A DNA stretch of 64,000 nucleotides from Phoronis australis (taxonomy: Eukaryota; Animalia; Phoronida): positions 186,001 through 250,000 of the forward strand of contig NMRA01000237.1 of assembly GCA_002633005.1 (NCBI GenBank), given 5' to 3'. The translations under genes were made by a program, and so were the position numbers. The notes under the pieces were generated by a model. It had not been told where the DNA came from, made no database searches, and worked only from the letters and a program-made list of their open reading frames with translations. Shown here piece after piece: positions 1 through 64,000 of the stretch. Every line of letters begins with the position of its first letter. Within the stretch, counting starts at the first letter, position 1.

Positions 1-3000
1 ACCTGCCCAAAGAGAGTCTTACCAGTGAAAACGAACTTGATGTCACAGAAGAAAATTTAGATCATTTTCCTGAGGTTCTTGAAGACATACCTTCAGAAGA
101 CCGTGTTGATGTTAAGTTTGATGGAGTTGATATTTTTCCTCAACAATCAAGTCTCGTCCATGAACAAGCTGCTCATGTCACATCAGAGGATTCTGATCAT
201 GTTCCTGACGTTAAGGAGGATGTCTTGGCAGAAAAGCAGGTTTCTGTGGAATTGCACACATCTACATCCCACACTGCTGAACCTTCTCATACAAAAGCAA
301 TAGAAGAGAGTCAAGTGCTTGTTGAAAGTGAGATGTTTGGTGCTGTTTGTGAGGATAAAGTGATTGAACATGAAATGATGGATGAAACAACGCAAGCTGA
401 AAGGGTTTTACCTAGGGAGTCGCTTGTGGAGGAAGCAGGTGAACATTTTCCTGCTGAGGACACCGAGGACGTTCTTGAAACACCTCAAGATATCACTACT
501 GAAGAAGAAATTTCTGTTCATCTAACTAGTGCTGACAAAGAACCTGAACAACCTGCTTTTGTTAAAGAAGGTGAAGAAACTGTTACCAGCGACCAGGCAG
601 GTGCACTTGCTGAGCTGAATACTGATGTCACATCTGACAAAGAAATACCTTATGAATTTGAGTTTGTCCAGACAACAACTCCTGAAGCAGCGTTTAGTGA
701 AGAACAAAGTGAAATTTTACCATCTGATGATACTGTTGACATTGACCATCCTTGTCTTGATACGACGTCTGAACAAGAAGTTTCCATTCAGTACTCTTCC
801 GCTGAACAGTCTCGTTTGGAGGCATTTGCTAAAGAACAGCGCGAAGTTATTGTAGCAGATAATGTTGTGCCTGTTGATTCCCACGTTACGGATACATCTG
901 CTGAACAACACATTAGTGTTGATCTTGCATCTGCTCAAAGAAGTGAATTAGAAGCAACTTTTACTAGAGAGCAGGAAGTACGAACTACTGTTGATGACGT
1001 AACACATGTTGAAGGACCAACTGAGGATGTTACCACCGAGCACCAAGTATCTATAGAATTGTCTTCTGCTGAAAAATCAGCTGCTTCGGAGTCATTTACA
1101 AAAGAACATGAAGAAGTAATCTCTACAGAAGATATAGCTTTGATTTCAGATTCGAGGATCGATGCTTCTTCAGGACAGGAAGTTTCTGTGGAATTAACTT
1201 CTGCTGAGAGAATAGCTCTTGAAGAGTCATTTACAAAAGAGCAACAAGAGGTTGTACCAACTGATGACATTGTTCCAGTTGCTGAAGCTAGCTTTGACAG
1301 CACTTCTCAACAGGAGGTCACTACAGACTTATCATCTGCTGAGAAACCGCATTTTGAAAAGTCAAACACGAAGGAGCAACAGGTAGTTATAGCAACTGAT
1401 GATATTGTTCCAGTTGCTGAACACAGTGCTGATGTCACTGTAGGACAGGAGGTTTCCGTGGACCTTACTTCAGCTGATAAAGTACCTCTTTTGGAATCTT
1501 TTACAAAAGAACAGCAGCAAGTTATACCAACTGATGATCTTGCTGCAGTTGCTGAGCACATTGCTGATATAACCTCTGAACAGGAGATTTCCGTGGAACT
1601 TACATCAGCTGATAAAGCTCCTCTTGTGGAATCCTTTACAAAAGAACAGCAGCAAGTTATACAAACTGATGACCTTGCTCCAGTTGCTGAACATGGTACT
1701 GATATCAGCTCTGAACAGGAGATTTCCGTGGAACTTGCTTCTGCAGATAGGACACCTCTTTTGGAATCCTTTACAAAAGAACAACATCAAGTTATACCAA
1801 CTGATGATCTTGCTCCAGTTGCTGAACATGGTACTGATATAACCTCTGAACAGGAGATTTCCGTGGAGCTTGCTTCTGCAGATAAGACACCTCTTGTGGA
1901 ATCCTTTACAAAAGAACAGCAGCAAGTTATACCAACTGATGATCTTGCTCCAGTTGCTGAACACAGTACTGATATAACCTCTGAACAGGAGATTTCCGTG
2001 GAGCTTGCTTCTGCAGATAAGGCTCCCCTTGTGGAATCCTTTACAAAAGAACAGCAGCAAGTTATACCAACTGATGACCTTGCTCCAGTTGCTGAGCACA
2101 GTGCTGATATAACTTCTGAACAGGAGATTTCCATGGAACTTGCATCAGCTGATAAAGCACCTCTTGTGGAATCCTTTACAAAAGAACAACAGCAAGTTAT
2201 ACCAACTGATGATCTTGCTCCAGTTGCTGAACACAGTACTGATATAACCTCTGAACAGGAGATTTCCGTGGAGCTTGCTTCTGCAGATAAGGCACCTCTT
2301 GTGGAATCCTTTACAAAAGAACAGCAGCAAGTTATACCAACTGATGACCTTGCTCCGGTTGCCGAGCACAGTACTGATATATCTTCTGAACAGGAGACTT
2401 CTGTCGAACTTTCATCAGCTGTTAAAGCACCTACTGTGGAATCATTTACAAAGGAACAAGAGCAAGTTACAACAACTGATGATGTTATTCTGGTGGAAGA
2501 AGCCAACACTGATGTATCTTCTGAACAAGATGTCATTGTGGAGTTAGGATCTGCTGAGCAAGTTCCTCTTGAAGAATCATTCACAAAAGAACAACAGAAG
2601 GTGACACCAACTGATGATGTTACTCCAGTTGCAGAGGAAAGTACTGATGTCACTGCTGAACAGGAAATCTCTTCTGACTTGTTGTCAGCTGAAAAAGCTA
2701 CTACAGAATCATTTACAAAAGAACAGGAAACTAACATTCAGTCTGATGACGTGACAGAAGTAACAGAAGTCGGCACTGATACGTCATCTCAACATGAAGT
2801 TTCAGTCTCATTAGATTCAGCCAGTAAAGAAGATCAGACAGAAACATACAGCAAGTTACAAGAAGAGCATACAGAAGCTGACATAACATCAGATGTTAAA
2901 TTGCTAAGCTCTGATGTAACTTCAGGGCAAGACATAGTTGTTCCAATGGAATCAGCAGATGAAGGGCATCTTGAAGAGTCATATACCAAAGAACAAGAAT

Positions 3001-4308
3001 ACACCTTTTCTGTTGAAACTGTTGAGAATGTCTCAGGTGTGACCCATGATGATTCAACAAGCCATGATATTACTGTTGATCTGAGCAAGGCTTCTAAACA
3101 AGGTCAGCACGAGACACTTTCAAAGGAGCAGCTTGTAAAACCAATCACCGATGAAACTCAGGAAATACCTCACGTTTCAGAAGATATGCCCTCTGAGCAC
3201 AGTGTGAGTGTTGAGCTTGAACAGGCTTCTACTATGCCTCTTGTGGAAAGTTCAGTGAGGGAAGAACTGCAGCCTGATGCCCCTGTTGAATCTGCACCCT
3301 TTTCTTCTGAGTCAGATGACGAAATTGATCAACCTGCTGAAATTATGGTTGAGTTAGAGGTTGCAGCCACGCGCACCCAAGAGGAAACCCGAGCCCAACC
3401 ACAGTCAACTGAAACTATCTCAGAGCATGTATCAATGCACCCTGAGGAATCTCCAGAAAGACTGCAAGCTGCTGATGTTGTTCAGCAGTATGGAACTCTT
3501 GTTCACCAAGATGCTCCTGAGGCCCTTGTTCAAGCTCAAGATGTCCCTGTAGCTCTGGCAGAAGATGTTGAAACATTTGCTGATGACGCATTGACAGTTA
3601 TTCCAACAGAAGCACTGAAACCAGACATTCTGTCTGAAATTGAGCTTACAAGGGAGGAGTTTAAGACTAAACCAACAACTTTATCTACCTCCCAAGAGAC
3701 TGTCCAGGAAACTCAGGAATATGCCATACATAAAACAGAGCCGGACACTATTGATGTCAACTTGTCAACTGCTGAAATGAGACCTGAGCTTGAGTCAAAA
3801 CTGCATGATATTAACCAGTTGGAAGTTGACATTCAGAAGAAGACCGAGGTGCAGCAGTTTGCGTCAGAGATTGCCAAGGACATTGTTACGGAAGCTGAAC
3901 ATTTTGTTGTTAGCCAGCAAGTGACTTCCACAAAGGATGTATCTCTGGAGACCACCGAGGATGTGACAGTTACTTTCAAAGAGGAGGAGGTGGTTACAGA
4001 AGCATCTACTGTTCATGTCACTGAGCTGCAGGCTCCAGTATTTGATATACCCTTGTCTGACTTGACAGTCACGGATGGTCAACGTGTCGAACTCGTGTGT
4101 CACGTAAGTGGAGTACCAATGCCAGAAGTGTCTTGGTTTGTCAACAACCAGCCTGTGATGACATCCTCTGACATCGAAACTGTGTATAACAACGGGCTGT
4201 GTGTACTCATCCTCAAAGATGTCTTCCCTGATGATGAAGGAGAGTACATGGTGAAAGCCGTCAGCGAGGCTGGAGAGTGTGTCACCAGTGCTTTCCTCAC
4301 AGTCAGAG
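1..4308 (+). CDS. Giant exon A (5'-truncated): acidic spacer with 45-aa ESFTKEQ repeats, ending in Ig domain 1
   Basis: Frame of ORF 225-4322 is open back to position 3 (LPKESLTSENELD...). C-terminal Ig APVFDIPL...YMVKAVSEAGECVTSAFLTVR. Donor AGAG|gtgagt, phase 1. Confidence 0.92.
1490..2460 (+). repeat. Coding tandem repeat, 135 nt / 45 aa, about 7 near-identical copies, with degenerate copies from about 450 to 3300
   Basis: Unit ESFTKEQQQVIPTDDLAPVAEHSTDITSEQEISVELASADKAPLV. ctcttgtggaatcc recurs at 1621, 1891 and 2161 (2x135 spacing). Confidence 0.95.
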
Positions 4309-4499
4309 GTGAGTTCATATAGACGTAGTACCTCATCATTTTGTGGTAAAGTGCTGAGCAGAACCATGTGATTCACTGATGCAAGTTATTTACATTATCC
4401 TACATTTTTATTGTATTCAAAGCATACTTCATTTTGAGCAGAAATATGCTGAAAATGTCTTTTATGTTCCCATATATTTATATGTGAATGCATTATATT

Positions 4500-6115
4500 G
4501 TCATCCCCGTCCATCTGGCCTCCACTGCTCTATCTCCAAAACCCCTTGATGTATATTCATAAAATGTTGCGCGTGCGTTCCTTTCATGGATGGGACAGCG
4601 TGAGCAAATGTTCGGACAGATCCAACTACCAGTGTACGCCCTAGTGGTAATTTTAGTTTTTTACGTTTACCTCTGTATCTTCAAAGCTCCTCAACGGTTT
4701 TCATAAAATTTGGCAGATAGGCATCTATTAGTGAGATGACGCTATCCTCTTGTTTTGGTGTGGATTCGAGGTATTTTGCACCACCTAGTGGTCATTTTTA
4801 CTGTTTTCGAGTTTGTTTTTTGGCATCCGCCCCTCTGTCAACCAAACCACTCTAAGGATTGTTTTTTGGCATCCGCCCCTCTGTCAACCAAACCACTCTA
4901 AGGATGATTGTGGAAAAAGGCATATATGGTTCCCATTGTGAAGAGGACGGTTGAAGATGATTTTCCGACTACTTCGACCAGTATGGGGCTTCCTAGGAGT
5001 AGTTTGTTTTTGTGCCCATGGCTCTATCTCCTAAATGCTCTACAGGATCTATTATATGAAGCTGACAACGGACGACGACAACTTTCAGACGGATCTGACG
5101 ACCGCTGTGCCTTATAGTGGCAATTTAATTTTTTTCCGTTTTCCTCTGTTTCACAGGAGTTCCTTGACGGATTGTTAAGAAATTTGGTAAACCACTTTCT
5201 ATCAAAGAAATGATGACATTTTCCCGTTTTCGGATGGATTTGATGAGTCCTCATTTTCGGGTGGATTGGACGTATTCTGTGCCACTTAGTGGCCATTTTA
5301 GAAAAGTTTTAGTACGTTTTTGACATCACCCTCTCCAACCACCAAACCACCTGAAGGATCATTTTTAAAATTTGTAGATGCATTGCTGATGAGAATACCA
5401 AGGCTGGCGTTGACATTCAGACGTGTTCATTTACTTTGCCCCCCCCACCCTTTCTTAGTGGCAATTTCATTTTTTTGCATCCACGGCTGTAGGTCATATA
5501 CCGTTTGCGAGATCTTTCTGAAATTTAGCAGATGTGTTCCTTTGGAGATGACAACAGATTAAGGACAGATTCAGACCAATCAAACTACAGCCGTACTCGC
5601 TTGTGGCAATTTTATGTCTTATGTTTGCCTCTGTAACTTCAGAGTTCCTTGATGAAATTGGGCAAGCAAATTTCTATCATGAAGAGGACAGCATCTTTCC
5701 TTTCTGTGATGGATTCGACGTATTCTGCACCAACCAGTGGCCATTTTAATTAGTTTTTAGTCTTTTTTGTTGTTTGCTTCTGTGTCTGCCAAACCGTGCA
5801 GATGACTGACGTGGATTTTCAAACTGGTCCAGCTACTGTGGTGCCTCCTAGTGACATTTTTTACACCCTCTATCTCCTAAACCCCTTGCAAGATGTTTTT
5901 GAAATTTTGCAATTGTTTTCCTATTAACTTGACAGCAGATGGATGGATTCGACTACTGTTGTAGTTCTATAATGGCAGTTTTTTATGTAACTTTGCCTTT
6001 GTATGTTTGGGAATTCTGCATTTGCATATAAGTTGACAAATAATTTTGAGAGACATCGACACCTTCCCATTTTGGATGCGTTTAATGTATTCTGAGCTAT
6101 CTAATGGGCATTTTT
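4500..6115. mobile_element. Degenerate tandem array (about 11 units, roughly 110-200 bp) resembling a Helentron-associated (HINE/DINE-like) non-autonomous element
   Basis: Motif (c/t)tagtgg(c/t)(a/c)atttt recurs near 4641, 4787, 5113, 5286, 5455, 5601, 5735, 5848, 5968 and 6101, each followed by cctct.t.tc... and aaatttgg boxes. Starts with a ccgtccatctg GTCY-like stretch. Family assignment is inference. Confidence 0.55.
4814..4905. repeat. Near-exact 46-bp tandem duplication
   Basis: gttttttggcatccgcccctctgtcaaccaaaccactctaaggat x2 (tggcatcc at 4821 and 4867). Confidence 0.9.
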
Positions 6116-6271
6116 ATTATACAAATAAACACCCATAGAAGCATTTCAACGCTATGTGTTGCTTTTTTTCATTGTTTAATGCAAATTGGGTGCAAAAGTA
6201 AATACTGTTAAACTCAAAATACATAATGTGAATGGAATGATTTTCATTGTTTTTTGTGTTTATTTTTACAG

Positions 6272-6346
6272 TGAACAAAGTCGAAAAGGAAGAGATAACT
6301 TCTGTACAGATGACTAAAGAAGTTGAAACCGTCAAACTGGTGAAAG
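6272..6346 (+). CDS. 75-nt linker exon VNKVEKEEITSVQMTKEVETVKLVK (phase 1-1)
   Basis: tatttttacag acceptor, AAAG|gtaagt donor, open frame with E/K/V/T composition. Not in the ORF track. Confidence 0.85.
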
Positions 6347-7068
6347 GTAAGTGTTTTAGGCCAGTCTGATAATATGTTGATGTGCTCTCTGTTAAACTTT
6401 TTTTCTAAAATATACAGTTATTAGTAGAATGCATGCTTATTTAAACACATAGTTCTTGGGCTGTGAACTTTTGCCCATATTTAAAAGACAAAATGCAGTA
6501 AAGTAACGATTAACTTTAAATGTTAGATGGTGATGAATCAAACTTTGTTTACAAATGTCACTTTGATTTGCAATGTAACATGACTGTAATGTCTATTATG
6601 GTAGTACAAATGACAGTCAAAGCATCGTCTTGCCACGTTATCAGAGTGACTGAGTTTCATGATGTCAAATTTGTTCTGTTAACAATTGATGTACTGCAGT
6701 TTACCGTTATGAGACTGGCACTGTGTAGGAGTGTCTTCCTTAATTGCAACATCTTGTCAATTACATTAAAAATAAATTTTGATTCTGAAGTTATTCTTTG
6801 TGTTATATTGGTTGCGGAATTACATTTTGTGCTTACCCTATTTCTTCACTTATTTTTCTAAACAAAATACTTGCCAAATGTTCATTTTTTCAAAAATCCT
6901 GATTACCAGTTTGCATATAATAGCGTTGTTCTTTTGTGATATCTAGACACACAGCCCATGGTTGTATTGTACTAAAATGTTTTAATTTTCATTTTTCTTT
7001 CACTTATCAGCCATATTGAGTGCTAAGTTGGTGAAGAATTACTGTATTCTCACCTGTGTGTCTTGTAG

Positions 7069-7190
7069 ATGCTGGTGAGGCTCCGTTGTTCATCCGCAAG
7101 TTGGACCATCTTGAGATTACTGAAGGCTACACTGCTGTGTTTGAGTGCACTGTCACAGGACGACCACAGCCTGACATCACATGGTATCAG
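7069..7190 (+). CDS. Ig domain 2, N-half
   Basis: tcttgtag|AT; DAGEAPLFIRKL...ECTVTGRPQPDITWYQ|gtgggt. Confidence 0.92.
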
Positions 7191-7734
7191 GTGGGTATTA
7201 ACAATAGCAGAACAATTTGGCAAACTAGAAAGTATGCAGAATTACATCTTCTGAAAGTGTGCAAGCAATAGGCTGTTTCGTAGACTCAAGACACTTTAAA
7301 AGCACTCGCACTGAAAAGTCTTCACTCAGAGCAGAAACGTTGAATTCTGTCCCATTATTTAGCATACCAACCTCACCGACCAATCCTGTCATTTGTCAAC
7401 CTACGTTGAAGATTTGGTGGTCATATCATTAGTTTTGTGGATATATTGGACCATGGGTTTCACTGCAGTGTTTTTTATCACTGAGTACAGTATACGTTTC
7501 TAGTCATGACTGAGCTGAATGATGTTGGACCCAGAAAGGTTATAACCAATATGATGTGTCTGCTTAAAACCCAGTGAGATTTTTGTTCACGTTTTTCTTA
7601 AACGTTGGATTAAACACCAAGTTATGGCCAGCTTGCCACTTTTTTACTATACTTGATTTCTTTTATTGATTGTTTTCTCCATGGAACATTTTCCTTCCTA
7701 TTAAATGATCATGTGTCTACATTCTTCATTCTAG

Positions 7735-7900
7735 GACCAACAAAAGCTTGAACACTCAGACCATTATGTAGTGCGCTACGATAATGGTGTCTGCACTCTA
7801 CAAATCCCTGAGGCACGATTGGATGATGAGGCTGAGTACATGTGTGAGGCAACAAATTCCATTGGATCTGCGACAACTTGGGCGGAGCTCTATGTCGAGA
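7735..7900 (+). CDS. Ig domain 2, C-half
   Basis: cattctag|GAC; DQQKLEHSDHY...DDEAEYMCEATNSIG...LYVE; A|gtaaga. Confidence 0.92.
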
Positions 7901-9005
7901 GTAAGAACATTCCATTTTGGGTGTTTTTTATTCACTCACTTACTGTAATATTTCACTAGTTTAGGACACAATATAGCAGACAGATGTATTTTTGTCCCCT
8001 TTACGTAGTACCAGTAACGCTTTACCATTTTCAAGCTTTATACCGTAGGTACCGACAGACAGTATTTTGAAAAATTGTGAGCATTCACAACAATGAAAGA
8101 AAACGTTAAATAATGAAAAATAATGTAAATTTGATAGTAATTTTGTTTGAAATTGATGATATTTTACCTAAATCCTGCCAGTTTTCTTGTTCGTTATAAC
8201 TAGCAATATATGGATGTTCTTAATTATGTTGTACAACAAGGAATGTCAAACCAGATTGGTTTTAATACCATCTGACTAATGACAATGATTAACTTACTTT
8301 ATTAGATTATTTGCTAAACTTTCGTTCTTGTTTTCATTTTTGTACTGAGTCAGGTATTCTTTTTCTTCCTCCCAGAAATGTGGGACACCGTCGAAGGTTT
8401 AGTATTGGAAGAATTTTTCCGTCTTGACGTTGATTTGCTGCTAACGTGGCCGAGGTCTAGTGAAAGCGAAACCCAACCTTCTTGATTGCTTGGACTTGAA
8501 GAGAACTGTGTGCTCTTGGCTTTTTCTTGAGTCTTTAATGTTGAAGTATAATGGGAACTACCTGTGTGCTTACGATTTGTAGAAATTAGGCTGTGTTCTT
8601 GTTTTGGCCAATTTTTAGTCTGAAAATTACTTGTTAAACAATCCTTTTTCGGCTTTCGTGTTTGAACTTAGTCAACTTTGTATTGTCTGCTTTATTGTAC
8701 ATTTTGTAAATTATAAGTTTTAATAATTATATGTCTACATTAAAGAATTATTGATTCCATTATACTTTTAACATTGCGTATGTGAATTTATTTCAATGTT
8801 GTGCTGTAATTGGTTGGGTTCACTTTCTTTGGCACCTCACAGGTGTCACCACTGCAGCAAATCAAATTGTGTAAATGTAGTCACATTTCTAATCTTTATT
8901 GAAAGAAAAATTGCATTCTTCACACACGATGATAGTCTGCATATCCATACTTGTTCATGGACTGATGAATATTCGTAATTACACAATTGCTTGTGGTCGT
9001 TTTAG

Positions 9006-9095
9006 AGCCCGAATTGGCTACTGAAAGTGAACCTGTCCAAAGTCAAGTGGTTGAAGTCACACAGAAAACCGAGACGAAAGACGTCCAAACCATAG
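9006..9095 (+). CDS. 90-nt linker exon KPELATESEPVQSQVVEVTQKTETKDVQTI (phase 1-1)
   Basis: ttttag acceptor, ATAG|gttggc donor, spacer-like composition. Confidence 0.78.
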   Translation, partial: SPNWLLKVNLSKVKWLKSHRKPRRKTSKP

Positions 9096-10754
9096 GTTGG
9101 CTTACTGATTGCATGCAGAGTGTTCAGGCTCACCACCAGAGGGCATTCTTCACCTCTCACTCATGTGTTGTTGTTCAAGTCTGTTCGTAGCGACACGTGT
9201 GTCACGATTGGTGTACCAGACCAAGATCTATGTTTTGTTGGAATGTGTTTTCGTTAGTCACCATAGATTGTTTCCATAGCAATGAATTGTGTTTTTATGC
9301 ACCAGTTGCCCTTGAATCCACCCACGTCTTCTTTCCTCCTGTCAAATTCCGTTCTGATTACTTTCTATGTTTTTCTGGTGCTAAAAGTCAAGTCCATGAT
9401 GTTACCAGTAGTGTTAGGTTTGCTACACTTTAATAGCAAGCTAGCAAGGAGTAGATGTGACTTACGTATTGCAAGTTATTGGCTGATAGCTTCAGCTTGT
9501 TCTTTCTGAACAGAAGTGCTTAATTGCGCTTTTAAAAAGTCTGAGTACATTCTTTAATTTATATCATTTTGTGATCCCAGCCTTACAAAGAATCACATCA
9601 GATGTAGCCTTCATGTTGTTTGTAGAGCATGGATTCTTTATTGTGTGTGGATAGGATGTCCTCAGAAAGTAACTTAGGCAGCTGTTTTGCTTTAGTATTG
9701 AGTAGATTTGTGCCATTAACTGTGCCACTGAGAACAGACTTGTCACATACCAAAAGATGTTGGTACTGCATCAAACTACTTTGATGTGTTGAAAGCATTT
9801 GTTAAATCAAACAAATTCATGTTTTGTTTCTATGAATATCAAAGGTGGGAAAATGTTTGCTATTTGGAAATAGTCTGGACTCAGTGGACTTGTTATACTG
9901 AAGGTGAGCAAGGATTAATCAGGGGTGGTCTGTATATTTATTATAGTGTGACTTCAAGCTTTTCTTTGTAAATTATTCTTAAGTTGCTGAAATAAAACTT
10001 CTTGACTGGACTCTCTGTCTTTCTTCATTCCCAATCCTTCCCCTGTCTTTGAAATATATGTGCAAATTATTGTAAATAAAGACGTACTTCGAATGAGAAC
10101 AAATTATCATTATGTGTGCACACCCTTTAACTTATGCTTAGAATCTCTTGTGCTAACTTTAAGTTTATAATTGAAATTTAGATGTCTAGCTGCTAAATTT
10201 CCCTGCCACTGCTTAACTCTTTGCTCACCTGTGAAAATTTAGCCAATCTTGAATTCTTAACAGACTTGTTAGACTATGATTGGACTTGTATGTTAACTGT
10301 TTGATATGTGGTTATATGGTCTACTGTACTTGAAATCATTGCATGGTTTACTCTTGGTTTGAAAAACTTTATTTTATTGGTTCCACTGTTTTGCATTCCT
10401 TTGTTCCTTTGTGGGCATGGTCTTCAACTTGCTGGCTCTTCAGAACTTTGCACATTTCTGCCTTATTTGCATGAAGGTACTTGAATGTGAACAAATAATA
10501 TCGCACGTGGCTTAATGTGAGGCACTGTTGTTTGCGTGTTTGATGTGTGATTTTGTGGAAGTGTGTTCTGGTTCTCAGATACTATGTTCTTTATGTTCAT
10601 GCATTCTTTTTGATCAACATAAAAAACACTGAATCAGTTTGATGGTATGAATGAATTAAGTGGTTTCTTAAGTTTTCAGTTCCCAAAAATATTTATTTGC
10701 TTTGTCATCGGGATTCATATTTGAAAAAAAAACAATATGGCAGTAACTTATTTA

Positions 10755-11130
10755 ATATGCTTTAGGAGCCAAGAAAAAAAGTCAAAATTTGGCTGACTTT
10801 GGAATGTCAGATCTCAGTCTGATGGAATTTATATGGAAGTTTCATATGCTATGCTTTATTCACTATTCTACAAAATGTTGTTAGGAATTTTTTATAAAAT
10901 GTTTAATTTTTGCTTGAAGAGCTATCAACTTTTGTGGTTTTTGGGAAAAAATTCCGGAGTTGCATAAAACAAAACAAAAATAATTTAGAAAAGTGTAACA
11001 GCATTTTTCAGATTTCCCCTTGAATATTTATATCAAACTTAGTTTGGTTATATGGATTGTTTGCTATGAGAGTACCTCTCTTTTCTTGCTGCATTTTACT
11101 AAAAAGACATTGTCTGGTGTCCTATTTTGT
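10755..11130 (+). mobile_element. Diverged copy of the MITE family at 16966
   Basis: taggagccaagaaaaaaagtcaaaatttggc...gatctca...atgctatg...gttgcataaaac...ttagaaa is colinear with 16975-17210. Confidence 0.55.
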
Positions 11131-13230
11131 GGCAGATTGTTATAAAACCAAAATTCAAATTTTACAGGCTTCCTGAGTTCAGAAAATACGCAGTTAATGT
11201 TTACCTCTGAGGATAAGCATGATTTCAGTACTAAGTTTGGCATGACATTCACCCTCTTGACATGATTTGGCAGATAGGAGAGCCATGATTGGCTGAATCC
11301 ATTTTTTATTAATTGATGTCTATGATCATCTTGGTTTTGCATTCAAGAGTTCTGTTATGAGACTGCCACGTACCTTGTTTTGAACTCTCCTCTTCAAATA
11401 TTGCTCTGTCGCATCACATGTGGGTAAAATCTTACAAATTTCGCCCAAAAATGTTTGTCAAAATTTCAATCTTTCCATTCTCCATGGGCTTCTAAGATTG
11501 TTTTGGATACTCCCAATTTGTCGAAAGTTTGTCTGGCGGTAGTCATGGTGCAAAACTTGGATGTGGCAAAACATCGTTTTTATGCTGTATTTGATTTATG
11601 AAAAAAATGAGAAAATAAAATTTCACCTGCCTGCCACATTGTGTCTTACGTGTAAGTTATGAGATTTTACCGTAAGAACATTTTGATCAAATTTTCGATA
11701 TTACAGGAAACATTTGCATCACTTCCTTCGCTACAATTCATATGGTTTGTTTGCACAGATGCCATGTCTCAATTTCCATCAGTGCAACTTTATTTTCAAC
11801 TTCTAATCATCAGTTTTTTCAAGAACACTTTGAACATTATTTATGCTCACTGTAGTGTACATGTGTTTTAGGTGTTATAGAAAATTTGATAGTAAACAAA
11901 TCATTCATGTCTAATGACAAGGCACTTAAAAAAATAATTTTCCTCTCTTATATTCATCCTTGCCAGATTGAATGACGTCTGGGTGATCTTGCTTGTGTGT
12001 TTTGAAAGACTGTGACTTTAGAATGTTGGTGCATGTGTGAAATTGATTACGTTTGTTCATTTTAGATAGACTCGGCATGAGGTTGGTTTGCTGATTGAGT
12101 CACCAGTAACGGTAGTGTCACCAGTTTTAGGTATCATAACTTGGCTTTGATCACCTTGGCTTTTGCTATGTGGGTTGCTTTTAGAATGAATTACAGTTAG
12201 TGCAGGTGGTCCGCCAACTAGCAGTTGAATCATATCCTCCTTAATAAGTGCCCTTTTCAAACTTACTGCTGAGAAACACGCAAAGTCATCTGAGAAGTAG
12301 TTCAGTGGTCAGAGTAAAACGCGTTACCAAAGCTGGAGCCAACGAATCAGTGGTTCGGGTAAATAACGGTCCCAACTTTTCAAAATTTTGTTCGATTCAT
12401 TTCCCTACTCCTGAATTTTGAGTTTCGTAAGAAAATTACTCTACACAGGATCTTCACCACTGGTTGCTTACTGTGTCACCAGAGCCATCTTTTTAACTTT
12501 CTGGCAACAGGCAAAACATTTTTTTTTAAATGTAAATGCATCTTGCATTTATAAAGTGAAATGCTGAATGGTGTACAAACCATAACCAAATTTCACGTGA
12601 CGGGCTGTCATTCTGTATAAGGGGAGGGCCTAACCGCAATATCCTATCAGACCTAAATGACCCTTGCTTCCACACATTTGCCTTTGACAAATGTAAGTAG
12701 TCTGAGCTCGTTATCTGCATTTATATGTGACCTGTTTGAGACCATTTTCATTTGCAAGTTGACAAACGTAGTGTTTTGTTTTGCCACCTACGCTAAAAGT
12801 CCTTTCATGTTTTCTAAAATGTCACATGCAAAGTACTGATACCAGATCAAAACCAAAAGAGCTTTCAGTACTGTTTTGGTGTTTCCTAAATGAGAATACA
12901 CACAAATGCTGGTTTGCCTGGAACCCGCATGTGCACGAGCCAAAGACATTAGAAAAGAACATCACAGTTTGCGGTCACCCATTTTTGATGTCCTGGGTTT
13001 TTTGTTAGCCTGGAAGTGACTAGCATAAGAATGAGACATTTTTTTCATACCTGAATATCGTCTCATAACTTCACACCGAATGTTCAGATTTTTTACTATA
13101 AGGTTCATCGGTGCGGAACAAGCTAGAATTTCAAAAGGAATCCCTTGCCAAGAATTTTTAATAAAAAATGCCTTAATAAACAGTGACTGGAACTTTTGTA
13201 CTGACTGTTCGCAATTTTTTTTGCTCTGAG

Positions 13231-13393
13231 CAGTGGCGGATTTAGGGGGAGGGGGGTGCAAGGGGCCCATGCCCCACCTAAAATTCCCTCAGATTCCATT
13301 TGGCAGTTCGAGGTTGCGAATGTCTGATGGGCAAAATCCTGGCTAATACTCTGCCCTTGACAACCCCAACTCAAAATCCTGGATCCGCCTCAG
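13231..13393. mobile_element. Small GC-rich MITE with CAGTGGCGGAT...ATCCGCC ends (possibly hAT-like)
   Basis: cagtggcggatttagggggagggg at the left end, aaaatcctggatccgcctcag at the right end; ctgag on both flanks. Confidence 0.55.
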
Positions 13394-13420
13394 CTGAGGG
13401 TGCACTTACAGCATGGCCTA

Positions 13421-13548
13421 GGGCTCGATTTATGAAGCTTGTCTTTAGTCTTAAAGTTGGTCAGTGGTGTTATGTCAACACCATTGCACGATTTTATTGG
13501 TCATGATGCCTTTGTAACAGAACATAGTGGTTTCATGAAACGTAGTCC
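13421..13548. mobile_element. Possible Harbinger/Tourist-like MITE remnant
   Basis: Imperfect inverted termini gggctcgatttatgaagc / gtttcatgaaacgtagtcc. Confidence 0.35.
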
Positions 13549-13685
13549 TATATAAGATTTGCAGATGCACTACAAACCGTACAATTACATGACTAAAAAC
13601 TGCATTGGACAAATCAAACTCTTACTATGAAATTTCAAAGCACTATTCAATGTTCATGAAAACCACCACATCAATGATGTTGTAG

Positions 13686-13834
13686 CTGAACCTGACAGTA
13701 ATGTTGAAATTGAGGTCAAAACAGAGGTCACGACCCCAGCTGTGGAGCTCGCGACACATGAAAGTGAAGCCACCTTCGTGCTTGAAAAGGAGGCTGAAGA
13801 GCAACCTGTTGTGGTGGAGGCTGTCACCATTGAG
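13686..13834 (+). CDS. Acidic linker exon (phase 1-0)
   Basis: AEPDSNVEIEVKTEVTTPAVEL...EAVTIE|gttagt. Required to bridge to the phase-0 acceptor at 14672. An alternative in-frame acceptor exists at 13641. Confidence 0.8.
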
Positions 13835-14671
13835 GTTAGTGTCCAGATAGATGATGCTAACGGGACTCATTTTAGAAAAATATTTTCTTGCATCTAGTTG
13901 ATCTCAGATGAATGTTCTGTACCTATGACTTGATACAGAATTTCCTGATTGAATTATAGTGATCTGCTTGACTAGTCATAATTTCCTACCAGGAAATGTA
14001 ATATACCTTTGGTGTGGGTACACAAATAAAATGAATCTTGCTCTCTTTTTTCTAATTGAAACTAGGAAGAATTGATCATTCATGAGTGAATTTTGCCTTT
14101 GGACAACATCCTAATAAGCCAAAACTTAACTGTTAAGCTGCATTTTGCCACTTTTTGTCTGCCAATGAATAATTTTTAATAAATAGGTTTAAATTATTGT
14201 TTTCTTGAGACACTGGCGGTTTCGATGTTTTTTTTTTGGTGACGGTAAATGAATCCCAATATGGCTAAGGAATATTGTGGGGCCCATTTTGTGAAAGTAA
14301 AAAGCCCAATTTGATTTTCACTTTTGCCATCTAAACAGACCAAAACATGTCTTTAAATAATGATGTGCAAAACTGCCGTTGATTATTGTATATTAATTTC
14401 GTAACATGTGTCCATTGAAGCAATGCAATCTGCTATCTTTAGGACAAATGAAAATATTGTGATGTTTATCAAAGTGTCTGTGTCCAGTTTATCTGTGAAT
14501 TGGAAATGTTTGTAACGTGACTCACACTTGTTTCCTTTTCAGGACGCCAAGCCACCCTGCTTAATGGAAATGCTACTTACTTGACCCATTTATTGGTCCG
14601 TTTCCATGAAATAAAGCAACGTTGCCTATTGGAAATGTTTGATATGTGACCCATGTTTATTCCCTTTCCAG

Positions 14672-14996
14672 GAAACCAAGCCGCAGGATGTAGTTGTTGA
14701 GATCAGAGAAGCTGCATCACCCATGTTCACAATTGCCTTGAATGACATCACCATTGACGAAGGACAACCCCTCAAACTTGAATGTCAAGTCACTGGTCAA
14801 CCAACTCCAACTGTCTCCTGGTTCTTAGATGACATTGAAGTGAATGACACCACGCTGTATACGATTGAGACATCAGATAATGGTGTGTGTCGCCTGGCCG
14901 TTAAGGAGGCTTTCCCGGATGATGAAGGAGTCTATGCCTGTAAGGCTGTCAATGAGCACGGAGAGGCATTCACCTCTGCCGAAGTTCTTGTTAAAG
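14672..14996 (+). CDS. Ig domain 3
   Basis: ccctttccag|GAA; SPMFTIAL...AFPDDEGVYACKAVNEHG; AAAG|gtaatg. Confidence 0.93.
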
Positions 14997-15521
14997 GTAA
15001 TGGTGGGCTGAAAGTTTGATTTTGAAACAGTGCTGTTACTTTGAAAGAGCAAATGCACTTGTGACAAAATTACATGTATTTGGTGGTTTACAGTCACTTT
15101 AAATACGTCCAACAACAAAACAGCTGTGACTTGTTTCGTTTTGTACGCAAAAACAAAGTCATTGCGTATGGATATGATGTATATACTTGTGTCACTGAAT
15201 TTTTTTAATTTCAACCACATCTTGCCATACGTTCTACAGTACTATCTTATAAGATTTTCACATTTGGAATTTTGTAGAGTGCATGAGAGTCACCTAACAT
15301 TTGTCTGGTTAGCAGGACAAATCAATATGGGAGTGGTTTTCTGACTTAAAAACATGATAATCTGACTCATCTTAAGACATACAGGTGACTTGTAGGACGA
15401 AAGTTGTATCTAGAATATGCCACACACAGTCTTTGAGCTGATATCTTCCTATGTCTTGGGAATTAAACTTTCCGTTAACAGATTTTGTGGTACCAAATGA
15501 ACATAATTTCATATTAATCAG

Positions 15522-15631
15522 AACTTCCCGAGACCTCTGAAGATCTTGGTCCACAAACTACAGAAGTGTCTATGACAGTACCAGATGTAACAGAGGAAGA
15601 AGTTGTCGCTGTAGATCTTCCAGCTACTGAG
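15522..15631 (+). CDS. Acidic linker exon (phase 1-0)
   Basis: attaatcag|AA; ELPETSEDLGPQTTEVSMTVPDVTEEEVVAVDLPATE|gtagga. Bridges to the phase-0 acceptor at 16465. Confidence 0.85.
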
Positions 15632-16464
15632 GTAGGACCTGTTTGAGAATTGCTTTGTCATTTTCTTGTCTTAGTAGTTTTATTTCGTTGATGTAACCAA
15701 AGTGGCAAGCTGATCTCGCATTGGGCATCAGTTGATTAAGGGGTGTCCCATGCTCATCTCAGTGAGGAAAGCACAAAAAGTCAATGTTACAGGCTTCATT
15801 ATTTATATCACAAAGTGAAAAAATATACCGTACAGTTTTTTACTTGTTTCTCATGAGACATCAGAAGGGGGTGATCACGATGAAAATTTGTCTCAAGGAA
15901 AAGTTGCTGCTTAGATACTCTAATAATTTAGTACCAGTCCTGTCAAGCTCGTTAGACAACTTCCTGACATATTGATGAAGCAAAGCACTTACAGTGATCA
16001 GAAAATGATCGCGCAAAGGATATTTTGAGACACGTCTCATCAGAACTTTGTACTCGAAATAGAACTTGATATTTTGACATTTTCTGTTCTACTTTTGTGC
16101 AAACTCAAGATAAGTGTCATTTTTTCTCTGCTTATGACTGCTATGGTTTGCGCTGGTGTGAGTGTCTGTTCCAAGATTGCAAATAATGACCTACAATTTT
16201 GTGTTATAAACTTGAATAAAAACTTGTAAAAATGCAAAATTTCAGATTCAAACTTATAGCATTAGTGCTGCTGTCATCAAATGCAAGCCAAGATGAGACA
16301 GTTATCCACATTAACCATGATGTAGTCAAGAACAGAATAACAGACACTTATCTTGAGCTCAAACAAAAGTCCAAAATAACTTTGAGTTTGATTTCAAGTA
16401 CAATTCTTAGACCCTGCGCCCAGATATCTGGCTTATATTTACCGACCTATTGCTGTATATTCAG

Positions 16465-16786
16465 GTTGTTGAAGAAAAGATAGTCCAGTCAAAAGTTGAA
16501 GGAGTTGCTCCAACCTTCACTGTACCATTGAAGAACGTTGAAGTAAGTGAAGGTGAACCTCTTCTTCTTGAGACTGTCGTCACTGGCGAACCTTTTCCTG
16601 AGGTGTCCTGGTATCTCGATGAGGAATTGCTGAGTGACACTACGTTGTACAAGTTTGTTGTAACTAAGGAGGGCCGGTGCACCCTGGAAGTTTCTGAAAC
16701 GTTCTCTGAAGACAAGGGGGTCTACGAATGCCGTGCAGTTAATGAATTCGGGAAAGCAATGACAGCAGCTGATGTCTTGATCAGAG
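16465..16786 (+). CDS. Ig domain 4
   Basis: tattcag|GTT; APTFTVPL...EDKGVYECRAVNEFG; AGAG|gtaatt. Confidence 0.93.
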
Positions 16787-16965
16787 GTAATTTTTCTGCC
16801 ATCTTTAGGAGCCCCTCGATTCACATCAAATGGTGTTTTCCTGTGACATCTCCAAGTTGAGTTGTTTTCATCTGTTCAGTTACAATTGTGTGAAACCTTT
16901 TTGTTCTCTATACTCAAGGTAAAAAAGTCTGAAATCACATTCCCTTTGCTGTGTCTGCACCTTAA

Positions 16966-17493
16966 AGGTTATGTAGGACCCTAGAAAAATGACCGAACTT
17001 GGCATACTACGGAACATCATATCTCACAAATGGGTGATCAGATTCATTTGAAAATTTGAGATGCTATGGTTTATGCGCTGTTCTCCAATATGCTGTTAGA
17101 ATGTTCCGTTTTTGCATATAAGTGGATTTCAAAAATAGGACCTTTATTATTTTCATGAAAAAAATCAAAAGTTGCATAAAATGAAAGCAAAATGTTATTT
17201 TAGAAATCTGTTATTTTGTTTTTGAAATTTTATCTTGGATATTTCCATCAAGCAATATTGGGTCACGTCAGTGATGTCTCCGGTTGGTTATCAGTGCATC
17301 TTTCCTTTTTGCTAAATTTTAGTAAAAAGATATGGTTGCATGACCCAAGTGCTTGTATATTGGTATAAAGTCACAAATCAAATCTACACGCTTTCTGTTT
17401 TCAGCAAATATATACGTTTACTCAGTTAAGTTCTATAGTATTGTAGAGTTTTGGCTTAATACACGGACTTGTCTATAAGGTCCTACATAACCT
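16966..17493 (+). mobile_element. MITE with (A)GGTTATGTAGGACC terminal inverted repeats in a TTAA-like context (Kolobok-like)
   Basis: ttaaaggttatgtaggacc ... ggtcctacataacctttac. Related copies at 10755, 45430 and 50392. Confidence 0.8.
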
Positions 17494-17983
17494 TTACTTT
17501 TGTAACATTTTTGTATTTCAAAGCACCTGAATGAATATGAGTTATGTACTTGTTATTCATTAATATGTGGAGGCACATCAACTGTCACTGTTTCCGTATT
17601 TGATAACCAGTGTGAATTGTTTTTCACCATTTGATCACAAGTGTGTGAAACCTTGCCAACTTTTTCTTTTGCACCAATATTTCTGAAAGTGATTTCCTTT
17701 TTCCTATTTCTGCACTGATGTCCATGTCAATATCAGATTCGAATATCTTGACTGAATATGAGTTCCTTATACGCTCCCTTTGGTTTCATTTGAATTCACT
17801 AGCAAACTCCACCTGAATTACCCTGATCTTCCACTGTGTCATTTTCACGTTTTCCTGTTTCTTTTGCAGTTTCTTCACTGATAAAAAGTCTGAATATTGT
17901 TTATTTGTGTGACTACTCATTTCACTGAATTTTCTTTCCATCTGTCTTAAATCTTCATGCACCTCTTTCTTAACAACACATAG

Positions 17984-20900
17984 ATGAACAACATATACAG
18001 GGTGTGGAGGATGCTCCAGAACAAGAGCCTGATCTTCAGACATTGCAACAAAGACAAGAATCATCTGCAAGTATTCTCGTATTGGGACCAGGAGTCAGCT
18101 CAACCGTTCATACATTTGTCGATGAACAGCGAGGCTCCGTGACATTAGAACTCTCTACTGGAGTTCCAGACAAAGAAGCTCATGAAATGAGTGAACTGGA
18201 GGTCGGTGTTCCTTTGGAAAAGACAGAAGTACCATCTTGCACTGAACCGTTTGCTGTGGAGCATCAGGAATCGGCTTCTCGAGACCATTCAGCCGATGTG
18301 ACTGACTCTGAAACAATGATTCCAAGTGAGCAACAATTTAAAATGGAATTACAAACTAATGTGAGCACATCTCCTGCTAAATCATTTGTCACAGAGCGGC
18401 AGGCGTCCGTTGCTCTTGAGGTGACAACAGAGGTAGCAGACAGTGACCATGACACTCTTAGCACTCAAGAGTTCAAAGTGCAGTTAAGAAGAACAGATGA
18501 AAGGTTCCCTGTTGGGTCCTTTGTCAAAGAAGATCAGAAAACCGTCCCCCTTGAGCTTACAGATGATGCAGTCGACACAGAAATCGACACTTCAACTGAA
18601 GAGGTGGTTCAAGTTCAACTGGAAAGAACTGAGATGGTGCCTGCTGTTGAGTCAAGTGTCAAAGAACAACTAGAACCTCTTCATAAGGAATACACAACTC
18701 AGTTACCAGACAATGAGACTGACATGCCCAGTGAACAAGACATTGATGTCACTTTGAAGAGAACTGATGAACACAAGCCTGTTGAGTCCTTTGTCAAAGA
18801 ACAGGAACAATTTCCTTCTGAAGAAGACACTGCTCTGGTTCCTCAGACAGAAATAAACATGTCCAGTGGACAAGATGTTGATGTCGACTTGGAGAGAACA
18901 GACAAACTTTCTGTGATTGAATCTTATGTCAAAGAACAACATGAGACTGTATTAGAAGATCAGACATCAGATGTTGAAGTTACTGACACTGAAATGTCCA
19001 GTGAAGTAGAAATCAACGTTAGCCTGGAGACAGCTGACAAACCTGTTTCCATTGATCTTTTTGTCAAAGAGCAACAGAATTTGACTCCTCAAGATTTCTC
19101 TTCTGATGTAGAAGACACTTTATCTGACATATCAGGTGAACATGGTGTTGTCATCGACACTGAAAAACCAGACACAGTGTCTGCTTTTGAGTTCTGTGTC
19201 AAAGAACAGCACCAATCTGAAGCTGGAGAACTTTCTTCAGCAGTTACCGATACTGAAATTGAAATACCCATTGATTCTTTAGTTAAAGAACAGCACAAAT
19301 CTGTTTTATCAGAAGGGACGACAGACATTGTAGAAACTGACACTGGCTTGCCAAGTGAACAAGTGACTGAAGTCACTTTGGAAAGAAGTGTAGAAGACAC
19401 AGAAGCTGAAGTTCCAAGTGAACAAGGTCTTGTCATCATCCATGAAAAACCCGAAACAGTATCTGTTGCTGAATCATTTATCAAGGAACAGGAACAATCT
19501 CTTCCCCAAGAAGCTCTATCTTTGGTGCCAGACACTGAAACTGACACTCCCACTGAGCATGCCATTGGTATCAGCTTAGACATAACTATCCAAGACAATG
19601 CTGTTGAGTGTTTTGTCAAAGAACAAGAGCAATCTCTTCCTCAAGAAGACACTACTGTGGTACCTAAAGCTGAATTAGAAATATCCAGTATGCAAGATGC
19701 TGACATCAGCCTAAAGAGCACTGACAAAGGCTCTACTGTTGAGTCTAATGTCAAAGAACAACAACTGTCTGTTCCCCAAGACGACATTGCCCAGGTACCT
19801 CAGACTGGATTGGATGAATCTATTGAACAAGATGTTGATGTTATATTAGAGACCACTGACAAACATACTGCTGTTGAGTCATTTGTTAAAGAACACCAAC
19901 AACATGATATTGTTTCACAAGATCTGACAGATGTTGCTGTTGCTGACACTGAAAAATCCAATGAAGTTGAGACTAAAGTTAGCTTTGAGGCAGCTGAAAA
20001 ACCTAGTAGTATTGAGTTATTTGTCAAAGAGCAATACAAACCTGCACCTCTAGAGCTGTCATCTGATGTGGAAGACAACGTGGTTGACACATCAGCTGCA
20101 GAGGATGTTGTTATTGATTACAAAAAACATGACACGGTGTCTGCTTTTGACTTCTTTGTGAAAGAGCAACATCAGTTGCTTTCTCCAGATGACAGTACTT
20201 TGGTTCCAAACACTGAAACTGTTGTAACCAGTGAGCAAGTCATTGAAGTCAGCTTAGAAAAAACTGACAAAATTTCTCCTGTTGAGTCTTTTACAAAAGA
20301 GCAACAGCAGTCTCTTTCGGTAGAGGATATTTGTTTGGTGCAAGACACTGAGACTGGTATGACTATTGAAAAAGTTATAGACACCAACTTAGAGAGAACT
20401 GAGAAAGATTCTACTGTTGAGTCATTTGTCAAAGAAGAAGAACAAACTCTTCCTAAAGAAGATACTACCATGGTACCTGAGACTGTAACGGACATATCTA
20501 GTCTGCAAGATGTTGATGTCAGCTTGGAAAGAACTGAGAAAGGTACTACTACTGTTGAGTCTTATGTCAGAGAACAACAGCAATCTGTTCCACAAGAAGA
20601 CATCTCTGAGGTGCTTGAGACTGGAATGGATGAGTCTATTGAGCAAGGTGTTGATGTCATCTTACAGAAAACGGAGAAAGATACGGCTGTTGAGTCATTT
20701 GTTAAAGAACAACATGATATTGTTTCACAAGATCAGACAGCTGATGTTGATGTTGCTGACACTGAACAATTCAGTGGAGTTGACATTGAAGTTAGCTTTG
20801 GGACAGCTGAAAAACCTGCAAGCATCGAGTTATTTGTCAAGGAACAACACACATCTGCACCTCAAGAACTGTCATCTAATGTAGAAGACAATGTGGTTGA

Positions 20901-23900
20901 CACGTCAGCTGCAGAAGATGTTGTTATTGATTACAAAAAACATGACACGGTGTCTGCTTTTGACTTCTTTGTGAAAGAACAACATCAATCTCTTTCTCCG
21001 GATGACAGCACCTTAGTACCCGACACTGAAACTGACATAACCAGTGGCGAAGTTGTTGAAGTCAGCTTGGATAAAACTGACAAACTTTCTCCTGTTGAAT
21101 CTTTTACAAATGAACAACAACAGCATCTTTCGGCAGAAGACATTACTTTGGTGGCAGACACTGAGACTGATATGTTTTTTGAAAAAGTTATAGACAGGAA
21201 CTTAGAGAGAACTGAGAAAGATTCTACTGTTGAGTCTTTTGTCAAAGAAGAAGAAACTCTTCCTCAAGAAGAGACTACCATGGTACCTGAGACTGTAACA
21301 GACATATCTAGTCTGCAAGATGTTGATGTCAGCTTGGAAAGAACTGAGAAAGGTACTGCTGTTGAGTCTTATGTCAGAGAACCACACCAACCTCTTCCAC
21401 AAGAAGACATCACCGAGGTTCTCGAGACTGGAATGGATGAGTCTATTAAACAAGATGTTGATGTCTTCTTACTGCAAACGGAAAAAGATACGGCTGTTGA
21501 GTCATTTGTTAAAGAACAACATGATATTGTTTCACAAGATCAGACAGCTGAAGTTGATGTAGCTGACACTGAACAATTCAGTGGAGTTGACATTGAAGTT
21601 AGCTTTGAGACAGCTGACAAACCTGCAAGCATTGAGTTATTTGTCAAAGAGCAACAGAAATCTGAACCTCAAGAACTCTCGTCTGATGTAGAAGACAATG
21701 AGGTTGATACATCAGCTGTAGAAGATGTTGTTATTGATTACAAAAAACATGGCACAGTGTCTGCTTTCGACTTTTTTGTTAAAGAACAACGTGAGTCTCT
21801 TTCTCAGGATGACAGTAACTTGGTACCAGACACTGAAACTGACATGACCATTGTGGAAGTTGTTGAAGTCAGCTTGGAAAGAACTGACAAATTTTCTCCT
21901 GTTGACTCGTTAACAAAAGAGCAACAACAACCTCTTTCGGCAGAGGACATTACTTTGGTGCCTGACACTGAGACACATATATCTATTGAAAAAGTCGTAG
22001 ATACCAACTTAGAGAGCACTGGGAAAGATTCTGCTGTTGAGTCTTTTGTCAAAGAAGAGCAACAGACTCTTCCTCAAGAAGACACTGTCATAGTACCTGA
22101 GACTGTAACGGACATATCCAGTCAGCAAGATGTTGATGTCAGCTTGGAAAGAACTGAGAAAGGTACTACTGTTGAGTCTTATGTCAGAGAACAACAGCAA
22201 TCTGTTCCACAAGAAGACATCTCTGAGGTGCGTGAGACTGGAATGGATGAGTCTATTGAGCAAGGTGTTGATGTTGTCTTACAGAAAACGGAGAAAGATA
22301 CGGCTGTTGAGTCTTTTGTCAAAGAACAACATGATATTGTTTCACAAGATCAGACAGCTGAAGTTGATGTAGCTGACACTGAACAATTCAGTGGAGTTGA
22401 CATTGAAGTTAGCTTTGAGACAGCTGACAAACCTGCAAGCATTGAGTTATTTGTCAAAGAACAGCACACATCTGCACCTCAAGAACTGTCATCTGATGTA
22501 GAAGACAATGTGGTTGACACATCAGCTGCAGAAGATGTTGTTATTGATTACAAAAAACATGACACGATGTCTGCTTTTGACTTCTTTGTGAAAGAACAAC
22601 ATCAATCTCTTTCTCCGGATGACAGCACCTTAGTACCGGACACTGAAACTGACATAACCAGTGGGGAAGTTGTTGAAGTCAGCCTGGAAAGAACTGACAA
22701 ATTTTCTCCTGTTGAGTCGTTAACAAAAGAGCAACAACAACCTCTTTCGGCAGAGGACATTACTTTGGTGCCTGACACTGAGACACATATATCTGTTGAA
22801 AAAGTCGTAGATAACAACTTAGAGAGAACTGAGAAAGATTCTACTGTTGAGTCTTTTGTCAAAGAAGAGCAACAGACTCTTCCTCAAGAAGACACTGTCA
22901 TAGTACCTGAGACTGTAACGGACATATCCAGTCTGCAAGATGTTGATGTCAGCTTGGAAAGAACTGAGAAAGGTACTACTGTTGAGTCTTATGTCAGAGA
23001 ACAACAGCAATCTGTTCCACAAGAAGACATCTCTGAGGTGCTTGAGACTGGAATGGATGAGTCTATTGAGCAAGGTGTTGATGTTGTCTTACAGAAAACG
23101 GAGAAAGATACGGCTGTTGAGTCTTTTGTCAAAGAACAACATGATATTGTTTCACAAGATCAGACAGCTGAAGTTGATGTAGCTGACACTGAACAATCCA
23201 GTGGAGTTAACATTGAAGTTAGCTTTGAGACAGCTGACAAACCTGCAAGCATTGAGTTATTTGTCAAAGAACAGCACACATCTGCACCTCAAGAACTGTC
23301 ATCTGATGTAGAAGACAATGTGGTTGACACATCAGCTGCAGAAGATGTTTTTATTGATTACAAAAAACATGACACGGTGTCGGCTTTTGACTTCTTTGTG
23401 AAAGAGCAACATCAATCTCTTTCTCCGGATGACAGTACTTTGGTACCTGACACTGAAACTGATGTAACCAGTGAGCAAGTCGTTGAAGTCAGCTTTGATA
23501 GATCTGACATGCTTTCTTCTGTTGAGTCTTTAACGAAAGAGCAACAACAATCTCTTTTGGCAGAGGACATTACTTTGTTGCCAGACACTGAAACTGATAG
23601 AACTATTGTAGAAGTCATTGACACTAGCTTAGAGAGAACTGACGAAGATACTACTTTTGAGTCTTTTGTCAGAGAACAACAACAATCTCTTCCTGAAGAA
23701 TACACGTCTATTGTGCCTGAGACAGAAAGGGACATATCCAACCAGCAAGTTGTTGACGTTAGCTTTGAGAGAACCAAGAAAGGTACTACTGTTGAGTCAT
23801 TTGTCAAAGAACAACAACAAATTCTTCCTCAAGAGGACACCGCCCTTGTGCCTGAGACTGAATTGGATGAGTCCAGTGAAAAATATGTTGATGCAAGCTT

Positions 23901-26662
23901 GGAGAGAACGGACGAGCGTACTGTTGTTGTCTCTTTTGTCAAAGAACAGCAGGAGATTGTTTCACAAGAATACACTGATTTGGTGCCACAGACTGAAGTG
24001 GAGGTTTCCAGTGAACAAGATTTCAAAGTCAGCTTAGAAAGAACTGATGAACGCACTGCTTTTGAATCTTTTGTGAAAGCACAACATGAGACTTATTCAG
24101 AAGATCAGGCATCAGATGTTGCTGTACTTGAAACTGAAAAATCCAATCAAATTGATACTGAAGTGACTTTAGAGAAAATGGACCAACATGTTAGCACTGA
24201 GTCAATGGTCAAAGAGCAACAGCATTTTCTTTCTCCAGAAGACAGTAACGTTGTACCAGACACTGATACTGACATAGCAAGTGAACATTTCATTGATGTC
24301 AGCTTGGATAGAACTGTCGAAGATATTATTGTTGAGTCTTTCGTCAAAGAACAACTGCAATCTCTTTCTCAAGGAGAAACTGGCCTGGTACCAGAGACTG
24401 AACTTGACGTGTCCAGTGTACAAGATGTTGATGTCAATTTGGAAAGAACTGGCGAACGTTTCACTGTTGAGACTTTTGTCAAAGAACAAGAGCAGCCTAA
24501 TACCCAAGAAGGCACGAACCTGGTACTAGAGACTGAAATTGATATGTCCAGCGAAAAAGATGTTGACCTCAGCTTGGAGAGACCTGAAAAGGGTACTGTT
24601 GTTGAATCTTATGTCAAAGAACAAGTTGAGACTGCTCGACAAGATCAATCATCAACTGTTGTAATTACTGACACTGAAAACTTGAGTGAAGTAGAAATTG
24701 AAGTGATCTTGGAGAAAACGGACCAACCTGTAAGCATTGTTTCGTTTGTCAAAGAACAACTCAAATCTACACCCCAAGAACTGTCATCTGATGTAGAGGA
24801 TACTGTAGCTGACACATCACTTGAGCAAGATGTTGTCATTGACTACGAAAAAACTGATTCCGTTTCTGCTATTGACTCATTTGTGAAGGAGCAAGAGCCA
24901 TCCCATTCGTCAGAAGATAGCACTTCAGTACCAGAGACAGAGACTGACATTTCCAGTGCGCTAGACTTTGATGTCAGCTTACAGAGAACTGGGAAAGGTA
25001 CTGCTGTAGAATCTTTTGTTAAGGAACAACGACAGTTTGTTCCCCATGACGACTCTGTTCTTTTACCAGAGACTGGTATTGATGAGTCAAGTGAGCAAGA
25101 TGTTGACTTTAGCTTGGAAGAAATTATCGAAAACCCTGCGGTTGAGTCCTTCATCAAAGAACAGCATGAGGTTGTTTCACAAGAAGACACTGTCATGGTA
25201 CCAGAGACTGAAACAGATGTGTCTAGTAGACAAGATATTGATGTCGAGTTAGAGAAACCTGAAAAATATTCTATTGTTGAATCTAATGTCAAAGAACAAC
25301 TTGATACTGTTCCAGAAGATCAGCTCACTGATATTGCTGTTACTGAGTCTGAAAAATCCAATGAAGTAGACACTGAAGTGAGCTTAGAGAAACTGGATCA
25401 ACTTGTAAATGTTGAGTTCTTTGCCAAAGAGCAAGACCAGCCTCTTTCTTTAGACAACACTGCTTCTGTACCAGACACTGAAACTGATGTAACCAGTGAG
25501 CAAGTCTTTGGTGTTGACTTAGAAAGAACTGACAAAGAAGCTGCTGTTGAGTCTTTTGTTAAAGAACAACAGCAATTCGTTCCCCAGGAGGATTTTACTC
25601 TGGTGCCAGAGACTAAAACGGACGTGTCCAGTGCGAAGGATGTTGACGTCAGCTTAAAAGTAACTGACAAACATACTGTTCAGTCTTTTGTGAAAGAACT
25701 GCTTGAGACAGTTCCACAACATCAGATAACAGATGTTGCAGTTACTGACATGGAAAAATCCGGTGAAGTGGAGATCAAAATTAACCTGGGGACAGTTGAC
25801 AAACCTGTTGGTGTTGAGCTGTATGTCAAGGAACAAGAGGAGTTGGCTCCTCAAGAACTGTCTACTGTTGTTGAAGGCACTGACACTGACATATCACGTC
25901 AACAGGATGTTGTCATCGACTATGAAGAAACAGATGCAGTGTCTGCTTTTGAGTTCTTTGTCAAAGAACAACACCAGTCTGATACTGGAGAACTTGCTTC
26001 AGTAGTAACTAAGACTGAAATTGAAATACCAAGAGAACAAGATGTTGAAATCAGCTTTGAGAGAACTGAAAAACCAGTTGCTGTTGAATCTTTTGTTAAA
26101 GAGCAACAGGAATCTGTTTTCCCAAAAGGGACAACAGACGTTACAGGAACTGACACTGGCTTGCCCAGTGAAGAAGTGGTGGAAGTCACTTTGGAAAAAA
26201 GTGATGAACAGTCTTTCGCTGTGTCATTTGTCAAAGATCGGCAAAAGTCTGCTTCTGAAGAACTGTTGACTAACGTTGAAGACACAGAAACCGAAGTTCC
26301 ATGTGAACAAGATGTTGTCATCAAGTTTGAGAAGCCTGAAACAGTGCCTGCTGCTGAATTATTTGTTGAGCAGCAACACGAGCCTTCTGTGCAAGAACAA
26401 GATAGTGTTGTAACTGATATAAAATCAGAGTCTAAACAACAAGATATTGAAATCAGGTTAGAGACAACTGACAAACCTCATACTGTTGAGGCTTATACAA
26501 AAGAACACCAGGTGACAGTTCCACAGGAACAAACAACTCCCCATGCCATTGTTTCCGATATCAATGTTGAGACGACAACAGTGGTTGAAGATCAGATTCC
26601 GAAAGTTGACAAGGAGTTGCATCCTGTGCAGGTGACCACGGTGATCTCAAGTGACCAGAAAG
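17984..26662 (+). CDS. Giant exon B (8,679 nt, 2,893 codons, phase 1-1): almost entirely 45-aa ESFVKEQ repeats
   Basis: ORF 18004-26715. Acceptor acacatag|AT after a pyrimidine tract. Donor AAAG|gtacaa is weak, but composition changes immediately after it. Confidence 0.88.
19900..23700 (+). repeat. Higher-order coding repeat, about 810 nt (270 aa = 6 x 45 aa), about 4.7 copies
   Basis: Anchor D/G-T-V/M-SAFDFFVKEQ at 20131, 20944, 21751, 22561 and 23371 (spacings 813, 807, 810, 810). Confidence 0.95.
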
Positions 26663-27511
26663 GTACAAAGCAACATGTTGGCTGTTTGTCCACTGTCTCT
26701 TGTTGGACACTATGATGATATGTTTAGGTTGCTTGGTTCTTGTTGGTAGCTATTACTGAACATGCTGCATTACTTTGTTTTGTTCTAGCTGTCTACTTTC
26801 TACTAAAATATTCTCATCTTACTTAGCTTCTGTGTATCAGTATGCTTTCTTAATCTTTGCTGATATTTAGCTTGCTTATTTTGTTCTTGCGAAGGATTTA
26901 AACTTCTGTCCGTCCCTTTCCCAAACTTATGGTGTCATAAGATGTCTTTATTGTTTCTTAATTGTTCCCATTCATACGTGTTAGCTTGTATTCCTGCATT
27001 TATCTCCCTTTGACCTTGCCAGTCCTCCCCTTTCCCCGTTTAACAACGCTGTGCACTGGTAAACATAGTGTTACTCCCTGTTAGACATATAAGACCATTT
27101 ATCTTTTCAGGTCACAGGTATCTATTAAGATCCTTGTTGTTACCTCAGTGCACGAACTTGTCATGCATGATCTACTGTTTATTGCTCATTTGAAACTGTT
27201 TTAATGACATGCCTGCGTCTACATTTAAAGTGAAAAATCTTTAGCCTGTGGATGATATGTACCCATTGTTTCCATAAGATTATACGTCAAGTTCTTAACT
27301 GATTTTACCTCTGAACTAAGCTTAAGGTACGTTTTCCTCGCACTATTGGTTTAGCTACTTTCATCCTTTTATTTTTCCAGCATCAGACTACTGACTGTAA
27401 TTTACAAATCTTACTCTTAACTGTCACTTCAAATTCTTCCTCACAAATTCTTTTTCATTTCCATTGATTCTTTTGCTTAACTATTGCCAAAACTGATCAT
27501 TATTCTTAAAG

Positions 27512-27745
27512 ATGTAATCGAAACTTTTCCAGAAGTGACAGAAGCTCAGCCAGAGGTAGTTGATCTCGATGTACTAGATGCACCCACTGAGGCTGGAATT
27601 ACGGTTGTTGTGGACCAAGAACATCTCACCGCTGAACAGGAGGAACGTCCCCTTATGGAGACCACGGAAGCAACAGAGGAACAGCCTACTCAAACTGTGA
27701 TCGAATTTGTGTTTGATGATGTTGTAGTTTCCGAGAAACAGACTG
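27512..27745 (+). CDS. Acidic linker exon (234 nt, phase 1-1)
   Basis: ttcttaaag|AT; DVIETFPEVTEAQPEVV...SEKQT; G|gtgagt. Confidence 0.85.
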
Positions 27746-27949
27746 GTGAGTTCACACTGGATAATGTTAACATGTCTGTCAAGTTGTTGAAGAGTGCAGT
27801 TTACTGCTGTTTTCCCTGTGCAAAAATGTTTCATATACCAAAAGACTTTCAGAGCACCAAAAGTTGTTGACAATTCTTCAGTTCTTTGGTACAAAATAGT
27901 TGTTTCCTAGTTTTGAAAGGCTATCTGTTGTGGAGAATAAGTTGGTGAG

Positions 27950-28244
27950 GAATAGATTAGATAATCACTTACTTAGAGATGATTCAGGTTAGATGCAGAC
28001 ATTTCGGCCTGGTCCGCCAGGCTTTTTTCGATGACTGAGGGGTTTCCCGCCTTTCCCTTATTAAGTATGGCCCCAGTTCAAGAGGGGGCGCTACCTGATG
28101 ATATTTATGGATTCTTTCAACGTGCGAGCATACCAATTCTGTTCTTTGGCTAAGATGTTGGATGATTCAAGGGAGATGGCGGACCAAGACGAAACATCTG
28201 CGTCTAACCTGAATTGTCTGTAAGTAAGTGATTATCTTCTATTC
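27950..28244. mobile_element. Palindromic element with about 70-bp imperfect inverted arms
   Basis: Left arm gaatagattagataatcacttacttagagatgattcaggttagatgcagacatttcggcctggtccgcca matches the reverse complement of about 28177-28244. Confidence 0.85.
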
Positions 28245-28630
28245 AAAAGGCTACCTGGTTGTTAATTTTGTCAATAATTGTTTTCTTATGACAGCTATAG
28301 GCTATCATCCTAACCATGAGGTGGAGTTTTCTGTTGAGGAATTTTATAAAATGCTATTTTATTTTCTACCATATTCTGTCCTTAAAAGATGAATTACAGT
28401 TAGTTCTCTAAACTTCTTGGTTGAAGAGTGGCAGTTTTTTTCTATAATTATGTAGTAGCGGATCCAGAGATGTTGCCCAGAAGATGCAGACTGCCTCTTT
28501 GGCCACCTTTGTGTTACCATAATAGAGAAATATGAAGTGCCTTCTTTTATTGTCCTTGATTTGGTCATGATCCTGGGTGTGCTGCTGGCATGGTATTTAA
28601 ATTTTTGACAGACCTGCCTTTGCAGCAACA

Positions 28631-28993
28631 CAGGGTGTCCCAAAAATGTAGTCCATACTTCAGTGTAATTCCTGGACTTCAAATTTAATTCCCGTGGACC
28701 AAACTCTGCGCATGGGCTTAAGGTACAGTTACACCTTGCGGTGAAAGTAAGCATCTGAGCCATCATGTATTCTGTATGCACGGGAATGCCCAAACAAAAG
28801 ATTCAGTTTTTGGAGAAGGAAAATTCATTGCGCAGTGATACTGGAAACTCAAAAAGTCAAAGAAATACCTTTGGTGTAAACACTTCTTTTTTAGTCTCCT
28901 CTTCACGAAGTTAAATCAGTAATGTTGCTCCTTACTCAACAAACAAAGCAGTTATTGTCATTTGAAGTGTGAATACATTTTTGGGACATCCTG
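28631..28993. mobile_element. Tc1/mariner-type MITE, 363 bp
   Basis: TIRs cagggtgtcccaaaaatgta / tacatttttgggacatcctg. Flanks are CA/TG rather than a clean TA duplication. Confidence 0.8.
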
Positions 28994-29062
28994 TGTTATT
29001 CTTGCATGGAGTGGCATGATGTAGTCTTCATGGTTTCTCTTTCGTTTGTCCCTTGCATGCAG

Positions 29063-29317
29063 ACACTCCAGAAGCTGTTTATGTAGCTGTTAGCCAGTAT
29101 AATGCCCAGTCTGCTGAGGCCATGAGTCTGCAGGCTGGAGAGAAAGTCCTAGTCTTAGATGACTCTAGGACTGACTGGTGGCTTGCTCAGAAACTGTACG
29201 ACAAGACTGAAGCATGGGCGCCTGCCATGTATCTTCAGCCGCTAGATGAGTACTGCAGACGACTTGAGGAAGTTGTAAAACTCACGGCAGAAGATTTGCA
29301 TGCTGATAGTGCTGAGA
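29063..29317 (+). CDS. SH3 domain exon
   Basis: YVAVSQYNAQSAEAMSLQAGEKVLVLDDSRTDWWLAQKLYDKTEAWAPAMYLQP follows the SH3 pattern. gcatgcag|AC, GAGA|gtaaga; 255 nt. Confidence 0.92.
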
Positions 29318-29852
29318 GTAAGATAACTGCACGTTGTATTCACGTTAATTTCCTGCCATTTCCCACACTTGGTTTGGGTCTTCAGTGTTTTTTGGGTGCT
29401 TCGGTTGTTAGGTGCCTCTATCTTTACATGAAATTACTGGCATCTTAATATTTCTCTTGGAATTCTGATGTTTTTGCACTGTAATTAGTGGGTACCATGC
29501 CTGACTTTGGCATATAGGGGATTCAGCAATATTTTTTTACATTGTTGAATAGGCTTTAAAGTTTACTTGTGATTTGAGTACAAAATGTAACCCGATGAAA
29601 CGCACCTCTGTTCATAGTTCCTCCATTCAAAGATGGTTGTCTGATGACATGGTATTTAATGTCCTCATGCAGTTATGTGCTTTGTAAATTTATTATTGGC
29701 TCATCGGTCACCTTTTTTAAGAAAATTGGTGCAAAATGTGTTTCTGTTGATCAAGATTTAAAGATGTCTCATTTGAATAAATTTAATGACGTAGAGCCTC
29801 TCTAGCTTGTAAGACGCAAGTCCGGACTAATTTTATGACTAACTTCTTCCAG

Positions 29853-30188
29853 ATTCTGATTCCGACGAAGTCCCAGCTTCTCCTATCGTCCAACTAGAAC
29901 CCTCTCGTCCCCATTTCATCTTGCCCCTTCAAAGTCAGTACATCAGCGATGGCCAACCAACCAAATTCCTGTGCAAAGTGGCGGGCACACCCACTCCGCA
30001 CGTCACATGGTTCAAGGAGGCAACCATCTTGGAACCATGTGACGACTTCCGTATGCTTTACCTTGATGATAACACCTGCATGCTGTTAATTACTGATACC
30101 TTTCCTGAAGATGCAGGGATCTACACTGTGGCTGCAAAGAATGAAGTTGGCTCTGCCTGTAGTTCTGCTCATCTAGTTGTACATGAAG
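29853..30188 (+). CDS. Ig domain 5
   Basis: Branch point gactaac, ttcttccag|AT; RPHFILPL...TFPEDAGIYTVAAKNEVG; GAAG|gtgatt. Confidence 0.93.
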
Positions 30189-30220
30189 GTGATTGGTGCT
30201 AACAGCATTCTTCTGATAAG

Positions 30221-30264
30221 CATGAATGTTCATCGCCATGAATGTTCATGGCTATGAATGTTCA
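30221..30264. repeat. 16-bp tandem repeat x3 (atgaatgttca core)
   Basis: catgaatgttcatcgc catgaatgttcatggc tatgaatgttca. Confidence 0.7.
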
Positions 30265-31371
30265 GTGGCGTGTTGAAGCTTTGAGCTAACAGTGCTTTTG
30301 AGCCCATCGTCAAGTCAGGTCGGAAACCTCTGTTGGCTCGAAGCTACTCCAAGTTTTTAACACAGTATCCAGCTTGTGCATTCTTCTCTGTGACTACTTA
30401 CTAGATCCCACTCTGGCGTGAGGATCAAATTTTTAGATAGTGACTGGAGCTTTGCTTAAGTTTTCTTGGCTAGGTTTGAAATGAGTGATTGAAGTACAGC
30501 AAAACTTACAAAAATGAGACGTGCATCACTTCGTTTTTCGCTTAACTCGGGCAAAGTTCCATGGTACGGTTGTTCTAGTTTGTGCGCCCCACCCTTCAGA
30601 TTAGTCAGATATCCCCTTTCTCATATAAACTCTCGATCCTGTTTCATGTTTCACTGTCAGTATATCATGGTTTCACGCCTGAAGTCATCAGATACTGCAA
30701 AAAATACAGTCCTGCTTTAGGTTGGTTTTCATTCTTCAGTGATTCATATGTTTCTGTGTCAGCAAATACATGTTACGTTTAGTAGCTAGAAGACAACCTT
30801 TTTTACTTTGTAGTAATTTATATGGATGCATGTAAAACACAGGCTTGAAGCAGTTGTAGACCCGCATTTTGTGCAAAAAGCAAACTTTCGATTGAGACTA
30901 CTTGCCATAAGTTGGTCTCAACTTACTGAGATGAGTAGGGATTTCTGTTTTCAAAGTAATGACAGCTCGTTATTTCTTGAAACCATGCCCGGAACATCAA
31001 ATGACCTACAGAGATAAGCTGCTTTGTATAGCCTGGTTTCAAGCAATAATGAGCTGCCAGTTGTTGGAAGCCCTGCGATCATCTCCAGTTTGACTAAGGA
31101 ACGATTCAATACCAGTTTCGTAACTACAGTAAGTGGTCTTAATCAAAAGATGATTTTTGTAATGGAAGGTGGATTAATTTTTATTGCAGCTACTTTAAAG
31201 GTACTCCCCATAGATATACCATGGAACACTTGATTAATTACTTTGGCATGTCACAAGTGCAATAACTCCATTATTATTTTCTTTGCATTAGCTTTCAATT
31301 TGGTATAAGATGATTTGCAACTGTGCATCTGATCTCACATAATTAGTCATAATCCCATTGCTGACGTCACA

Positions 31372-31625
31372 CTATATGTTGATATCCCTGACCAATATTT
31401 ATTAACATCCCTGACCAATATCAATTAACAGTTCTGATCAGTATGTATTAATATCCCTGACCAATGTGAATCGATATCTCTGACCAAAATGTATTCCCTG
31501 ACCAGTAGTTATGTATTCATATTCCTGGCCAGTTTGTATTAATATATTTGACCAATATGTATTTATATGTCTGACTAATGTGTATTAATATATCTGACCA
31601 ATATGTATTAATATCCCTGACCATG
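31372..31625. repeat. Minisatellite, about 23-bp unit (atatccctgaccaatatgtatta), about 11 copies
   Basis: ctgacca recurs roughly every 20-26 bp up to about 20 bp before the acceptor at 31646. Confidence 0.9.
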
Positions 31626-31645
31626 CTGAATATTCTATAACCCAG

Positions 31646-31749
31646 GTGTTGGAGCTCCCACGTTCAAATATAAGCCCAAGTTCCAGCAGGTTGAGGCTGG
31701 AGAGTCTGCCTTATTTGAGTGTGCCCTCACAGCAGCGCAGGTACCAGAG
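31646..31749 (+). CDS. Ig domain 6, N-half
   Basis: cccag|GT; GVGAPTFKYKPKFQQVEAGESALFECALTAAQVPE|gtaaga. Not in the ORF track. Confidence 0.88.
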
Positions 31750-32791
31750 GTAAGACCAGTTGTATCCAACTTACTCACTTCTCATTCTGGTGGATGACAG
31801 TGAGGTCTTTTTGAGAGTAGCTAGTGTCACGATACAAAACTTTTGTTTTGAAAAATGTTCGCCCAAGGCAATGTGTTTGCATCATTTGTCGCAGTCCAGG
31901 TAAAACATGCATACTGCATTAAGTTCAAAAGTTGTAACTAGAAAGTAAATTAAAAATATGGTAAAGTTTCTTTAAAACACAATACGAGAACTTGTTTTTT
32001 CAAAATTTTCATCTAAAATGTAAACTGAAAGAAAACTTTTGGAAATTTTTGTTGTGTAACTGTCATCAACAAAAATCAAGGTTTCAGACTGTGAACATCG
32101 AAACCTGATTCTGTTTTAAGTTTATTTAAAACTTCCCGCTCTAATCTACCTTTAGGAAATGCCTTCAACCCCCACCAGTGGCTACGTTAGGCCACGACAC
32201 TATTGGATTGTAATGGACTGTCTTGAGTGACTAGAGTTCACTCGGGTCAGTTCAGGCCAGCTGGGAAATGGTTTTCTTTGTTCCCAGGTTAAACTGATAG
32301 TTTCTAAATAAGTATGTGGACTTGAGTCTAGGGAATGATTTACCTTTGTCAAATTTTGACGAAAACAATGAAATTCAATGTGAATCCACAATGAACTACT
32401 TTGTGCAGTGCCACAGAACTAAGTGATCTGTTCTTAGGGCAAGTTTTGCCGCCGAAATAAGTTCTTCACATCAAGATGTTTAAATTTTGAAGAGTTTGTA
32501 ATTCTCAGTGCGATCTCGCTTCTTCATTAAAAGTAGTTCCACTTACAGTCCAGGACTAATTTTGATGTTTATTGATAGTGAATTATCTTTTATTGAACTT
32601 TGATGAAAACAACAGTCCAGGACTAATTATCATGTTTATTGCTCTCACAGTATGTGCAGGTAATAACTTACTCGAGTTTTTGATAGATACGTGTCTGGTT
32701 CAGTCGCTGAAGTCTCTGAGATTGCGTCACGACCATTTCACGTCATGTGTTTGCCTTATCATTGGCTGAAGCTCTGGCTTATATCTTCCAG

Positions 32792-32990
32792 GTCCAATGG
32801 TACCACAATGATCATCTCATCTCTTTTGATGATTACCCTAACTCAGAAACTAATGTCGTATCTGATGGGACCACCCACACGGTCTCTCTAGCACTGCAGC
32901 AAGTCCGACCTGAAAACTCTGGTGCCTACAAGGTTACATGCACCACAGAACAAGGCGAAGCTACAATGACCGTATCTCTAATAGTCAGCG
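32792..32990 (+). CDS. Ig domain 6, C-half
   Basis: atcttccag|GTC; VQWYHND...PENSGAYKVTC...LIVS; G|gtgggt. Confidence 0.9.
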
Positions 32991-33672
32991 GTGGGTATTT
33001 TTACATGCTATTATCTACTCTGGTATAATTATTAGTTGCCTCTGTCAGATGGGAAAAGGGTATGGTTTTAATTATCGATCATAGCATTATTCCCTCTTGA
33101 ACGTATCTATAAGGTCCAATAAAAAGTATAGAGGTTGCTGTTGCTGTTATTGGTTTTTATTTCCAGAAATAAAAATGATGGCTAAGCTTCAAAGAATAAG
33201 AAATTCATTGCGGCAATCTATGATTGGATGAACCTAAACCTGATTAATTGAAATACATTGCAAATATCTAAAGTAAAGGTAGACCGAGTAAAATTTGCGT
33301 GTGCCACAAATAGTCTATATCATAGTCCCTCGGTTACACTGTTTATTAGAATGATGGGCTTGTGTTAATATGTTGAAATGTATTGAGAAACGTTTCCAGC
33401 AGCCAAGTCTTGAGTTTTGTGTGAGTGAAAGAATCCCTTTCATGCACAAGAATTTCAATGTTGATGAACCGTCTGCAAAAAGGATCAGGCAGCCTTGTGG
33501 GGCATCATAGGGGAAAGTGGGGCTAATTGTAACATGGCTCAGTTTTAACACTCCTGTGGACCAAGTTGTCCTTCAAGCAAAAAACGTTTCAAACAACCCC
33601 ACTCTCCCCTGTATTCTTTAGGGACTGAATGCAAAAACTGAAAAATGAAAACTTGATTCAAACTTTTATCAG

Positions 33673-33805
33673 AAACCCAAAAAGCAACGACCGACTTCCG
33701 TGATAAGTTGCAGCGGGCTCACGTCAAGGTGGTAGAGAAGAGTTCCTCTCGAAGGTCTTCACAAATTGAGCAGCTGGACTTCAGAGATCATCTCAGAGAG
33801 ATCGA
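33673..33805 (+). CDS. Basic linker exon with two DFRxxL motifs and RRSS (phase 1-2)
   Basis: cttttatcag|AA; ETQKATTDFRDKLQRAHVKVVEKSSSRRSSQIEQLDFRDHLREI; GA|gtgagt. Needed to convert phase 1 to the phase-2 acceptor at 36574. Confidence 0.88.
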
Positions 33806-35692
33806 GTGAGTAGACATTTTCAGACATCGTCTTGAAAATAACGAAACTGGTTTAAGTATGTGTTCAGAATGGGTAGGAGGAGGGTAGTGAATTGTTTAGG
33901 TTGCAACAGTAACAATTCTCTAGTTTGGGCATTTCCTAAAACTTGGGACATGGAAATTCTGGCCGAATTTCGTTTTTCTTGATTCTAAAGATTATGATGT
34001 GGGCAATTTAGGTTTTCATCAAAGTTCTCAAATGTCGGACAATTTTGCGTTTTTGAATCAATGGAGTTTGAAAACAGACTTGATAGTTCTTAAAATCGTA
34101 AAAGTTAGCCAGCAATGTGACGTTTTCACGCGCCCTCGTAGTGTTTAATTCCGAAGTGAACGGTCGTGTGTTGTTGATTTTCATAGCCAGCATTGCCAGA
34201 TGTTTCTAAAATTTGGTACAAGCTCCAACCTTGAGCAAAATAATTAATTTTTCACTGTCCCAAATGGGAATATTTTTACCATATTTATGCTATGGACACA
34301 CCAACATCAACTTAATGGCTAAGGCCATCCGAGTCCTCTCTCTGCTTCTCTTAATGCTTTTGTTAACTCTAGTTGTTTATTGTTTGTATGTTAATCCTCC
34401 TGCTTCAGTGTTTCATATTGTCTTCTGCGTTTGTCGTATAATTTACTGTTCCCAAGTTGGCTTCATGTAACTAACATTTTTGTATTTTCTACTACCGAAG
34501 TATCTATAGACCCGGCTTCTGTCAAAGAAACGAAATTTTGATTTCGACTACTTAACCATTTTGGAACTGACACAAACTTCCTTTCTCAGATGAGAGGGGA
34601 TTTATGCTCTTAGAAAAAACTGACAGAGCTTTGTTGCTAGAGACCGTGGTCAGCGCATAAAATGACACATCGTGGCAAACCAATTTGTAGAGCCTGGTCT
34701 CAGCTCTTTCCATGAATAGAATTCACCTGTAAAATCACGTACTAAAAACAGCTTACTTGAGATCGATTTTTGATTATGGTAAATGGTTTAAATCAAAGGG
34801 TAGTTTTTGTGATGAACAGCGAGTTGATCACTGCTTAAATGTTTTTTGTAATCTCTTCTGTTCTTTTGTATTGTGTTGTATTGTATCATTGTTTAGCATG
34901 CTACGTAGAATTACTAAAATCCATTCTGTCTCCTGTCCGTGTACCACATACGAGATCTCTACACAATTTTGGTAGTAGTAGATTTAGATGTTTTCAAGTA
35001 ATTTAGTTCTAACTTTAGCCTGAGGCACTCACCAACTTTCAAGCCAATGAGCTAATTTTGCGGCCTGAAGAATTCAATATTTGGTTTTCTTAAATATAGA
35101 CTAACAACACTTTTGCACTTCACAATCACATTTCACAGCAGATTTATAGGGAGCTTTGTATTTCTGCCTGCCTTGCCTCGCTGCATCTCACTGTGCTTAG
35201 ACAAGGTTTTTAGCTGACTTCGCAAATATTTTTAAGTCTGGTCCGCATGCCACTTGCACATCATATATTCTTTGGGGTTTTTAGTTTTTCCATCAGGTTC
35301 TTGGTCCGAATCTTACGCCAAGACACTCTCATGAATTTATCAAAGTCATGTCATCTTTGCACAAATCAGATGACTTGGTTAAGACAATTTTCACTTTTGA
35401 CACCTTTGTTATGTGGAAACTAACACCAAGGCACTTCATATAAATTAACTACTTTTATTGACTCTCTCCTTCGACCAAAAGTACGTCTTGGTTAAGGCAA
35501 CTGTCTCTTACATAGGCATCGTTCTTATGTCTAGTTCATTTAACAATCTGCAAAAGTAACACCCTTTTTCTGCACATTCACAATTCACCACGCTGCATTG
35601 GTTTAGATATGGTACCACTTCACTCGACTAGCGTTCACCAGGTACTCGTGACTAAAAGCAAGTATTAATCATACTATGTTGCTAACTCACAG

Positions 35693-35773
35693 GAAAATTC
35701 GCTTTGGTACCAGGCGGTCCCTGACAGAACAAATTGACTTCAGATATTTACTTAAACCTGTTCCCAAACGAAT
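35693..35773 (+). CDS. 81-nt symmetric (phase 2-2) exon with the third DFRxxL motif
   Basis: Branch point gctaac, tcacag|G; EKIRFGTRRSLTEQIDFRYLLKPVPKR; AT|gtaagt. Confidence 0.85.
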
Positions 35774-36573
35774 GTAAGTGTAACTCGTATACTGAATGTC
35801 TTAACTCTATGTGCTACTAATTATGTGTCAATAATTTCCTGTTATTTTGTAAAACGTGTTGTAAACCTGTTAATGGAAAAGCAGTAAATTCTTTTGTTTT
35901 CAATTTCAGTTTTTTACGCCTGATGGTAATGCAACTAAATATTTGTTGGGGGGGGGGGTCTTAAAATGTGACATTGGGATTTTTATTTTCTAAACTATTG
36001 TCATGGTGCATATGATAACAGCAAATAGATTTCTCCGTATCTCTATGTATTGGAGTCTTGTTAGATGCTCATTGTTCTTGTTAAAGAGCTGCGTCATTTC
36101 TTATTCAGGCTAGGGAAAGGATAGATTACAGCAATGCGCCCAAATTGTCGAGTAAATACCAAGATCCTTTTTTAAACCCATAATCATTTTTGTGCTTTGG
36201 TAACATTTTTGTTGTTTGGTCTGCGTTTCAACTGTGCATATAATACTTTGGATATGGGATTTGTCCATTCACTCTCTAATTTTGTCTGCATTACTGCTGC
36301 ACAAAAAGCAGCTATCAGATTTTGTACATATAGAAGGTATGGATTTCTATTAAGTCATGCTACCTTGGGACTACCTGGTGATTTGTATGCTGCAAAAGAT
36401 AACTGGAATATATAAACACATACTTTAATTGTCTACTTTCTCACAAAGTTAAAAATACAATTTGGTAAATAAAATTTTAGTTTGTGTGTATGTCGAAGTT
36501 CGTTTTCGGGCTAATAAGTCACGGATTTGATGAGCTTTAGCAATGTTGACTCATCATTTCCTTTGTTTTCTAG

Positions 36574-36884
36574 ACAAGAGCCAATACCAGTATCTGACGA
36601 GAGAGCTCCATTCTTCACTGTCGTGCCAAACAGTGCACATGTCAAAGAAGGCGAGCCTGTCAAACTCACACTCACGGTCACCGGGAACCCCCAGCCAGAG
36701 GTCACGTGGTATCACGACACCACGCTCATTGAGACTGGAGATGTGTATAAGGTGACAGAGTCAGAGACCGGAGAATGGACAGTGGAGTTGGCCGAGGCAT
36801 TCCCTGAGGATGCCGGCTTGTACACAGCCATAGCCTTCAACCAGGCAGGTGAAATCAGAACGGAAGCTACGCTCATTGTGGAAG
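36574..36884 (+). CDS. Ig domain 7
   Basis: ttttctag|A (phase 2); APFFTVVP...AFPEDAGLYTAIAFNQAG; GAAG|gtatgt. Confidence 0.93.
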
Positions 36885-37803
36885 GTATGTCTTGGCATGC
36901 TGACACGAATGTCATATCTAGACCACTGTGTGTTGTGCTGACATGTGAGAATACAAAGTAGCAGCAAATGGTTTATTCAGGAACAAACAAACTTACACAT
37001 TGGCACTATTCTCATCGTGCGCAGAACTGTATTGTTTGTTCTGCTCTGTCAGTGTAGCACTTGAACTGTGACTGAGCCACTCTTTCTGAATTTGTATCTG
37101 GATACCAGGTCACAAAAAAGATCTGTTGAACCGTGGCAATTGTCACAGCTTTTCCACTGAATCACCTGCATCTGAATGAGTTACCCAAAATGGAATGAGT
37201 TTACACCCTTCACTTTAGTTCAAACCTTTAAAGAGAAAAAAACAGCATATTCGGTGTTATTCTCACTACGACTTTGAACCGCCGATTATTTAAAATATAT
37301 TTCAACTTTAAATTTTTGTTTTCCTGCTCCTCATAAACTGCATGGATTGTCAGTGAAGTGAAGTTGATTGCGTTACTGTCTTGTTTCTCTGTTTCATTTC
37401 ACTGAGGAGACACTGTTGGTCACACTCTTGCCTCAGCAGGCAGTGACTGTTTCCTCAGTGAAATGGAGCACAGAAATGACGATTACAGCAACTCCTCCAC
37501 TCCACTGAATTACATGCACAGTCGATAAAAGATGGATCAGCAATTGGCTGAAACATGTGACTAAGACAACCAATGGTTTAGAAAACACCGAAAATGTTGG
37601 GCAGTTACCAAGGTGGAGTGATATACACATTTGACCGTGATCTAATGCGCACCTGTTAGTTATAATATGGAATGATTTGCACTGCCCACTGTGACCCAAA
37701 GTGACCTCAATGGTTTTACCAGAAAGGCTTTTTATCTTGCCCGTGTGCTGAGCCCTCTTTGTTTTCTGTTCATCCTGCATGTTAATCCTTTCTATTTTGT
37801 CAG

Positions 37804-40800
37804 AATTATTCTCCGATGAAGCTAGCATCGATGCAGAGACTTCCAAACCTCGACCACAAGTCTCTGAGATCAACACTGTGCCTCAAGATGAAGAGGAACA
37901 TTTTGATATACCCTCTGCTCAGAACATAGTTGAACATTCTGGTATGCCGTCTGCTCAGACCACAGTGGAACGCTCTGATATACCCTCTGATGAGACCGTA
38001 GTGGAGGTGCAGCCTACTTTTGTGGATGGTGCTGAACAGACAACCGTGGATGCGAATATGGAATTCGTGGACAGGCCAACGCTAGAAACAATAGCTTCAG
38101 CGGAGAAAGCAGAAACAATCCCTGAAGTAGCTTTGGATGTCAAACTTGTTCCTTCAGAATCAGAAACAGTGCCTTCTGTTGTTGAAGTTGTTGGAAGTGG
38201 TGTCAGCTCACAAAAGCCTGATGAGCTGCTATCTGAACTGAGCACTGCTGAGCTTGCTGTGACAGCTGAGGATGCAACACCTGTTGATGTTGAGTTTGAC
38301 TTCCCTGTTGCTGAGGAAGACTCTGTCGTCCCCTATCTTGTAACAGATACTCCTGTGTTCACTGGAGAAAGTGAAGACAAGCCAACAGAAAAGTCATCTG
38401 AAACAGTCTCCATTGAAGTTCCTGTTGCTAAAGACACAGAGTTGAGTGATGTTCAGGTGGAACTCAAGCCAGATTTTGAAACAGAGATTGCTCATGCTTT
38501 CATCGAGTCCTCTGACAAACCACGTGTGGTTGATCTACAGACATCCCCAGAGAAATATACGGCTGGCATTGATGTTATCTGCGCGGGGGAGGCAAATGCT
38601 GATGATGTTCACCTTGACATAGTTGACACTAAACAGCCTGAAAAGGTGGTAGTGGAGTTTGATCTTGGAGGTGGTCCAGTGGAATCAGTGATGGAGACTG
38701 AACAGGAAGGCGTTACAGCTCCGACATCAGCTGAAATTTCATCAGTTGTTCAAATGGAACCTAGTGAACTTGTTTCTACTGCTCCACTGGTTACTGAAGG
38801 CACAAAAAAGGTCGTAGTGGCGTTTTATGAGCATAAACCCACAGATAAGACATCGGCTGAATTTCTTGAAGAGCATACTCCAGAATCTGTACAAGACTTA
38901 GTAATTAAATCTACTCCGGAGGATGAAGTGTTAGAGTCACAAACTGAAAAACCTGCTGAAGAGGCATCAGTTCAACTCGATGTGAGTTCATCAGAGGATT
39001 TGAAGACAACTGAACTGATGTTGTCTCGTGAAGCTTTAACTCCTGAGTCAACCCCTGAAGTTTCTCTTATTCTGGAAATTCTAGATCAGTCATCTGAAGC
39101 CATCCTCTACAGCACGGAACCTGAAGTTGAAGTTCAATCTTCTGATGTGCAGCCTGTTGAATCTAATGTTGCAATTGCCCAGACAGACAAAGACACAGCA
39201 CCCGAGTCAACTTTTGAAGTGCCAACAGCAACATGTGAAACTGTCAGCATGAACATTGAAGTTGACTCACATCAAGTAAAACCCATTGAAATGATTGTGC
39301 AGGTACCAAAGCAAGCAACAGATGGTTCGCAAAAGTTTGTTTTGGAGTTAGACGTGGATAAACCTTCAGAAGAATTACCATCAGAAGAGCTGGATTCCGA
39401 AATGATGCAACAAGTTCCAGAGGAATTCATTCCTGAACAATCTGTTCATTATCCAACAACAGATGATCATTCGCCGCAATCTTCTGGGGTGGTGGAAGTC
39501 AAATTTGATGTAGGACCATCTGTAACACATAGAGAGTCTGAAGTTCATGTATATCCATCTGTTGAAAGTGTAACAGAATCAGTTTCTGATGTACCCAGTG
39601 TAAATGGGGTGACGGATATTTCAACTGAAGCTCAACCCGTTGTTACAGCAAGCCAGAGTGACGTTGCCTTGCAGCCAGTGGCACAGCAGATGTCAGTAGC
39701 CCTAGAACATGTCCCTGAATCCACTTTTGAGGTGCCCAGTGAGATATCACCAGGGACGGCAAGCACTGAAATCAAATTTGGATCCCAACATATAAAGCCA
39801 ACGGAAATTATAGTTCCGGTTTCCCAAGAATCAACTAAAGATGTCCCATCAAAGGTAGTGGAGGAAGAGGTCACTTATGAATTGTCTGAGGAATCGATGC
39901 CTGAAATATCCATCGGATATGATACACCAGTGGAGGTGGCTGAACTTAAGTTTAGTGTAGGTTCATCGTCTGAATTAGAATCAATACAGATGGCGGTTTC
40001 TCCAGGGACAACTCCAGAAAGTTTTGAACAAATTGAGTCTGAAGTTCCTGGCTCTCTTGAAGTCACTGACATGCTGTCTGAAGCCAACATTGATGTTGTA
40101 AAAACCAATGATCGTGCAGAACCTGTCGAGTCAGAGCCTGTCACAATGCAGGTATCTGTTGTAGAAGTAGAGAAAGATGTGTTGCCAGAAGATACAGTTG
40201 AGGAACAAACTGAAATATCTCCAGACGTAACGAGTGTACAAATTGACGTTGGTTCAGAGGAGAGAAAACCAACAGAAATAATAGTACCAATCCCACAGGA
40301 GTCAAGTGAAGAGTCGCAACGAGTTACTTTGAAGTTCACTGTTGACAAACCTGCAGAAGATCACTTGTCAGAAGAATTAGATGTGGACAAGACACGTGAA
40401 ATTTCTCCAGAGACAACAAGTGTAGGGATTGAAGTTGGATCAGAGGACAGAAAACCAACAGAAATAATAGTACCAATCCCACAGCAATCTACTGAAGAGT
40501 CCCAACAAATTACCTTGAAGTTTGCTGTTGACAAACCTGCAGATCAACTATCAGAAGAATTAGATTTGGATAAGACATGTGAAATTTCTCCAGAGGCAAC
40601 AAATGTACAGATTGAAGTTGGTTCAGAGGATAGAAAACCAACTGAAATAGTAGTACCAATCCCACAACAATCAGCTGAAGAATCACAACAAGTTACTTTG
40701 AAGTTTGCTGTTGACAAACCAGCAGAAGATCAACTCTTGGAAGAATTGGATGTACACAAGGCACGTGAAATTTCTCCAGAAACAACAAGTGTAGGGATTG

Positions 40801-43800
40801 AAGTTGGTTCAGAGGATAGAAAACCAACAGAAATAATAGTACCAGTCCCACAGCAATTGACTGAANCGAGTGTACAAATTGAAGTTGGTTCAGAGGAGAG
40901 AAAACCAACAGAAATAATAGTACCAATCCCACAGGAGTCAAGTGAAGAGTCGCAACGAGTTACTTTGAAGTTTGCTGTTGACAAACCTGCAGAAGATCAA
41001 CTCTTGGAGGAATTGGATGTAGACAAGACGCGTGAAATTTCTCCAGAGACAACAAATGTAGGGATTGAAGTTGGATCAGAGGACAGAAAACCAATAGAAA
41101 TAATAGTACCAATCCCACAGCAATCGACTGAAGAGTCGCAACAAATTACTTTGAAGTTTGCTGTTGACAAACCTGCAGAAGATCAACTCTTGGAAGAATT
41201 GGATGTAGATAAGACACGTGAAATTTCTCCAGAGACAACAAGTGTAGGGATTGAAGTTGGATCAGAGGACAGAAAACCAACAGAAGTAATAGTACCAATC
41301 CCACAGCAATCTACTGAAGAGTCCCAACAAATTACCTTGAAGTTTGCTGTTGACAAACCTGCAGATCAACTATCAAAAGAATTAGATTTGGACAAGACAC
41401 GTGAAATTTCTCCAGAGGCAACAAATGTACAGATTGAAGTTGGTTCAGAGGATAGAAAACCAACTGAAATAGTAGTACCAATCCCACAACAATCAGCTGA
41501 AGAATCACAACAAGTTACTTTGAAGTTTGCTGTTGACAAACCAGCAGAAGATCAACTCTTGGAAGAATTGGATGTACACAAGGCACGTGAAATTTCTCCA
41601 GAAACAACAAGTGTAGGGATTGAAGTTGGTTCAGAGGATAGAAAACCAACAGAAATAATAGTACCAGTCCCACAGCAATTGACTGAAGAGTCGCAACAAA
41701 TAACTTTGAAGTTCCCTGTTGACAAGCCTGCAGATCAACTGTCAGAAGAATTAGATGTGGACAAGACACATGAAACTCCAGAAGAATTGGTACCTGAAAT
41801 TTCTCTAGACTATGAAACACCAAAAATAATGCATGAAAAGCTTGCTGAGAGTGCAGAACATATGTTCGACATTGGTCCGTCACCTGAACTGAAACCATTT
41901 GAGCTGAAACCAACCGAAATCCATGTGACACCGTCTGAAATTGCTACTGTTGATAAATTGACTGGTGTATCTCAGGAAGCAGCAGTGCTACCCATGGAGA
42001 CTGTGGTAACTGAAGCTGATGTTGGTTTGTATGACTTAAAGGCTGTAGATGAGACTTTACTAACTCAACAGATCAAAGACACGCACAAGATTGTTGTGGA
42101 AGTGGGTGTCAGAAGCCATGGAGAAGAAATTTCACCAGAAGAACTGCAGATGATGGTTACACCAGAGATGCCTGTTGAAACTGTGTCTCTTGAAATTCAA
42201 AAACCAACACCAGAGGCTGCTGAAGGAATAGTTGAAGATTCGCTCACTCCGGCTCCCCATACCACTGAGTCTTCAGAAGTTTCTTCTGAATCTTCTGTGC
42301 AACTGTCTGTAACAGAAGAGACACAAGACTTTGAGATGAAACCGCTGTTTGCTCCTGAAGTTATGGAAGACAGCAGCCAAAGGATTTCTGAAGATGTTGA
42401 CCATGCTGAACATCTCGTCCATTCTGTTAAGGTGGAAAAAGAAATTGAATCTCAACAAGAGTTAGTTACGGTACCAAGTGTGAGCGAAACCACCTCTGTT
42501 CAACACGACGTTTTTGAAGGTTCTGAGGAAGTGAAACCTGTTGATTTTCATGTTGCTGCTAGTCCAGATTCTCTCGACGTCACCACTACTGCACCTGTGG
42601 TTACAGAAAGGAAACCTCTTGAAGCTGCGTCTGATGTAAAAATTCCAATCCAGGAAGTTTTAAAATCAGTTGGAACACATGAAGTTGAACAAGATGTAGC
42701 GTCAACTGTCATGTCTGAAACTTTCGTTTGTCAGGAGAACACAGACATAATTGAACCTGATACTGGTATGGAGACTGAAGGATATCAGACCTCTTCAGTG
42801 CAATTTGCAGTAACTCCAGACTCCTCAGACGTCAATTTAGATAAGAAGGTCTCCGAAACTTTCTATGTTAAGGGAGAAGAGGTGGAGTCTACACCTGCAG
42901 ATTTGTTGACTGAAGTGCAAAGCAGTTTTACTGAAGAAGCTAGACAAGAAGAAACAGACTACCAGTTGGTGGTATCACCCGAAACTTTTCCGTCTCAAAC
43001 AACTCTTCTCAGAGAAGTGGATGCTAGTGCTGATGATGAAAAGAAAGAAGCTTTAGAAATTGAAGTACCCATTGACCAAGCAGCTGAAGATGTTTTGCGC
43101 AAAGACTCTTATGGTACTGAATCTATTCCACATGACTTGAAAGAAACGTCACCTACCACAGAGCATGTAATCCCCATAGATGTAGGGGAGAAAACTGACC
43201 TACAAACTTCTATCACAGATTCTGCTCAGCTTAGACCAGAGTATGGGTTCCAAGAAACGCATATTGGCGTTACTGTTCCCTCTGTCTCGGGATCAGTTTC
43301 TGATGAGGTGTCAGCTGATCTTAGAATTCCTGCAGAACAAGAATCACCTGACAAAGGTATTGAAGAATTTGAAGAACTTGTTGTTCATAGTTCAATGCCA
43401 CTCAAACAACCCACAATTCAGTTTGAGGCTCCCGTTGAAAGTACAGATGATGTTGAACCATACACATTGGACACTTCAGAAGCCGTTGAAGTCCCTGCTC
43501 TCTCAGAAGAAGTCACCGCACTGGACCTTGTAGCTCAAGATGTTAAAGACATAAGCATCGACGAGAATGTCACTTTCCAGTCGCCCTCAATTCCTCAACT
43601 TCACGACGTTTCTGTTGATGCTGGCTTTCCCACTCAAAGGCCATCTGAGGGTGATAGCACTACGGTTGCTCACACATTGGAAGAAGTGGCCCCATCCACT
43701 GAGGAATTTTTTGATGCTGAAACAATCGAAAGTGATTCACCAAGGGAAGCTGATTACCTTGATGCTTCAGAAGAACCTGATGTTACACAACATGTTAAAG

Positions 43801-44263
43801 ACATTGCATTTGAAGAGCAAGTTGTCTCAACCACTGAATCCCATCTTGCTGATGACTTTGATGTTACCAGCCAACTGGATGTGGTACCATCTCAGACACA
43901 GATTGTTTCAGTTGTTAAGGAATCTCCATCCCAACGGCAACCTATAACAGTATCTTCTGAAGATGTTGAAGTCATGCCTCTTCTTGAGACTCATCAAGTA
44001 CCCACTTTTGCTGACATCCAAGATGTTGAGGAAACAAGACTGCAGAGAGACATAACAGTGACTCCTGCGTCTGAAGATTCTGATTCTGTCAAACCACTAG
44101 ATACTGTGCCATTTAGAGAAGAATCACCCATCAAACTTGACTCTATCTCTGAGGATACGCCTCCAGAGTTTTTGACTCCTTTGGCTGAGCAGGAAGTGGA
44201 AGAGCGCAGCATAGCAAATCTCGATGTCAAGGTTTCCGGCCACCCTCTACCAGAAATAACTTG
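37804..44263 (+). CDS. Giant exon C (6,460 nt): E/V/S/T/P-rich spacer with 60/61-aa repeats, ending in the N-half of Ig domain 8
   Basis: ORF 37779-44267. ttttgtcag|AA; ends PPEFLTPL...VSGHPLPEIT TG|gtgaga (phase 2). Contains one N at 40866. Confidence 0.88.
40205..41790 (+). repeat. Coding tandem repeat, 180/183 nt (60/61 aa), about 8-9 copies; degenerate copies near 39200 and 39720
   Basis: Unit EISPETTSVGIEVGSEDRKPTEIIVPIPQQSTEESQQITLKFAVDKPA(E)DQLSEELDVDKTR. Confidence 0.93.
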
Positions 44264-44567
44264 GTGAGACATATAACATAACTGTTCCATTAATATGTCA
44301 AAAAGCTGCAGCTTCCTCTTACAAATCTGTATAGACGTTGTTAAAGAGCATTGATTATTCTTAAAAGTTAAAGTTTTGAATTGAAAATTTCTTTTATGCC
44401 CTTAAGTTGATACAACTACTTCAGTTTAGCATGATCCATGAAACCCGTGTGAGACATGGAGTGAATTTTTTTCTATGAAGTCGCGATATTACTTACCAGT
44501 TTACCATTCAAATCTCATCAGACCATTCTTTCCCCCACTGCATGCATTGCACCTCTATCTCCACTAG

Positions 44568-44749
44568 GTACAAGGATGGTGAGCTCATCACCGTCAGCGA
44601 CCACTACATGGTGTTGACAGAGAATGACGGCACCTGCTCACTCGTTATCACCTCTGTCACGTTCGACGATGACGCAGAGTACACGTGTGTAGCACACAAT
44701 GACTCGGGCACTGTGTCCTGCACAGCAGACCTGTTTGTTAACCCGTATG
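44568..44749 (+). CDS. Ig domain 8, C-half
   Basis: ccactag|G completes W; YKDGEL...DDDAEYTCVAHNDSG; TATG|gtatgt. Confidence 0.92.
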
Positions 44750-45166
44750 GTATGTCTTCTGCATGTCCTGCATGTTGTGTGCTCTGTGTTCTTACCTTAA
44801 CATTTGAATCAGGTATGAGATGTAAATCAAGCTCAAGGTTCTGTTTTAGTCATAGTCGTCCATCCAGTCTTAGCTAAGTTGATTGTAGCTTAGCTTCATA
44901 AATGTAGGACTGGTTATTGGCTATGTCCAAGATCACAGACCAGATGATTGTATTTTCAATAAAAATAGCTCGCGGAAATGCTATTGATTATGCGCAGTAT
45001 AATTGTCGTGTTTAGATTTATGCTAGATGGATCAACACCAGTATCAGCTGTGAGTTTTTGTTTTGAACTTTCATTGGACCTAGTCACTCGGTTTCAGAAG
45101 ATATTTTCTTAGTCTGTGTTTGTCTTGTGAGTTGTCATAAGTGCAAGTGTCTTGTATATTATACAG

Positions 45167-45314
45167 GCAAGCCTCCATCCTTCTCCAAAGAGTTAACTGA
45201 CCAACGTGTCACTGTGGGAGACATTGTCACTCTACAGTGTGAAATCAAAGGCAAACCTACACCCTCGATCACATGGCTAAGGGATGGGCAGCCTCTCACT
45301 GGAAAACGCTTTGT
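45167..45314 (+). CDS. Ig domain 9, N-half
   Basis: atacag|GC; KPPSFSKEL...CEIKGKPTPSITWLRDG; GT|gtatgt (phase 2). Confidence 0.9.
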
Positions 45315-45429
45315 GTATGTTTCTTCTAAGTTTTTCATTTTCCTCGTAGCTGTAGCGTATTTTATAGATGATGTAAGCATTCAAGATGAAACTCAGAAAC
45401 ACTGTATAGTTTTCATTTTGTTTTCGTTG

Positions 45430-45650
45430 TGTGAAACTTTGATTTTTTTTTCATAAAAAGCATATTAAAAGTCCTGTTTTTGATAGCCCTCGTGCAAAAG
45501 TAGAACATTTTATAAACAATTCCTAACAGTATTTGTGAGAACAGTGCACAAGGGACAGTATGTGAAAGTGAATCCAACCAGTTATTTCTGAGAAACAATG
45601 TTCCAAATTTAGCCAAATTTTGATATTTTTGTAGAGTCCTACATAACCTT
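45430..45650 (-). mobile_element. Truncated reverse copy of the 16966 MITE family
   Basis: Ends gtcctacataaccttaa. Internal aactttgattttttttcata...gtcctgttttt matches the reverse complement of 17130-17172. Confidence 0.7.
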
Positions 45651-45995
45651 AAGACTGAGTTACTAGCTGTGGTGATTAAATTAAGCTTTTGAGAGAATTT
45701 CCAATTAGGTGCTGAGAGTTATGTACATATCAAGCAGTTGGCCCTGAGTTCAACCCATCACAAACAGCATATAGTTCAATGACCTACAGTGTCATAAGCT
45801 GTTGTGGGCATAACAGAAAAGAAATATGATGCTCTCTGTCCAAGCAAATGCACAAAATAAATTGGTTTGCTGTGCTGGATACAGAAATAACGAACTACGC
45901 TGGCTTTTCTCCAATCCTGCCCTGTCTGAACATTTTTTGTAATTGAACGAGCGAATCAATTTCCAGCACTTCACACAGTTGATTTGCATTTTTAG

Positions 45996-46411
45996 ATCCA
46001 CCCTCTCAAAGGATGTGGCCACGCTGACCATCAGAAAGTGTTCTTCAGACGATGAAGGTAACTACACAGTCAAGCTGAGCAACGAGCTTGGTGAAGCCGA
46101 ATGCACTGCGGAGCTTCTCGTCGATCTCATCGCCCCATACTTCCCCATCCCAATGGACAATGTTAAGACTGTGACCAAGTCCTCTGCAATCTTTTCCTGC
46201 TTCCCGGCTGGAAACCCTGTCCCGGAGGTTTCCTGGTTAGTCTCGGGCATGCCAGTCGAGGAGAGTGCCAAGTATCACATGACCTACGATGGAGAGACCG
46301 CCACTCTAGAAGTGTCCGATGTCAGTCTTGATGATGCGGAGATGACATATTGTTGCCTAGCTAGTAACTTGGAGGGAGAAGCCAAGACAACAGCATCCCT
46401 GACAGTACAAG
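45996..46411 (+). CDS. Ig domain 9 C-half plus Ig domain 10
   Basis: ttttttag|A; DDEGNYTVKLSNELG...APYFPIP...YCCLASNLEG; CAAG|gtttgt. Confidence 0.92.
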
Positions 46412-49400
46412 GTTTGTCAGCAATTTTTCATATTTCCATTTGTCTCATAGCATGCCTTTAGGATCACCTAATTCCCGAATCATACAGTACAGTGAAATGG
46501 CATCAGCACCACCAATTTTCAGATTGTCTGATAACTTTCTGTGGTTTCCTTAAGCAAGTAACTTTTTTGAATTTCTAGGCCTAGATTTTTGATGAGAAGT
46601 ATTCAGTATCACTCTCACACATCAATATTAGGCCAAGAATGCTGTCAGTGTAGGCTTTTGTGAACGTACGATACGCGCCCAGGTAACAGTAATTGTTCCG
46701 GATCACTGTTTGCATATGGGTGGTATTTACGTCGATACCTTTTTGAATTGATGAGGGGGCTGATGTTTAACAGACAATGCCAGTTGTTGATCAACCTGTA
46801 CATTTCTAGATTCATTATATACTAAGTGGAAGTCAATTAATGATTGTGTTGCACATCCGTGTGGATTTACAACTCTCTTCTAAAATTTCCAACGCTGAAC
46901 TATAGCCAAGCTACACCTCATGTTGTGCACCTTAAACGTGACAACTGCTTGCTTTCATACACTGTGTTCCTTTTCATAACTCACCTGTCAGTAATCTCTC
47001 ACCTGCTAACAAATAAACAAACAAACAATGAAATTAAAGCAGGCGTCACCCACTTTAATACTTTTTGGGTCTGTGCACCTAATGCTTACAAAGACTTCAG
47101 CTTCTAGCCACAGTACGGAGAACCGTGAGCAAAATTCAATAACGAGGTGTTTTAAGCCAGCTGTTAAAGACCCAAGTGTCAACATTACAGTGATAGTAAT
47201 TGGACAAGATACAGGAAGTGCATATCCGGATATGTTGGATTTGACACTAATGCTAACTAACAGTTGTTCCCTCAGAGTCTGGAAGATGAACAAGTACTGA
47301 CCTTTCTGAATGCCTGTCCCCGTGAATGTGACTCATTGCATGTGCATGATGCTATCACTTGTGGGTGGAGCTTATTGGATTGACTGACAGCATCGCCACG
47401 GTGATAACCGGGCCACTCTGTTTTCATTTCAGTAATGCCTGTTGAGATGGCCCAAATGCAACCAGACCCGTCAATGTACGTGTTGGTCATGTGCGTTCTT
47501 ATTCTTCATGTGCTCAATTCATTGATTTCATAAAGGCATTTGACATCCTCGACCATCTGGAGTAAAAACGTCTGAGAAAACTGCTTCTCACCAAGAACTG
47601 TGGACTTGCACGATTACTTTGTTAAAATTGGTGTGCACAACTGATTTCTGTCACACTGTGATTGTAATCGGAGGATTGTGAATTTGACAACCATTTTTGT
47701 GGTATGCAAACTTTGTGAATGTTATTGTGCTTTTGTTTTTTCTCATTCCTATCCTGTGTTATATATACTAACAGAGTTTGTGCTGAAATTAAATTTAGAT
47801 CATGTTCACTCACCAGTTCTTAGTTTTAACTGTTTTATATATATTTGTTCAATTTTTGAATAGATGGAATTGACTATTGCAGCCTTAAAAATGTGTTATA
47901 TCTGTACTAATACTCACTGCTGAATTTTGTGCATTTGATATTAAAAGAGTTTGCTCCGCATGGTATTCGATTTGCATTGCCATTGCGGCAAGATACTTAT
48001 AAGATGTTTCATGAAAACAGAATGTCATACTGGTTGGATTTCTTATATCCTGCATTGACCTTTATGGCATTCGTTCAAATCCATCCTTATGAATGTCAAT
48101 ACTAATACGGTATCGAGATTAAGAACATATAACATTTGTTTTCAGTGCTCTGAGTTAAAAAGTTGTTCTTTGTAGTTCCCAAGTCCTTTTAATGTAAACA
48201 ATGTTCATTTCATTTAGCACACTTGTGCAATGTCATATTTATTGAATTGTAATGTTATGAAATCAAAGTATTTATTTATTTTTAGAAGACATTTAGTGTA
48301 AACTTTTCTTTGCATTATGAAATTATAGATTGATGTGACCTAGGTGAGATATTAGTGTGCTTAAAACATCTTTCAATATTCCTGACTGTGTACATTAACA
48401 TGGTCTAAGGATTTATGTTAAAGTTAAAGTTGTTATAGTATTAATTTTCCATGCCAAAGTACTATTACTAACTTGCACCATGTGGTATGTTATTTCAGTA
48501 TTCTTGTTAATTCTATTGTCTGTCAGGAATGGTTATGAGTGGGATGCTATTTTTTCTCCTTTAGTCAGATGCTATTTGCTACAATTTCCTGTACATTCTC
48601 ATTTGCTACAAAATGGACTTGGAAGCTGTATAAAGCAGTCATTTTTTTCCGTTTGCATCCTCCTCACGGTCATTTTAATAGAAATGTTAACTTAATTGAT
48701 AACATCATTCTGAGAATGTGTGGAAATGTGTTATGAATAAAGCATGATGTTTTGCATATGTTACCACTTGTGCATTTGATTGTAGTAGCCAGTACAGACT
48801 GTCACCTTTTCCCACCCTTATTAACAAGTGATGCATCATGCTTTCACCCTTCTATTCCGTGATGACTTTCTTGAAGTCTTTTCTACTTTTTTAATTCACC
48901 ACATTGTCAACAACTGTTACTTCTAAGCACGCTGCAATTCCAATAGATTTACAATTGAATCGCAAAGCAAAGATTTATTGACCTTTTATGGTTAGAGTTT
49001 TGTGGGATATATGCAATGGATTCTGGAATACTGATTCTCCAACAGAATAGAACTATCCAATGAAATCACAGCGAACCTTTACCTGTGTTTCCAGCCAAAA
49101 GATGGCGAAGAAAATGCATATACCACAGTTCTCTGAAAACAGCTGTTGATGATTAAAGTCTACTTACAATTAAAGAATGAAAACATCTTCATTGGCTTCA
49201 CAATAGCATACAACCAAACACACTGCAAGCACTGTCGCTGATAAACTACAAGTTCTACTCTTTGGTCATTCATTGATCCCTGTGAAATATTTACTGTATG
49301 ATAAAACATTAGTCCTAGGTCTAATTGTGTTGGTACAAACAATGCAATTCTCGTTTTTATATCGGGTTGTTTGGATAGCCCATTTAACCAATATTTCAGT

Positions 49401-49419
49401 TGTTTGTGTGTTGAGAGTA

Positions 49420-49656
49420 TGGTAAAGTTTGCTCAAATTTGAACAAAAATGGTAGCCAAAATTGTGATTTTTTCATTTTTCAGACACTGCATTGTCAAAA
49501 ATATTCAAAATTTCATTGTGTGTTTGTTGACAGCTGTACTATATCAAGTTTTCAACTGATTGAGTAAAATCGTCTTGTTCCCTCTTGTTGAAAATTTCCG
49601 TAAAATGAAATGTTACTATTCCACCATATTTTGTTCTAATTTGAAGAAACTTACCA
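49420..49656. mobile_element. MITE with TGGTAA(A)G...CTTACCA TIRs, TA-flanked
   Basis: ta|tggtaaagtttgctcaaatttgaacaaaaat ... attttgttctaatttgaagaaacttacca|ta. Second copy at 51870. Confidence 0.7.
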
Positions 49657-50391
49657 TAGTGAGAATTGTTACCTGATAATTTGTTTCCCATTTGGAGAGG
49701 TTGCTGACCATTTAACCAAGTAATGTTAATTTGTGACTGTTGAGAGTGTTATGCACTGGATAGTACATTTCTCATTTGAAAACTGTTGTCCTGTTGCCCA
49801 AATAATTTTCTAATTATTCCAACATTTTTGTTCAGAGTGCTTATACCATACATGCTACTCATTTGAAAAGGGACACAGTCCATTTGACCAATGGGAATTA
49901 TGGGAGGTTTTAATTATCAACTTCTCATTTGAAAGAGCTGCTGCTCATTTTCAAAAATTATCATTTGTGACCAATTTCCCATTTTGTTTTGAGAATAGTG
50001 GGCCTTGTTATGTGGCTACTATCTATATCTGTATTGCAAAGGCTTGCAGGCCAATCCTTTTACAAATATCTACTGTTTGGTGAGATATCAATCTGGTCTT
50101 TTGTTAAGCTCCACCAAGTCTTTCCCTAACATCAGCCAAGCTGGTCCAGGAGGCCAATTGACCTTTCGCAAGCTCCGCCCCCTTGCGAAATTTCTATAAA
50201 CAAGCAATACATTAGTTTTACCCAACAACGTTGTTTGTCGGGTAAAATGGTGGCTTGGAAACGAATGCTAGGTTGTGATTGGTCAGTTAAGCTGTGACTC
50301 AAAATCCTGGCTTCAAAGGTTTACTTTTGAGGTCATTACTAATGTAATGGTTGTACTGCTCTTCACAAAAAGAAGTGAGATCACCCTTTAA

Positions 50392-50901
50392 GGTTATGTA
50401 GAACCTTATCCACTAGGCGGTTTATTTAGTCAAATATCTACAGAAACTATAGATTTTGACTTGACAGTAAAAGTGTATATTCCCTGTAAGTAAGAAGGCT
50501 GTATAATTTGATTTTTGGCTCCTTGCCAATCTGTCATTAATTGAGTCACGTGATTATTATCTTTTTAGTAGAATGAACCAAAACAGAAAGGTGCATTGAT
50601 GGCCAAACATCAGCATCAACAACATGACCAAAATCTCATTTGATATTAATTTCAGGCTGAAAAGTCAGAAACGCTGTTACAGTTTTCTAAATTATCATTT
50701 GGTTCTTATATTATGCAACATTTGGTTTTGTCAGGAAAACTGTAAAACTTGTGTTTTCATAGTTCCTCATGCAAAAATTTTTTTGGAAAACTGCGTAAAG
50801 CATAGTATCTTAAAGTTTCGTTTGGACCTGATTATCCATTTCTTAGATATGATTTTCCAAAGTAAGCCAAATTTGGACACTTTCTAGGGTCCCATGCAAC
50901 C
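50392..50901 (-). mobile_element. Full-length reverse copy of the 16966 MITE family with TTAA on both flanks
   Basis: ttaa|ggttatgtagaacc ... ctagggtcccatgcaacc|ttaa. The right end matches the reverse complement of 16967-17005. Confidence 0.78.
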
Positions 50902-51468
50902 TTAAATCTTTCTTCGTAATTAAGTGTGAAGGTAACATCTCGTTAGTGTGTCTTGGGAACGGTGGACATTGTTACTTAACAATACATTTCTCTTTTGAAA
51001 AGGGGGTGCTGTTAAGTTGTTCCAACAAACTGTCGCTATCTCGGTAGTACCAGGTTTTTCATATTGATTAGCTCGGGCACTAGCCGAAGGCATACAACTT
51101 TTAACTATAGCACTACTCTACTGCAAACTTTCACTGTCAGTACACAAAGACTGTAGTGTATGATTACTCGTCAAATCATGACAGCACGCAATGCATAGGT
51201 TTACATAATAGTGGAATAAATTAGGTGAAGTTAAAACACGAATAAAGTATAGTGGATCAGGCAAACCCTAAACTTTATAATTGAATTTGTACCCATGTCT
51301 CAACAACTGGCATTGGCTCTTAACGGCAAGAAAATTACATGGCTGCAAGTGTAAGAATTATATGGGAGTAAATTACAGCATGCAGCCTTATAATGAGAAT
51401 ATTTGGATATATGACATGTAACTTCCTTCCGCTGCTCAATAACTACAGCCACATTATTTAATCACCAG

Positions 51469-51747
51469 TGCCTGCGAAGATTCTTGGTGGTCCGTCCATC
51501 ATTGAAATCTCTAAGGGAGAAGACATTACAATACCGTTCGATATCATTGGCCAACCCGTCCCCGAAGTGACGTGGTTCAAAGATGGTCAGGCTGTTCCGG
51601 CTGATGACCATCACATCATCGATACCACTGACTTTTCAACTGCGCTGACCATCAAAAATGCAGACAAGGAAGATGCCGGAACCTACACAGTCCATGTTGA
51701 GAATGAGGCTGGCAAAGATGATTACGAAATACCTCTGAATATTGCAG
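51469..51747 (+). CDS. Ig domain 11
   Basis: caccag|TG; VPAKILG...GQPVPEVTWFKDG...EDAGTYTVHVENEAG; GCAG|gtttgt. Confidence 0.93.
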
Positions 51748-51869
51748 GTTTGTGTTATGAATATTCAAATATAGGTACAGTAGAGTCTCCTCAATTTTTG
51801 GACAAGAATAACTTCCAAAGTTGACCGTTTTTCGATTTTAAAGGCTCCTCAATTAAATGTCTAATTGTA

Positions 51870-52131
51870 TGGTAAAGTCTCACCAATTTTGAACAAAAAT
51901 AGTTGCTAAAATATCTTATTTTTCAGTCTCTAAACGTTGCCAATTGAATGGCTGTGAATTGTCGCAATGTTTTTCAAAATATTTATCTGTTGGTGACTGT
52001 GGTACAAAATTTCATCATGAGCGAGAGATTATTTTCCAATTGATACAATGCATGTTTTATGAAAATAATTGGTCAGAGTGAAATTTCACTTGTCTAACAT
52101 CTCTTGTATCTTAACTAGCGAGGCTTTACCA
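51870..52131. mobile_element. Second copy of the TGGTAAAG MITE
   Basis: tatggtaaagtctcaccaattttgaacaaaaatag ... gcgaggctttacca. Confidence 0.65.
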
Positions 52132-54470
52132 TTATGCTATTGTCCTAGATAATTGAGTTAGAATTTTGGAGACACCAGTGGAAAATTATTTTTACCTTGA
52201 AATTTTAAGTTGTGTTTTGATTGAAAATCATATTTGTTTCTAGTGAAAATTATGCGCAAAGTGATACATGTCAGTGCTTTCATTGTGAAAAGTTTCCCTT
52301 CATTTGAAAATTGGGAACTGGAAATTTCCCTTTTCCAGTGGGATACTGTTATGTCATTCTGTTGTTTTTTGCCACTTAAATTTTTCTGTTACATACTAGC
52401 GAGTTGCATTACTCATATAAAAAATATGAAATTGTTCTTCATTTGCCTGACTCAGCTCTGAAGTCTGTTAACTTTTTGAAAGCTCTGTAGTTATACCGGT
52501 AATATGCGTATTGCTACCTTCACTAAAGAAGGAAATGTGGCATTAAGGAAACCCCTTGATTCTTTAGTTACTCTGTGTTTGACACCAATAATAAAATGGA
52601 GGACCATACTTGCAATCTTGCAAACTAAATGTGTGATTGTAGATAGTATTTTAACATTGTATGTTTTTCAATGACTACCAAGAACTATCAAGTCTATTTT
52701 CTGGCTGTTGATACCAAATGCAGTGTCAAAAATATGAGAAATATGATGAATGCGAAAATAGCCATGTCTCAATTTTTGGAATCAAGAAAGCTTAATTTCT
52801 GCTTCAATTTCAGTGTTCTAAATCTTAGACACTGTCCCAAACTAGAGAATTCTTGTAAGTCCTGGGTTGTCAATTAGGAGACCAATATTACCTGTTTATA
52901 GCTAGCACAATAGTAATGGTAATCTATGTGGCTAATAAGCCTACTACCACCCTATTTACTCTGCTGGTTGAGCTGGAAAGAATCACCTTGGTTGAATGAG
53001 GTTAAGTTACCTGGTTTATTTGTAAAGTGTCTGCATACTGCCCCCATTAAGTTTGTGTGTACAGTAATAAGGCTTGAGACATCATTCTGGTTTACATTAT
53101 GTAATATGATTTTATATGATGTGACCTTTGGTGTAGCATTCTCAGGGAGTTAATGCTGAGGAAGGATGTTTAGACCCCTTCTACTTAGAACTTGTGTAGT
53201 GTATGGGATGGTTGGATGTTTCTGACGAGAGGATGTTGGTTTTGTCTTTTTAACTCTCACAGTTTGGGAGAATTTAATTCCACTGTTGATGGAAGTTTTA
53301 GTGTTCATGGTTTGAACCAGGGGATTGAATGTCAGCGACATGGGGTGGCCCTGAGATTCAAAGGGTAAAAAATGTAGGATGGGATATTTTACAAGTTTGT
53401 TGTGAGCGGGTTTTGGTGATCATTGAAGTTGAAGTTTGTTGGGAAAGTTTGACAATGGAAAAGAGGTAGAGTACATTTTCTGAAACATCTGTTTTGAGTT
53501 GGACTTTATGAATACTTGTTTTAGATTATCTTGAGATGTTTCTTTTTCAAGTGTCTTGAACTCATTGACAAGTTAATTTCTTTTGAAGATCTTTGTAAAA
53601 GTAGATTGCATTTGATAGTACAGTGTTTTACTACAAGCCTGTTTATGGAGAAGTGACCTAGTCTAGCATACCACACTATTTCCCACGATTTAATTAATTC
53701 CAATACTTATAGTCTCTAAGCTTTTATATCCAGAATTATAAATTGAAGGCATAATACTTAGAAACTTTTGCTAAGCTGTGATGCACTGACAGTTACGTTG
53801 CAAAAATTTTCAGTAAACGTTCTGATAATGTAAGGCAAAATTCTTTATGGCTTAAACTATAAGTCACTTTTCATGATTCGGACCGTGTGTCTCAAAAGTC
53901 TTGTACTGACTGTATTTTTGCCATCACTTAAAACTGTAATTTTTCCACGTCTTTTTTGTTATATTGCCCGTCTGGACTTGTTTGTCTGTAGTCAGGCAGC
54001 CTGTGCATTTCTGCTATTCTTTCTTTCAAGCACTTACTGCACCATCTTGAGAAAGGCCTGTCTGGATACTAAACGTCAAGAAGTTTTTAATACAAAAATT
54101 TAGTGTTTTTAATTTATACAATGACTCCTTGAACTGAATACAGTTCATTGTTTTGTGTACATAACTTGAAATACCTAACTTATAATACAGTACATGACAA
54201 AAGTTATCAGGCTTAATACCATTTTCTGTCATAATGGCTAATTATGTTAACAGCAAAAATGACAGGTAATAACTATTATGACTGCAAAATTCTAATTACA
54301 GAAGGGTTAATTACATCACTAACTTTCTTGATAATTCCCTTTCATTTTCAGTCATTAGGGACGGCTACTCTGTCTTCCACCCAGTCGTCAAGATGGGGGA
54401 ATTCTGGGTCATTTTGTGTGAATTGGCGTGTACTGTGTGTAGCTTTAAATTTCACCTACTTTCTATTAAG

Positions 54471-54758
54471 GTATTGGCAATATCCCAGAATTCCTCATGA
54501 CTGTAGAGACACAGGATGTGACAGATGGCCAAGTGGCTGACTTCTCAGTTGAGGTTGTCGGTGAACCAAAGCCAGAGGTATTCTGGGAGCTAAACGGGCA
54601 GAGACTGGCAGACGAAGGCCGTTACATGATCTTCGAGGAAGAGGGTCTGCATCACTTGGAAATCTACGATGTAACAGCGGCTGATGCCGGTGACTATGTC
54701 GCCATCGCCGAAAATCCACTGGGCAGAGTCACGTGCTCTGCACCTTTGAAAGTAACAG
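54471..54758 (+). CDS. Ig domain 12
   Basis: ctattaag|GT; IPEFLMT...ADAGDYVAIAENPLG; ACAG|gtgata. Confidence 0.92.
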
Positions 54759-55100
54759 GTGATATGTGTTGCAGTACAACAATTTTTTCAACCATATTTT
54801 ATTGCCTTTTCCTTAAAAACATTAATAAGAATGCCTTTGTCATTGCCAGCAGTCAATTGGGCAGTTTTGAGTGATTGAACCAGTTATCGGTGATGTTTTT
54901 CCCTCTTCTACTGTTTGTCATCTATCTTTTTACAGAATCTGGCAAACTAAGTTCATTACAAAAACATTTTGACCCTCATAAAACCTGCAAAAATGATTAT
55001 AAAGTTTTGAAGCATGTTTAATAAAATTGTCTTCAACTAAAAATTTTCTTTGTCTTCATTTCCCACATCATTCTTCATATTCTTGTGATGGATGTTTTAG

Positions 55101-55412
55101 CTAAACCAGAACAAGCGGAACCCCTGGAGGCGCCAACGTTCATTGTCGCCATCCAGACCGCGGAAACTGGGGAAGGCAACGTCGCTGAATTCAACTGTGC
55201 CGCCTCTGGCCACCCAAGCCCGCGCATTCTCTGGTACAAAGATGGCAAGGAGCTCCAGACAGGCGAACACTCCATCACCATAATCTGTAATGAGGATGGT
55301 TCCAGCACACTGCGTGTGGAGCCGGTGTTGGAAGAACATGTTGGAGTGTACACGGCTGAAGCCGTCAACGAGGCTGGAAAGACGGAGTGTACTGCTGAGC
55401 TCAAGCTGCCTG
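55101..55412 (+). CDS. Ig domain 13
   Basis: gttttag|CT; APTFIVAI...EHVGVYTAEAVNEAG; CCTG|gtgaga. Confidence 0.92.
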
Positions 55413-56042
55413 GTGAGACAGTAGTTTTCAAAATAAATTGAACAGATCATTGTGGGCTGGGCTATTCAAAACCCATAAGGAGCAAGTTATAAAACAATTG
55501 TCTTCTTAGCCAGAGCCGTAAACTCTTTGTGCTGTGTATACTTGCACAGGCCAACTGGGACAGTTGCATGACTTAAGAGAAGTGTTCACAAAGAACTACT
55601 TTCAGTGACCTTGCATGTCAGTTTCAAAAGGCTAATTGTCTTTGAATAGCTCTGATGATTTACAATTCTCTGTGAATTTCTATGCCACTGTGCAGATTAG
55701 TTATAGTTTGTAGTTTCTTCAATTATGCCCTCAAAAGAATTGCAAAAACTGATATTTTCATTTTTCAAATCAGTTACAAAAGCTGAAAAAATAACCATGT
55801 ACTGTCTGCTTAATTTTAAATGTGTAAATTTCTCTTTTTATCTGGTTTCGTTGGTAAAGTGAATTCACTCTGCCACTGCCAAGTTGTGTTCTTCTAAATT
55901 GGAAAAACTCACTGCAATCAACAACAAACTATATACTGTTATAGCATTTTGTAGTAAAGTGATTGTTTGATAATTTTCCTTTGTTTACTGTTTTATTTGT
56001 GGAGCAAAGGGTGAGTCATGATGAGCTGTTTGTTTCTTCCAG

Positions 56043-56165
56043 AACCTGAAGAACCTACTATTCTGGTTGCTCCAGAATTCACCAAAGTTCCTGAGACTGT
56101 GCACGCCAAAGAGAAGGACACCGCTTCTGTCATAGTGCGAGTGACCGGTGAACCAAGACCTGAAG
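56043..56165 (+). CDS. Ig domain 14, N-half
   Basis: ttcttccag|AA; EPEEPTILVAPEFTKVPETVHAKEKDTASVIVRVTGEPRPE; G|gtattg. Not in the ORF track. Confidence 0.9.
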
Positions 56166-56886
56166 GTATTGTTTATTTTGACACTTAGTCCTAAAATGTA
56201 ATGAAAGAGCTGTATTATGTGATTTAGGTAGTGATCTTGACCTCTGGTGCTTTCTGTAATGCAAGTTACTTGTGAGAAACTTGCAGCTAAAAATTTTCAC
56301 TCACGGAATTGAAAATGTCAATTCACTCCCATAATGCAACATTGCAGCTTCGTCTACTCATAGTTGGTTATTGTGACCGAGTAACAATGAGGGCTTGTGG
56401 TATTCAAGATGGCAACCATACTAGCAAAATAAGTAACCCAACACTGACCAATTTCTTCATTGGTGGCCATTTTGCTAATCCTATACTTGTAAGGTCTCCA
56501 GCTTAATTTCAAAACACTCAGTTGTGGCTTGCGTGGTCTTGGGTGATCTCACTTTTCTTGCTGGAAACAGCTTTTCTTTCAATGAGAATTGGTATGGACT
56601 TAGTCCTTTAATTGGGGGTGTTGCATGGAAAGGTCCCTATTTATTTTCTACATAGAGTATACTCTCGGTGTGCATTAAATGTAAACTTTGACTTTGTAAT
56701 GAAACTTAAACAGCACAGGAAAGCACAATTAGTGTTTTCACAAGTCCACAAGTGTGGCGAAAAGTTATAGTTGAGTCCCAGTTTGGGTCTGTTTCATGCA
56801 ACATGGTCTGTTTTTAAGGAACGCGACTTAAGACTTATGACCAAAATTTGGTCTGATGTTCCCATGTCACAATTGTGGAATAAAGT

Positions 56887-57013
56887 TTTAGCTAAGTGAT
56901 TATTAGTGCATCATAGCCTTGAAATGATTTAGCTAAGTGATTATTAGTGCATCATAGCCTTGAAATGATTTAGCTAAGTGATTATTAGTGCATCATAGCC
57001 TTGAAATGATTTA
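56887..57013. repeat. Perfect 41-bp tandem repeat x3
   Basis: tttagctaagtgattattagtgcatcatagccttgaaatga; gctaag at 56891, 56932 and 56973. Confidence 0.95.
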
Positions 57014-58711
57014 TAGAAATCATGTCAGTAACTAGCAGCTATGTGTCACTGTGTACTCTCAGGGATTTTGCATTTTTGCTTAAGTGAATCACTTTTCATG
57101 AAATTTGGAAGTGTAGGATGAAATCTTTGTGATACTCGCTTGATTTTTATTTCCTCTTCCCTAGATTTGTCTTGTTTTTCATTTTTTACTAGAAACTTTT
57201 AAAACGAATAGCGGTGGTCACGCGTGTATTCCGAGTTTCATGTTTGATCGACCATGATGAAAAATGCGCCCAATTCACCTGAATCCTCTTTCAGTTAATT
57301 GATCCTTTGGTAATACCGTCCAGCTCTCCTCGTACTTATTTCTCTTCTTGGATTTTTATAATTACGTGATTCTTTGATGATTGTCGTGCATTGATAATTG
57401 TTATTATGATAATGCTCTTCATGCTGTTCACTAACGCCTTTTTTGGCAATAGTCACTCACAGGGTCCTGATTTTGAGAACCAGTTTGATGCCCGTTATTC
57501 AGTGGAGAAAATTGTTTCTTAAGATGTAGGACCCTTGTAAGTGACTATTACCATGTTTTTTAGCCTTCATATTTGAGTTTAGATTTCTATCTTTCTATAT
57601 ATTCTCTATTTCAAAACTAACACTTCGTGACTTTTACTAACTCCATGAACCTTGTATAAGAGCTTCCAGTTGGCATGTCTTGGAACATTAATTTAGTTTA
57701 AATTCTGTTTTTAGTCTTTGTAACAGTGTAACAGTGATCAAGATTTCAATTAATATATTTTGAATAAACTGTCATAGAAGGCCTTGAAAAGATTAAATTT
57801 TCATAGATTTTTTGTGACTGAAAACGGTGTTGGTTTATTTCGTATGACTTTATTTTATTTATGTCATGTAAGTAACTATGCTCACAGTTTACACAATTTA
57901 TTGATGGTTTTTAATTTGAAATCCATTTGAGCCATGAACTTAAGTTGATCATCCATATCTTTGTTGATGCATTTTCTGGAGAAAATGTTTATTTTAGGAT
58001 TTGTCAGATTAAATTCTGGAGCCAACTACTTCTGATCAATCTCCTACTCCAGATTGAGTGCAACCATTGTATAAAGTGAGATTGTGGTAGCTCTCTGAAA
58101 CCCAAACATTTTTTGCAGAGTTATTTCCCTTACATAGACACGGTTCAGCAAGCTAAAAATTATGCAAATGAACCTTTCAAAATACAGTGATATGCCAACA
58201 ATTTCGGACGTAAATAAGCGCCAAAGTTGATCTTATTTTATTTTCAAAGGTTTCTAACATTGTTGTGGATATCCTCATTTTCTGACAACATTGCCTGAAT
58301 CTAGCTATGACATAGAACTTTAAAATGATAAAGCATTTATTTGGTGAAGCTAAATTATGAGAAAAATGAAAATATGACTGCCATTAACTGTCGAAAGTTT
58401 ACCCTAGATTCGTGGATAATTTGAGGCGATAGACTTACTCACATTTTATCAGAACTTGAATTGTTTCTTCCGACTTTTCGAGAATCAAATTTAAATGAAA
58501 TATTGAAATATATTCATGTCCTTATGCAATACTCGCACTACTTGTAAATCCACAATTTCACTTTAACAGTCAAGTCATTGTGTGACCACCTACAATTTGT
58601 GTTCATCCTTAGCATCAAACTGATAACTTGATCGTTGCTGATCCCAAGTTTTCACATTTTTCATCCCGTCCTGCTTGACCATTGATATCTTCTACTACCC
58701 CATCTACATAG

Positions 58712-58891
58712 TGTTGTGGTTCAGAAACGATGAACCCCTTGAAGCTTCGCTACAGTACCACATCGAAGACTACGCCGACACATATTGCTTTGAAATTAAT
58801 GTCTGTGATATGTCCGACTCTGGGGTGTACACGGCGGTCGCCAAGAACATCGCAGGCGAAGTGTCTACAAATATCCCCGTGGTTGTTAAAG
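58712..58891 (+). CDS. Ig domain 14, C-half
   Basis: ctacatag|TG; VLWFRND...SDSGVYTAVAKNIAG; AAAG|gtatcc. Confidence 0.9.
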
Positions 58892-59325
58892 GTATCCCTT
58901 CTTTGCCTTGTACCCATTTTCTGTAGACATCCCGTTTGTTTCTATTTCAAAACTCTGAGAGTGCATTTTTGCGATGTCTTGCCTGGAACATTATTCTCTG
59001 TGGTTTTGTATAGTGAGAGTGTTTTTTGTTGAGTTGATGTATGAAAAAAATTCCCTTGAGTTTTCAGTTATTGTTTGTAACTCCAGCTGTCTTGTGTAAT
59101 ATGTTTTGCTTGCTTTTATCCGTTTGTTTTTTTGTTTTTATCAATTGATGCACTGTGTCACCTATTACGTTACCCCCAATCCATTGTCCAATCAATCCTT
59201 TGTAACTTATTTTTGAAATTTCACAGCAACTCTTATACATCAGTGTTTGTAATCTGTGACGCGGTGAAATTGGCATCACTCTATGACAATTTCTAATTGA
59301 TTTTTCATCTGGATTGCTCCTTCAG

Positions 59326-59423
59326 AAATTGACCGTGAAGCACGGTTGACTGAATCCCCTCTGGTACTGAGACATGTTGAAGAGACGAATCCTCCTGTGT
59401 TCACACAAACTTTGACAGACCAG
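59326..59423 (+). CDS. Linker plus Ig domain 15, part 1
   Basis: ccttcag|AA; EIDREARLTESPLVLRHVEETNPPVFTQTLRDQ|gtaact. Confidence 0.88.
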
Positions 59424-59898
59424 GTAACTGGACTTTATTTGATGTAACTTATTACATTATTTGCCTGCTAATGGGTAGGTAATTAAGACATTTTGTGCCT
59501 CATAATGCACAGCAATGATTTCTTAATTATGGCCTTGATCTTTTGTTTTTGGTGTTCAAGAAATTATTTTTTGCTGATGAAATCAAATCAATTTCTTTAG
59601 GTACCAAAAATTTACAATTCTTAGAAGCAAGTGAAAAGTTGTATTTGCTTCAAAAATTGGATACTTTGTTTTTGGAAAATAAATAATTTTTGCTTATAAT
59701 TATTAGAATTCTTCTTGTCCATACCGAAAAATATGCCTCGATTACTTTGTTGGATAGGTGGTTTTTGTATTGCGTACAGCTTGCTTCGACATTGCTACAT
59801 GTGCAGTATTTGTGCTTTTTTAGAAAATAAATCACTTGATATTGGATTAATTAATTAACAGCTTCCAATGACATTGAAAATTGTCCGTTGAATTTCAG

Positions 59899-59975
59899 AA
59901 TGTTACAGAAGGTGGGAATCTCAAGTTGTCCTGTGTTGTGTGTGGTGTACCTAGACCTGATGTCACATGGTTGAG
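59899..59975 (+). CDS. Ig domain 15, part 2
   Basis: atttcag|AAT; NVTEGGNLKLSCVVCGVPRPDVTWL; AG|gtacgg. Confidence 0.9.
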
Positions 59976-60782
59976 GTACGGTCTGATTTTAATTACGGTA
60001 AAACCTATCGTTTAAGAAATAGCTTTGGTATTTAACTTGAACATGGTAAAACTTATATTTTGAGCTACCTATGATTTTGAAAGAAGCGAGAAAGTAAAAT
60101 TTCGCTTGTTCGACATTTTGTGTTATAAATTAGATTGACTTAGTACTTGGCTTAATTTACAATTTTTGGCATTTCCAAAAGCCTGGGAATGTTATGCTGA
60201 AGCAAGGGGTCAATTATCAATGTGCAATTTCTAAGTTTTGAAAGAAATTTCAGTAAAAATCATTTGTAGTGGGAGGGAAATCAGCATTTTTATAGGATTT
60301 GTTCTTGGTTGGGTAGGGGTGAGACCAAAAATTCTATATTTTATGCTTTTAGTACTGTTGATTATTATGGACAATGCTTAGGTATACTAATTTTCAAATT
60401 TTTATGCGTAAGTAAATAATGACCTATCGTAATTTACTTACGCGCTAATTTTAAAGTTCGTGCTTCTGTTCTAGCCTAAATCAAATGTGATAAATTTTCA
60501 ATTTCTTATGGAATCAGTATCTGCTCTGAGAGCCACGCTCTTGTTCTGATGGAATTGAATGAAACTTTTTAACATTGTTTAGAAGCATGTTGACAAATCT
60601 ATATATAAACAGTCAGGCACTGTACATAATGTCTGTTGACTGATTTTGTTCGCAGAATGAAATGCTTTCAAACCTCAGATTGTGTAATGTTAAAATTATT
60701 TAAGTTATCAAAGACAACTAACAATTATATGAATTAATGGAAATGAACATTGTTTCATTTTTGTCATCATACTTTTCCACAG

Positions 60783-60949
60783 GCATGACCAGGTGATCCC
60801 AGCAGGTGACCTGGTTTCCATGACGAGGGAGGGTGACAACTGTGTGCTTATTGTGCGCAGGATGACTGAAAACATTGGTGGTGCTTACACCTGCAGGGCT
60901 GTCAACTCCGCTGGAGAGTCCACCACTTCAGCTCATGTTACTGTCCTTG
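60783..60949 (+). CDS. Ig domain 15, part 3
   Basis: ttccacag|G; HDQVIP...GGAYTCRAVNSAG...VTVL; G|gtaaga. Confidence 0.9.
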
Positions 60950-61383
60950 GTAAGACTGAAGTTTGTAAAGGCTATTATATGTAGGAGTCTTCACTTAGGG
61001 CTCTAAAGAATAGTGATAGCAAGCAAGTGGGAGATTTTTTCCCTGCGTCAAAATTGAAATATACCTGGCCAGTGAGGGGGAGTGTTAGGAGTGTTGGCTA
61101 TTAGGGGTTAGCAAACTTTGAAAATGTTTGTGCTCTCAATAATTGCTGCCCTCTTACAGGGTTCAGAGGGGTTAAAAAGTACAGTTTTATTTTGTTGGCG
61201 TCCCTCAAAAAATAATAAAATGGTGTCGTGTATACTATGGATGTGTCACCCTACAACAGTTGGTGAATTTTTAAGCCTATGAAAATTTATTATGGTAAGA
61301 CTTCCTTTATAATAAACTGATCTACCAAAATTTTGGTACATTCGTCAGACCGTTTGCTTACCACAAAATGTAATTATTTTCAG

Positions 61384-61683
61384 AGAAAACAGAATCTCCT
61401 GAATTCATCCGTCATCTGTCAGATTGGACATGCCGAGAGACAAAATCCATCCGCTTTGACTGCACTGTTTCTGGCCTGCCCATGCCAGAGGTCACATGGT
61501 TCATCGGAGAGCAGCAACTGCTTCCAGATGATCGCATCTCATTTGAGTCAACTCAAGTCTTGGACGGCATGACCCACTCGCTCCATATAGCCTCGTGTGT
61601 TATGGAGGATTGTGGGATAGTGCGAGCTGTGGCCACTAACTGTGCTGGTGAAGCCGTGACTAAAGCCAATCTGGTGGTGGAAA
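61384..61683 (+). CDS. Ig domain 16
   Basis: attttcag|AG; SPEFIRHL...FDCTVSGLPMPEVTWF...ATNCAG; GAAA|gtaggt. Confidence 0.92.
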
Positions 61684-62519
61684 GTAGGTTTAACCTTAGC
61701 CATTTTTCAACTTTGAATATCAGGAACCAGGGTCTATTCTCTGTGCTCAGACTCAAGTTGTATCCAGACTTGAAATTTGACCAATTGTAATGCCAGATTC
61801 GAGTACATATTTGCAAGCTGACTCGAAATATGTCATGTAAATGGTCAGTTGTCAAGCTGAGTTTTGAGTACAGAGATAGACCTTAAGTCCCGGCCTGTGT
61901 TCAGCTACTATATCTTAATAAGATCATGCAAGATCACGGTGTTGTAATGCATGGTCTAGAATCATGGATTCTGGGAGAAAATAATTTGATGCTATGGAAA
62001 AATCGTGCAGCAAATATCTCGCCAATGACTTATGAAGCACACCTTGGAACTGATATTCAGTTGTAGTTGTCATATTTGGGCATGGGATAATTATCCAAAA
62101 TCTGTGTGTTCTCCAAACAGAGGTTACATTCAGATATCTTAGCTCGTTTATTGACAGTTTCAGAAGAATTAAGTTTAATCGCTATTTCATTTCATGTTGC
62201 CTTACCGAACTTTTATTATCATGCTGTGGTCTCATTAACTCCCCACACAGTGCAGAAGTTGCAAACTTCAAACTGGTGTCAGCTTAGTAGGAGTGAATCT
62301 TTCTGTTGAAGTAATCAGTCAACTACATTGAGTGTGTAGATGCTAGTTCTCCATTTTAAGAAACAAAGAGTTCCATCAACAAGCATGCACCAAAATCATG
62401 GGATTCCATGATGGCACTGCATGGGTCTTTAACGTCTTTGTTTGTTTGTAATATTCATAACATGAATACATAAATTCTACGGGCTTAACATTTTCATTTC
62501 CTTCTTGTTATTATTACAG

Positions 62520-62807
62520 TGAAGAAAGAATCTCTCAAGTTCATCAAGAAACCCGAACCAGCAGAAGTACTGGAGTACGACACAGTTCGCTTCGAATGTC
62601 AGGTGACGGGAAGACCTGAGCCAGTGATTCGCTGGTTCCGTGGTGAGACAGAGTTGTTTCCATCGGACACCATCACTATGGAGACTGTTGACAATGTCCA
62701 TTCTCTGACTCTTACTCGTGTGAGAACAACAGATGCTGGTTTGTATTCTGTGAAGGCAACCAATGAGTCAGGAGAACAGAATGCCATGGCCAGGTTGCGA
62801 GTGACTG
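62520..62807 (+). CDS. Ig domain 17
   Basis: attacag|TG; LKFIKKP...DAGLYSVKATNESG; ACTG|gtaagt. Confidence 0.93.
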
Positions 62808-63520
62808 GTAAGTGAAAACTACGGGTGCTCTCAATATCAGATGTCTTTTGCAAAATACTTGCAACAAGATGCTGTGGCATGTACGATGGAAGAATGAACA
62901 ATGTGGGCTTTGAATACTGCTTTAATCACGCTTAAAAATCAATGTTTGATGTTCCTATCTATTTAATTTTTCAATGACAGCCATTTTGCACCAGTCCTTA
63001 AAATCAAAAGCTTAGTCATGAAGCACAAGTAAGTCATATGTTATTTAATGTACACCTGAGCTTGTGCTATAGGCATTGATGGATCATCAACTGAAAGGTT
63101 GGCTTACAGTGTGAGATTTGGTCGTTGTGTTGCTAGGTGTCAGTATTCGTATCTCTTTTATGTAAATAAAACAACAAGAATGGATCAACTGAAATTTTGG
63201 GATGTAATAACGTCCTTTGTCAACAGAAACAGAAATAAAGTAAAATCAAACACTATATGACAATTCACATTTAAGATATGGCGTAATGAATATGATACAT
63301 TTTTGCGTAAAAAATTCAATGATATAATTACAAATTTTTAATGTTATGGCATTTTGCAATATGCTATTAAAGTCTGTCTATTTCCTGCAATTTTGCAACA
63401 TAAACTAATACAGCAAGGTTTAATAAAGAAATATGTATAGTACTGCATATAAAAGTTTATATTCAGTACTTTACATATTTCTTTATTAAATCTTGCTGTA
63501 TAATTTTATTTCCTTCGCAG

Positions 63521-63862
63521 CTGTCAAACCTCCCAAGTTCTTGGACACACCCAAACAGACCCAAGTCCCTGAACTAGGTACCCTCACCTCTAAGTGCAAG
63601 GTGTCTGGTTTCCCTTCTCCCGTGGTCTCTTGGTATCTCAATGGACAAGAACTGTTACCATCCGAACTCGTCAAATTTGATATCACCAAAAAAGACAACG
63701 GCTACTCACTCATACTGCAAGAGTGCAATCCGTCAATGACTGGAACGGTTAAGATCGTTGCTAGGAACAATGGTGGCGAAGTCAGTGCAGAGTTCCCTCT
63801 GTTGGTGAAAGGCCGTGCTCCTACGTTTATTGAGAAGCCGATAAAATGTACCGCATTGACAG
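63521..63862 (+). CDS. Ig domain 18 plus start of Ig domain 19
   Basis: ccttcgcag|CT; PPKFLDTP...ARNNGG...RAPTFIEKP; ACAG|gtaaga. Confidence 0.92.
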
Positions 63863-64000
63863 GTAAGATATCCACAGAATCAACCATACTTCTTTTAGTG
63901 ACTGAAATGAAGAGCAGGTTAATTCCAACTTAAGTGAGTCTAGTCTTCAGCTATATCAATTGGTCAGTTCTTGAGCTCAGAAATCACTTGTAATTTGAAT

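Follow-up and report, generated by a model that had tools for sequence, protein, structure and literature searches.

DFRxxL motifs are known from MLCK, where they are spaced 28 residues apart. Smooth-muscle MLCK has three of them within its first 75 residues, and long MLCK has five (PMC2196421, PMC4586593). With three motifs, one peptide binds per three actin monomers with a Kd of 0.26 μM, at an actin site that differs from those of other thin-filament proteins, and the free motif peptide is largely unstructured (PMC2196421). The 75-residue motif region undergoes one-dimensional diffusion along actin bundles and stress fibres, but not along single filaments (PMC4586593).

Molluscan twitchin, a 530-kDa thick-filament mini-titin with Fn3 and kinase domains, is a second system to compare. 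Its D1 linker, which connects Ig7 and Ig8, is said to contain DFRxxL motifs and to be alternatively spliced, in work ascribed to Funabara 2003, Kusaka 2008, and Butler 2010. Twitchin has a PKA site in the Ig7–Ig8 linker, and its actin binding drops on phosphorylation (PMC12040844, PMC7589332). An actin-binding sequence of the MyBP-C M-domain was first recognised by its likeness to twitchin, and this domain also binds myosin S2 in a phosphorylation-dependent manner (PMC7721898). In the M-domain chain of cMyBP-C (PDB 2LHU), we found motif-like hexamers at residues 31 and 59, that is, 28 residues apart, among RRxS sites.

Attachment of titin to actin in the middle of the I-band is disputed for vertebrate muscle, since binding of N2A was proposed and then not reproduced: UN2A–I81 did not co-sediment with actin and I80–UN2A–I81 did not co-localise with it (PMC8042602). 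Human titin UN2A nevertheless has a DFRxxL match, which lies within the solved helical bundle (PDB 7NIP). The N2A region of a char titin has two DFRxxL matches, at residues 3311 and 3357 (46 apart), and aligns with both UN2A (7NIP, E 2.7e-11) and the MyBP-C M-domain. Sallimus-type I-band titins have giant optional exons of elastic type (PMC9886281), and the known actin binding of Sls belongs to the kettin part near the Z-disc (PMC2963174); further background on the family is given in PMC3114093 and PMC12198301. Within this protein family, earlier work has already described the DFRxxL motif, its occurrence in tandem, and inter-Ig linkers in which it is combined with kinase sites. In a literature search that covered mainly open-access papers, DFRxxL appeared, by title, with MLCK only and not with twitchin, and no description of a DFRxxL array in an I-band titin was found.

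The locus described here lies in a 64-kb window, the whole stretch of Phoronis australis DNA that was analysed. The window covers part of one giant plus-strand gene, both ends of which fall beyond it, with tandem I-set Ig exons, one SH3 exon, three very large acidic exons, and a total of more than 6,300 residues of acidic spacer. The layout is like that of Sallimus/I-connectin-type I-band titins, in which tandem I-set Igs are broken by giant, alternatively spliced low-complexity spacers. The regions where such a titin would have a Z-disc N-terminus with kettin-type repeats and C-terminal Fn3 domains fall outside the window. Unlike in Sallimus-type titins, the spacers are not true PEVK; they consist of 45-residue repeats rich in E, D, V, S, and T, with 4–8% Pro. 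The upstream giant spacer exon (17974–26662, plus strand, acceptor not fixed) is optional and encodes about 2,890 residues in 45- and 270-residue repeats with a net charge of about −506. The downstream one (37804–44264, plus strand) encodes a spacer of about 2,115 residues with a net charge of −343 and ends in the first half of Ig8.

Some further features of the spacers were observed. A 45-residue period is present at positions 3–4022 and 17986–26661 of the window, in the second case with a 270-residue higher order. The short open frame at 13631–13897, acidic and flanked by Ig exons on both sides, resembles another small spacer exon. Position 40866, in the repeat region of the third giant exon, is a single N that leaves the frame open, and the repeat number at this place may be an assembly estimate.

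Twitchin and obscurin were ruled out as the identity of the gene. Twitchin is excluded by the absence of Fn3 and kinase domains in the 20 frames scanned with Pfam and by the more than 6,300 residues of acidic spacer, the present protein, which combines Igs, acidic spacers, and an SH3 domain, being far larger. Obscurin/UNC-89 is excluded by the order of an SH3 exon and then I-set Ig exons, and by the absence of RhoGEF in the same 20 frames.

Two I-set domains on the plus strand flank the segment of interest. The upstream one, Ig6, is encoded by two exons (31646–31749 and 32792–32990) and matches residues 713–809 of a protein of the gastropod Elysia chlorotica that is described below; the downstream one, Ig7 (36574–36884; Pfam I-set, E 3.4e-19), is 46% identical to residues 929–1008 of the same protein. 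Between them, the original prediction had placed two small in-frame exons with three DFRxxL motifs at spacings of 28 and 24 residues, and this was confirmed: both exons have AG/GT ends and compatible phases, they preserve the reading frame from the Ig exon that ends at 32990 to the one that starts at 36574, and their three motifs (starts at 33693, 33777, and 35736) are the only DFRxxL matches in all six frames of the window. The numbering of Ig6 and Ig7 is also correct, once a split Ig at 7077–7914 is counted.

Exon A (33673–33805, plus strand, as are all features named here; 133 nt, phase 1 to 2) encodes motif 1, DFRDKL (33693–33710), and, 28 residues on, motif 2, DFRDHL (33777–33794). Between the two lies RRSS (33750–33761), a Ser-rich site predicted to be a canonical PKA-type site of the form RRx[ST]. 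Exon B (35693–35773; 81 nt, phase 2 to 2 and therefore symmetric) has AG/GTAAGT ends and an open frame and is a predicted cassette exon. It encodes motif 3, DFRYLL (35736–35753), which matches the pattern, and a basic Ser/Thr site, RRSLT (35712–35726), which fits only the relaxed kinase patterns R-x-S and R-x-x-T. Exon B repeats the unit found in exon A, RRS followed by EQ-hydrophobic-DFRxxL, and is the sole open phase-2 symmetric candidate in the 2.8 kb from 33806 to 36573 when a cassette filter is used. No further motif-bearing or IQ exons were found in the four flanking introns with the pattern and the cassette filter. In Markov simulations of the 3.6-kb inter-Ig region, one plus-strand match appeared in 46 of 1000 runs and two appeared in none.

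Like MLCK, the locus and its Elysia counterpart show exact tandem D-F-R-x-x-L hexamers, spaced by 23–36 residues in a non-domain segment, with a copy number that differs between isoforms in MLCK and is predicted to do so here. Unlike the N-terminal array of MLCK, the present one is internal, placed between two I-set Igs and adjoining giant acidic spacers; two copies are shown to be spliced in, the window has no kinase, and there is no significant match to MLCK beyond the motif. Exon A alone had no relative among 1.84 billion representatives, in a word search, in metagenome contigs, in Pfam, or in the PDB, and the likeness to MLCK therefore rests on the short motif.

Four RNA sets of unspecified tissue under the same species label were mapped; less than one-fifth of each was read. 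The gene is expressed on the sense strand at a low depth of 2–6× in runs X1 and X2, and exon signal is absent from run X3 and contig set X4, which gave repeat-derived reads only. Intronic repeat fragments at 34203–34265, 35220–35253, and 31057–31168 attract many off-target RNA reads on both strands.

Three reads of X2 cross the joint 32990>33673, and all seven junction reads downstream of exon A (four from X1 and three from X2) take the joint 33805>36574, skipping exon B. No reads fell on exon B, and the bin 35623–36023 had zero depth in all four runs. A second mapping, which used the same records and is not independent of the first, gave identical joints and an X1 depth of 0.54 in the wider bin 35462–35832; since these reads showed zero depth in the bin starting at 35623, this depth would come from intron sequence before exon B. 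It corresponds to about 200 sense-strand bases of X1 reads at 35462–35622, a stretch that was taken as unspliced intron and contains no cassette candidate. With no inclusion reads vs seven skipping reads, the rough 95% upper bound for inclusion of exon B is 0.27–0.35 in these samples. Since exon A is spliced in and exon B is skipped in all reads, the RNA establishes the form with two motifs; the one with three is predicted to arise by inclusion of the cassette. The module had originally been called triple, with joints 32990>33673, 33805>35693, and 35773>36574; three motifs are indeed encoded and the first of these joints is used, but the other two were not seen, and the RNA shows the two-motif form only.

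These reads could also mean that exon B is a duplicate that has decayed or is not used, in which case the module would have two motifs only and its motif number would not be under splice control, although the array may still bind actin. The weak polypyrimidine tract of exon B (0.6) fits this explanation, as do the read counts. We consider it decidedly improbable. The exon has kept an intact frame, a consensus GTAAGT donor, a symmetric phase, and the exon A-like unit, and nothing else of this kind occurs in the 2.8 kb around it; the motif count in Elysia exceeds two; optional exons occur elsewhere in the gene as well; and the gene is expressed in only two of the four sparsely read sets.

Other exons of the gene were also seen to be optional. 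The 8.7-kb upstream spacer exon is included in X2 (joint 26662>27533, six reads) and skipped in X1, where five reads run to 27533 from the Ig exon whose end is near 16785 (the loose ends match 16755–16784). Because this exon is a cassette, spring length differs by about 2,890 residues between the samples. The SH3 exon (29063–29317; Pfam SH3_1) and the Ig5 exon (29853–30188; I-set), both symmetric and on the plus strand, are skipped together in some transcripts (joint 27745>31646, three reads of X2). Sense-strand reads of X1 and X2 extend across the first 600 nt of the downstream giant exon. The module was originally placed between two giant spacers, and both spacer exons are there; the placement holds for X2, but in X1 the upstream spacer is left out.

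The closest sequence found was the hypothetical protein EGW08_001885 of E. chlorotica (RUS90390.1; 4,767 aa), which was among the 26 matches obtained with an upstream Ig as a query among long proteins. It is matched by 19 of 20 pieces of the window, the SH3 being the exception. The best matches of 18 of these 19 pieces follow each other in order along the protein (the maximum in 200,000 shuffles was 12), and for 17 of the 19, RUS90390.1 scores above the 27 other proteins compared. The order of the Igs is colinear, at 31–56% identity. The gene model has Ig5 but lacks the SH3 and the upstream spacer, which are optional here, and it has an acidic spacer of 1,400 aa after Ig7, in the same place as the downstream giant spacer. 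The Elysia spacer (1011–2410) shows a weaker, 46-residue period and no clear sequence match to the spacers of the window.

The Elysia linker between Ig6 and Ig7 contains four DFRxxL motifs, at residues 817, 840, 863, and 899 (spacing 23, 23, and 36), which are the only ones in the 4,767 residues. The counterpart of motif 1 is DFRDQL, at an equal distance behind the upstream Ig, and the EQ-hydrophobic sequence that precedes motif 2 also precedes three of the Elysia copies. The best match of exon A in RUS90390.1 is to 811–846, and exon B matches 860–869 and 896–908. The motif residues D, F, R, and L and the preceding EQ are kept, whereas the flanks and the charge differ: the Elysia linker is acidic, with a net charge of −12 vs +3 and +6 for exons A and B. 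For Elysia, one DFRxxL came up in 27 of 2000 shuffles and two in none; these shuffles and the Markov simulations rule out a chance origin of the motif array.

The motif array can be called conserved because the colinear Elysia protein has a DFRxxL array in the same inter-Ig linker, a result that gives sequence-level support to the original reading of these hexamers as candidate actin-binding motifs and that bears out the expected conservation of the DFR residues in orthologues. This conservation rests on one orthologue (n = 1). As the array is kept in Elysia, it appears to be under selection in at least two lineages, which do not share the basic charge and the PKA-type site.

Other searches returned sequences of a different kind. 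With Ig7 as a query, only a SPEG-like kinase of Saccoglossus, a titin-like fragment of Mya, and two unrelated contigs were obtained, all without the motif. A lone DFRxxL match is present in one of two hemicentins. In 22 of 23 vertebrate titin fragments, one DFRS[VI]L occurs just behind an Ig in the N-terminal part (around residue 1660 in bird fragments); orthology of the linker with this single near-N-terminal DFRSVL is unsupported, as that region is not the one selected by the flanking Igs. At Elysia 3528–3650, an Ig whose best char match is the Ig before UN2A (57.8 vs 51.6 bits, a weak difference) is followed by a degenerate DWKSQL.

A conserved motif need not be an actin-binding motif. The hexamers could be kept without any actin binding, either for a different partner (myosin rod/S2, or in calmodulin-linked regulation) or for folding (helical packing as in titin UN2A and the tri-helix bundle of MyBP-C). 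The human UN2A match sits in a helical bundle, the region does not bind actin in PMC8042602, and the MyBP-C M-domain does bind myosin S2 (PMC7721898). A single-sequence structure model of exon A has two helices, at a pLDDT of 76 and a pTM of 0.48; it is weak and does not discriminate between the readings. In Elysia, an IQ motif directly follows Ig7 (Pfam IQ, 1038–1057), and none was found in the window gene. The tri-helix bundle itself was ruled out by the PDB searches: exon A and the exon A/Elysia-linker profile gave no match at E up to 10, neither to UN2A nor to MyBP-C, although the char titin segment does match 7NIP. A string of short linear motifs fits better than a fold, because the copy number (two, three, or four) and the spacing (23–36) vary and the sequences between the motifs are unconserved. 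On balance, we regard a role without actin binding as quite unlikely.

With respect to charge, exon A has a net charge of +3 (43 aa) and exon B of +6 (26 aa), and the most positive 43-residue stretches in the three giant exons reach −1 to −3. The segment, originally called strongly basic, is so in relation to the giant exons, and the term holds only in this relative sense. The prediction had further included PKA-type sites interleaved with the motifs. Here RRSS in exon A fits RRx[ST], but RRSLT in exon B does not, and the linker of the one Elysia gene model, which may omit optional exons, has no such site. In having a PKA-type site in an inter-Ig linker of a titin-family protein, the segment is like D1 of molluscan twitchin, and in having hexamers 28 residues apart together with RRxS between two Igs, it is like the M-domain of cardiac MyBP-C (2LHU, 5K6P). 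Unlike in twitchin D1, the PKA-type site is not kept in the single orthologue.

These likenesses invite the analogy of a PKA-released, catch-like clamp, in which the unphosphorylated motifs would pin the spring to the thin filament, with a reduced working length as the result, until cAMP signalling led to phosphorylation of the interleaved sites and to release, as in twitchin. The canonical RRxS between motifs 1 and 2 is consistent with such a switch, there being no RRx[ST] in the approximately 6,300 residues of the giant exons, which are, however, Arg-poor (1–2%). PKA phosphorylation of twitchin, with one of the sites between Igs, lowers actin binding (PMC12040844), and in 2LHU motif-like hexamers and RRxS sites are likewise interleaved. 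Against this, the Elysia linker is acidic and, in a gene model that may omit cassette exons, has no RRx[ST]; the second site is non-canonical and its exon was skipped in all seven reads; and the MLCK peptide slides on actin bundles (PMC4586593). A clamp of this kind is thus unlikely. Phosphorylation at the single RRxS may weaken actin binding in this lineage, but on present evidence the site is not a conserved part of the design.

The reading that we prefer, with a probability of roughly 0.6, is that this stretch between two Igs of a giant I-band titin-like protein is a conserved tandem DFRxxL array and, by analogy with the MLCK array, likely binds the side of the actin filament. The transcripts seen have two of the motifs, and a third is predicted to come with the cassette exon. 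The motifs in exons A and B are the only three in the window, exon A is joined on both sides in RNA, and Elysia has an array in the same linker. Related inter-Ig linkers bind actin in twitchin (PMC12040844) and in MyBP-C (PMC7721898). A motif match is not sufficient for binding, as is indicated by human UN2A (PMC8042602) and by the lone hemicentin match; the high affinity of MLCK was measured with three motifs, but the form shown here has two; and the comparison draws on one orthologue and a read depth of 2–6×.

If the array is a tether of this type, the spring would be attached to the thin filament immediately before the downstream spacer of 2,100 residues. Most of the stretch would then fall on the region C-terminal to the tether, or sliding friction would damp it. 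The number of motifs, which is likely set by splicing (two or three here, and four in Elysia), would set avidity. By analogy with the MLCK peptide, which diffuses on actin bundles (PMC4586593), the grip is probably dynamic or sliding and not a rigid clamp, and the clamp of the original prediction is weakened by this as well as by human UN2A, which has a DFRxxL match and did not bind F-actin (PMC8042602).

What appears to be new, within the mainly open-access literature covered, is a DFRxxL array in the middle of an I-band-type titin that is conserved in a gastropod and whose copy number is likely set by splicing. Should the tether and the switch both apply, the I-band spring of soft-bodied invertebrates would contain, midway along it, a dedicated and genetically defined site that anchors titin to actin. 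Splicing would tune this anchor, through the choice between two and three motifs and the inclusion or skipping of spacers, and in this lineage phosphorylation would release it. Nature would then provide an example of the disputed mechanism by which actin-bound titin has less free spring, and twitchin would be joined by a second linkage of the catch type; we consider this full picture unlikely. The locus offers a titin-family spring with natural two-, three-, and four-copy versions of the array (the three-copy version being predicted) and one candidate kinase site, so that a small construct with clear mutants would allow a direct test. With the tether alone, the finding would be a known motif in a new position; were the switch to hold too, it would add a regulated, passive load-bearing link to invertebrate muscle.
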